Part shown: one piece after another, positions 1 through 64,000 of the stretch
How positions within the stretch are numbered: position 1 is the stretch's first letter
Layout: each line of letters starts with the position of its first letter
Assembly (NCBI GenBank): GCA_965285935.1
Contig: OZ260661.1
Location: forward strand, 146,134,001 to 146,198,000
DNA length: 64,000 bases
Direction: 5' to 3'
Source: Ophelia neglecta
Lineage: Eukaryota
Translations under genes and position numbers: made by a program
Notes under the pieces: model-generated
The model's database searches: none
Seen by the model: the letters and a program-made list of their open reading frames with translations, nothing else
Told to the model about the DNA's origin: nothing

Positions 1-82
1 CCTTCCCCATGACCCCTTCCCTGATAACTTATGATTTCCGCCCACATTCCTGTTAACATTCCATGATGAGCTTGCAACTCAC

Positions 83-4931
<4,849 letters not shown>

Positions 4932-4975
4932 CTTCCTAGCGGGAAAATACCGGAAGAGGAAATTTCTAGGTGTCA
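4932..4975 (-). promoter_or_regulatory. Probable 5'UTR/core promoter of the SRSF10-like gene with E2F-like (GCGGGAAA) and ETS-like (CCGGAAG) motifs
   Basis: Motifs at 4939-4956 in a locally CpG-rich region; palindromic E-box GTCACGTGAC at 4729-4738 in intron 1. Confidence 0.45.
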
Positions 4976-5741
4976 GGGAAATTTGAAACCAGTATCTTTC
5001 TTCCCTTTGATACTACTTTCTTAAATCATCATTCATTTCGAATAAACACGAAGTATTTGCTGTTGCATGTATTGTATGAATGCAGGGACGTAGCGATTAA
5101 TTGATTCTTTAAATTTACATCTTTCTTTATCTGTTTTAATGTTGCATTTTCATATCTAGTTGTGGTAATTCGAAAATAAATCTTATGGGATGGAGTAAAA
5201 AGTGATAGCTAGGCAGTTATTTAATAGGTTTATCAATTTTGTATCTCATTTATCAAAATTTATTAGAAAATTGACAGATTGCATTCTCCATTTTGTAAAT
5301 CTGATGCCTAAGGGTTTTTGGGAAAAACAGAAGAGACCACACTTAATTATTTAAAAAAAAGAAGAGAATTATCCGAATTAAAAAAAGTATGTCTATGGGT
5401 CCCGAGTTTGGGGGGGGGGGGGGGGGGGAGTGTATAGGGAACAACTTGAAGCGCAGACCAGAAAAGGTCTGCTGCCATGAGAAAAATTGGTCAAAAAGAC
5501 CCCTTGAAATTAAGAGTTTTCTAAAATAACCAAAGGGCTAAAATATCACTCCCAAAATATGAAACCTATAACATATAGATGCCATTTATAGTGTTAAGTC
5601 TATATAATAACTAGAATACACTTAAATCATTATTGTTGAAGTGGTTCTAAGCTAGACTTTTATACCTGAATACCCTACAATACAGTACATGGTAGGGATA
5701 TTTCACCTTGTGTGAAAAGGTAGGTCAAAGATCAAGATAGA

Positions 5742-6060
5742 TGTTGTTGTTTTGGGGTTTTACGTGGCTTTCAACACTTATATGGTCATATCGTCATGGT
5801 ACCTACTTGTGAAGTGGGCTCAATGGCTTCTTTAGAGTGCTACCTCGCTGGAGTACCTGCCCTAGACACCAGACAGGGAATCCCACTCAGTCACATTATG
5901 CTGACACAGAGTTGACCAGTGCTGATACTACCCCCGATATACCGGGTGTCTGGCAGGGGAGCTATCAGTACCTATTTTTACGTCTTGGGTTTGACATGAT
6001 CAGGATTTGAACCCTGAGCTACCACTTGCAAGGCGGACACTCTAACCACGCTTTGGGGGT
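5742..6060 (-). mobile_element. tRNA-derived SINE with 14-bp TSD
   Basis: Minus-strand head GTGGTTAGAGTG...GGTTCAAATCC (A/B-box-like), (AAC)n tail, TSD AAGATCAAGATAGA at 5728-5741 and 6061-6074; related copies at 39.2-39.8 kb. Confidence 0.85.
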
Positions 6061-6915
6061 AAGATCAAGATAGAGTTCATTTGAAAATACGGGGTGTAAA
6101 AGATCCCTATTTTGTATAATTGGGGATCTAAAAGGTCACGATCATGGGGGGAAAAGTGAGTCAAAACCGCCGCACAACCCATCCTAGTCCCAAAAAAAAT
6201 AAACTGAACATTGTTTTGAGTAATTTCCGTAGAAATTTTATTGACAAACTTTTTATAAGTGTACAGAAATCGTCAAAATATCATGGCATCACTTGGGGAT
6301 ACCAACCTACAGAAATATTTATAAATTAAATTTATCCTAAAAACGTTCAATTGCGCAAGCAGCTAAGTGTAGCCATTTTGGTTAATTTGATACATATAAA
6401 ATAGGTAGAAGAATATGCTACACAAAAATTACACAACTCTGAAAATATTGCTCCTAATATTATTTTTACTAAATAAATTTAGTACTTAAACTTTGTATTC
6501 ATTGATCTTATGGGATGTTCACACAGAAAATGTCCATTGAATTATCAATATGGAATGTTACTTGTTCCACCTCACAAAACCAACTCGCGGAATAAACTAC
6601 GAGTGAAAATGAACCAAGACGAACAACGTCAGTTTTAATTGCAGTATTAATAATATCATGGCGTTAGATTTAATTAATTTAATCAGATAAATAGCTTGTT
6701 AAAGGTTAATATTCTAAAGCAAATCGCCTATAAACTACAATACCAAACTGAATGTCCTACATACGGCCATATAATATACTTGAGTAGTATAAAAGAAACA
6801 AGTAGTATAGTTTACACAAGTAATAACCATCTAACATAGCTCGAAATAATAAATAGGTTATATATAGACATTTTGTTTTATATTTGATTATACACCCACC
6901 ACATATAAGAAATTT

Positions 6916-7011
6916 CAGTCCCAAGGAGGCTCCTAATCCTGTATTATCAGTCCCAAGGAGGCCCCTAATCCTGTATTACCAGTCCCCAGGAGGCCCCTAA
7001 TCCTGTATTAT
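6916..7011. repeat. About 32-bp tandem repeat, 3 copies, in the presumed LDB 3'UTR
   Basis: cagtcccaaggaggcccctaatcctgtattat repeated. Confidence 0.85.
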
Positions 7012-7859
7012 TACATTCTCATTGTGAAAGACTACACCAAACAACTCATTTGATAGCTGTTACCATAGAAACATTATTTCGCCAAGAATGTATTATTACA
7101 GAACCATCAGATCTGATAGTGTTGAACTACTCGTAGTACAGAACAGTCTGATTCAAAACAATTGCTCATACGACATCTTCGGACACCTTTAGTGTCTTGT
7201 GATGCCGCCTGTAATATAGTACAGTGTTGTACTACTTGGGTACAATTGCCTTCAGAGTAGTACGGTAGTGTACTACTCACATGTCACTCCCTCCTGATGA
7301 GACATACAATGGTCACACCTAACTGCCCTCCCACAAAACACTCACAGAACCATGGCAACCAACATGGCTGTTACCACGACGACTAAACATACAGTGACTG
7401 GTCCCCATGGAAACAAACAGTCAGAGATATTCATAAGTCAGAGAGAGAATTTAAACCAACCATCTGTCAAATGTCTTGACTGTGATACAAAATAAATACA
7501 TTTACATATACAGCTGAAGGTCAAGGTCAAGAACGTAGGTGCCAAGCAGACGGGGGCAGACAATGCCAAGGTGTTGCTATGACAACCAGCTCCCCTCAGT
7601 AAATGACAGTGGTTACCCAGGCAACCAACTTTAAAAGGTCTATAAATTTGAATTTGTCTGCTCATGCCAGATGGCAGTGTATTATTGTAGCTGCTGCCTC
7701 TAATGGACTCTATCAGAACTAAATGTACACCTATACCAGGTTAAGACGCCATTAATCACATGATAGTCCCCCCGTCTGCCTTTACCCACAGTCCTATAAA
7801 TACAAACCCCCTCCCCTCCTACAAGTCATGAGTCCCATGACCCCCAAGGCCAGCTGTTG

Positions 7860-8114
7860 CTAATCCGCAGACTTGTCGTCTGACGGTGTCATGGCCGACT
7901 GGGGCGTCTTTTTGTCCTGATTCCATGGACTGTGTAGAGACGGGCTGCCTTGGAACTGGCCGGCGTTGCTCTGACCTTGGCTGGTGTTCTGGCTATCCTC
8001 CTCCTCTGCTCCGTTAGGTTCAAACTGAGTGTTTTCTAGGCGTGCGATTAGACGTTCATCCTCATCGCCAAACTCCCCTCCCATCAACGTAGGTTCTCCA
8101 ACAACCATCACGTC
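7860..8114 (-). CDS. LDB2: LDB last coding exon, LIM-interaction domain
   Basis: DVMVVGEPTLMGGEFGDEDERLIARLENTQF..., TAG at 7862-7860. Confidence 0.95.
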   Translation of the reverse strand, partial: DVMVVGEPTLMGGEFGDEDERLIARLENTQFEPNGAEEEDSQNTSQGQSNAGQFQGSPSLHSPWNQDKKTPQSAMTPSDDKSAD

Positions 8115-11100
8115 CTGAGATGAAAATAAACAACTTACAATCAATGCAATCTCCTTTCTCATAAAGGTCGTGGGCTGGCAACAGGCAATAATCATATATA
8201 AAAAAATATAATGTTGGAACACGAGCTATATCAAGGAGAGGGTTTATTTTTAAACACTTATTGACATACAGACAGTTATTGTCATCAGGCCTGTAGCCAA
8301 CTTTTTGTTCGTAGGAGTCTGCTTTTTCAGTAATATCAGGGCCTGACATAAATGACTATCTTAATGCAATTAAAGGGAATGAGGGGCAAGTAAATGGGTA
8401 CAAAGGGCAAGTAAAAGGGAACATGGGCCTTATATTTCCCAGCCATTAACATTTGCAGTTTCCGAACTTAAATCATTTGCTGCCCTTTACTTTCGAGGTA
8501 TAGAGGTGCCTACAATTGGTCCATTCAGTGCCCTGATTTTCATGTGCCTTCATATTTCACTGTTTTCATCCCCCTCGGGAAATTGGTAAAATACTGTTTA
8601 TTCGAATCTAAATGACCTTCACATACAGGCACTGGCACTTGTATGTAGGACAATATGTTAGTAGTAGTATATGGCCAAGTGATCTGGGTTATAGTTTGTG
8701 TTTTAGACTATATTAGACTATAGAAGAGGGGATGGTACGTACCCCTGGCACTGGATTGAAGCCCTGCGGCCCGGGGGAGCGTTTCTGTTTGCTCCCAGGT
8801 GGCGTGGTGCTCGCATTCAGGTTGTTTCCGGAGGCGTTGGTGCTCGAAGAGGACTTCCTCTTTCTCCTTTTGTTGGGTTGCCTATTAGTTTCTGCGAGTA
8901 ACAACCAATACATGAAATAATGTCCATATTTCTAAATATTAAATACAATTACTTTTTACCAGTAAAATTATGTATTTCTTAATTTCCAATAAAGATCATA
9001 TTAGTATTTCACAGAAATTGTTAAAGTTGATAGAAATTATAATCTTATAAATAATTCAAATATATAAAGAATTTATTAAATATCAAAATAAACTATAATA
9101 GGATATATCATCTTAAAGTTAATTTGAGCTTATCCTTGGAAAGGAATTAAAAGTAAAAATATATGATAATGTGGTAACATAATGTAGTAACAGAACTTTC
9201 AAAATGATGGTTGTTAGTGCTTCAACCCAAACCAAACAGCTGACACAGGTTGACTACTGGTTTCACACAGCTACCATCATCATCAGATGTCAAAATCACT
9301 TTTATCATCGTCATCATCATCTGGACTGAACCAAACAACACAATATGTGTTCTGTATTAAATCATAAGCTGATCTACAATTTTCTGGATGCCCTCCCCAC
9401 CCCCTCCCTCCTCCTCTGCCCCATACCACCCCCTGCCCCTTCATGCCCTCCCCCCTCCCTCCTCCTCTGCCCCATAACCCCCCTGCCCCTTCATCCCCTC
9501 CCCCCTCCCTCCCTCCTCCTCTGCCCCATAACACCCCCATTGTTCTTTCACCTCCATCACCTCATCTTTTAATCAACAAAAGGTTAGTGGTGAAGTCAGT
9601 CTTTGTATCACCAGCCAACTGCTATGATGGCAACTCTGTGAAACTCATACTGTGAAGTCAAATATTTCATAGGGAATTTTTTCTGCTAATTTCACTATTT
9701 TTTGTTTAGCAAAATTTAAATTTAAGCAAGATATGAAACTGTATAAAGTTATATGCTCTCGAAATCACTTTTTTTTTTAATTTACGAAATTAAATTCCTG
9801 CGAAAATTTCTGACTATACAGAAAGTAACTAATAAACCAGACTCACTAAGTGTTACTAAGTATTACTAAGTGTTACTATGTGTTACTATGTGTTACTATG
9901 TGTTACTACGTGTGAGCCAACTGCACCAAATAATATTAAAGAAATCAAACTTGGTGGACACAGTACACAGAAACTAAAATAAACATGGCGACTATCGCCT
10001 AACAGAGCCATCTAGTGGCCAATGAGCCGTTAACGAGGTGTGAAACAGAAGGGTTAAAAGGTGCGAAAGGAAAGGAAGCGTAACCATGGTAACATGGCCA
10101 CAAAATGGCAGCGACTGGACAATGGGTTATCAGTAGTATATAAATTAAACTGTCTATTGCGTCAGTAAAGGACAAAATCGTAACTCCAATCCTATTATGT
10201 ACACAGTATTAAAGTCCCTATAAATAATTTGAATGTACAGGAGATTTTTAAAGTAGTCCGACTGTATTAAGTTAAGGTAGTCAATTGTTTTAAGATGGCT
10301 GCAGTCGACAATGGTTTTTCAGGGGCCAAAATTTAGAATAAGCATATTCCTATGGAACCTTTCCTAGTTAACAAGCATTAATAGAAGACAATAGGAGATA
10401 ATATTTAGATATTAATCATGCTTTACTGGGCGTGGTTAAATGGCGTCATGACCTATAAATGTGGTAATTTTCATCATTTTCCTTGAAAAAACTTTTTTTC
10501 TTCAAAGACATTGGGTTAGCGAAACTAGTTGCAATTTTTATACGGAGGAAGTTAACATAATCAATGTTAAAGGTAAAAAAGTTAGGAAGACTGTAAATAA
10601 ATGTAGAAAAGGACACAGCGAGGTAAGAAATGCGCATATCTGCCCACAAAGAGGCACCATTTGAGGATAATTATAATTATCTTAAAATTCCTAGCATTAT
10701 TTGGAGAAAAATAACTTGAAGAATCCTGTGTTTCTTGGGTTGAGTGATATGAAATTTAAGTAGGACTTTTTAACTAGTTTCACCAATAGATTGTTTTTGA
10801 AAAAAAGCAATAATGAAAAATGATGCAAAATTATGCCATTGTGAGGTCATGACCCCTTAATGGGTCAGTCCATGGGGTCGTGACCTCATTGACTGACCCC
10901 TTTAGTTTGCAGGATCTATGTCAAATCATTATTCCTAATAGTCTCTTGTTTTAATAATTAAGTCCCATAGGAATCTTAACCTTTCTTAATTATTGTCACT
11001 AAAACTCAAAACTGAAGGGCAGGCTACCTTAAGTTAAGGTAGTCAGACTGTTAAGTTAAGGTAACTGTTTTTTTTTTTTATAACTGATTGCCATTTAAAA

Positions 11101-14100
11101 CATATTAAAGAGGCGTTACTGCTAGACTGTAAGTAGTATATCTAATGTCATTATCCCATACCTTTTCTAGGTGTTACCTCTCAAACCTATAGTTGTCAGT
11201 AGTATGAAAACCCATCCCCCATAGTAGTATAAGTATGGTGGTTCTGTCCTACAGCAAGTCTGGTAAGGGAAAAACCAAATGGAAGCAAACTAAACAGTAT
11301 TAACTCTCTACCTCCCATGCCAAACTTCTCTGACAGACAGCATGGAAGCTAGGCACTGACTGGGGGCTCAGGGGTTAACTACTGGCAGGCCAGCATGTCG
11401 CAGGCGAGTGTGGTGTAGGTTTACAAGAGTCTGGGCAACCTAGCATGGGACTGGCTAGCAGGAGCCTGTGCAGGCCAGGGTGGCACAGGATAGTATTGCA
11501 CAGGCTAGCATGGCACAGGAAAGCATGGCACAGGCTAGCATGGCACAGACCAGCATGGCACAGGCTAGCATGGCACATGCTAGCATGGCACAGACCAGCA
11601 TGGCACAGGTCAGCATGGCACTGGTTAGAAGGAGCCTGCACATGCAGCTTGGCAGAGGCCAGCACGAGTCTGAGCAGGCTAGCATGGCACAGGCTAGCAT
11701 GGCACAGGCTAGCATGGCACAGGCTAGCATGGCACAGGCCAGCCTGGCACAGGCTAGTGTGGCACAGGCCAGCATGGCACAGGCTAGTGTGGCACAGGCC
11801 AGCCTAACACAGGCCAGCATGGCACAGGTTAGTGTGGCACAGGCCAGTATGGCACAGGCTAGTGTGGCACAGGCCAGCATGGCACAGGCTAGTGTGGCAC
11901 AGGCCAGTATGGCACAGGCTAGTGTGGCACAGGCCAGCCTAACACAGGCCAGCATGGCACAGGTTAGTGTGGCACAGGCCAGCATGGCACAGGCCCGCAC
12001 AAAATTGAGCAGGCTGCATGGCACAGGCTAGCATGGCATAGGCCAGCATGGCACAGGACCGCACAAGCCTGAGCAGGCTGCATAGCACAGGCTAGCATGG
12101 CACAGGCCAGCATGGCACAGACCAGTGTAGACTATGGCATGCCAGCAAGCCAATCACAACCTAGCTAGCTCTTCCCGAGGGGGTCCTCGGGGGTGTCACC
12201 TGAACCCAGCGTGTAGGAGAGAGTGGAGGGCATGGTGAAAGACGCAGGCTAGAGTGTGAGGCTGAGTGTAACAAGCCGGCAAGTGACTGCCTAGCGTGAG
12301 GGACATGTCCCCCAGCGGTTGGGGGGGGGGGAGCACTGATATTTACATAGGTAGGCATCTGCCCCCAGAAGGGTCGTTTTGGGGAAATTTTCCTTAATAA
12401 CTTCATAAATTGTCTGGTTATTTGATAATTGCCGAAAGTGCATTTTTTATGTAACAAATAAGATCTTTCTTCCATGTCTAGTGGCCCCTAGCGATAAAAG
12501 ATAAAAACTAGTGTCTAAAACAGCCTCTACCCCTGATATTATTGGCTATACTACTCAATATAGGAAAATATATGCGTTCAAAATTTACACTTATTAAGGG
12601 AGGTTTAGAGGTCTCCGGCAGCACTTACCCATTTAGATTTGGGTCAGTTCCCCCCCCCCCCCCCAATGTAGAAGGAACACATTAAGTTACTAGTGTGGGT
12701 CACAGGGGGGTTTCACTCCTGTAACCCTTCTGAGAGAAGACTTGAAGGGACCAGCAGTAAGTGGTGCTGGACATAGAACTTGCCAGATTGTATGGTGGTT
12801 GTATAATAATGTTAAAGAGGCTTCAGGTTCATGAGAATGGAGATGAGACCTGTGGAGGGGAGGGGATCATATTTCATCTGTCAAGAACTTAGTCCCTTGG
12901 GGAGGCATTTGTATTTCACACCTGATAACTTATCCTATGGGGAGGGCATTGTATTCCAAATAGTGAGAACTACTTCTTATGGGGCAGCGCTTTCGTCCGT
13001 TAATTAAAAGCTGCTATGTTTGGTGAGGGGATGTTATTTCTGCTGTTAAGACACAACTCCCTTTGAGGACAGGATTGTATTTTATCTGCTTAGATACTAC
13101 TCCCTTTAGGGATCATATTGTCTGTTGTCTGCAATGTGAACAGCGAGCTGGTAAAGTGCAGAAGCTATAGCAAACAAAGTGAGGGGCCAGGAGTGAGGCG
13201 AACTAAATGTGTAAACGGAATACGCAGAGCAAAGTCAAGCCACGTGACAGCGAGGCTTATCATAGAACAAGACAACATCAAGTGTACAACACAGGACCCT
13301 TCTCAAGGCTGAGCAGGGGTGTGAGTAGTATTCTCCCCACTACTCAGTAGGGGGAGCTGACCAACACGATCTACAGATAGCCAATCACATGGCACCATTT
13401 CTGGCATCAATCATAATTTGGCCAACCAAACGGCATTATTTCTGGCATAAATCACAGCTTGGCCAACACTAGCACAGTACTTCCGACATTAATTATATGC
13501 AATGCAGTTTGGCCAATCACAATATTCCCGAAATAATTTATTGCTAGCTCGGTTAATTTTGAGGCACTATTTCCAGCATGAAGTTAAACTACCGGTAACC
13601 TAGATTTTCGGGTAATGTTTTTTTCTTGTAGGATAATTCTAGGGCCTTATTTTTTGAATGATTAAATGTGACCAATCACATAGTACAGTTTATTTCTGTA
13701 CTTAAAGCTGGGGAATATATAAACACTGTGGTGCCTTAGAAATGAGTTTGAACAATCTGGTATAGGGTAACAATTTAGGGTCCAAGTACCATGGATTTAT
13801 GAATTAAAAACTGCAATATGGTCATTGTTTACATCAAGGTGTGGTTTTCACAAGGTGTAGACAATAAATGCTGGCTGGCAGCCATTCAGGACTGTCCCTG
13901 CTGCCTCAAACAGCAGATTAAATATAGATATCTTGTATTTAATTAAAGCCCAAACTATTCCTCCCTCATGGACATTTCTAGAACTTAAAGAGATTGTAGA
14001 TACTCGGCTCTCCATCTGAACTGGCAGTCGATTGGACTGGCCTCCAGATAGCTTGACCTTCATTCCAGGAGTGGCTAATGGCCTGTTCTCCACCTCAAAT

Positions 14101-17100
14101 GGAGGTCAAAACATATAACCTCCATCTGAACTGGAGGTCAAAGAGTTTGACCTTCTCCTGGACTGAAGGTCCCAGTCTAACTTGTAAGATTCTTCATAAC
14201 GTGGTTGCTAAGGTCTATCACTGCCTTCTATTACATGTGTTCATGATGTTTCCAGGACATTCAGGGAGGCTGCTTCATATCATGTGGTAGGAACAGCAGT
14301 TAAAATCACCTATTTTAACATCTATTACCATGGAAACCCAGTATGTGAGATAATGATACCATGGAAACCACAGCATTAACCCTGATTACGGATGTCACCC
14401 TGGAAACCAGCCAAGCGGCCCACCCACCCACCACTGGCAACCGCCACCGGCGAGACTAGTTCCTTCTTTGTCCCCCAGAGGGCCAGACTTGCATGCTGTC
14501 GAGCCAGAGATAAAACAGTAGGCGAATACGAACTTCGTCTCCGTCTGCCATCTGTGGCCATGTGACCATCTGAGATCATGTGATCATCTGTGTATTCCTC
14601 ATCATTGTGAGCAGACTCACCCGGCGGCGCCACCATACGCTGCCACTTCTGGAAGAGGGTGGTCTTCAGGCAGTCCCGGGGATTCAGACCGTATGCCTTG
14701 TGACGGGACATCAGCTCCTGCATCGGCTCCAGGATCACACACAACTGGAATAGTATACAGAGAACAAGAGTAGTATATAGAGGATCACACACAACTGGAC
14801 TAGTATACAGAGAACAAGAGTAGTATATAGAGGATCACACACAACTGGACTAGTATACAGAGAACAAGAGTAGTATATAGAGGATCACACACAACTGGAC
14901 TAGTATACAGGGAACAAGAGTAGTATATAGAGGATCACCCACAACTGGACTAGTATACAGGGAACAAGAGTAGTATATAGAGGATCACACACAACTGGAC
15001 TAGTATACAGGGAACAAGAGTAGTATATAGAGGATCACACACAACTGGACTAGTATACAGAGAACAATAGTAGTATATAGAGGATTATGCCCAACTGAAC
15101 TAATACACCGAAGAAAAAAATACCTTGTGAAAGCTAGGATGCTTCAATATCCAAACTTAATCCAAAAATTACCCTTCACATATTGAGTGTGTATAATGTT
15201 AAAAATACCCTGAGAAAGGAGAGTGTGTGATTGGCTAAGTCACAAACTTACCCTGAGAAAGGAGAGTGTGTGATTGGCTAAAACACAAACTTACCCTGAG
15301 AAAGTTGAGTGTGTAATTGGTTAAACCCTGGCGCGTAATGTTTTTGGAGAGCTGCTCCACCATCACTGGATCTTGCTGTAAAATAAAATAAGTCAGACTG
15401 GAAAACTCATTTAGAATTATTAGTGAATGGCTTAGAATATATCCTTGGTGGCCTCATCCATTATTTTCTGACTTTGGTTATGGCCATTAAATCATTTAAA
15501 TTTAGATGTGTATTAGTGGTAAGAAGTAAAAGGTGTGAGCAGTTTGAGTTTTACGTAGTATGAGGTGTGAGTATTACACACCTGAATGGCAATGATACTG
15601 CACGGTATGCATTCCTGGTGCTGCCTGGTTGCAAAGTGACACAAACTTAAGAGTCATGAGTGGTATTAAGAGTTAGTAGTGTACGGTGAGTAGTAGGTAC
15701 CTACACAGCAATGACACTGTAAAGTATGGGTTCCCAGTGCTACCTGGAGGTGAAGTGCCACAAATGCATCAGTCGTGAGTAGTATGAGATGTGAGTAGCA
15801 TCAGATGCGAGTAGTTTGAGGTGTGAGTAGTACATACATGTATGTTGATGACAGTGTGTGGTAGGAACTACTAGTGCTGCCTGGTGACAAAGTGTTTCAC
15901 ATGTATCAGTTCTGAGTAGTATGAAGTGTGTGCAGTATGCAGTGTGAGTAGTACATATCAGCCTGGTGTTGACCCTGTGCAGTGGGAATTCCCAATGCTG
16001 CCTGGTTGCGTAATGCAGGAACAAATCAATCATGAGTGGTATGAGAAGTATAAGATGTGAGTAGTATGAGGTGGGAGTAGTACATACCTGCATGACGATG
16101 ACATTTTGTGGAATGAGTACCCGGTTCTGCCTGGTGGCAAAGTGCCACAAACGTATCAGTCGTGAGTAGTACGAGATGTGAGTAGTATGAGATGTGACTA
16201 TTATGAAGTTTGAGTAATATGTACTTGCATGGCAATGACATTGCAAGGCATGATTTCCTGGTGCTGCCTGGTGGCCAGGTGCTGTGAACATATCATTCGA
16301 TAGTAGTATGAGATGTGAGTAGTATGAGATGTGAGTAGTATGAGATGTGAATAGTATGATATGTTAGTAGTATGAGATGTGAGCAGTATGAGATGTTAGT
16401 AGTATGATATGTGAGTAGAGATGTGAGTAGTATGAGATGTTAGTAGTATAAGATGTGAGCAGTATGCGATGTGGGTGGTAGGAGGTGCGAGTAATACAAA
16501 CCTGCATGGCGATGACACTGCGCGGTATGAGTTCCCGGTGCTGCCTGGTGGCAAAGTGCCACGAACGTATCCTCATCAAGTCATCAAAGGTGAACTCCAG
16601 GATCAAACGACCTTCTGTCACCACCTGACCAGGTCAAAAGTTCAAAGGTTATGAGGTCAATCATTTTTAAAAGGTCAGGTTTAATCCAATATTTTTAAAA
16701 ATTTTACAAAATATACATGTATGACTATGGTCATAACACACAGTCCAGATTTGGATACACACAGCACACTGCTATTTTCTGATTAACACAAATCTGTTAG
16801 ACAGCAGCAAATAAATATATAATAACCTTTGATATGAAATGTCAAGAAAACTGTTAAGATGATCTTCTCAAATTAATGCAAAATTGAAATGTTAAGACAT
16901 CTTCAATTGTTCACCTTCTATGCTGAGTAATGTTGCCATGGTTACATGGTAACCATACTAACATAACTATGTAAACATGGGTTACCATGGCGATAAACCT
17001 TGAATACCATAAGTTACTATGGTGATATATCTGGTGCTATGGTGATATATCTGGTTGGTACCATGGGTAACATGTCTTGGTTACCATGGGTTTCCATGGT

Positions 17101-20100
17101 GTTTTACCCTGGTAACACTGGTCATCCTGGTTACATACCTTGGTGAACATGGGTTTTCCGTGGTGAGTGACCATCAGAGCGTGGTCACTGTCCAACACGA
17201 TGGTGGTGTTATGGAAAGATTCCTTGGTGTGCTTGAGGATGAAGTACAGGTCTGTGACGCCCCCCTCAAAAATACTACGGAAATATCGTGGGATAAGTGT
17301 CCGCCCGATGGCTGAAAATACACAAACATTGTGGTTACCGGATACCTCAGCCACCCTCTCTATATTCAGACCACCTCTATATTCAGACCACCTCTATATT
17401 CAGACCACCTATATATTTAGACTACCTCTATATTCAGTTCACTAATATGGGTGATATATTGCATATTTTAAATGTAAAAATAACCTGCATTGACAGAACA
17501 CCTTTATAATAAGAACCCTGTATTTTCCAGCTCCTTGGGTCTGGGGTGGTCTTAATTCACAGGTTTTATTGTAGTTAAATTGTTATACCTATTTTTGGCT
17601 TTGAGTGATCTTATTTTATTTAAAGAAATAGTTTTTTTTCCAATCCTAACTCTTTTTTATCTAACAAGGTGTTTAGAAATGCAAGCCCCCCACCAATTAA
17701 AAGGGATAGTAAACATGTCTGTCACATAATCACTCTTGGCAAAGTCAAAGCAAGGGTAGGGTCCCCTCCACCCCCCTCTCCACCCCAAGCAATGCCCCCT
17801 CCCCCTCCTCCTTCACAACTCCCTCACTCCATCCCTCGACTGACTCCCTACCCAAGCAATACCCCCCCCCCCAATCCCTCCTCCTTCACAACTCCCTCAC
17901 TCATCCATCCAATACCCCCCCTACCAACCTCTGTATTGTGGGACTAAGAATAATCATAACTGTAAAAATGCCTAATACGTCTAGATGCCCCTGGTATGAG
18001 CAGTATAAGTAGTATATCTATCTGCCCCTCTAGTGGGTCAGGGTTCAGGGTGGATAGTAGTATACTGACTGTATCGTTTAGGACCATCTTCCAGACAAAA
18101 CGATAGCGTCAATGTGGCGTCATCCTCGAAAAATTCTGTTGCAAAAGCGTCCCACCACAGGTTGTCGCTCTCCTGAATCAAATAACATCTAATTAAAATC
18201 TAATTTTCATATCATTTACATATCGTTTACATATCATGTGCATATCATTTGAATATCATTTGCATAACATTAACATATACCAATGGTATACCTGCCACAT
18301 CCCCTCAACATTCCATTTACATATTATATTATTATCATCTCATTATCAAAGTCACTGACAATTCATCAAATTAATATTTTCCCCCATACATATAAACCAA
18401 ACCAAGCCCATTTATATAACTTTGTTTTGTTAATAGAGACGATTTCAATGCCATTTAAATAGTAATAAGGATGTATATAAAGTAGTATATAGTTTGTGGC
18501 CTCAGATAAGTATATAAACCCGGACTACCCAGCCTACCTCAGTTCTCTGCTGCAGCCGCTTGTTGAGCTCAAAGATTCGGTAATCTGGCTGGCCCATGTA
18601 CGGAGTGTGGCGCCTGGAACACAAAACAGGGAATATGATAATATAAAACACAGGCTATGGTAATTAAACATAAAATACGGTAATCTGCCTTAAAGTCACT
18701 TTAAGATTGTAATTGTAACAGAATCAATTACTAGCCTTCTCCTCTTTGCCTTACTAGGCACTCCTCTGGCCAGGCTTTGCCCTTACCAGACCAGGGCAAA
18801 GCCTCGCCAGGCCATGACAGGGCAGGCTCTGCCCTGCAGGATCTACCCTGCAGGCTCAGCCCTGCAGGCTCTGGCTCGCAGGCTCAGCCCCGCAGGCTCT
18901 GCATTGCAGGATCTGCCCTGCCTTTGCCCTGCAGGATAGCCCTGCAGGCTCTGCCCCACAGGCTCTGCCCTGCAGGGCAGACTGCAGGCTCTGCCCTGCA
19001 GGGCAGACTGCAGGCTCTGCACTGCAGGCTCTGCACTGCAGGCTCTGCATTGCAGGATCTGCCCCGCAGGATCTGCCCCGCAGGATCTGCCCCGCAGGCT
19101 CTGCCCCCCAGGATCAGCCCCACAGGCTCTGCATTGCAGGCTCTGCCCTGCAGGATCTCTCCTGCAGGATCTGCCCTGCAGGATCAGCCCCTCAGGCTCT
19201 GCCCCGCAGGATCTGCCCTGCAGTCTACCCTGCAGGCTCTGCCCCTCTGCCCCGCAGGATCTTCCCTGCAGGATCTTCCCCGCAGGCTCTGCCCCGCAGG
19301 CTCTGCCCCGCAGGCTCTGCCCCGCAGGCTCTGCCCCGCAGGCTCTGCCCCGCAGGCTCTGCCCTGCAGGCTAAGCCCTGCCTCTGCCCTGGCTCTTCCA
19401 TACACAATAACTTTCATACCAGATAACATATGCTGCCATGGCTCCATGAAGGTGTTGTACTTTCAGCCCATCTTCCACATACACCTTTTTGCTTGTTTAT
19501 AATGGCTCTTCGTACAGTAAAACAACCAGCTATTCTTATCCAGATAAGACAAAACCTGATGAACACACCACAGAGGTGACTGATCAGTATAGTAGTATAC
19601 TGGGCTGTGAGAGCCCAGTGAGGTGGCCATTACTTTTTTCCAATTGACAGAGATTGATATAATATAAACAGACAAAAGTCTCCGGGGGCCAGCCATAGCA
19701 GATTCTCAAATACTCTAAAGAATATAAGACTGCAACCCTTTCAACTCTGAATATCTGTACCTAAAGGGGTATCTGTCCTCTGTAGAGGGCTGTATTGTGT
19801 GATATCTGTAACTACAGGAGTATCTGCCCTCTGTAGAGGGCTGTAGTGTGTAATATCTGTAACTAAAGGGGCATCTGTCCTCTGTAGAGGGCTGTAGTGT
19901 GTAATATCTGTAACTAAAGGGGTATCTGTCCTCTGTAGAGGGCTGTATTGTGTGATATCTGTAACTAAAGGGGTATCTGCCCTCTGTAGAGGGCTGTAGT
20001 GTGTAATATCTGTATCTAAAGGGGTACCTGTCCTCTGTAGAGGGCTGTAGAATATCTGTGACTAAAGGGGTATCTGCCCTCTGTAGAGGGCTGTAGTATG

Positions 20101-21565
20101 TAATATCAGTAACTAAAGGGGTATCTGCCCTCTGCAGGGGGCTGTAGTGTGTAATATCGGTACCTAAGGGGTATCTGCCCTCTGTAGAGGGCTGTAGTGT
20201 GTATATCTGTAATTAAAGGGGTATCTGCCCTCTGTAGAGGGCTGTAGTGTGTAATATCTGTAACTAAAGGGGTATCTGCCCTCTGTAGAGGGCTGTAGTG
20301 TGTAATATCTGTAACTAAAGGGGTATCTGCCCTCTGTAGAGGGCTGTAGTGTGTAATATCTGTAACTAAAGGGGTATCTGCCCTCTGCAGGGGGGCTGTA
20401 GTTTTGAATGAGTTAAAGCCTTTAGTGTATCATATAGAAGGACACAAATCATGAGCGTTATCATACAGCGTTGGCGCACCCAGGATGAACCAGGGACACC
20501 AACCTCACAGTGTTCAGACTAGGCTCGAGGCTTCATCCCAGAAAAACTCCTCTAGAAAAACAGCAGTCTGGTAGTCATGACAACCTCAATAAGAATGTGC
20601 ACCTAGATATGGGCTTTATGAGGAGAATGTCATGTTAAGTTTTTCTGACCAGAGTCCTGTGATGATTGGCAGGAATGGGAGTCCTTGACTTCTAGGATTC
20701 TAGAGTTGGCTTGAGGGTATTAATAAAATACCTAGAGGGTGCGGGGGCACTGGGGCAAGAGGGTTAAAACTGAGGGGGGGGGGGTGCACCCCTGGGCGAG
20801 AGTGGCCACCCCAGGGCAAGAGGGGGCACTGGGGGGAGGTGGGAAGCATTAAGGCCTGGGGGGCACCTAAAGGCGAGGGAGGTGCTAGGGTGAGGAGGGC
20901 AATGGACTGAGGAGGGGGCACTGGGACAGGGGGGTAACATTGAAAGGGGAGCACTGGGGGCACTCAGGTGGGTGGGGCAGCACTGGGGTGATGGGTGAGC
21001 AGGGGTACTGGGGCAGTGGGTGGAACTGGGGAGGCACCTGCACATTGGAACACACCAGGTGGAGGCACCTGAAGTAGAATGAGGCTCTAGCTTGGGGGCT
21101 TGAGGCTTTGGCCCCCAGACACCAGTTTCCAATGGCTCCCCTCCGAGAGAACCCAAACCCTTCCACAGGAGAGGAGCCACACAGCCCCCCCCCCAACCCC
21201 TACCCCCCCCCCCCCCATTGAAAGTGGCACACCCTCAGTTAAAAAAATTCTGGGAGTGGCAATGGCTACCAATATAAAGGTCCTCAACACAGCTCGGAAA
21301 CAAAATGACTTGCACTACTTACAGTACGCAAACCCTGCCGCTTCCTACGGCAGGGCAAACTATAGAACCTTGGTGAGTAGTACTAGCAGTATTAACAGTA
21401 GGCAAACCACCTACTACTGGCAAAACGGGTCGTTCGCCGTGGAGTGTGTTGATGTAGAGGCATGAACAGTATAGTAGTTTTACTAGTAGTGTATGAGTAG
21501 TATATATACCTGTAGAACTGGGAGAAAGGCGACTGATAGAACGGGTCGTTTGTCAGGGAGTTCAT
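7860..21565 (-). CDS. LDB2: LIM domain-binding protein (LDB2/LDB1/Chip orthologue), about 379 aa; join(21510-21565, 18538-18613, 18070-18172, 17139-17311, 16502-16624, 15295-15375, 14621-14744, 8743-8891, 7860-8114)
   Basis: MNSLTNDPFYQSPFSQFYRRHTPY...DNLWWDAFATEFFEDDATLTLSFCLEDGPKRYTIGRTLIPRYF...EGRLILEFTFDDLMRI...LCVILEPMQELMSRHK...KRRKRK (NLS)...DVMVVGEPTLMGGEFGDEDERLI (LIM-interaction domain). All introns are GT-AG and in phase; total 1140 nt. In-frame upstream Met at 21607 is an alternative start. Confidence 0.95.
8743..8891 (-). CDS. LDB2: LDB exon with NLS (ETNRQPNKRRKRK...PVPG)
   Basis: 149 nt, CGCAG/GTACGT boundaries, phase fits. Confidence 0.9.
9845..9910. repeat. 10-bp tandem repeat (tgttactaag/tgttactatg)
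   Basis: Direct inspection. Confidence 0.85.
10276..11028. mobile_element. Non-autonomous DNA transposon, Kolobok-like (TTAA target)
   Basis: TTAA|GGTAG ... CTACC|TTAA termini; internal inverted motif tgaggtcatgacccc/ggggtcgtgacctca at 10842-10887. Confidence 0.55.
11440..12125. repeat. 15-bp minisatellite (GGCACAGGCTAGCAT)n
   Basis: About 40 units; produces spurious AQASM/AWHRL/ACAML ORFs. Confidence 0.95.
14621..14744 (-). CDS. LDB2: LDB exon (LCVILEPMQE...QRMVAPP)
   Basis: 124 nt, TTCCAG/GTGAGT boundaries. Confidence 0.94.
14731..15100. repeat. 50-bp tandem repeat (7 copies plus 1 degenerate) containing the LDB 3' splice site and first 14 nt of the exon
   Basis: aggatcacacacaactggactagtatacagagaacaagagtagtatatag at 14731, 14781 ... 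15031. Confidence 0.95.
15200..15325. repeat. 43-bp tandem repeat, 3 copies, containing the LDB exon end and donor
   Basis: taccctgagaaag..gagtgtgt.attgg.taa repeated; GT at 15294, 15251, 15208. Confidence 0.9.
15295..15375 (-). CDS. LDB2: LDB exon (QDPVMVEQLSKNITRQGLTNYTLNFLR)
   Basis: 81 nt, TTTTACAG/GTAAGT boundaries; missed by the ORF track. Confidence 0.93.
15545..16500 (-). repeat. About six decayed ~125-bp copies of the 3' half and donor of LDB exon 16502-16624, plus a 15-bp (gagtagtatgagatg)n array
   Basis: Motif tgctgcctggtggcaaagtgccac recurs near 15620, 15740, 15875, 15997, 16128, 16262; best copy translates RLWHFATRQNRVLIPQNVIVMQ|GT. Confidence 0.85.
16502..16624 (-). CDS. LDB2: LDB exon (VVTEGRLILEF...VIAMQ)
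   Basis: 123 nt, CAG/GTTTGT boundaries. Confidence 0.93.
17139..17311 (-). CDS. LDB2: LDB exon (IGRTLIPRYF...GKPMFTK)
   Basis: 173 nt, CAG/GTATGT boundaries. Confidence 0.94.
17357..17437. repeat. 17-bp tandem repeat (cctctatattcagacca), about 4.5 copies
   Basis: Direct inspection. Confidence 0.9.
18070..18172 (-). CDS. LDB2: LDB exon (ESDNLWWDAF...GPKRY)
   Basis: 103 nt, CAG/GTCAGT boundaries. Confidence 0.94.
18538..18613 (-). CDS. LDB2: LDB exon (RHTPYMGQPDYRIFELNKRLQQRTE)
   Basis: 76 nt, CAG/GTAGGC boundaries. Confidence 0.93.
18820..19395. repeat. GC-rich ~14-bp minisatellite (GCAGGCTCTGCCCC/T)n
   Basis: Source of the low-complexity ORFs at 18777-19502. Confidence 0.92.
19750..20400. 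repeat. 51-bp minisatellite, about 12 copies
   Basis: atatctgtaactaaaggggtatctgccctctgtagagggctgtagtgtgta. Confidence 0.95.
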
Positions 21566-21750
21566 GGTGCTCGGGTTGTTTGGCCCGAACTGCGCTCCGT
21601 CCCTCATGAATGCGCCGTGTGGAGCCCCCTGGGGGTGAATCTTGGCGTTTTGTTGGGGAACGAGCGGGGCTTGATTAGAGGAGGGGTGGTCAGGCCCCGG
21701 CTTGGCTGTCCACGGTAGGTTGCCAATGGTTACCAATGTTACTAGAGCAA
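21510..21750 (-). CDS. LDB2: LDB exon with LDB2-like N-terminus (ATG 21607 or 21565)
   Basis: Candidate acceptor TGTCCAG at 21751, DPFYQSPFSQFYR motif, donor AG|GTATAT in phase 2. Confidence 0.8.
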
Positions 21751-22594
21751 CTGGACAGTGAGAGAGCCCTTGTGACCGAGTATCTAAGGGATACGACCAG
21801 ACACGAGTAGTATATCCTTTATCCTGGTACTGGAGTTGTGTCCTAGCCTTAAGTAGTATACTTCTAACTCAAGGCTGGAGTAGTATCCCGGCTTACTACT
21901 AGTAGTTTATCCTATATATAAAGCTGGAGTAGGATGAGAATTGTCATTGCGTATCTCCCCACTCTGTAGTAGTATAGCACACAGGCAGAAGTAATACACG
22001 GTTTCTTACACAGAATACAAGTAGTTTATACTCTGGCACTGATAGTGAGTTTGTTGGCAGTAGTGTAAGTAGTACAGTGTTTTATTCTCTGACACTGGCA
22101 AAAAATTTTGGTCTGAAAAACACAATATTCCTATTGGAAAGTAGTTGGGGTCTGGCAGCAGTAGTATGGTAGTTTGTTGGCAGTATACTACTTATCCTAT
22201 ATTCCTCTGTTTATATATCCTGACACTGTTGATATTTTCACACACAGCACTATGGTTCTCGAAATGCACACAAGTCCAGAAGGTTGTGTCAGTAGTATAG
22301 ACGGTTGTCTCAGTAGTAGAATATGTAAAGTATTGGTAATCCTATAGCCACTTATAAAGTAGTATAACTATCACCCGTTCAGGTATGGCACTCTGGGTTG
22401 TTTTCCTATTATCAGTGGCAGTGACTTGAGAACATCTGTTGGCTGGTTAGCTTCCTCCCAGATTACAGAATAATGCAGACTGCTTTAGAAATAAATTTGA
22501 TTTTTTCAAATTTAAGTCTGGCTGAACTGGAATGTTTTTTACATCAATGACTGTAGTAGACTTCAACAAAATATCGACTAGATAAGGCAGGATG

Positions 22595-22728
22595 AGGTGT
22601 TCACTCACAGCAGGGTGTGGTGTTCACTCACTGCAGGGTGTGGTGTTCACTCACTGCAGGTGTGGGGTGTTCACTCACAGCAGGTGTGGGGTGTTCACTC
22701 ACAGCAGGTGTGGGGTGTTCACTCACTG
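22595..22728. repeat. ~21-23-bp tandem repeat (ggtgttcactcacagcaggtgtg), 6 copies
   Basis: Direct inspection. Confidence 0.9.
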
Positions 22729-23816
22729 CTTTTACAATGTAAGTTTACAAAGGAGCGACTTCCTCGAAATATTTCAGTGGATTACGCTAATTAACAAGAG
22801 AATTAACGATGTTTAATGTTTGTGTTTGGATAGTAAATCAGTCGAGGCATGACTTTTACAGCCTCAGATCAGAAGGCGAACAAAGCTTTGCCGACAACAA
22901 CGCCGTCTCCAAAAACCACCAAGTCCTTGCAGGTTTGAGGCAAACGAGATTTTTTGTTTACACGGGTAGAACTTGACCTCCCTGACCCAGTAACAGCCAG
23001 CAGACTCGTTACGGCGTATCACGACTGTTTACTTTGGGTGTTCTCTCTGCGGTTTGTTTGAGGATGGATGGTTTACTTTCTTGTTCACTTTTCTTGTTAG
23101 TTTTGATCAGACCTGTAGCGGACTCGTACAGGTAAAGATCTGGCTTTATTACCTGCCAGGGCTGTATCAGTATCAAAATATATCAATTTATATCAGAATG
23201 TATTAGTTGAATTCAAAACAAGTCACTAATAGCACAGCATATCTACATAGATAATTGTGATGTGATGAATTAGAGTATCAAGTCAGTGCTGTGATTTGTA
23301 TTTCTTGATGACATGGTGTGTCTTGGGTGTTATTGGGTGTCAGAGATTGAGGTCAGTAGGTCACAGACCTGTGTTATTCCTGTCAGTGTAATCCTGCGTG
23401 TGGTGTGTGTGTTTGACAGCGGGCTGGTCCCTGCTGTGTAGACTTTAGGCTGGTACACTGCAGACTTTGACCTGCCAGTCACCAGTTGTTGTTGACACAG
23501 TCAGTGTGAGGTGTGTGTGAGGTGTGTGTGAGGTGTTTGTGGGTGACCTCGTGGTATACCAGTCAGGAGAGCTATACACACAAGACTCTAATTACACAAT
23601 GGACATCTACACCTCCTCTGGTCTTGTAGTCCCCAGCTTTGGGGGGAAAAACACAACCTTTGGGGTGAATAGCTGAGATTTTAGGTGAATAATCAGCTAG
23701 GAATTGAGGGATAAATAGGCGAGATTGGCTCGAGTTCTTGATCTGTGTGTCCTGTAGACTAACCGTCAATATCTGTGCATCTCCTGCCAGACTCTACCCG
23801 AACCCAGAGCAACTTG

Positions 23817-24385
23817 GTATATTGTTAGTCAGACTATAGTGTTTTATAGTGTATTGTTAGGCAGTCTATAGTGCTGTAGTGTATTGTTAGTCAGCCTATA
23901 GTGATGTATAGTGTATTTTTAGTGTATCTATAGTGCTGTAGTGTATTGTTAGTCAATTTATAGTGCTGTATAGAGTATTTTAAGTCAGTCTTTAGTGCTG
24001 TAGTGTATTGTTAGTGTGTCTATAGTGCTCTATCATGTATTGTTAGGCAGTCTATAGTGTTTTATAGTGTATTGTTAGGCAGTCTATAGTGCTGTAGTGT
24101 ATTGTTAGTCAGCCAATAGTGCTGTATAGAGTATTTTTAGTCAGTCTATAGTGCTGTATGTAACTCCCCTATATATATATTATAGTTCCTGTGTTATGAG
24201 GCTGGTATGTAGTCCCCTATATATATTATAGTTCCTGTGTTATGAGGCTGGAGTAGAGTCCCCTATATATATTATAGTTCCTGTGTTATGAGGCTGGTAT
24301 GTAGTTCCCTATATATATTATAGTTCCTGTGTTATGAGGCTGGAGTAGAGTCCCCTATATATATTATAGTTCCTGTGTTATCAGC
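23817..24385. repeat. Two adjacent minisatellites: ~27-29 bp (tagtgtattgttagtcagtctatagtgctg) then 46 bp x ~4.7
   Basis: Direct inspection. Confidence 0.9.
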
Positions 24386-25214
24386 CTGGTACAGTTTTTT
24401 GTATCACAGCCCTTGGATCTCACAGTTTTTGTTTTTGTTTCCGTCGGCCTGTAGCCACGCTATCTGGTGGGTTTGTGATAAATCCCGTAGTAGATACCGG
24501 CGCGGCAGACTTGGCAGTGATCCTGGTGGGCTGGAGCTGTACTAAGTGACAGGTGTAGACCCCAGCTCAGTAGACTTGGCAGCAAACAGGAGCCTGCCGA
24601 ATTAATGTTTCTGACCTGAAGTTTGGTAGATCAGTTGCTACCTCCGCTGCTACCTCTGTCTTTCTGTCTTGCTGGTACCTCTGTCTTGCTGGTACCTCTG
24701 TCTTGCTGGTATATATGCAGGTATTAGTGCCAGGATGACAGAGATTACACTGATTACAGTGATGACAATGATAATAACACAGGAGTCCTAGATTTTTAGT
24801 TCAAAGTGTTTCAGTATGTGAATATTGCGTTTTAGCAATTCCTGTGTTGTTTAATTGAGTTTTTGACTATTCCTGTGTTTGAGTATTCCTGTGTTTGAGA
24901 ATTCTGGTGTTTGAGAATTCCAGGTGTTAAACTGATGTTACCAGGTGTCAATATGGTCACTACTAAGCCATCTTCCAGTGTGTAGTCCTATGTTATGGTC
25001 CTATGTGATGGTCCTATGTGATGGTCCTATGTGATGGTTGTATGGTTTGTTCCTATGTACTGTCTTATAACATGGTCCTAAGGACTGTCCTAGGGAGCCC
25101 TGTGTTAGGAGAATCCCACTGACTCTGACTCTGGCGGCCACTGACACCGACTACGTGATCTTCAGATGTTTACAGCTGACAATCCCAGATAATCCCTGAT
25201 CCAGGTGTGCTGGG

Positions 25215-25485
25215 AGTCCTGATGAGCTCTGAGGGGGTTTCCTGATGACCTCTGAGGGGGTTTCCTGATGACCTCAGAGAGGGTTCCCCGATGACCTCAG
25301 AGGAGGTCCTGATAAATTCGGAGGGGATTCCCTATAAGCTCACAGAGGGGATTTCCAATGACCCCTGAGGAGAGTCCCGCTAACCCCAGAGGGGATTCCT
25401 GCTGACCTCAGATCGAAGCCCTGATGACCTCACAAAGGGGATCCCTGATGACCCAGAGCAGAGTCCCTCTGACCCTCAGAGGTAG
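25215..25485. repeat. Degenerate ~21-bp repeat (cctgatgacctcagagggggt)
   Basis: Direct inspection. Confidence 0.75.
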
Positions 25486-25868
25486 CCCGTCTGCCAACGG
25501 GAAGGGCGGTAGTCCACGGCGAAGCGTCAGCTGATGACCCCTGCTCCTGTCAGTTAGCACCAAGATGGATCCAGTTTGTTTCTACTGGTATGCTTCCTAT
25601 AATGACTGGTGTGCTCTCTGTATTTACCAGAAATCCTCCTTTATCACCTGAATTCCTTACTATATTCACTGTTATTCCTATTAATTGGTTTAGTTCTGCT
25701 AATCCAAGGTGCTGACCACTGGTCTCTTTCTGGTTTTTTTGCGTTGTTATTTCGTCAGTACTCCACTGACCCTGCTGGCCCTCTGGTGGCCCTTGATGAG
25801 GTACTCGGAGCAGCCTCTCGGCAGACACCGGGCTTCTGGAGATGGCTGGCTGCAGCCTACTCACTCAC

Positions 25869-25948
25869 CAGGTATTGATCCCGGCTATGTGCATCACAAT
25901 TCTCTGAGAACCTCGGGCTACCACCGGCTCCACAGACCAGCTCGACAT
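25869..25948 (-). CDS. LDB2: Candidate alternative first coding exon of LDB (MSSWSVEPVVARGSQRIVMHIAGINTW)
   Basis: ATG 25948, strong donor CTG|GTGAGT, phase 2 matches the acceptor of exon 18613. Confidence 0.55.
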
Positions 25949-28900
25949 ACAATGGTCACACTAGCCAGCACCAGCTCTACAAACACGGGTCACTCTACGC
26001 AATCACGGCGCAATCACGGCGAGTGAGGCTCTCGTAAAGACCGTAAACGATGCTCAATCTCTATCACACTGACCTTAAACACCCAACAATACGCTGGTGT
26101 AAACTGACGACAGTATGGGAACTCTAGAACATGGGGGGTGGCAATGTAATCAGAGGGTCACAGACAAGTAGAGACAATACAATCAGTCCTGAGACACAAA
26201 GGGTTAAAGGTAGAAATGGTCTCATTAACTCTTAACTTGCTGCAGCCTTTCACAGTGTTCTGTCACACTGACTGCCCCACTTAAACCCTCACTCTCCCAG
26301 GTCGCCTGGCAGGTTGTGACACCCTCCTAGCCGATGTCTGGTCTCCAGCTGATGACCTTTGTGACCTGTGACCTCTAGTGTGTACACCGACTTCTGGGTC
26401 AGCTATAGTCTGTGTTGCTATGGCGACTGGAGGAATGGCTAAGGCTGCAGAAATACTCACTTGACAACAGGCCAGCTTTAACAAGTCCTGAACAAACACT
26501 GCGTAACACTGTGAAGCACTGTGTGACACTGTGTGACGCTATGCGATATGTCGAGTCTCTATAGGAGATAGGATGTGATGGGCTGCCCCTCTGTCCATAC
26601 TAAACACCTCTCCCAGCATCAGAATCTGAGCAGCAGTTCTATTTATTCAAGGGTCTCCTGTGATTCTTGTAGACTCCTGTTTATCCCAGGTACAGCCCTT
26701 GGACGGTGGCTTACTCTAGCCAGTAGATAGTTAGTGTATTAATCCAATGTCCCGTACAGATCTCGGTGACAGTATGTACCCACTGACAGGGGTCAGCACT
26801 GAGGCAGGTTTACACTGTGATGGATGTCAGCCGGTCTCCGTCTCTGAGGTTCTACGAGGGTCTGTCGAGGGTCTGTTGGAGTCCCTCACCTATGGTGTTA
26901 CCTGTGTCACTGTGTCCTGGAGCTGATCACCTCACCCCCCTCTCTGGGTGTCCCCTCGGTCTCGCACTCTGTCGCTGTCTGCAGTAGGAGGTTAACTGTC
27001 CCTGACCCGGGGGGTCTGGAGGCCCCTCTGTCTCTGCCCCTGTCTTGGGGTGGCTGAGGGCGTCAGGGGTTTTCTGGGGGTGTCCAGGGGGCCCTGAATC
27101 ACTTACTCCCTGGCCCCTGTCTCTGCCCGTCCTTTCCGTGGGTGTCCTTTCCGTGCAGGTGTCTTTTCCGTGGATGTCCTTTCCGTGGATGTCCTTTCCG
27201 TGGGTGTCCAAATGCCCCCTCACCTCAGTAACACTGGTGTGATGTTAACCCGAGCTGCGGGCCTGTGGGTACAATATCCCAGCAGTGTGCTGATCCCTGG
27301 CCTGTCTGTCCCGGTCTGGGCGCGGGTCTTGGGTGTCTGGGGCGTACGTGGGTCTGGGCAGGGTCAGGGGGGTGAGAAGGCACGTCTCTGCCCTGTGCTG
27401 CCTCTGCCCTGAGCTGCCTCCGCCCTGTGCTGACTGGAGGTATTACTAGGCTGGCTGGCCCCTGGCCCTGTTCAGTCAGAGAGTTAATGAAGGACACTAG
27501 TGCTGGTCTGTAGTGTTGATCTGAGCCGTCTCCTGTGCCCCTGGCGGGGGTAGCAGGTCCCTTGTCGGCTTGTCTGTGGTGAGGGGTACGGCCGGGGTGA
27601 CTGGCCCCTGTACAGCTGTCAGTCAGTGTGTAGGGCCTGCTAGAGGTGCCTGAGCCTGACTGGTTATCACACAGGTCTCTCCTCACTGCCAGCTAGGCTT
27701 GTATTGCAGATAGGATTGGCACACAGCGGCTAGCCAGGCTGTGTTCACTGTGCTCTGTGTGGCCTGTATACAACGGACTGGTACACCATGGCAAGGTGCC
27801 AGGGAGAGAGAGGCCCACTGCCAGGGACTGCAGGGACCGCGGGAACCAGCTCGCCTGGGTTATAACCCACCCCACAGTCAGGAGCGGGGCTAGGGCGGGG
27901 CACTGGGGACCAGTCAGGGCGGGAACTATCATCAGACAAGTCAAACCAGGTACAACTACCCAACCCTCAACATGTACACAAAGCTTTCAACCTCCCACCC
28001 CTCACACACAAGGTGCACCAACCCAATAATCAATCACACAACCTGTCACCCCCACGGCCAGCTGAGAGGCCATGTGGATTGATCCAGACTGACTGGCTTG
28101 GTGGAGGAATTCACATCCATTTGTTTTAGCCATGCCCTGTCTTACAATGGGGTTGTTGGAGCGTGAAATCACCACTCTCAGGTAATTAACCAAAGAGGAC
28201 AGGTAACAAGGGTCTGAAGAAAGGTGTATCTACCTGAGAAAGAGGGGGAGGGGTGGTGGTGAAAGGGGTGAGACTGAACAAATAGGGGGAGGAGGGTGGA
28301 AGGGGGAAGACTGAACAAGTAGGGGGAGGGGAGTGGGGTGGAAGGGGTGGGACTGAACAAGTAGGTGGGGGGGGGGGGGGGGAGGGAGGGGGATGGAATG
28401 GGTAAGACTGGGGGGGGAATGGAAGGGGTGAGACTGAACAAGGAGGAGGAGGGACTGGGGGGATGGGGGAGGCAGAGAAGATAAGGAGGGGGAAGGGGTC
28501 GGTGGAATGGGTGAGACTGAAGAAGAGGGGGGGGGGTAGGGGAGGGGGAGGCAGATAATCTAGGGAGGGGGTGAGGGGGTGAGGAGAATGAGAGGGTGGC
28601 AGCAAGGCAGGTTACATGTGTCTGGAGAAAGCATATCTATCTGATACAGGTAGCAAAGGGGGCAGAAGAGACACAGGGGCTGTCTGTTAAAAGGGGGGCT
28701 TGTTATTGAGGGGAGGCTGTGTGATGGGTCTTCCCTCCCTGAGGGGGGGGGGAGGGGGTCTAAGGCCCCTGGACCCTCCTCTTGGATCCAGGGGCCTTGA
28801 AATGACCTCTGTGTGACCTCTGTGTGATCTCTTTCCACTTCTTTGCAATTTTGACTGATGACCAGTCACCACCACTGGCCTATGGATCTAATAACCTAAT

Positions 28901-29179
28901 GATTCCTGGGTTACCATGGTAACCAGATGGGGACCCTCATGCTGATTACAGGTAATGAAATTAACCCTTAATGCCCTGGAGACTCTCATCATGTGGGCAT
29001 GTCATCACAACAAGGATACTGAGGTTATAATCAAGACAAATGGCATCCTCTCTCTCAACCAGCCATCTTCCCTTCATCCGTCTCTGTACCAGCCCCCCCT
29101 TCATCCGTCTCTGTACCAGCCCCCCGTCTCCCTCTCCCTGCACCCCTCTCTCTACCAGTCTACCAGTCTACCAGTCTCC

Positions 29180-29434
29180 NNNNNNNNNNNNNNNNNNNNN
29201 NNNNNNNNNNNNNNNNNNNNNNNNNNNNNNNNNNNNNNNNNNNNNNNNNNNNNNNNNNNNNNNNNNNNNNNNNNNNNNNNNNNNNNNNNNNNNNNNNNNN
29301 NNNNNNNNNNNNNNNNNNNNNNNNNNNNNNNNNNNNNNNNNNNNNNNNNNNNNNNNNNNNNNNNNNNNNNNNNNNNNNNNNNNNNNNNNNNNNNNNNNNN
29401 NNNNNNNNNNNNNNNNNNNNNNNNNNNNNNNNNN
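29180..29434. other. Assembly gap (N run)
   Basis: Ns. Confidence 1.
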
Positions 29435-29557
29435 AATACTTATGTTAAAATCAAAACATGACCCTCTTGTTATTCCCAGGGACATTTAGGGTTTTCTGTC
29501 TCTCAGCCTGGTACCCACCCTAGGTATGTAGGTTACCATGGTAACAGGGTTTCTCAC

Positions 29558-29646
29558 CTCTGATTTAAAAGCTCTCCTCGGAGGAGGCCGGGGCAGCCTG
29601 CCAGCGTCAGGAGGATGGAGACAGGTGTTTTTTTCAGGTATGACAT
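29558..29646 (-). CDS. LDB2: Second candidate alternative first coding exon of LDB (MSYLKKTPVSILLTLAGCPGLLRGELLNQR)
   Basis: ATG 29646, donor GAG|GTGAGA, phase 2 matches exon 18613. Confidence 0.4.
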
Positions 29647-30377
29647 TGCGATGATTGACCGAGGACCTCGTGCTCTCACCTGGATGAGTTTGTACAGGTG
29701 GACATCTGTCACGGGCCCGGGGAGACAGGTGTGATGTCGGTGAGACATATCAGGTGTCACCGATAAATACCCATTGACCACAAGAGGCAGGCACCTCTGA
29801 CCTCTGTCTCCACCTGGGCAATGACCTCTGACCTCTCACATTCAATGGCCCTTCACCTAAGACTTTAGGATTTTAGGATCTGGTAAGAACCTTTCTCTAA
29901 GGGTGATGTGGGCTGGCAGTTTTATTTTTCTCTGGACTTTGATTTTATTTGTATTTATGTTATATTTTGATATAAAATCTGCACATATTTGCATTGTTTT
30001 CATCCAATTCAGGGCATCATTGCCCTACCTTTTACAACTCTGAGACGTGCTCATGAGAGGCACTTCAAAACATTCCCCAATTGCATGTACCACAGTGGAC
30101 AAAAAAACAAAACATGAACTGAAGTAACCGTAAGATATGTTTTCTGACGGAAATTTGTTAAAAATAAAATTAATATGGTTTTCACAGATTGGCAGAATTT
30201 AGTTTTTTTAAATAAAAGGGCTGACTCACAACTGAAATCTCGTGTGCTGACAAAAAACAGAGGTTTTTTAGGCCTTACTTGCTTACTGCTGTGTAATCCG
30301 TTGGCAAATATATCTAGGAGACTGTGACTACCAAACAGGCCTAAATCTTCATACTCTCCATAAAACACACAACAGAG

Positions 30378-30652
30378 TGAACTCAGGTGGAGAACTCGGA
30401 TGGAAAACTCAGATGGAGAACTCAGATGGAAAACTAAGATGGACAGTTATGATGGAGAAATCAGACTCAGATGGAGAAATCAATGGAGATCTCGGACTAA
30501 GAACTCAGATAGAGAACTCAGATGGAGAACTCAAATGTAGAACTCAGGTGGAGAGCTCAAATAGAGCATTTAGATGGAAAACTCGCACAGGAAACTCAGA
30601 TAGAGAACTCAGATGGAGAACTCTGAGCTCAGGTTGAGAACTCGATGGAGAA
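30378..30652. repeat. 13-bp degenerate repeat (gaactcagatgga)n
   Basis: Direct inspection. Confidence 0.85.
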
Positions 30653-31147
30653 TCTTCCCAATTTCCTCTCCATGGGTTTTCCTCTTTGGCCAGTTAATTT
30701 CAAAGTCAAACTGTGATGTATTGGGTGTTATCAACTGATCCAGTAGAGGGCAGGGTCTGGATGGGAGAAGAGCCGGAGTCTACGGCGGCAGAAAACACAC
30801 AGCCCCAGTCTCACTTTTAATAAGAAACTAAATTCAGACATGTTTAATATATTATTTGTGAACATTATATTGGAAAACCATAAATAGACCAACAATAGGG
30901 ATCACAAGTACCCAATATCAAATGACATATTAAAATGAGATTTGAAAAAGGAGCAACAAACCAACAAGGTTCAATAAAACAGACCTCTAAACTCATAACA
31001 CCCAGTGACTTCACAGATTAAAACCACCATCATATAAAACACGAGCCTCACAGGACTTTAATAACAGCTGGACATTTTAATATCAGTAGCCACATTCTTA
31101 TTATTGTCAGCTCAAAGTGCAGAAAACCTGTGAAACTTCTAGTGGCG

Positions 31148-31635
31148 TGGGGTCATCTACAATGGCACAATGGGGTCAACTATCATGGCACAATGGGGTC
31201 ATCTATCATGGCACAATGGGGTCAACTATCATGACACAATGGGGTCATCTATCATGGCACAAGGGGGTCATCCATCATGGCACAATGGGTCACATATAAT
31301 GGCACAATGATGGCAATGGGGTCACTTTTAATGGCACAATAGGGTCATCTATCATGGCACAATGGGGTCACATATCATGGCACAATGGGTCACCTATAAT
31401 GGCACAATGGGTCACATATAATGGCACAATGGGGTCACTTTTAATGGCACAATAGGGTCATCTATCATGGCACAATGGGGTCACATATCATGGCACAATG
31501 GGTCACCTATAATGGCACAATGGGTCACCTATAACGGCCCAATGGGTCACCTATCATGGCACAATGGGTCAGCTATACTGGTACAATGGGGTCAACTATT
31601 TTAGCAAAATATGGTCACCTCTAAAGGCACAATGA
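31148..31635. repeat. 21-22-bp minisatellite (atcatggcacaatggggtcatct)
   Basis: About 22 units. Confidence 0.92.
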
Positions 31636-32512
31636 GATCACCTTGAATAGCATTTATAACTGCAATTTACTTGTAAATACCAGCCAAAACCGGGGTCTAT
31701 ATATAATTATATATACATATATAAGGCTCAGAGCTATCAGAGAGCTCAGAGAGATAGGTAGAGGGCAGGGTCCTGATGGCTCAGTCAACATGGTCAGAGA
31801 TAGGTACAGCCCAGAGCCCTGAGAGCTCAGTCAGAGCCAGCAGAGCCAGGCTGGACCCTAAAGCCACCCATATTGATCTCCAATATACATCAAGTCTGGG
31901 ACAGGGGTGGTGGTGGTGGGGGTGGAGTATGAGGCATGGGGTAGTGTGGATCTTAATTTGTTTCTAAGGAAAGATCCTGAGTGAAAGTCAGAAAAGCCAT
32001 GTTAACACTCTGTCTCTGATAATAAACTCAGAGCTTGATCGTTTCATGTTCATGGTCCGTATCCCACGTCCTGAATGGATGCCATGGGCCTGGCTGTGGC
32101 CACCTGAGCTTAGCCATGCTAACACTCTGCACCATGGTCTTGCCCAGACATGGCCCCAGGCCTGAGGTCACATATAAGCATTACCCGTGGCCCGGCCACC
32201 TCTCAGAACCCCCTGGAGATATCATCTGTGGCCCTGCCTCCTCCTCACTCCCCTGGTGACATTCTCCTTCACTTCTTATTAATTATTCAACTCTCAGTAT
32301 CATTATTTTATATACAGCTGAACACTCTCAGTATGATGATCCCCACAACCTGAGTTCACCTGATCATGCTCCCCTACCTTTCTGCCCTAATGTTCACAGT
32401 CATCCCCCCTCCCTTGCCCCCCCCCCCCCTGCCCTCCTATTTGATGACTCAGTTATGGACATCACCTCTTAGCCTCTTACCCATACATCAGTTTAATGGC
32501 TGTTCACCCCTG

Positions 32513-32952
32513 TTAAGGTGTGTCTATGGGGTACACAGTGTAAGGTGTGTCTATGGGGTACACAGTGTAAGGTGTGTCTATGGGGTACACAGTGTAAGGT
32601 GTGTCTATGGGGTACACAGTGTAAGGTGTGTCTATGGGGTACACAGTGTAAGGTGTGTCTATGGGGTACACAGTGTAAGGTGTGTCTATGGGGTACACAG
32701 TGTAAGGTGTGTCTATGGGGTACACAGTGTAAGGTGTGTCTATGGGGTACACAGTGTAAGGTGTGTCTATGGGGTACACAGTGTAAGGTGTGTCTATGGG
32801 GTACACAGTGTTAGGTGTGTCTATGGGGTACACAGTGTAAGGTGTGTCTATGGGGTACACAGTGTAAGGTGTGTCTATGGGGTACACAGTGTAAGGTGTG
32901 TCTATGGGGTACACAGTGTAAGGTGTGTCTATGGGGTACACAGTGTTAGGTG
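32513..32952. repeat. 24-bp near-perfect minisatellite, 18 copies
   Basis: taaggtgtgtctatggggtacacagtg; gives spurious RCVYGVHSV ORF. Confidence 0.97.
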
Positions 32953-32989
32953 GACCTCCTGAAGAAAGATTCATAGCTGGCGTTAGGGG

Positions 32990-33340
32990 GAGGGCTGCAG
33001 GGGTGGGGACGGGGGGGAGGGAAGAGGTAGGGGTGGGCAGGGAGGGGGCAGGGAGGAGGAGGGCATGGCCAGAGGGCTGCAGGGTGGGGACAGGGGGAAG
33101 GGAAGTGGTAGGGGTGGGTAGGGAGGGGGCAGGGAGGAGGAGGGCACGGCCGGAGGGCTGCAGGGGTGGGGACGGGGGGAAGGGAAGTGGTGGGCAGGGA
33201 GGGGGCAGGGAGCAGGAGGGCACGGCCGGAGGGCTGCAGGGGTGGGGACAGGGGACCGGGGGAAGGGAAGTGGTAGGGGTGGACAGGGGGCAGGGAGCAG
33301 GAGGGCATCGGGAGAGGGCTGCAGCCTTGGAGACAGGGGA
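32990..33340. repeat. G-rich ~80-bp tandem repeat, 4 copies
   Basis: gagggctgcaggggtggggac...ggcagggaggaggagggc repeated. Confidence 0.85.
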
Positions 33341-33867
33341 AGTGTAAGGGGAGGGGTAGGGGGAAGGCCACCCCTCCCCTTAAAAGTGAACCTGAACCCT
33401 GATCTTAAACCTGCCCCTTGGACTGAATCAGCCATTTTACTGTAAAACTGGGTTAGTTGTTTTAATTTTGTCTTTAGTGTGTCTGGGGATTAGACTGTTG
33501 ACTAAAAGGGTGGCTTGTGTAGACTGGAGGCTGTGTCTGAGCCAGATTGTGGGGCTTGTGTCTGGAGATAGCAGCCGGAGCACACCGATTACATGTATTA
33601 GTCCAGCCAACCAGAATTCAGATAAACTACCCTCCTTCAGGGATAATGACTGATCCCCAGTGGTGTCAGGGGCTCCGCCTGCCTCTGAGGTCAAAGGTCG
33701 AGGCAGGGTCCTCTGCAGGGTCCTGCTAGGGCAGCCTTGCCCTCCTCTTCCATCTCCTTTTGTCTCTACCTCATCATGTTACCATGGCAACCAGCTTATT
33801 TCCCACATGGTCCTCCACTACTGAATATTCCGAAGCTTGGAGTTGGCTGCACAGTATTGATGTCTGT

Positions 33868-34950
33868 GACAACCAGGCTAGGGGTATACATGGGCTGTTA
33901 CCACAGCAACCAGGCTAGGGGTATACATGGGCTATTACCACAGCAACCAGCCTAGGGGTATACATGGGCTGTTACCACAGCAACCAGCCTAGGGGTATAC
34001 ATGGGCTGTTACCACAGCAACCAGCCTAGGGGTATACATGGGCTATTACCACAGCAACCAGCCTAGGGGTATACATGGGCTGTTACCACAGCAACCAGGC
34101 TAGGGGTATACATGGGCTGTTACCACAACAACCAGCCTAGGGGTATACATGGGCTGTTACCACAACAACCAGCCTAGGGGTATACATGGGCTGTTACCAC
34201 AGCAACCAGGCTAGGGGGATACATGGGCTGTTACCACAGCAACCAGGCTAGGGGTATACATGGGCTGTTACCACAGCAACCAGGCTAGGGGTATACATGG
34301 GCTGTTACCACAACAACCAGCCTAGGGGTATACATGGGCTGTTACCACAACAACCAGCCTAGGGGTATACATGGGCTGTTACCACAGCAACCAGGCTAGG
34401 GGGATACATGGGCTGTTACCACAGCAACCAGGCTAGGGGGATACATGGGCTGTTACCACAGCAACCAGGCTAGGGGGATACATGGGCTGTTACCACAGCA
34501 ACCAGGCTAGGGGGATACATGGGCCGTTACCACAGCAACCAGGCTAGGGGTATACATGGGCTGTTACCACAGCAACCAGGCTGGGGGTAACCGTAGGCTA
34601 CCGTATCCTCTGTAGTGAGGCTCAGAGCGCTTAAATAATTATGTGACACAAGATTGCTTAACACGCCAAAAAACCTAGCGAAAAAAGGTCAAATGGTTGG
34701 ATTTTATCAGAAAAAAAGGGGGGCATTAATTACTTACATTCAACTGATTGAATATGGTATAATACCATGACAACCATGCTAGGGGTATACATAGGCTGTG
34801 CTACCAGGACAATCAGGCCAGGGGTAGACATGGGCTATGTTACCATGACAACCAGGCCAGGGGTAGACATGGACTATATTACCATGACAACCAGGCTAGG
34901 GGTAGACATGGGCTATGTTACCATGACAACCAGGCTAGGGGTAGATATGG
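33868..34950. repeat. 32-33-bp minisatellite (accaggctaggggtatacatgggctgttaccacagca), about 21 copies, with diverged copies at 34765-34950
   Basis: Direct inspection. Confidence 0.95.
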
Positions 34951-34963
34951 TCTGTCATCACAG

Positions 34964-35063
34964 NNNNNNNNNNNNNNNNNNNNNNNNNNNNNNNNNNNNN
35001 NNNNNNNNNNNNNNNNNNNNNNNNNNNNNNNNNNNNNNNNNNNNNNNNNNNNNNNNNNNNNNN
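34964..35063. other. Assembly gap (100 N)
   Basis: Ns. Confidence 1.
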
Positions 35064-35610
35064 ATAATGAGAGAGTAGGGGTGGAACATGTGGAAGAGGG
35101 GGAAAGATGGAGAGGGAGGGGTAAAAAGAGGGAGAGGAGGTAGGGTAGACAGGGAGGAGGGTGATCAGAGGGAGTAGGGGCTGCTGAAGTGAGGGGAAGA
35201 GGGAGAGAGGGTGGGGGTTGGAGGCGGTCATGTGTCAGCCACTGACTGGAGATGACTTATTGGTTTGCTTCGGTTAGGGATACTTCTGTGACTGCCCTGC
35301 AAATAGAGCCAGGCTGTGTGTCTCCTCTCTCTCATGATTCTTACAGCGACCAACGCATGTTGCATGCATCCAACTCCCCTCACCACACCCCCACGTCCCT
35401 CATGATCCTTAAAATGCCAACCTCAGGGGGAGCGCCCACCGCCCCCTACCCTCCCGCTAAGTTACTGCCCCCACCTCAGATTGTAAAGGGGAGAATCATG
35501 GCTGATCTCCCTCTCTCCAGTCTTCCTTTCTGCCAGTCCCCCTTTGTGCCAGTCCCCTTTCTGCCTCCCCCCCCCCCCCCATGTCTCCTGGACCCCTTTC
35601 TCCAGTCCTC

Positions 35611-35860
35611 CAGGGGTCTACACTAACTTTTCTCAGCACTTGCCCTGAAGGCAAGTTGCACCAGGAAACTACTTGCCCACACCATAGGCGTACTGTCCCA
35701 AAAATATTTGTACATATAAAATATACCAGATATCCAACAATCGGCAATTTGGGGAATTTTAGCAGGTTGCCTGGCGGGAAGTTAGTAACTAAAACCTTTG
35801 TGCCCGCAAACAGGTTTGAGGTGCCCCGGGACGTCGGGCAATAGTTAGTGTAGACCCCTG
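35611..35860 (+). mobile_element. 250-bp MITE, hAT-like TIR CAGGGGTCTACACTAACT
   Basis: Perfect 18-bp TIRs, flanking duplication GTCCTC; inverted second copy at 56313-56560. Confidence 0.9.
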
Positions 35861-37237
35861 GTCCTCCTTTCTCCAGTCCTCCTTTCTGCCAGTCCCCTTT
35901 TCTGCCATTCCCCCTTTCTGCCATTCCCCTTTGTGCCAATCCCCCTTTCTGCCATTCCCCCTTTCTGCCAATCCTCTTTTCTCCTGGACCCCTTTCTCCA
36001 GATTTAAGATCTCGCATCTCACTGAATAGTGATATTTAATACCATACTGCTCACCGCCTCCAAACCAAATTCTATTCCCCCTCTCTGTACAAGTTTAACA
36101 TCATCTTCCCCCATCTCCCACTATAAATGCCTCCCCTATCCTCAGCACAACAACTCCCCCCCCCCTCCCCCCCCCACTATATACACTACAGCGCTGAGCC
36201 TCTGCCCCCAAAACTACCCCAGGCTCAGGTACCCCCCACGATTCAGCCTACAAGCTACTGCCCCCCCCCCCCCCTGATGGCCCTAGCGACATGCTTGTCA
36301 CTGATGACAAGAGAAGACAATGACAAGAAGTGACATGATTGGCCATGTAGGAGTGGTTGCCGTAGGGATGAGTTGTCCTGATGTACACGCTACCCATGTG
36401 TGTCTCCCTGACCACAGGCAGGGACACTCTATAGCTGTGGACATCTATACAGTGGCTGTAAATCTGAACCCCCCCCCCCCCCTACAAGCCACCCAGAATG
36501 GTTCTAACTGTGAAGTGGAGAGCACTGTCCTGCCATTGCAGGTGGCTCTTCATCGGATGGGCCCTACATCACAGGGACCCTTGTTATTACAGGGATCAAT
36601 TATTTTAACAAAATAATTTTTTCATGGGTGATTTGGTTTTTAGTGCAAGTTTCCCATAGTGCAACAGGGGTTGTCAGCTTTATGTAGGGGACAGAGGAAT
36701 ACATCTGGGGGACTGGTTCACAGAGTGGGTTAAAATGCTCGGGGCCTGCTGGTGGGGCATCATTTTAATACAATGAACACTCAAGTTTGGGACATGCGAG
36801 ACACTGCTCTCTGTACTGCTGGGGGTTGGACTGACTATAGGACACTGAAGAAACATATGATAGTTGGTAGACTTAGCCGTTATCATGGAGATAGCATGAA
36901 TACAGATTTAAGTTTCTTGTTTCGCATATCTTTTTTTCTTTCTATTTAACGTGCTTTACATGTCATCCTCACATTTTTGTGTCATCTTGTATTGCTATTG
37001 GTGTTTAATATATTTTACTCTTCTCTAGACTTTCATATTTGTACCTCAAGGACTGCTGTACTTTATTGGTCAATACTAATGTTTTACACCTGTTTAACTT
37101 ATACCTTAACTGGTAACAATGGGAGGGGTCTGGTAACTACATGATGGGTCTGGTAACAATATGATGGGTATGGTAACAAGCTAAGGTGTCTGGTAAATGT
37201 TGAAGCACCTGCTTATTGGCCCTGTAATGGATGTCAT

Positions 37238-38412
37238 ATTAACACTTTGGGTGCCAAGCAGATATACAGACTGGATGTCTGTAAAGTGCAATTAGAATAA
37301 TCATATTTTCTCAAATTCATGTCTCTGACTGACAATGGAGACATCAGAGACACATATCAATAGCTCAAAAACTATATTTTCTGAAAGGACAGAACCTCAG
37401 CAAAGCTACAAGACAAACCCCAGTGTAAGAGAGGCTGATATGGTGATAGGGGGCTCTTTAAAATACAGAATACTAGGTAAAATATAGAGCCAATTATAGC
37501 GGCCCTTGGCCCTTTATATACATCAAAAGTAGGGCCGATTTTAGTGGCCCTAGGCACTTTACCTACATCATATTTAGGATCTTTTAGAGGCCATTGGCAC
37601 TCTCAGTGTTGAAGCTATGGAAGTGTACAGTGTTAAGCAGTGGAGATATCAAGCCACAGAGTGGTGTATACAAGGTTAATTTAGGGGGAAGGTAATTAGT
37701 CATGGAGTACAGGTACAAATCTACATATTCACCAGCACTTGTATATGATAAGTCAGGTAACATTCAATGAAGACATGTCTAGAGCTGGCAGGGTTTGATA
37801 CGGTAAGTCAGGTAGCAGTCAAAGAGCACAGGCCGTGAGGTTTGCTATCTACCAAGGAAATGGAGTCAACTAACGGCTCTGCAATTCACAATAACTTAAA
37901 AACAGTGCTAAATGAATTATCATGTTATTGGGGAATTCTCACAGATATCCAGCAATATACAAGAGAGAACTAGACTAATGTCCCGAGCTTTCAAACGAAA
38001 GCAGAAAACAATATTCAGGCAGACGGGTAACGAGCAAGCATCGTATTTTCCCCTGCCCGTCCCTGATATCAATTAACTAATTTATTATTAAACTTTTGGG
38101 TGACAAACAAAATGCAATTTTGATGTCTGTAAAGTGCCACAAGAATAAGCACATTTCCCCAAGATTCATGATGGCTTATAACAATGAAGAGTTCATGGAC
38201 AACTAAATATCTCAAAACTATATATTTTCTTAAAGGGCAGAACCTCAGCAATGATATCAAACAAAACTGCAGTGGAATATGAGCTGATATGGTGTTAGGG
38301 GGCTCTTTTTATACAGAATACTAGGTATAATATAGAGCTGATTTTAGGGGCCCTTGGCACTTTACCTACATCAAAAGTAGGGCCAATTTTAGAGGCCCTT
38401 GGCACTCTAAGT
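37238..38412. mobile_element. Two direct, diverged copies (37238-37612, ~38086-38412) of a ~350-bp MITE-like repeat
   Basis: Shared blocks gatgtctgtaaagtgc, cagaacctcagcaa, tacagaatactaggta, tacatcaaaagtagggcc; imperfect TIR aacactttgggtgccaa/ttggcactctcagtgtt. Confidence 0.65.
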
Positions 38413-39164
38413 TTTAAGTTTTACTAACATTATAGATTCTATTAATAAAGTCCCAATAATTAATTTCATTATCAGATGTTGGATAGGGTGCCAGTCAGGA
38501 GAAGAGGGTACTCTAGCAGATTGTTCCTTAAACACTGTATTTCCTCTGATATTTCAGACACCGAACATTATTTTAAATTCTAGCAATATAAAGAATTAGA
38601 GGCAATACAAAATTATTACTATTTTGACTACTAGTTTTTCATAGTAACCATAGCAGGGTATCATGTAAGTGTACTAATAATTAGAGGTTTAAACAAAATT
38701 AAAATAATGGGAAACTGGAGTGTATAAATTAAAAGAGTGTATGAATAATTAGAGGAATTATAGTAACTAAGTAGTAAAAAAATAAAGACAGCATGCCCTA
38801 TAACATTGGGCAGTGATGGCATGATATTGTGAAAGGATTAAACTGGTGAGCTATCGGAATAATATGCCAGAGATAGGGCTAGGTCATGAGGGACAGCACT
38901 GTGAACATCTGAACTTTGTTGGCCATTTTCAACTCTTTTTGACATCGAATGAAACAAGGAAGATGGCTTGATAGTGTTCTCTCAATTATTTTTTTTTAAT
39001 AAATATATTTGCTCACTATACATCTCGTTTTGATTTTCCCTGATATTGGTTACCCTGATGTTATAGAGTCTGCTCTACTACTGTGTAAAGTCACTCTGGT
39101 AGTTCTCCCAGTCTCTTGAACAAAGAAAGGTATTGGCTAAATATATAAGGTCAATGAGACAATG

Positions 39165-39800
39165 TTGGTTGGGTGGTTGTTTGGGGTTCTACCTGGCTTT
39201 CAACACTTATATGGTCATATCTCCATATGGTCATATCACCACGGTGCCTACTTGTGACAGTCGGCTGGAGTACCTGCCGTAGACACCATACAGGGAACCC
39301 CCACCCAGTCACATTATAACGAGGTTGACCAGTCCTGATACTACCCCGTAAAGACCCAGCACCTGGCAGGGGAGCTATCAGTACCTATTTAATATTAAGG
39401 GGCCATTGGATTGGTTGGCTGGTTGTTTGGGGTTTGTTTTACATGGCTTTCAACACTTATATGGTCATATCACCACGGTGCCTACTTGTGACAGTGGGCT
39501 CAATGCCCTCTTTATAGTGCTGCCTCACTGGAGTACCTGCCGTAGACACCAGACAGAGAACCCCACCCAGCCACATTATACTGACACCAGGTTGACCAGT
39601 CCTGATACTACCCCAGAAATACTGGGCGCCTGGCAGGGACTCTATCAGTACCTATTTAATAATATTATCCCTGCAGGATAAAGGGGCCATTAGATTGGTT
39701 GTTTGGGGTTTTACGTGGCTTTCAACACTTATATGGTCATACCACCACTGTGCCTACTTGTGACAGGGGGCCCAATGCCCTCTTTATAGTGCTGCCTCAA
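39165..39800 (-). mobile_element. Three tandem partial copies of the SINE at 5742-6060
   Basis: ggctttcaacacttatatggtcatat...gtgcctacttgtgacag...gttgaccagtcctgatactacccc shared with the 5.8-kb copy. Confidence 0.85.
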
Positions 39801-39964
39801 TGGGACAATGAAATAATTAGCAGCTTTAGGAATAGTATGTCTCTCGGTTCTCTCCTGATGATAAAGGGAGATTATAGGATGAAAGATTTGGTTCTTGTAC
39901 TACTTACAGATCTGTAATAAGTAATAAACAAAAAAGAACTGTGTCAGAGAAAGTCAGGGGTGAT

Positions 39965-40455
39965 AATCCGACTGGAAGCCCCTTGAAGTGGACCCTCATC
40001 TCCATGGGTTCTGTCTAGCCACAGACTCCGAGTCTGATTACAGGCCGAATGGACAGGAGGGTCCACTTCAAGGGGCTCAAGTGGACCCTCCTGGCAATGG
40101 ATTGTCCTTTTGGCCACTAGCCAAGTCAGATTATGATCTGGATGGAGCAGAGGGTCCACTTCAAGGGGTGGAAGTAGACCCTCGTCTCCTTGGGTTGCCC
40201 CTCTGGCCACTGGCTCAGAGCAGGGAAAGAAATAAGCCCGTAGGTCCAGGGCCTATCGTTTTAGCAGCAGGCCTATTAGAATCCTTCGCTAAATTTTCAG
40301 AGACTGTGGGAATTCAACAGGGCCTGCTGATTTTTAAAGATACTGACTCTGTGGGCCAGTAGAATTTTGCTCTCATTTCTTTCATTGTGAGAGTCAGATT
40401 ATGATTGCAATGGAGAGGAGGGTTTGCTTCAAGTGGCTGAAGTGGACCCTCGGTT
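39965..40455. repeat. Degenerate ~50-95-bp repeat (gagggtccacttcaagggg...agtggaccctc, internally palindromic)
   Basis: Direct inspection. Confidence 0.65.
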
Positions 40456-41389
40456 TTTGGTAGAAATAGATAGTTTTGATATTAACAGGAGCAGTCCCCA
40501 TATCAGTGGCACCAGCCATACCGCGGCAGTAGATCAGGGCCAGAGAGATTAGGACCTGATATCATATTTAATATTGACATTTCCCAGATAATCTGACAAT
40601 CTACCCACTACACTTGCAGATCACTTGCTAGGCTGCCTAAACCCAGGCTCCTAAACCTGAACTGCCATCGGCCACACCGTTAGCAGTTGATTGGCCACGG
40701 AGGAACGATGATCTGTCACTACCGACGCCCCCAGGGTCAGGGGCCCCGACCTCCGTAAATGTAATAGAGCGAAAATCAATACCACGATCATCCACACATA
40801 TTTCTGTGGCATGCTCAATGCCGTCGAGGAGCGATTACAAAAACCTGGCTATGTTTTGTCCGCAATCGACACACAACCCACGAGGCAAAACAGAGCTGTG
40901 GTTATCGATTGATGCCAAGCAGGCAGTTTCACGGGTATTTAATAGCACGGAGAGCTGCTTTGTTAGCATCTCCTGGAGTGGACGATTAACTGTGTAATGA
41001 ATAGCTGACAGCCTGCCGGCCTGCGCTCTGTCACAATACAACTTCACAGTCAATCTGTCAGATTGTCCACTGCTGGCTGTGGGTCTATGCTACCTGGTGG
41101 TATATAAGGTGGGGCTATGGGGGATACTTCCACAGTACAACTAGCCTAGTATACAAGTCTACTGTTTGTCAGGTACAGCAAATTTCTATCAATATAAACT
41201 CATTGCGAAGTCCCGGCTGAATGGAGTAAAATTAAAGCTCTCGCTTTAGGACTTCCAGAGCTTCCTAGGTGTCGATAGTGCTTTGTTGACAACGAACACG
41301 GCCGCCGCTGATTTCTAGTTCGCTATTACACGAATATTGGTTGAATATGGGACTAAAATGGAGAGAAAATGGCCATAAAATGTACTTAC

Positions 41390-41575
41390 CTCGCTTTAGA
41401 GACTAGTAACGCGAGCCCACTCTGCTAAATCGGCGTCAATTTAGGCAAATTGTCTGCGATCAATACCTTCACAGTATAGCTTGTGGCTTCGGGAAGTCAC
41501 ACACCGCACGGCATTGTGGGAGTGACCCGCCCCAGTTACTGTGACCTGACCTCGTTATGCCTGTCAATCAAGTGG
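41390..41575 (-). promoter_or_regulatory. Probable LDB distal promoter and non-coding first exon
   Basis: Donor GAG|GTAAGT at 41389, no ATG in the exon. Upstream motifs: ZNF143/Staf-like CTCCCACAATGC (41511-41522), GC box (41526-41533), PBX/MEIS-type TGATTGACAG (41561-41570). Locally CpG-rich. Confidence 0.55.
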
Positions 41576-42696
41576 TAAGGCATAAATCAAGTTGACAAGG
41601 CTAGTGTGTTACAGGTGTCGGCGGTTTAATTCTTACACAAGTCTAGGTATTATAGGAACAGTAGGAATTTAATAGACAATTACCGTCTTATAGACCACAG
41701 TACAACCGCAAACTGCAGATTTTGTGCCGATCAACGGATTTATTAGACTTCTTAATTAATTTTACTAAGTTGAAGCCCTTGGTTGAATCTTGTAAATTGT
41801 AATATAATTATGACACATGTTTAAATAAGATAAAGTAGAAGTCATTTTATAGAAATAAAAGTTACCCTGAATTACTTAACAACAAACAAGACTTTCACTG
41901 TTAAATATAGACAGCTCTGTTTATTAACACTTTGTACATCAATATAAATTGAATGCAGGTATTACACTGATGCAATAAATGTAGGAATAATTTATTGATT
42001 AATTTGAAATTAATTGCCATAATCTGTCCCTTGTATCAAAATTAAAAAATAATGACACCTGTGAATTGTGACCACTCTAGAAATGGGAAAATCCTGGCCC
42101 AATTACACAGGTTATTATACATTTAAAGCCTACGGTACGGTCTCCATTTTAGTGTCCTGAATTGACAGGTGGTCTGACAATAGAGGTAGGCTTTGAAGAA
42201 GGTCTGGCTGTGAGTTGATATTAATAACCATTATGATTATTTTCTAGCGACATATCTGCCTTCGTTAGAAGAATGAGTTTCTTACAAAAGTCAGGCTTCA
42301 ATGATCACTGCCTACAGCGATATTAAGTCACAGTCCAGTGATTACAGACTTGTGGATTCTGTACAACTGCATTCAGTCAAGGTTCAATGATCACTAGTTT
42401 TGTAACTTATGCACAGCACAATGAAGTCACATTCCACTGATCACTAACTTGAGGCTTCTCAAGTTTAATGTTTAACGATATATGAAGATAATTGTGAGCA
42501 ATGCACCAGTCAAAAAGATATATCTTTATCTGATTTACTATGACTGCATAAAGTTAGTTTTCCAGTAGTGTTTATCATAAGAACTGGGTTGCTAGGTACA
42601 TGTTGTCCTGGTGACACTGTTACTATGGCACTGATGATAATTTCCTCACTGTGATGATATATGATAAATGTTCCCAATGTCTCCATGGTAACACGA

Positions 42697-42770
42697 TTAT
42701 CCTCCTTTTGTTGTTTGGGAGGCGAATTCTCTGATGAGGTTGATGAAGAGTTCCCTGTTCACTTGAGTCC
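42697..42770 (-). CDS. C19orf12: C19orf12-like last coding exon
   Basis: TTTCAG acceptor, TQVNRELFINLIREFASQTTKGG, TAA. Confidence 0.83.
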
Positions 42771-45700
42771 CTGAAAGTATATTATTTCATTCACATGTTT
42801 AGAGTTTAATAAACGGAAAGTTGAGGACGATGTGAAGAGAAAGCATTAGGTACACTATACTAAATTCTTAAAATGGTGTCTTGGATGAACAAGAAGTCTT
42901 AAATAAAGAATTATATCTGTTTATGGTGGGTTGAATGTCTCAATTCATGAAGCTAAGATTATTTGTGTCTGTTATGGGTGAAGTGATAGAGGCAGCAAAT
43001 TATAATGGTATATACCATGGAAGCCCTCAGACCCCTCTATAGCCCTCGGAGCCCGCTATGGCTGGATTGTTATAAAAGCCTTTATGGTACATACGAAGAA
43101 AGCCCTCGGAGCCCTCTATAGCCCTCGGAGCCCGTTATGGCTGGATTATTCCCAAAGGCTTTATGGTACATACCAAGAAAGCCCTCGGACTGTACATTCC
43201 TACAGATTTGATGGTACGTATGCAAACAAGCTAATGATTTTATGGCATTTACATTGACCCTGTCACTAATGTTACAGGTTTTAAAGAACTTACTTTAACC
43301 AGTCTATTATTACAGCATTTAAGGTACTATATTAAAGCTTCTATTATTAGAGGTATTTAAAAATAGCCTAGGTTGACCATATGCTAGAGATATTACCCAC
43401 ATCACAGAGGCATTACCCACATCAAAGAGGTATTACCCATATCACACAGGTATTACCCACACAGTGGTATTACCCATATCACAGAGGTATTACCCACATC
43501 ACAGAGGTATTACCCACATCACAGAGGTATTACCCACATCACAGAGGTATTACCCATATCACAGAGGTATTACCCACATCACAGAGGTATTACCCACATC
43601 ACAGAGGTATTACCCACATCACAGAGGTATTACCCACATCACAGAGGTATTACCCACATCACAGAGGTATTACCCACATCACAGAGGTATTACCCATATC
43701 ACAGAGGTATTACCTATATCACAGAGGTATTACCCACACCACAGAGGTATTACCCACACCACAGAGGTATTACCCATATCACAGAGGTATTACCCACATC
43801 ACAGAGGTATTACCCATATCATAGAGGTATTATCTACATCACAGCGGTATCACAGAGGTATTACCCACATCAAAGAGGTATTACCCATATCACAGTGGTA
43901 TTACACACACAGAGGTATTACCCATATCACAGAGGTATTACCCACATCACAGAGGTATTACCCATATCACAGAGGTATTACCCATATCACAGAGGTATTA
44001 CCCATATCACAGAGGCATTACCCACATCAAAGAGGTATTACCCATATCACAGTGGTATTACACACACAGAGGTATTACCCATATCACAGAGGTATTACCC
44101 ACATCACAGAGGTATTACCCATATCACAGAGGTATTACCCATATCACAGAGGTATTACCCATATCACAGAGGTATTACCCATATCACAGAGGTTTACCCA
44201 TATCACAGAGGTATTACCCATATCACAGAGGTATTACCCATATCACAGAGGTATTACCCATATCATAGAGGTATTACCCATATCACAGGGGTATTACCCC
44301 TATCACAGAGCTATTACCCATATCACAGAGGTATTACCCATATCACAGAGGTATTATCCATATCATGGAGGTATTACCCATATCATGGAGGTATTACCCA
44401 CATCACAGAGGTATTACCCATATCACAGAGGTATTACCCATATCACACAGGTATTACCCATATCACACAGGTATTACCCACATCGCAGAGGTATTACCCA
44501 CATCACAGAGGTATTACCCACACCACAAAGGTATTTCCCACATCACAGAGGTATTACCCACAACACAGAGGTATTACCCACACCACAGAGGTATTACCCA
44601 TATCACAGAGGTATTACCCATATCACAGAGGTATTACCCACATCACAGAGGTATTACCCATACCACAGAGTTATTACCCACATCACAGAGGTATTACCCA
44701 CACCACAGAGGTATTACCCATATCACAGAGGTATTACCCATATCACACAGGTATTACCCATATCACAGAGGTATTACCCATATCACAGCGGTGTTACCCA
44801 TATCACAGAGATATTACCCATATCACAGAGGTATTACCCATATCACAAAGGTATTACCCACATCACAGAGGTATTACCCATATCACAGAGGTATTACAGA
44901 GGTATTACCCATATCACAGAGGTATACCCATATCACAGAGGTATTACCCATATCACAGAGGTATTACCCATATCACAGAGGTATTACAGAGGTATTACCC
45001 ATACCACAGAGGTATTACCCACATCACAAAGGGTATTATCTACATCACAGGGGTACTCACCGATGAAGGCTGTTAGAGCTTCCAGCGAGCCGCTGCCGAC
45101 CAGCTCCTGAACCTTCTGAACCAATCGCTGTTTGTTTTCGTCAGTCATCTCTCGTAATACGCTGATCAGAGATTCGTAGGTTTCCACCGTCTTCAGACCG
45201 ATGAATCCGCCTGGAACACATACAAAGTACATAAAAAGAAGCCCCATTTATTAATTCACACACTTCCCGTTCATATACTTTTACTTAATTTTATCCTGCA
45301 ATAACCAGCACACCTCCATAATTTTGTGTAGTGGAGACAAGGAAAATCTAGTAATTAAATTTATAGCTATATAAGGTACCATTTGCAAACAAATTAACCT
45401 CACAAACTGGACCATGTCATTAAATGCCATGCCATTAAATGACAGTGGTCCCTGCGATGTAGGGCCCCTCCAATGAAGGGCCACCTGCGATGGCAGGACA
45501 GTGGTCCCTGCGATGTAGGGCCCCTCCAATGAAGGGCCACCTTTGATGGCAGGACAGTGGTCCCTGCAATGTAGGGCCCCTCCAATAAAGGGCCGACTGC
45601 GATGGCAGGACAGTGGTCCCTGCGATGTAAGGTCCTTCCAATGAAGGGCCACCTTCGATGGCAGGACAGTGGTCCCTGCAATGTAGGGCCCCTCTAATGA

Positions 45701-46683
45701 AGGGCCACCTTCGATGGCAGGACAGTGGTCCCTGCGATGTAGGGCCCCTCCAATGAAGGGCCACCTGCCATGGCAGGACAGTGGTCCCTGCGATGTAAGG
45801 TCCCTCCAATGAAGGGCCACCTGCGATGGCAGGACAGTGGTCCCTGCGATGTAAGGTCCCTCCAATGAAGGGCCACCTGCAATGGCAAGACAGTGGTCCC
45901 TGCGATGTAGGGCCCCTCCAATGAAGGGCCACCTACGATGGCAGGACAGTGGTCCCTGCGATGTAAGGTCCCTCCAATGAAGGGCCACCTGCGTTTGCAG
46001 GACATGTAATGTGATTCCTAGGGTAGTTCTAGGCTCCAGCTGATAAAACAATGGAAAAAACAATGACTTGCAATTTGACCTAGAAATGGACACCAAGGTT
46101 AACCTATAGATAAGATGCCAAAGACATGCTTCGAAGCAGACTTCCAAGTTTGATCTAGGTGCTAGTTGTGTAACCAGAGGTCTATAAAAGAGCAGTTTGT
46201 GAACATACTTAGCACAAAATACCCAAGTCTGAAATGGCTGCATATGTGAAGATTCTGTTTGAGTCTAGATTGGATATCCTTGTCCTTGTATAACTTCAAA
46301 CCAATAACCCCAAATGTGGTGCTTCATTGTATAACTTGTATATATCGCTTTAAGTAAATTATATATCAATTTATATAAGTGACAGTATTGCACATTTTAC
46401 AAGTCAAAAATTACTTAAATAAAAATTGACTGAAAAACACATAACAACCAGTGGTCTCAGCGGGGTTTGAACCAGCATCCTCTCACTCTCTAGCCAACAG
46501 CTCTACCAAGTTTGCCAAAGGGATAACCCCTCTAGCCACGCTAGAGTGCTGTAACCATGGCCCAGTGGCTATGACCAGGCATGCTTATCTCTGTTACAGT
46601 TGTTTTATTAAAAACATAAATCAGGAATACAGTGGTCCCTGCAGTGAAGGGACCCCCTGATGAAGGGACCTCCCTCTGATCTT

Positions 46684-46744
<61 letters not shown>

Positions 46745-49700
46745 CACACTTTAAACAGCGCTTTATGCAATAAAATGCTCTAAAGTGCTTTACATAGTCA
46801 TAAAAATATACATTGCACTATTTTTGTTACACGATATAAATTATGGCAGCTTAGATATCACAGGGTAAAAATGAATAAAATTTGAATGAATAAACAATGA
46901 ATAATAATAAAGTATGACTGGGCGTAAAGTGCATTAGGCCTATTTAAGAAAAAGATAAAAGTCAATTTGGGTATGCTAATTTAAAAAGGCAAGTCTTTAG
47001 GTTCTTTTTGAGGGTGCGCATGCGCGGCGGCGGCAAGTTTGGTTTTGAAAACTCTGCTCCTTTATGTTCTGATTTTGACGTTTTTTGTGTGCAGCAGCTT
47101 GATTTAATGTATTGAATTTGTGTCTAAATTACTTGGGAGTATTTCTGTGGTGTCGACTGTGTCATAATTTATCGTAAGATGCCTCCAAAAAGGAATCAAT
47201 CTCAGTCAACGTCAGATGCCTTTGTTCTCGATAAGGTAGAAACGGACGCCATTGTAGAGAAAGCGGTAATGGCGGCCATGGATTCTTATCAACAGTCAAT
47301 AACATCTCTAATCCAGGATAAAATGGAAGCGATGGATGCCAGGGTGACGGCTACGGAAAAAAGCAGTTCTGATGCTATTGCTTCTCTGAAGCAGATGGTT
47401 TCATCTTTATCTGATAGGACAACCAGGCTTGAGGCATGCCTACAGGAAACGCAATCAGACCTCAATGACTTGGAGGGTTGGACCAGGAAGAGCTCCGTGA
47501 GAATCCATGGCCTGGCTGTTAAACCGCAACAATCCTGTGTCCAGGCGTGCTTGACCCTTTTCAACGACACAATGAAGTTGAAAGTTCACGAAAAGGACAT
47601 TGATGTAGCACACATACTTCCCCGCAGCTCTTCGGAGAGAAATCGGAATAGCCCTCCGGTTATAATTTGTAAGTTCATCAAAGTCGCTACAAAATTATAT
47701 GTTCTGAAGGATAGATCAACATTTCTTAAGGACCTGACACCTCACATTCTTATATTCGAGGACATCACCAGGAAAAATTTAAAACTCTTAAAAGATCTTC
47801 GCCAGACTATGATAGACAACCCGGATTCCGCTATCGAGGGTGCCTGGGCCAATAACGGCAAGGTCTTCGTCAAAAGTAAAAAAGACCCAGGTAGGCCCCT
47901 GATCGTTCGGATAACTAACGCGGCTGAAACCATGCAGTCTACGATGCCGTCTTCATACAGCAATGCTTAGGGTTGGTTTACTCGTGGTTATGTTGCCTAC
48001 ACTTTGTGTCATTATAAATTGTCCTTGTATCTGCTTTAATGAAATTTGGACATTTGTCACCTACTGGGTCTGTATGATTCACGAGTATCCTAATTTGCCT
48101 ACACTTTAATTCCTCACATACACCTATACAGATGGTATTATATGTCACTTTGTGCATAGCGTTATTCGGTGGGAGGCAAGTAGATTTTATGTGTGTTTGT
48201 ACATGGTTCTTGACCCTTGCTTGAGACTCTTGTACACTAGCGTTGTGTTGTTGAAGGGCGGCAGTCTTGCACAATTATTTGCTCGGCATGCCTTTGTATA
48301 CTGCCGTACTTGAAGTATCCTTGTTAACTTTGACCAGTCACAACGCGTATACATTGGACACAATGTCAGTTATGTAATGTATTTATTTATGTCTTGTCCT
48401 GCTGCACTACCATGCTTTGCAAGAGATTCAACTGTATGTATTTCTATTTTTTTATATTTTATACTTTTTTGCACGTTTTCATCACCCATGTCTGCTCCAT
48501 TCTAGTCCTATTTTGTGTGATCCAGCGGCGGGATGTGAAGGTATGTCATTACTTCACACGTTTGTACGATGACTTGTTATTGTAATGGTTGTAAGAGACG
48601 TGTGTTATCTCACTCTTGCTACATCATATGTTCCATATGCAGCGGCTATTATCATGTACAGTGTTTGCCAATGGTTTCAAAAACGGACAGTATTGTTTTA
48701 AACAGAAATAACCAGGAATGGATATGCATTTGCTGCTCTGAAACATTGTTCCCTTTTAACCACGTTTCTGATGACACCGAGTTTTATGCTGCCATTAAGG
48801 ATTCTTGTAATATCGATACTTCTCTCTCTCTCAGAGACCTGGAAGATAAATGGTTCAATCCCTTTGATATAAATGAACATGACTTAAATTCCCCTCTCTC
48901 TGATGCAGACCCTGATATACAATATTTTAACGAAAATCAAAACTGTTGCATCAGTGACTACTATTTAGAAGATTGATTCAATCAGCAGCTCTCTCAATTG
49001 CAGGTTGATCCTAATTGTTTCTCTTTGATTCATATTAACATACGCAGCATCCCTAAGAATCTAGATAAGCTTTCTGTATACCTGGATAACTTCGATTTTA
49101 AATTTGGCATGATTGGAATAACAGAGACTTGGCTGAAACATTCTACTGCAGCTTATTACAACATGGAGGGTTATAATCATGAGTTCACTTGTAGAGACAG
49201 TAAGGTGGGTGGTGGCGTATCTTTGTATTTACGCGACTCCATTGTATATAGTACTCGTGCTGATTTGATTTGCAATAACGGGAATATTGAGAGTTTATTT
49301 GTTGAGGTTCAAAAAGATTCTTTTTTTAAAGGGAAAAATGTTATAGTTGGGGTCGTGTATCGACCTCCTAATACAGATGTTAGCTTGTTTAATAACCATG
49401 TACAGGATATATTAGCAAAAATTCGACAGGAAAATAAGATAGCCTATTTGACTGGTGACTTCAATATTAACTTGCTTAACGTTGATAAGCATATCCCTTC
49501 ATCTGAATTTTTGGAAGCTATGTACTCCCACTCTTTTTTGCCCCTCATTAATAAGCCAACCAGGGTTAATTTACAATCTGCTACCCTTATTGATAACATT
49601 TTCTGTAACAACTTTCATCAGGGTCCTAACAATATGTTTCAGGGTATTTTGTTCACTGGGATCTCTGATCACTTTCCCATTTTTTGTCTCGATATGTCAC

Positions 49701-52700
49701 GGAAATTTCTCGATGGCCCTTCCTATGCTTTAAGGCGGGTGTACAGCAAATCTAACATAGACACCTTCACCAGAAGGCTGAAATCAGTATCCTGGGACTC
49801 TGTTATCTCTTCACATTATTGTCAATCAGCTTACGCTACCTTTCAAGAAAAGTTCTCTGAATGTTATAATGCCTGTTTTCCGCTTCAGAGAATAACTCTT
49901 AACTATCGTAATCGTAAACCATGGTTGACCGAAGGTCTCAAAGTTTCAATCAAGATAAAGAATAAACTGCATCTAAGATTTCAGCGGTGCCCTACGCCTT
50001 ACAATAAAAAAGTATACTATGATCATCAACGCAAACTAGATAGTTTAATTCGTAAAATGGAGAGACTACATTACGATCAATTGTTAATTAAAAACAAAAA
50101 TAATTTAAAAAAGTCCTGGCTTGTCATTAAGGAGGTTATCAACAAGAAGAGAACCTCTAGTATGTCTGACAAATTTATCATTAACGGTAAAACTGTGAGC
50201 GACAAAACAGTCATTTCTAATGGATTTAATGATTCCTATGTTAATATAGGATCAACTTTAGCAAAAGCTATACCAGATACTACAAATAGTCCTAGCGATT
50301 AGGGAGCGTTCATTATTAACATCCGGGGGGGGGGGGGCCGGCAAATTTCGGCGTGGAAATGGAAAAACTTTTTTGACCCCCCCCCACTCATAGAGGCAAA
50401 ACTTTAATGACCCCCCCCACCATGGCAAGCAAAACTTTTATGACCCCCCCTCCCGTAAAGTTAACAATAGGTAAATAAGCCATGTAAATAATGATATCAT
50501 AATTTATTTATAATTGTACAAAATTGTATGATATATCCTCATTAATAAAAGTTTCTACCAATGGCAGAATAAATAACTGTCACAGATTTAAACTTCCTGC
50601 CTATAAGCAGCCAGAAAAAGCAGTTGCCAAACTCACTTAAATATCCCAAATTTAAACAGTAATCTAAATAAAAATAACAGTGCCCATTAATTATGTTAAC
50701 CATAAGATCATTTAAGTCTGTGGAAAGATAAACATTTCTTTTTTAAAGACATAGCCTTTTACATTCAAACGCAATTTAGCTTATGGTATTTTATAAATGA
50801 ATATTTTTATTATTATGCTACTTATGGACGTAATGAGTATGATTGAACCATGGCTTCTGGTGTATGAAGCATGGAGTATTGAGGTATTGGATGAGAATTG
50901 AACTTGATGTGTCAGCAAACAACCGTGTATTGAGCTATGAGATTGCATATTCCAATCAAATTACAGAATTAAAGTTTAAAAAATGATTCTACGTCCAATC
51001 ATAGGCTAGTAATGGTAAATTATAATTGGTTACATAATTGGTTAGGATCTCCAAAGAAATTGGCTATAATCCGTCATGGTTATGATCGATCATTGGGATA
51101 TCACTTGCTGTGTATGTTTTTTGACCCCCCCCCATAGAGGAGGTCAAAACTTTTATGACCCCCCCCCCCATTTTTGCCGACCCCCCCCCCCCGGATGTTA
51201 ATAATGAACACTCCCTTATATGGGAGATAGCAACCCCAACTCAATGTTTACTACGGTAGTCCTGTTGACCGTGATGAATTACGAAAAATAATATTGTCTC
51301 TCAAGGAATCTAGTGCTGGTTGGGATGGCGTATGTGCAAGGATCGTTAAGCTCACTTTTAATCTTTTCCTGGGCCCTTTGGAACATTTATTCAATTTATC
51401 ACTGAGCCAAGGAGTTGTTCCAACTGAGCTCAAAATAGCCAAATGTATCCCTTTATTTAAAAATGGTAACAAAATGTTTGTAAATAATTATAGGCCTGTC
51501 TCTGTTCTGCCCCTCTTCTCAAAAGTCCTGGAGAAGCTGATGTATTCTAGACTTATTGATTTTGTGAATGAAAAAAATTTATTATACAAATATCAGTTTG
51601 GCTTCAGGGAAAAACACGGAACAAATGCTGCTTTGATCGTTCTTTTAGACAAAATTGCCCATTCTCTTCAGTGTGGTGATTTAGTCCTAGGTGTCTTTTT
51701 GGATTTCTCCAAGGCTTTCGATACAGTTAACCACCAAATTCTTCTTCAGAAGCTATACATTTATGGAGTGAGAGGGGTAGCATTAGACTGGTTTCGCAGC
51801 TATTTGTACAACAGATCTCAGTTTGTCTGTTTCAGCGATGCTGATTCTAATATAAAAAGTATTAACTGCGGTGTTCCACAGGGGTCTATTCTGGGCCCAC
51901 TATTATTCCTATTGTACATAAATGATATGGTAAACATTTCTAGTGTTCTTTTTCCAGTGTTATTTGCTGATGACACGAATGTTTTTGTAAATGGAAAAAG
52001 TTTAAACTCCTTAATCGATTCTATGAATATTGAACTCGGTAAACTTGTTGATTGGCTAAACGTCAACAAATTATCGTTGAATGTTAAAAAAACTCACTTT
52101 ATGATTTTTGGTCAGAAGACCTCTAAGAGTTTAACTTACCCTGATTTATGTATTAGTGGTGAGCCCCTGCAACAAGTTTTCTGCACAAAATTTTTGGGTG
52201 TCATAATTGACTGTAAATTGAGATGGGCAGAACACATTAAATTAATTAAGACCAAAGTCTCCAAGGGAATTGGTATTCTCAGCAAATGTAGAAAAAAACT
52301 TGCCAAAACTACCATATTGTCACTGTATTATACTATGATCTATCCATATTTGACATATTGTATTGAGGTTTGGGGTTCTGCCAACATAACCCTTTTATCA
52401 TCTTTGTTTAAACTACAAAAAAGGGCTGTTCGAATTGTTTGTTCAGCTAATCGCTATGCTCACTCCGACCTCTTATTTAATCAGCAGCAAATTCTCCCTT
52501 TGTCTAAAATATATACTTATTTTGTAATATTATTTATGTATGAATTTTATAATGGTATATTGCCTAAGCTGTTCGATGAATTGTTTGTTTATAATAGAGA
52601 TGTTCATTCATATGACACTAGACAGTCATCCCAATTACATGTACCAATGGGGAAATCATCATTTATTAACAAATCAGTAAAGTTCAGAGGTGTCAAATTG

Positions 52701-55700
52701 TGGAACTATGCATTTGGTCTGTTTGATTGCTACTGTAGACTTTCTGTATTCAAACTAAATCTAAAAGAATTCCTGCTCAAGTTTGAAATTCCGGATCGTA
52801 TTCTTTCTTAATTAATATTCTTCGTTCATTAATTTTTTGTATGTGTTTCTTGCATGCATTCCTTGGTCTGGATTTATATAATTAACTTCAAGGGTGACGA
52901 GCTGACTCCCTGCACTTGCACCTTTTTGTATATATTCTCATGTAATTATTAAGAGGGCCTATACCTCCTTGGGGTCCAGTCCTCATTGTTTCTAGGTATA
53001 TTTTGTTTAGATTTTTTTTTTCTTGCTTCATGTGTTGAAATATTCTCAATGACTTGTATTATGTTTTATTTTGTACATACCTGGAAACAATAAAAACTGA
53101 TTGAATTGAATTGAAAGTTTGTAGTGATTTGGCACATTTAAGAGATTCTGGCAAGGGATTCCAAAGGGCAGGAGCAGAAGCCCTGAAACTACGGAAACCA
53201 TAAGTTGCCGTATATGTTAATAACCCTCTGATGAAAGGGACACCTGCTATGTAAGGACACTTTTGCTTGGATTTAGAGGTGTCCCTACACCGCAGGGACC
53301 ACTGAATAGCAATCTGACCCTGAAAATGGAAACCAAGTTCAAATTTGAGAAGTCGCTAGGGTGCACACACAAACGTCATGGAGGGCAATTGAGTCAAACT
53401 TTATTTTGAATTCCAAAATATTGTAACATTCGAGGATATTTAGTTTGATGAGTTCCTAACGGGTTAAGCTCTGATAAATTCATGTTTTGTAGTATATTAA
53501 TTCCAAACCTGTGGAATTTGGTTTTGGTTTTATTTGCAATTTGTAAGTGAAATTCAACCCACATTACCATTATCCTTGTTTTTTAAAGCAACAAAATAAT
53601 ATACTACTTATGGGAGCTCTGTCTATTTTAACTTTCCACCTTCCTTCCCAGCTTTTTGAAAGTTCACAGACACTAACCAAACTTCCTAATTTTCATTGAC
53701 TAAACTTATGACTTGTTTACATGGTTACTACTACCTGGGCTGCATGATTATTGTCCCATTCCTTGGCATACAATCAAACTACTACTAAGGTCAAATCTTA
53801 CAAACTACTGGGGTCTGTATCATTCCTTCTGTGGGCCTACTGGGCTACTACTATTGTCTGGGGACAGATCTAGCAGACACCGTGATTTTGCTAGGGCTTT
53901 ACACCTTTAGGACCATTGTCCTAAACAGCACCTAGTGCTTAGGACATTTTTCAAAAGTTTAGGACCCTGACATTTCGAAGACCTGGGCAATAAAAGTTGC
54001 AAATTAGAAACTACCAGGTATACATATTTACAGATACGATTTTACATGGACATTGTCACATATGGTGAGCTGAGAACGCAACAGTCCAAAGATGGCGGAC
54101 ATGACCCCTGGCAACCCAGACATTTTAGACGCTGCTTCGCAATTGGTCCGGCATTTTGCGATGCAGCCAATCGAAGACGCGCTTCTATCACAAGCTAGAC
54201 GGCCGAAGAAAAAAATGGCCGACACTGTTGTTGTTCGTCTGCATGCTTTCTTGGCTACCGTTTAAACCTATCGTAATTAGCTGGTCGACATTAACAAACT
54301 AATGGATCAGGCATAGGCATAACGCTACGGATTTTTCTTTTCGGACAATTTGTCCGATTTCGTAAATTTATTCAGGACATTTGCAAAAAAGTTCGGCGAA
54401 TCGCCGAGGGCCGACGCCTATCTGAATCACTGAGACAGTAGCGACACTTGACTGGGTCTACTTCTCTCTCTTCCACCCCACCTTACTCCCCTAGACCAGC
54501 TCTCTGTCCTCTATCACTGCTACCATGGGAGCAGAGCAGACAGTAGAGGTGCAGGACTGGGTCTACCTCCCTCCTCCACCCCACCCCTCTCTCAGAGCAG
54601 ACAGTAGAGACATTTGACTGGGTCTACCTCTTTCCTCCACCCCCAACCCTCTCACATACACCAGCTAACTGCCCTCTATCACTAATACCACAGTTCTATG
54701 AGAGCAGAACAGACAGTAGAGACACAGGACTGGGTCTACCTCTCTCCTCCTGTCCTCCACCCCACCCCTCTCCCCTAGACCAGCTCTCTGTCCTCTATCA
54801 CTGTCCCTATGGGAGCAGAGCAGACAGTAGAGACACTGGACTGGGTCTACCTCTCTCTTCCTGTCCTCCACCCCACCCCTCTCCTCTAGACCAGCTCTCT
54901 GTCCTCTATCACTGTCCCTATGGGAGCAGAGCAGACAGTAGAGACACAGGACTGGGTCTACCTCTCTCCTCCACCCCACCCCACTCCCCTAGACCAGCTC
55001 TCTGCCCTCTATCACTGTCCCTAGGGGAGCAAAACAGACAGTAGAGACACAAGACTGGGTCTACCTCTCTCCCCCACCCCCACCCCTCTCCCCTAGACCA
55101 GCTCTCCGTCCTCTATCACTGTCCCTATGAGAGCAGAGCAGACAGTAGAGACACAGGACTGGGTCTACCTCTCTCCTCCTGTCCTCCACCCCACTCCCCT
55201 AGACCAGCTCTCTGCCCTCTATCACTGCCCCTATGGGAGTAGAGCAGACAGTAGAGACACAGGACTGGGTCTATCTCTCTCCCCCACCCCCACCCCTCTC
55301 CCCTAGACCAGCTCTCTGTCCTCTATCACTGTCCCTATGAGAGCAGAGCAGACAGTAGAGACACAGGGCTGGGTCTACCTCTCTCCTCCACCCCACCCTC
55401 TCCCCTAGACCAGCTCTCTGTCCTCTATCACTGCCCCTATGGGAGTAGAGCAGACAGTAGAGACACAGGACTGGGTCTACCTCTCTCCCCCACCCCCACC
55501 CCTCTCCCCTAGACCAGCTCTCTGTCCTCTATCACTGTCCCTATGAGAGCAGAGCAGACAGTAGAGACACAGGACTGGGTCTCTCCTCCACCCCAACCTT
55601 CTCCCCTATGCCATGTTTCTGCCTCTAACACTACTGCCATAGATCTGTAGGAGCAGATCAGACAGCAGATGCAATGGACTGGGCCTATCACAGGCATAGT

Positions 55701-57126
55701 CCAGCTCTCTGTCCTCTATCGCCCTGCCACAGGACTGGGTCTAGGACAGGTCTGGCAGGACCAAGGTACCGCAGTGATGCAAGTACATGTATCAATAATG
55801 CAAAGCACGGAGACAATAGTTGTCTGCCATTCATTCCCTCTACTTATACAGATACCAGACAATTGGGAAATTCATGTGTGTGACAACTAATCTTGACAAA
55901 ATTAAAAATTCCAAATTAGCAGCTTTAATTCTTTGCAAACATTGCCACTGGTATGTAGTACAGTAGTGGTGGACATTTTTTACTCATAATTTGTGAATTG
56001 TGTTCAAAATGCTCACCTATACAGCCTCCTAGGAAGGCACCAGGAGGTCCCCCGACAGCTCCCCCAACCGCCGTCCCTACAGCCGCATAGCACACCTGGT
56101 GGAAGATACCTGAAATACAAAGTTACCACAGTGATACCTGGTGCTAGACACTTGAAAAACAGCAATGCCATGCCAGAGTTCTGACCAACCATTGGTCTGC
56201 AGGGGCTTAAATCTTTGGTGGACTGGCAGAAGAAATAGCCCCCATATTTTCAGCCACTTACAACGGGATTTATGTATTGGCAGTGGTATAAATAGTAAGT
56301 ACCAGCAAAATACAGGGGTCTACACTAACTATTGCCCGACGTCCCGGGGCACCCCAAACTGCTTGCGGGCAAAAAGTTTTAGTTACTAACTTCCCGCCGG
56401 GCAACCTGCTAAAATTCCCCAAACTGCCGATTGTTGAATATCTTGTATATTTTATATGTACAATTATTTTTGGGACAGTAAGCCTATGGTGCGGGCAAGT
56501 AGTTTCCTGGTGATACTTGCCCTCAGGGCAAGTGCTGAGAAAAGTTAGTGTAGACCCCTGAAATATTGGCAGGACTAGCCACATTGTTTACTCCTTCAGT
56601 CCTTCTGACTAGCACTAACTTCAGTCTTAACCAGAAATCTGCCCTGCTGACACCCAGATATTTCCTATAATATATCTATACATAGATCTTGAGTTTGCAA
56701 CTCTATGGGGGCCTGCAGGAACTCAAGTGTGCTTGACAAATAAGGGTTTACTGAAAGTAGGTGTGAGCATGAAGGTAGACAGGTGTGAACCTGAAGGTAG
56801 ACAGGTGTACATGAAGGTAGACAGGTGTGAACATGAGGGTAGACAGGTGTGAACATGAGGGTAGACATGTGAGAGCATGAAGGTAGACAGGTGTGAACAT
56901 GAAGTTAGATAGGTGTGAACATGAAGTTAGACAGGTGTGAACATGAAGGTAGACAGGTGTGAACATGACGGCAGGAAATGTGACTGTGAAGGTTGAATGT
57001 GGACTGAGCCCTAGAGACCAAGCCTTTACCTTTGGCTGTTTTCTTGAGATCTTGGTTTGTCTCCAGTATTTGCATGATTTGGTTGTAGTATGGCATGAAC
57101 ATCATCCCAGCAATATTGGCAGCCAT
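42697..57126 (-). CDS. C19orf12: C19orf12-family (MPAN / Drosophila Nazo-like) glycine-zipper membrane protein, 137 aa; join(57030-57126, 56017-56109, 45061-45210, 42697-42770)
   Basis: MAANIAGMMFMPYYNQIMQILETNQDLKKTAKGIFHQVCYAAVGTAVGGAVGGPPGAFLGGCIGGFIGLKTVETYESLISVLREMTDENKQRLVQKVQELVGSGSLEALTAFIGTQVNRELFINLIREFASQTTKGG*. The GGxVGGPPG..GG.IGG motif and size match C19orf12; all introns GT-AG, phase 1. Confidence 0.88.
43385..45058. repeat. 20-bp satellite (cacagaggtattacccatat), about 80 copies
   Basis: Abuts the donor at 45060; source of the spurious 548/393/233-aa ORFs. Confidence 0.97.
45061..45210 (-). CDS. C19orf12: C19orf12-like exon 3
   Basis: 150 nt, TTCCAG/GTGAGT boundaries. Confidence 0.88.
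45443..46002. repeat. 56-bp tandem array, 10 copies, derived from a MITE terminus
   Basis: cagtggtccctgcgatgtagggcccctccaatgaagggccacctgcgatggcagga matches the reverse complement of the right end of the MITE at 62857-63033. Confidence 0.93.
46188..46540 (-). mobile_element. Dispersed repeat with tRNA-like head (SINE-like); body also at ~60996-61270
   Basis: Minus-strand TGGCAAACTTGG...GGTTCAAACCCC at 46518-46462; agagcagtttgtgaacatacttagcaca...gagtctagattggatatccttgtcc shared with the 61-kb copy. Confidence 0.6.
47179..47970 (+). CDS. LINE ORF1 protein (coiled coil + RRM-like + CTD, L1-ORF1/Transposase_22-like), 263 aa
   Basis: Heptad region, then DLEGWTRKSSVRIHGL, DIDVAHIL, PPVIICKF, IFEDIT, AWANNGKVFVK motifs typical of this ORF1 class. 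Confidence 0.85.
   Translation: MPPKRNQSQSTSDAFVLDKVETDAIVEKAVMAAMDSYQQSITSLIQDKMEAMDARVTATEKSSSDAIASLKQMVSSLSDRTTRLEACLQETQSDLNDLEGWTRKSSVRIHGLAVKPQQSCVQACLTLFNDTMKLKVHEKDIDVAHILPRSSSERNRNSPPVIICKFIKVATKLYVLKDRSTFLKDLTPHILIFEDITRKNLKLLKDLRQTMIDNPDSAIEGAWANNGKVFVKSKKDPGRPLIVRITNAAETMQSTMPSSYSNA
48569..52811 (+). pseudogene. LINE ORF2 (N-terminal PHD finger, APE endonuclease, reverse transcriptase) disrupted by a TGA (48974), a MITE (50302-51215) and a frameshift (~51250)
   Basis: CNGC...CSIC...HVQC...CICC; HINIRS, GITETW, VYRPP, GDFN, IDNIF, SDH; YRPVS, FLDFSKAFD, GVPQGSILGP, FADD, FLGV. Confidence 0.93.
50302..51215. mobile_element. PIF/Harbinger-type MITE, 914 bp
   Basis: TIR GGGAGCGTTCATTATTAACATCCGGGGG / CCCCCGGATGTTAATAATGAACACTCCC, TTA TSD, subterminal TGACCCCCCC repeats. 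Confidence 0.9.
53880..54432. mobile_element. 553-bp hAT-like non-autonomous element with 5-bp TSD
   Basis: Ends CCGTGATT / AATCACTG, flanked by AGACA on both sides; CpG-rich interior. Confidence 0.6.
54433..55625. repeat. ~78-85-bp minisatellite, about 14 copies
   Basis: gagcagacagtagagacacaggactgggtctacctctctcc...ctagaccagctctctgtcctctatcactg. Confidence 0.93.
56017..56109 (-). CDS. C19orf12: C19orf12-like exon 2 (glycine zipper)
   Basis: 93 nt, TTTCAG/GTGAGC boundaries; missed by the ORF track. Confidence 0.88.
56313..56560 (-). mobile_element. Second copy of the CAGGGGTCTACACTAACT MITE, opposite orientation
   Basis: Same TIRs and interior as 35611-35860; flanking duplication AAATA. Confidence 0.9.
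56755..56968. repeat. 20-bp minisatellite (gaacatgaaggtagacaggtgt), about 10 copies
   Basis: Direct inspection. Confidence 0.92.
57030..57126 (-). CDS. C19orf12: C19orf12-like coding exon 1 (exon starts at acceptor 57157)
   Basis: TCTTTCAG acceptor, AAGATGG Kozak-like context, donor G|GTAAAG. Confidence 0.82.
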
Positions 57127-57717
57127 CTTGATTTTATCCCGAATTCCTGCGACGCCCCTGAAAGATGCAATGCTCAACATTTACAAGTTTGTACAATGAA
57201 AAGTTGCATCTCTGTATATATAAAAATTTAGAAATATTAAATGCTGATATTTAATGAGAAATATATTCAAAATTTATGTTTCATTTATTGGTGAAACAAA
57301 AGATGAAATTAGAGTCAAATATCTCATCTCTGAATTTTTTTATGTTATAGCTTGTTTGGATCATACAGTAAAATGTTTAATTTTTAGTTTTCATTTCACG
57401 TTCTTTGCAAACTAACTAAAATGATTAATTAAAACCTAGCAAACTTTTTTTCCTCAAATGAACATCAAGTGTTAAATCACCTGCTAGTCTCTTCCTAAAC
57501 ACAGAAGATTAAATACTTTTGTGGAAAGTGCAACAATTGAACTAAAATAAATCACAAAAATTTAATATGACAAATAATAAAGAAGATAAAAATGTTCGAT
57601 CCTTTTTTCTTTTTTGGAATTCCAATTTGGGAAAAATGGACACTGCAAAATACAGATATTTAATAGGAGCCTATCATTTTCTGAACAGATTCCAAGTATA
57701 AGTAGTATCAGCTTGGT

Positions 57718-57929
57718 TAAATGTTAAATGTATGGGTTTTAACGTCCCTTTCAACACTTGAGAGGTCATATCGGGACAGGGAGTCTCTTGGAAAGATGAG
57801 GCGAAGGTCTGATGAATCACTCCCCCGACACAAGGTTAGGTTGAAAACAGCCCTCTCAAGCTGGGTTCAAACTCAGACCTTGGAGGTCGGAGGTCCAGCA
57901 CGCTACCACTGGACCACGGAGACTCCCTT
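57718..57929 (-). mobile_element. SINE with 15-bp TSD
   Basis: TSD TAGTATCAGCTTGGT at 57703 and 57930; minus-strand tRNA-like head GTGGTCCAGTGGTAGCGTG...GAGTTTGAACCC; 3' end (ttttaacgtc.ctttcaacactt...ggtcatatc) similar to the 5742 SINE. Confidence 0.8.
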
Positions 57930-58876
57930 TAGTATCAGCTTGGTATTATTTTATCAGCATTGACTGTGTCAACTGTAAATATCTAAGCAAGTGATTGTTG
58001 CACAAATCTCAGATATAAACCATCCTGTGTCACTTGGCAGAAATTTGGATCCTCAAAAAGGGCCTGGATATATTAGTGTCTTGCTCTCGGTCCAAAACCT
58101 ATCAGTCGAACATGTTCATCTTTAAAATGTGTTGTTCGGCATAACAGTTGAAGTTATTTCATCCAAAGTATTACCATTTTAATGTACAAAAAAGATAAGA
58201 GTATTTTCCAAGTATTTATGACTATTACACTAATGTATTATATTAACTATCATGTCTAAAACAGATTATAATGTCTTCAACACAAATATACAACAGCCCT
58301 GGACAAACCAGTACCAGTGGGTCCTCCCAGTATAGAAAACGGTACCATCTTTTTGGGAGGAAAATCTTGCAATCCACTTCACTAGAAAAAAGTGGACCAA
58401 GGATATTTGGTTGAATCAAATCCCCAAAATCTTGTCAATAGTTAATGAATTTGAGCTAAAAAAATACTTTTACAACACAGCATTCAATCAAACAAAAATG
58501 CAGCCAGCAATATCTTTGCAAGTTCTGACTGTGAGGATGGCTAGTTGCTTCAAAAGCGCAGCCAATCATGGACTGACAATACCAAGCCTTTAGATCGAAC
58601 CTTTACCTACATTGGTCTAGCTTTGGGCTTTCTAGAGGAAGTGGTATTTCCAAGCTTCTTAACATGTCCTGATAACTTTGGCTTCATTTTTCCAAGGTAC
58701 AAGGTCTGCAGAATTATTCAAGGTGTGTTAAATGCTCCCAAATGGAATCAATGTGTAATCACTCTGTGTCACAGCCAATATTCAAACACTAAACAGATTC
58801 ATCAGTAATTCAGGGATCTAGGAACAGTGCCAGTTACTCAGTTGTTTAAAAGGTAGAACGCACAACACAGGCTTTA

Positions 58877-60431
58877 GGCCAAAAAAAAAAATACCTGTGT
58901 TTCCTATTACATGCCAAAAAAAATTAGGGTCGGTAGGTCGATTTTTTCTTTTTTTTTTTCTTCTTTTTTTTAATTAAATAACCGGTCAAACATGGCAATG
59001 CATCGGACATTATTCATGTAATATTCACATGTACTTGTTTTCAAGTTAGAAATGTGCATTAAAATTTAAATAAAGGATACATACATACTTTGATAAAGTC
59101 AAGTTTATTGAATAGCCCACCTAACAGTTGGGCTTCGTCTCACTATTAGTGAAACTAAGGCAAGTTTGGATACAAGGCCTGGTTTTAACTACAAATGAAT
59201 AACGAACAATAATGCAACATTTATATGGAGACATGTCTGCTCCTCCCATTTTTATAGGACACATCATTAAATTGGCAAACCACATTATAGCTATTGCAGA
59301 AACATACAGGAGCCGTCAGAAGACAGTGTGCACATGTATTTGAAACATTGTGCAAAGTCTCACACGCTGAGCCAAGGCGAGTAGGATAGCTTCCTATTCT
59401 TCGAATGATCAATCTAAAAGATCAGTCACTAGGGGTGCAGTTAACTATATCTCTAGTATAACATACTGATACTTCGATCGATAGCACGATGATGATCGAC
59501 CGCTAGTACTAAACAACGAAACCGAGCGAAACCGGGCGAAACCGGGCGAAACCGAGCGAAACCGAGCGAAACCTAGCATAAATATATAGAAGTGGGTGTC
59601 GAGGAGGGGTTATTTGGTTGTTTTAAAGCTACAGATATACTTCAAATTAAATATCTGTCATTTTATCATTGTTTTTTTGCTAAATTATACGATTGTTGTC
59701 TCCCGTCGATCGTGTTTACATTGCAAGGAGGAAGTAATCAACTGTATAGAGTTGCGCATGCCTGAACTAATTCGGATGCCACAGTTTAGTCACAGTAGGG
59801 GGCAGCACTCGTATCTCGATGGTAGATGTTACGAAAATGTCCAAAATATGGATAAAATCGACAAAATAAGAATCCAAATGATAAGGAGGGAAATTTATAT
59901 TAGTGCGTTATACAAACGACTTGTTATATGCCCCAAATATAACTTGCTTTGGGTTGGTTTTCAGTCGCATGCCCCGTGGATACCCCAATGGCTGACATGA
60001 CAACACGATCGACGGGAGACAACAATCGTATAATTTAGCAAAAAAACAATGATAAAATGACAGATATTTAATTTGAAGTATATCTGTAGCTTTAAAACAA
60101 CCAAATAACCCCTCCTCGGCACCCACTTCTATATATTTATGCTCGGTTTCGCTCGGTTTCGCTGGGTTTCGCTCGGTTTCGCCCGGTTTCGTTGTTTAGT
60201 ACAACCCTGATCGACGCCATTTTGACCGTTCTAGCGTCTCGGTAACCCCCGTTTCCGATGACACGTATGCAGGTCATTTCGGCCCAGATTCGTTTCGTCC
60301 ACGAGGCGTTTCGGTCGGAAAATCATGGAAAACGAGGCGTTTCGGTTCGGTCGGAAAAAAAGTTTAGGGTCGGCGGCCAATATATAGGGTCGGTCGGGTG
60401 ACCGGAAACACAGGTATTTTTTTTTTTGGCC
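58877..60431. mobile_element. PIF/Harbinger-type MITE carrying a nested insertion
   Basis: TIR GGCC(A)nTACCTGTGTTTCC at both ends, TTA TSD, subterminal TAGGGTCGG motifs. Confidence 0.88.
59501..60207. mobile_element. Foldback-type element with ~210-bp TIRs and 8-bp TSD
   Basis: 59501-59716 is the near-perfect reverse complement of 60002-60207, including 10-bp CCGAGCGAAA subrepeats; TSD TGATCGAC at 59493 and 60208. Confidence 0.9.
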
Positions 60432-62856
60432 TTATACAAATTAAGGGCCAGCTCAGCATCTTTGGGACTAATCATATGTTAGTTGTATGCTAATCATATG
60501 ACCCACGTGTCGTTGGATCCATGCGCTGATGTGTACAAACCGTGAGGATGAATCATCAAATTGTAAATGGCATGTCCAGCTCAGCTGCCCAGCACGTTCA
60601 CGCAAATATGTATATCAATAAAAAGTTTAAAACTTACGTGTGATAACGGCCCCTTCTCTAATTCTATTGATGCCGGATAACTTTGTATTCATAAAGTGTA
60701 GTTATTATATGTCAATCGTTTTAAGTGGCAAAACCAGCATAAATGGCAAGATTCTGATGAAATGTGCTTCCCACTTAGTCCGGGGAAATCCCTCTAAATT
60801 GCCTAAAACATCGGCAGGTGCAATGGGAATCCCCTTCCTATACCCGATACAACGCCAGGGGCTAATGATGTAAAGCTTATAGGCACTACTCCTTTTTCTA
60901 CTCCTGTATTCGTGTTGCAATCGGCTTGGGTTGGTGGTGGTTGTTGGGGGGGGGGGGGGGGCAGGGGAGGGAGTTTTCTTTGTGATGTCTTTAACAGAGC
61001 AGTTTGTGAACATACTTAGCACATATACCCTAGTCTGAAATAGCTGCAAATGTGAATTTTGTGTTTGAGTCTAGATTGGATATCCTTGTCCATGTATAAC
61101 TTCAACCCAATAACCCCAAATTTGTTGCTTAAATGTACAACTTGTATATATTGCTAATTGCTTTAAGCAAATTATATATCAAGATTCTTACCATGTTTTT
61201 TTTACAATTTTATATAAGTGACACTATTGCACATTTTACAAGGTTAAAATGACTTTAATAAAAATCGATTGAATTAATATACATGTAAAAGCATTCCACC
61301 ATGGAGTTTTCCACCATTGCCGGGGCCCATGGCGGGGGGGGGGGGGCAATAGGGGGGGGGTGTCTGCCATCAGGAACCACTATGTGTGCTCCACAGGTAT
61401 TATTTCTGACCTTAGAATCTATAAGTTAACCCTTTTTCTGACAGGATGCTATAACATTTTGGGATAAGGAAACGCACAAAATTCACCTGTGCTATAATTC
61501 CGCCAAGTTTTGAGTGGTCATATATACTTTGACTCACTAAAAGTTTAGCTGGTGAGCCTCTGGTGGTAAAATTTGTGCTATTGAAAAAAAATGAAGCAAT
61601 TTTCTACCACGCAATCCATTATTACATTTTAAACCCTGTAATATATACTCATTTTCAATAGTATGCCAGAAGCTAGTTGGATTTTCAGGGGCCTTACCAT
61701 AAGATTAACCTCCAATTTGAGATTCCCCACTCCCGGGAAACAACCCTGTACTGCTGGAGGAAACCGTTATAATCCTGGCAGGATGGGGGGAGTTACATTT
61801 GATCACTGCAACACATCTGAGAAGTCAACTTTTGCAAAGATTGAGGGATTTTCATGTTGAAGGAAACTTAAGGGAGGGAAAATTTAAAGAAATATTTAGA
61901 TATTTCTGTCAAAAAATAATGGGGTGGTTATTTACTACGAGTTGGGGGGGGGGGGGGGGTGAGTCACTAATCTTTGCTCCAGTTTTCAGTGAAAATGGTA
62001 TGACCCCCCCCCCCCCTACAAGAGACTCCACTGATTCTAGGACACTGCTCAAGTAGAGCTGGACTCCTACTGTATACTGTAAAGTCAGATAGGATTATAT
62101 TTTACTATTTTTATTGTCCTAAAAAATGAAAAAGTGCTCTAGATCCTGTAGATTTATTTATAGCAGAAATTGTGCATTATTTCAACTTAAAATTAGGCAG
62201 TCAGGAAATTAATCTCTCACAAAAACACTTTCTTTTAGTTTTGGGAAGTTAAATTCCCACAACCGTTTCTAACTTTACAGTATACATTGTTACGGTTAAA
62301 TATTGCCACTGGACTAACCTAGCGATCTTGCTACGACACTTAGCATGTTTAATAACATTGTGTTTTTTAATTTAGTGGCTATTACGAGTTATTTAGGTCT
62401 TATTACAAGCAAACAAATAATCGCGATTATTAAATTAGCAAGCGATCATTTCTTTTGCAAAACTGGCTAATTTAATCCCCTGCAAACATTTTCCCTGCAC
62501 ACTTTTTTACCATTAAAATATTATAAATGCTTAACCTCACCATTTAACTGCCATGGTAATTAAAGGCAAAAATAAACTGCTGCAAGAGAGTTTACAAATA
62601 GGTTAGTTTATTCTTTTCAATCACTTAAAATAACAAAGCACATCAATTGGTACAAAAGTAGAACTAATATTTTGTTGTTACAGGAACTTATCTACTTGCA
62701 AGCTAGGATGAATGGCACAGTGTTGACCATTAGATGGTCTTTCAATTATAATTAAAGCTAGTATCAAATACTGACAGTGGTTTTAATTAGGGCACTTCAA
62801 ACATGATTCCATACTTTCAGATCTTGACACATCTGGTGACTTTGTATGTACATGTA

Positions 62857-63033
62857 CAGTGGTCCCTGCAATGTAAGGCCAGCCCTAAATCCAAGGAAAA
62901 GTGGCCCTATATTGCGGGTGGCTCTTCATCAGAGGTACTTTAGCATGGAAAAAAAAGACATGGGATTCAACAACTTGTCCTGCCATCGCAGGTGGCCCCT
63001 CATTGGAGGGGCCCTACATCGCAGTGACCACTG
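62857..63033. mobile_element. Intact 177-bp Tc1/mariner-type MITE
   Basis: TA|CAGTGGTCCCTGCAATGTA ... TACATCGCAGTGACCACTG|TA; partial copy at 36526-36580. Confidence 0.88.
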
Positions 63034-64000
63034 TATATGTAACTCTTGATGATTGCCTGGTGACCAAGCTAGGTGTAGGTTTTACATTGATATCGGACAA
63101 TGAGCCATTCATTATTTAAAACATCAGTAGCATATCACATAAATTATGGTAAATTTGTTAGGTCAATTAATAACTAGCATCACAATGTTGTAATTTTAAA
63201 AAGGGGGCAGGATATAAATAGTTATAAATAAATTATCCTAAAATTGCTTGCATAAACTTTCAATAAATACTCCTCAATTATTTGAACAATCTTTTCAATA
63301 AATATTATTTCTATCAGAGGTAAATTTAATTCACACAATAGTAATTGTGCAGTGTTGTTTTGCAATACTGTTCAACAGTCCTGACTACAATCATTCAGGC
63401 ACTATCACCTGGGGAAGGGATGGTAAATATTTCTGTCTGCCTGTTTGTACAAAATCTTCAATACTTTCAAAGATATGATAGAAAAAGCGCTTTTGATATA
63501 ATAAATTAATAGTTTTAACTAAATAATAATTATCCGAAATTCACAAGAATAAATCCAGTTCTTCCTCTCAATAAGGTCTATGGCGGTGTCAAATTAAAAA
63601 AGATGCATCCAATATTTTTTGTGTTATTGCAGAAAATGCGTTTCCAACATAATAAAATAATTATTTTAACTAATTAAAGGTCTATGGCTGTGTACAATTT
63701 GAAAAAGATGTATGAGATGGTTTTTGAATCGAATCTGCGGTGACAGCAATAGTCGCATTAGAAATTGAATTTGAATAATCGAATTCTTTGCAAATTCATC
63801 CATTATTATAATAGACCTAATGCAGCTAAATATTATAGACGAAAACAAGTATGAGAAAAAATATTCTAAATTAATTTAAATACGAATTTCTTTGTTAAAA
63901 TCACTCAGGTAAAAGTGTGAATAATGGTCATTCCTAACCAAAGAACTAACAAGGCGTTTAGAAATGCAGGGCCCCCACCAATATGTAGGGATAGTCAATA

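Follow-up and report, generated by a model that had tools for sequence, protein, structure and literature searches.

Tandem arrays across splice junctions of an LDB gene in Ophelia neglecta are probably ordinary intronic minisatellites

Results

Tandem arrays at four consecutive exons of an LDB gene

At four consecutive exons (E4-E7) of an LDB gene in Ophelia neglecta, tandem arrays take in 14-87 nt of the exon end together with the splice site. This stretch of the chromosome is unusually rich in repeats, and the arrays are probably ordinary intronic minisatellites. They carry exon-derived sequence, the exons themselves are intact, and local duplications are as frequent at junctions as within introns. 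Because junctions are struck no more often than other intronic spots, we attribute the arrays to ordinary local turnover rather than to a mechanism that seeks out junctions.

The window that we analysed is a stretch of 64,000 nt (GCA_965285935.1, OZ260661.1:146,134,001-146,198,000, forward strand). Its minus strand carries the LDB gene (Table 1), which was located by Pfam matches to LIM_bind and LID and by tblastn with the LDB proteins P0026, P0032, and P0080. LIM_bind (PF01803) matches E3 (profile positions 18-54), E4 (57-106), and E5 (117-148) in colinear order, and LID (PF17916) matches E9 (E = 5.9e-13 in the Pfam scan); these matches were obtained exon by exon, not on a joined protein model. 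The predicted product thus has both LIM_bind and the C-terminal LIM interaction domain, which places the gene, as judged from its sequence, in the LIM-domain-binding family (LDB/CLIM/Chip). LDB is a dosage-sensitive developmental cofactor gene. (We rejected the closest LDB matches as transcripts that could confirm the splicing, as they are exon-sized ORFs on genomic or metagenomic contigs.) The exon ends given in a preliminary description of this DNA are exact: 14744 is the E7 acceptor, and 15295, 16502, and 17139 are the donors of E6, E5, and E4, respectively.

Table 1. Coding exons of the LDB gene and the arrays at its junctions (window coordinates)
Feature	Position	Strand	Evidence and remarks
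E1, first coding exon	21510..21640	-	donor at 21510 exact, 5' limit approximate; no junction echo
E2	18538..18613	-	tblastn; no junction echo
E3	18070..18172	-	tblastn, Pfam LIM_bind; no junction echo
E4 (IGRTLIPRYFRSIFEGG...KPMFTK)	17139..17311	-	tblastn, Pfam; donor GT 17137-17138
E5 (VVTEGRLILEFTFDDLMRIRSWHFATRQHRELIPRSVIAMQ)	16502..16624	-	tblastn, Pfam, translation; donor GT 16500-16501
E6 (QDPVMVEQLSKNITRQGLTNYTLNFLR)	15295..15375	-	tblastn, translation; donor GT 15293-15294
E7 (LCVILEPMQELMSRHKAY...)	14621..14744	-	tblastn, translation; acceptor AG 14745-14746
E8, basic and Ser-rich linker	8743..8891	-	no junction echo
E9, last coding exon, LIM-interaction domain	7860..8114	-	tblastn, Pfam LID; no junction echo
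Array 1, E7 acceptor	14731..15130	-	50-bp unit x 7.1 and diverged 8th copy; TRF, alignment
Array 2, E6 donor	15154..15325	-	43-bp unit x 2.8 and weak 4th copy; TRF, alignment
Array 3, E5 donor	15560..16501	-	six decayed copies with 16-bp sub-repeats interleaved; TRF, tblastn, alignment
16-bp sub-array (sense CATACTACTCACATCT) x 12.2	16302..16493	-	TRF; between authentic E5 donor and first decoy copy
Array 4, E4 donor	16923..17138	-	decayed ~63-bp repeats from last ~33 nt of E4 and donor; alignment

The local-echo scores of the four array junctions are 37, 35, 33, and 21; the maximum in 500 shuffles was 19, and the remaining 12 LDB junctions score 8-12. TRF reports head-to-tail arrays in the junction introns with periods of 50 (7.1 copies), 43 (2.8 copies), and 137 (2.2 copies).

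In array 1, which TRF places at 14731-15085 (98% matches, score 668), every unit contains the polypyrimidine tract and the AG, followed by 14 nt from the start of E7. The alignment adds the diverged eighth copy at 15081-15130, and seven to eight decoy acceptors lie upstream of the authentic one. Array 2 (15206-15325 by TRF, 92%) has a unit that combines the final ~31 nt of E6 with the donor and 12 intron nucleotides. Its first decoy has a donor identical to the authentic E6 donor, and the weak fourth copy aligns at 15154-15196.

Array 3 is more decayed. Its copies (16212-16294, 16071-16157, 15942-16033, 15821-15907, 15688-15770, and 15565-15649) each contain the last ~70-87 nt of E5 and the donor, match the authentic end at 72-86% identity, and are spaced 121-141 bp apart. 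Five of the six keep the GT, and three also come up as pseudo-exon matches in tblastn. Some of these decoys (GTATGT) look like stronger donors than the authentic E5 site (GTTTGT), contrary to what simple purifying selection would predict. The clearest echo in array 4 (17056-17108 vs. 17119-17172) has ~75% identity and has lost the donor GT, and weaker copies extend back to ~16923.

The preliminary description, which had the E7 acceptor amplified 7-8 times (50 bp), the E6 donor present three times (43 bp), the 3' half of E5 with its donor present about six times (~125 bp, decayed), and a degenerate echo of the end of E4 at ~17077-17102, agrees well with TRF and the alignments. We also observed that two of the four arrays have a short ATACTACT core in common with unrelated arrays elsewhere, a hint of a sequence-dependent component in array birth.

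The exon portion of the unit differs from array to array (14, ~31, ~75, and ~33 nt), so there is no fixed geometry. Divergence within the arrays spans ~2% to >25%, which implies that duplication has been continuous over time and was not a single event.

Exons are spared and introns are lengthened

All of the LDB exons and reading frames are intact. Just 45 of the 1215 exon nucleotides lie within TRF arrays, all of them at the two young junction arrays. Across the gene, TRF arrays cover 24.3% of the introns vs. 3.7% of the exons, and the exon share consists of junction overlaps only. This difference fits with selection against the disruption of exons. The analysis also supports the earlier claims that the arrays grow into the intron while sparing the coding exon, and that they make introns longer and fill them with series of decoy splice sites. 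We infer that splicing uses the authentic, outermost sites alone.

The lengthening is substantial. The intron between E6 and E7 is 78% TRF array, and ~940 of the 1126 nt of the intron between E5 and E6 are inside the span of array 3. After subtracting array-derived sequence, the three affected introns would be ~150-300 nt each. By a geometric estimate, 34-68% of the tolerated duplications of 40-130 nt cross a junction in introns that short. In other words, because the original introns were short, tolerated duplications would often have crossed a junction.

The surrounding sequence is rich in similar repeats

TRF arrays cover 17.9% of the window vs. 1.4% of 260 kb from 74 other loci. About 50 of the 54 TRF arrays in the window touch no known exon, and arrays of the same type as the junction arrays are found throughout the surrounding non-coding sequence. 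The window lies 2.8 Mb from blocks of telomere-type repeats (at the highest contig coordinates seen). We rejected the idea that the array units are a dispersed mobile element: searching the genome with them returned the locus itself and weak array matches (67-80%), and these weak matches are other arrays that have a core of 13-14 nt in common.

No preference for junctions in the genes sampled

The preliminary description proposed that the arrays are nucleated on junctions. If so, then local echoes should be more frequent at junctions than at other positions, and in the LDB gene they are not. An echo is present at 4 of 16 junctions (25%) vs. 28-30% of random intronic 50-nt windows from the same gene that score at or over the echo threshold (binomial P(>=4) = 0.70). 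Placing the gene's 15 TRF arrays at random 20,000 times covered a mean of 3.17 junctions, compared with 2 observed by the same criterion (P(>=2) = 0.83). This is the comparison with shuffled placement that was suggested for the nucleation claim, run here for the LDB gene, and it did not support that claim.

Other genes gave a similar picture. In the neighbouring SR-protein gene, none of 5 junctions has an echo (background 3%), and at other loci, none of 48 exon junctions in myosin and dynein genes does (background 3.7%). (These 48 were sampled via Myosin_head and Dynein_heavy matches; Pkinase matches were unusable because they were mostly intronless.) Pooling all of the junction sets, we observed 4 echoes vs. 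~6.4 expected. Across genes, the rate of junction echoes follows the local repeat background. A caveat is that the samples are small (16, 5, and 48 junctions) and are compatible with a genome-wide junction enrichment of below ~2-fold.

Discussion

How the arrays could have arisen

We propose that the arrays originated by local tandem duplication, presumably through replication slippage, template switching, or unequal exchange, and that the first duplicated segment straddled an exon-intron junction by chance. The copy on the array's exon side would remain joined to the rest of the exon, which stays whole, and the other copies would fall in the intron. Such a duplication may be tolerated while the spliceosome keeps choosing the outermost, authentic site, and duplications entirely within exons would probably be purged by selection. 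In introns that were originally ~150-300 nt long, one third to two thirds of the tolerated 40-130-nt duplications would have to cross a junction.

Alternative explanations

A process that preferentially starts tandem duplications at junctions throughout the genome, via splicing-linked or R-loop-linked repair, would explain why the arrays sit on four consecutive exons. It would also fit with the orthologous contig of a related animal, which has a 30-nt copy (28/30 identical) of E4-internal sequence within the intron immediately downstream. Yet the same-gene comparison (25% vs. 28-30%, P = 0.70), the 0/5 and 0/48 junctions at other genes with backgrounds of 3-4%, the inconstant exon share of the unit, and the ~50/54 arrays that are away from any known exon all argue against such a process, and we consider it unlikely. 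With equal rates at junctions and within introns and with no fixed geometry, the splicing- or R-loop-linked process that was suggested earlier is not needed. The other earlier suggestion, of junction-associated duplication filtered by selection, holds in part: a selection filter fits the coverage of exons and introns, but the association with junctions is unsupported.

Another idea is that a short motif, sense ATACTACT (plus-strand AGTAGTAT), promotes the birth of arrays and that junctions are reached only where the motif adjoins them. Arrays 1 and 3 have the motif in their units, and it also lies within 4-14 nt of the E1, E3, and E5 donors. We counted 42 plus-strand and 5 minus-strand occurrences, almost all of them at 1.1-22.4 kb. 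In the region of the LDB and SR-protein genes, the core has a bias of ~8:1 towards the transcribed sense strand. TACTAC or GTAGTA is found in 9 of the 54 arrays in the window, and arrays at other loci with periods of 16, 17, 24, 25, 27, 36, and 40 share 13-14 nt around the core. However, loci L002-L007 were found by similarity and are therefore a motif-selected sample; the core is absent from arrays 2 and 4 and from most other arrays; and in oriented gene loci (182 kb) it is near its chance frequency and has no strand bias (10 sense vs. 9 antisense). In view of these counts, we also rejected the idea that ATACTACT generally serves as a sense-strand signal in introns. Overall, motif seeding of the junction arrays seems improbable, and the broader claim that minisatellite birth in this genome is directed by the core is quite improbable. 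ATACTACT is, we presume, the exact complement of the GUAGUAU branch-recognition box of U2 snRNA. Were the core to mark a site where breakage or template switching is coupled to transcription or splicing, arrays would be seeded preferentially near the 5' splice sites of some genes, and such seeding would be a real junction-linked mechanism that is masked by the background.

The decoys could instead be functional, either as clustered sites for splicing regulators or in regulated unproductive splicing that tunes the dosage of LDB. Reading from any decoy acceptor in array 1 reaches a stop within 15-20 codons. In the alignment, the authentic E7 acceptor alone has T at -6, where all of the decoys have G, and the T abolishes an upstream TAG. 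Also, YCAY-like words and words that resemble branch sites are densely packed in the 16-bp sub-array. We nevertheless think that a function is very unlikely, given the neutral-like decay of the copies (72-86% identity, with GT missing in some) and the similar arrays throughout the neighbouring non-coding sequence. Collapsed or mis-assembled repeats are extremely unlikely. Arrays are difficult to assemble, and the window does have a gap of 355 N at ~29.2-29.4 kb, but the copies carry private as well as shared substitutions in an ordered pattern (one variant is common to units d3-d5 of array 1), arrays 3 and 4 have diverged by 14-28%, and the exons and reading frames are intact.

Implications

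Under the preferred explanation, ordinary minisatellite turnover, the LDB arrays reveal no new mutational mechanism. Instead, the locus illustrates intron lengthening under way, by duplication of the introns' own edges, at stages from 2% to >25% divergence. It also places 3-8 decoy donors or acceptors in natural rows beside the authentic sites of a dosage-sensitive gene. These rows could be used to test splice-site choice outside of mammals, and in particular first-come selection of the 5' site; array 1 is suited to testing the choice of acceptor among identical units of branch site, tract, and AG. For genome annotation, gene predictors may choose decoy sites in introns with such arrays.

Comparison with known systems

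The regional excess of minisatellites in an apparently distal part of the chromosome resembles the enrichment of VNTRs in human subtelomeres (PMC7608644), although the host here is an invertebrate.

In the AGGT model, as outlined in a review (PMC3443670) that cites Hellsten 2011 and Gao and Lynch 2009, introns are gained via tandem genomic duplication. The LDB arrays are similar in that a local tandem duplication multiplies splice-site sequence and leaves the protein unaffected as long as splicing uses the outer sites. Unlike in that model, no intron was created at LDB, as the duplicated segment already includes an existing junction. At E4, we found no new intron that is absent from relatives: exon-sized ORFs from other animals begin and end at identical boundaries, and in the L082 ortholog, the positions of the E4 acceptor and donor are unchanged.

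In human genes within segmental duplications, internal tandem repeats occur at exon-intron boundaries, with 27 curated intron modifications (De Grassi and Ciccarelli 2009, PMC2812944). The LDB repeats also straddle these boundaries and alter the structure of the introns. The human cases often change splicing or create introns in young paralogs, whereas the LDB introns are old and are only lengthened, and the coding sequence is unchanged.

The closest likeness is to the 37-bp VNTR in IVS7 of human F7, which establishes the junction-spanning intronic minisatellite as a known kind of structure. Its first unit crosses the boundary of exon 7 (Borensztajn et al. 2006, PMC1557585), and minigenes in the same study showed that the identical downstream pseudo-donors are silent because the most upstream site is chosen. 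Our comparison is drawn from the TRF results and the four alignments, that is, from DNA sequence. The F7 case is a single array in a human gene, whereas the invertebrate LDB gene has four, one of which (array 1) multiplies an acceptor. At LDB as in F7, head-to-tail intronic arrays have their terminal unit across the exon-intron boundary, and in arrays 2, 3, and 4, a row of intronic pseudo-donors comes after the authentic donor.

Repeats at four splice junctions of LDB

We placed the conserved exons of the LIM-domain-binding gene (LDB; E1-E9) in the window (C1:146134001-146198000 of a 762-Mb assembly) by tblastn with three full-length LDB proteins (identified through searches made exon by exon), and we assigned splice sites by direct inspection of the sequence. 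Each exon was searched singly, so the domain results are per exon and not from a joined, spliced model: Pfam finds LIM_bind on E3, E4, and E5, with colinear profile positions, and the LIM interaction domain on E9.

Features discussed in the text (window positions unless a locus or contig is named)
Feature	Position	Strand	Description
LDB gene	~7.86-21.6 kb	minus	
E1	donor 21510	minus	
E2	18538-18613	minus	
E3	18070-18172	minus	
E4	17139-17311	minus	
E5	16502-16624	minus	
E6	15295-15375	minus	
E7	14621-14744	minus	
E8	8743-8891	minus	
E9	7860-8114	minus	
Array 1 (E7 acceptor)	14731-15085		TRF: period 50, 7.1 copies, 98% matches
Array 2 (E6 donor)	15206-15325		TRF: period 43, 2.8 copies, 92%
Array 3 (E5 donor)	15565-16294		six copies of last 70-87 nt of E5 with donor; 72-86% identical to authentic end; spaced 121-141 bp
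Array 4 (E4 donor)	17056-17108 vs 17119-17172		~75% identity, GT lost; weaker ~63-bp copies back to ~16923
SR-protein (SRSF10-like) gene	83-5012	minus	
LINE-type retroelement	48977-52808	plus	
Long minisatellites	43372-45107, 33870-34589, 32514-32952, 19750-20402, 18822-19381, 11481-12120		
Core-sharing minisatellites, other chromosomes	L002:1499-1585; L003:1497-1632; L004:1485-1761; L005:1501-1841; L006:1022-1810; L077:1-671		periods 16; 17; 40; 25; 24; 27
Protein-kinase clusters	contigs C1:135.9-140.5 Mb; C5:111.3-115.9 Mb; C9:15.8-19.8 Mb		

The preliminary description had reported tandem repeats at four LDB junctions, and its coordinates match the E7 acceptor and the E6, E5, and E4 donors exactly. 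Its 7-8 copies of 50 bp at E7 correspond to array 1 plus a diverged eighth copy (15081-15130 by alignment), and its three 43-bp copies at E6 to array 2, to which a faint fourth copy (15154-15196) can be added. The decayed, roughly sixfold repeat of the 3' part and donor of E5 and the degenerate echo of the E4 end were also found as described. In array 1, the unit contains the pyrimidine tract, AG, and 14 nt from the start of E7. The unit of array 2 runs from ~31 nt before the end of E6 through the donor to 12 nt into the intron, and the donor of its first decoy has the same sequence as the authentic one. In array 3, the authentic donor and the first copy lie on either side of a 16-bp sub-array (16302-16493), and three of the six copies are still detectable by tblastn as pseudo-exon matches. 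We scored echoes as the best local alignment of the junction-centred 50 nt to the neighbouring 1 kb of intron. Scores at the four array junctions are 37, 35, 33, and 21 (the maximum of 500 shuffles is 19), and the remaining twelve LDB junctions score 8-12. Array 1 has diverged by ~2%, array 2 by 7-14%, and arrays 3 and 4 by 14-28% or more; array 4 is old. This wide spread of ages implies that the duplication process is long-running.

Local duplication around these exons is not limited to this genome. LDB gene models from other species either continue through the E7-equivalent donor into a tandem repeat of 7 residues (21 nt) or contain the E5-equivalent exon twice (P0026, residues ~259-295; P0102, 78 and 119; P0063, 117 and 302). 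Separately, a marine metagenome scaffold from a related animal (L082), which carries an E4 ortholog, has in the following intron a 28/30-identical copy of exon-internal sequence (313-342 and 463-490). This short, local, templated copy lies 150 nt beyond the original in the downstream direction and does not form an array.

Junctions compared with intronic background

The preliminary description had further proposed that splice junctions nucleate arrays, genome-wide. Our counts do not support this. Echoes occur at 4 of 16 LDB junctions (25%), but 28-30% of random intronic 50-nt windows in the same gene reach a score of 18-20, so 4/16 is the background rate (binomial P(>=4) = 0.70). When the gene's 15 TRF arrays were placed at random 20,000 times, they covered 3.17 junctions on average, versus 2 observed by the same TRF criterion. 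No echo was found at the five junctions of the neighbouring SR-protein gene (background 3%), and none of 48 predicted junctions at 44 loci with myosin and dynein exons, on other chromosomes, has an echo or lies in an array (echo background 3.7%, TRF cover 1.4%). Pooling the three sets gives 4 echoes against ~6.4 expected. Also, the exon share of the repeat unit varies (14, ~31, ~75, and ~33 nt), and the junction has no fixed place in it. As far as these data can tell, the junction is not special as a target. A modest genome-wide enrichment would still be compatible with samples of this size (16, 5, and 48 junctions).

Why, then, four neighbouring arrays? The three affected introns were short before the arrays grew. 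TRF array makes up 78% of intron E6-E7 (550 nt), ~940 nt of intron E5-E6 (1126 nt) lies within the span of array 3, and ~215 nt of intron E4-E5 (514 nt) is array 4. By counting start positions, in a 200-300-nt intron, 34-68% of duplications of 43-130 nt that avoid exon interiors span a junction. After such a duplication, the copy at the array edge would stay joined to the exon and the others would fall in the intron, leaving the exon whole. The arrays do extend only intronward, as had been claimed, and the exons are intact: only 45 of 1215 exon nt fall within TRF arrays, every one of them at the two young junction arrays. Since a junction-spanning duplication keeps the exon whole, this direction is a logical necessity and no clue to mechanism.

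A 13-14-nt core around ATACTACT is common to arrays 1 and 3 and to arrays at other loci whose periods are quite different. The minisatellites on other chromosomes (L002-L006, retrieved by similarity, and L077, an unselected locus) share 7-14 nt of it (ATACTACT; TACTACT in L077) and show no further relationship to arrays 1 and 3. Such sharing is reminiscent of a minisatellite core sequence, and it is the basis for another reading, to which we give a low probability: that the core directs array birth. The core 8-mer reads AGTAGTAT on the plus strand and ATACTACT in the sense of the two minus-strand genes. In the window, the plus strand has 42 copies and the minus strand 5 (~16 versus 4 independent clusters). 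A single plus-strand copy lies outside the first 22.4 kb, and the bias is ~8:1 within 1.1-22.4 kb (1126-22358). The 8-mer is also positioned 4-14 nt inside the introns that follow E1, E3, and E5. Across 182 kb of oriented gene loci elsewhere, it shows neither bias nor excess (10 versus 9). It complements the branch-recognition box of U2 snRNA, GUAGUAU.

Regional repeats and neighbouring elements

With standard settings, TRF covers 17.9% of the window (1% to 46% per 4 kb) and 24.3% of LDB introns. Much of the non-coding sequence is taken up by very long minisatellites (up to 1.7 kb), and there is a 355-N gap at ~29.2-29.4 kb. TTAGGG-type blocks recur every ~2.4 kb at C1:148969430-148979085, 2.8 Mb past the window, and 148.97 Mb is the top coordinate seen on this contig. 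Their G-rich strand is the minus strand, not the one expected if they formed a terminal right-end telomere, and they may represent an interstitial or subtelomeric satellite. Because of these blocks, it is plausible that the window lies in a distal minisatellite-rich chromosome domain, like that of human subtelomeres (PMC7608644).

The SR-protein gene has an RRM_1 match on exon 2259-2363. Its intron 991-2258 (5' ATATCCTTT; CCTTAAC 8 nt before the 3' AC) looks like a U12-type AT-AC intron. The LINE-type element encodes an endonuclease (Exo_endo_phos) and, in a second ORF, a reverse transcriptase (RVT_1, E = 4.5e-33). Pkinase matches form large clusters of near-identical, apparently intronless kinase-domain genes (open frames of ~285-390 aa).

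Likely splicing consequences

The decoy donors are found downstream, and the decoy acceptors upstream, of the corresponding authentic sites. In human F7 IVS7, the only parallel that has been studied well, pseudo-donors are functional yet silent, as the most upstream site is chosen (PMC1557585); by analogy, the decoy donors of LDB are likely silent. Use of a decoy acceptor is predicted to add 50 nt per unit and to reach a stop within 15-20 codons. The authentic E7 acceptor (14745-14750) reads TATTCCAG; all seven decoys, like the old outer copy (to 15130), have TAGTCCAG or TAGTTCAG. Thus, the real acceptor has T for G at -6 relative to every decoy, including the outer copy, and it alone has lost the upstream AG/TAG. 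This is consistent with selection on the real acceptor, though only one base is involved. At E5, the authentic donor is GTTTGT, which looks like a weaker site than GTATGT, the consensus of its copies.

Comparison with known systems

The LDB arrays have the same architecture as the F7 IVS7 VNTR (PMC1557585). They also match the internal tandem repeats at exon-intron boundaries of human segmental-duplication genes (PMC2812944). Intron gain by tandem duplication (PMC3443670) is related, but LDB is not an instance of it. Other animals share the intron positions on either side of E4, which makes this pair of introns old. The LDB arrays are a fresh example of an already known architecture, unusual only in that four of them lie in one gene and that one is on an acceptor.
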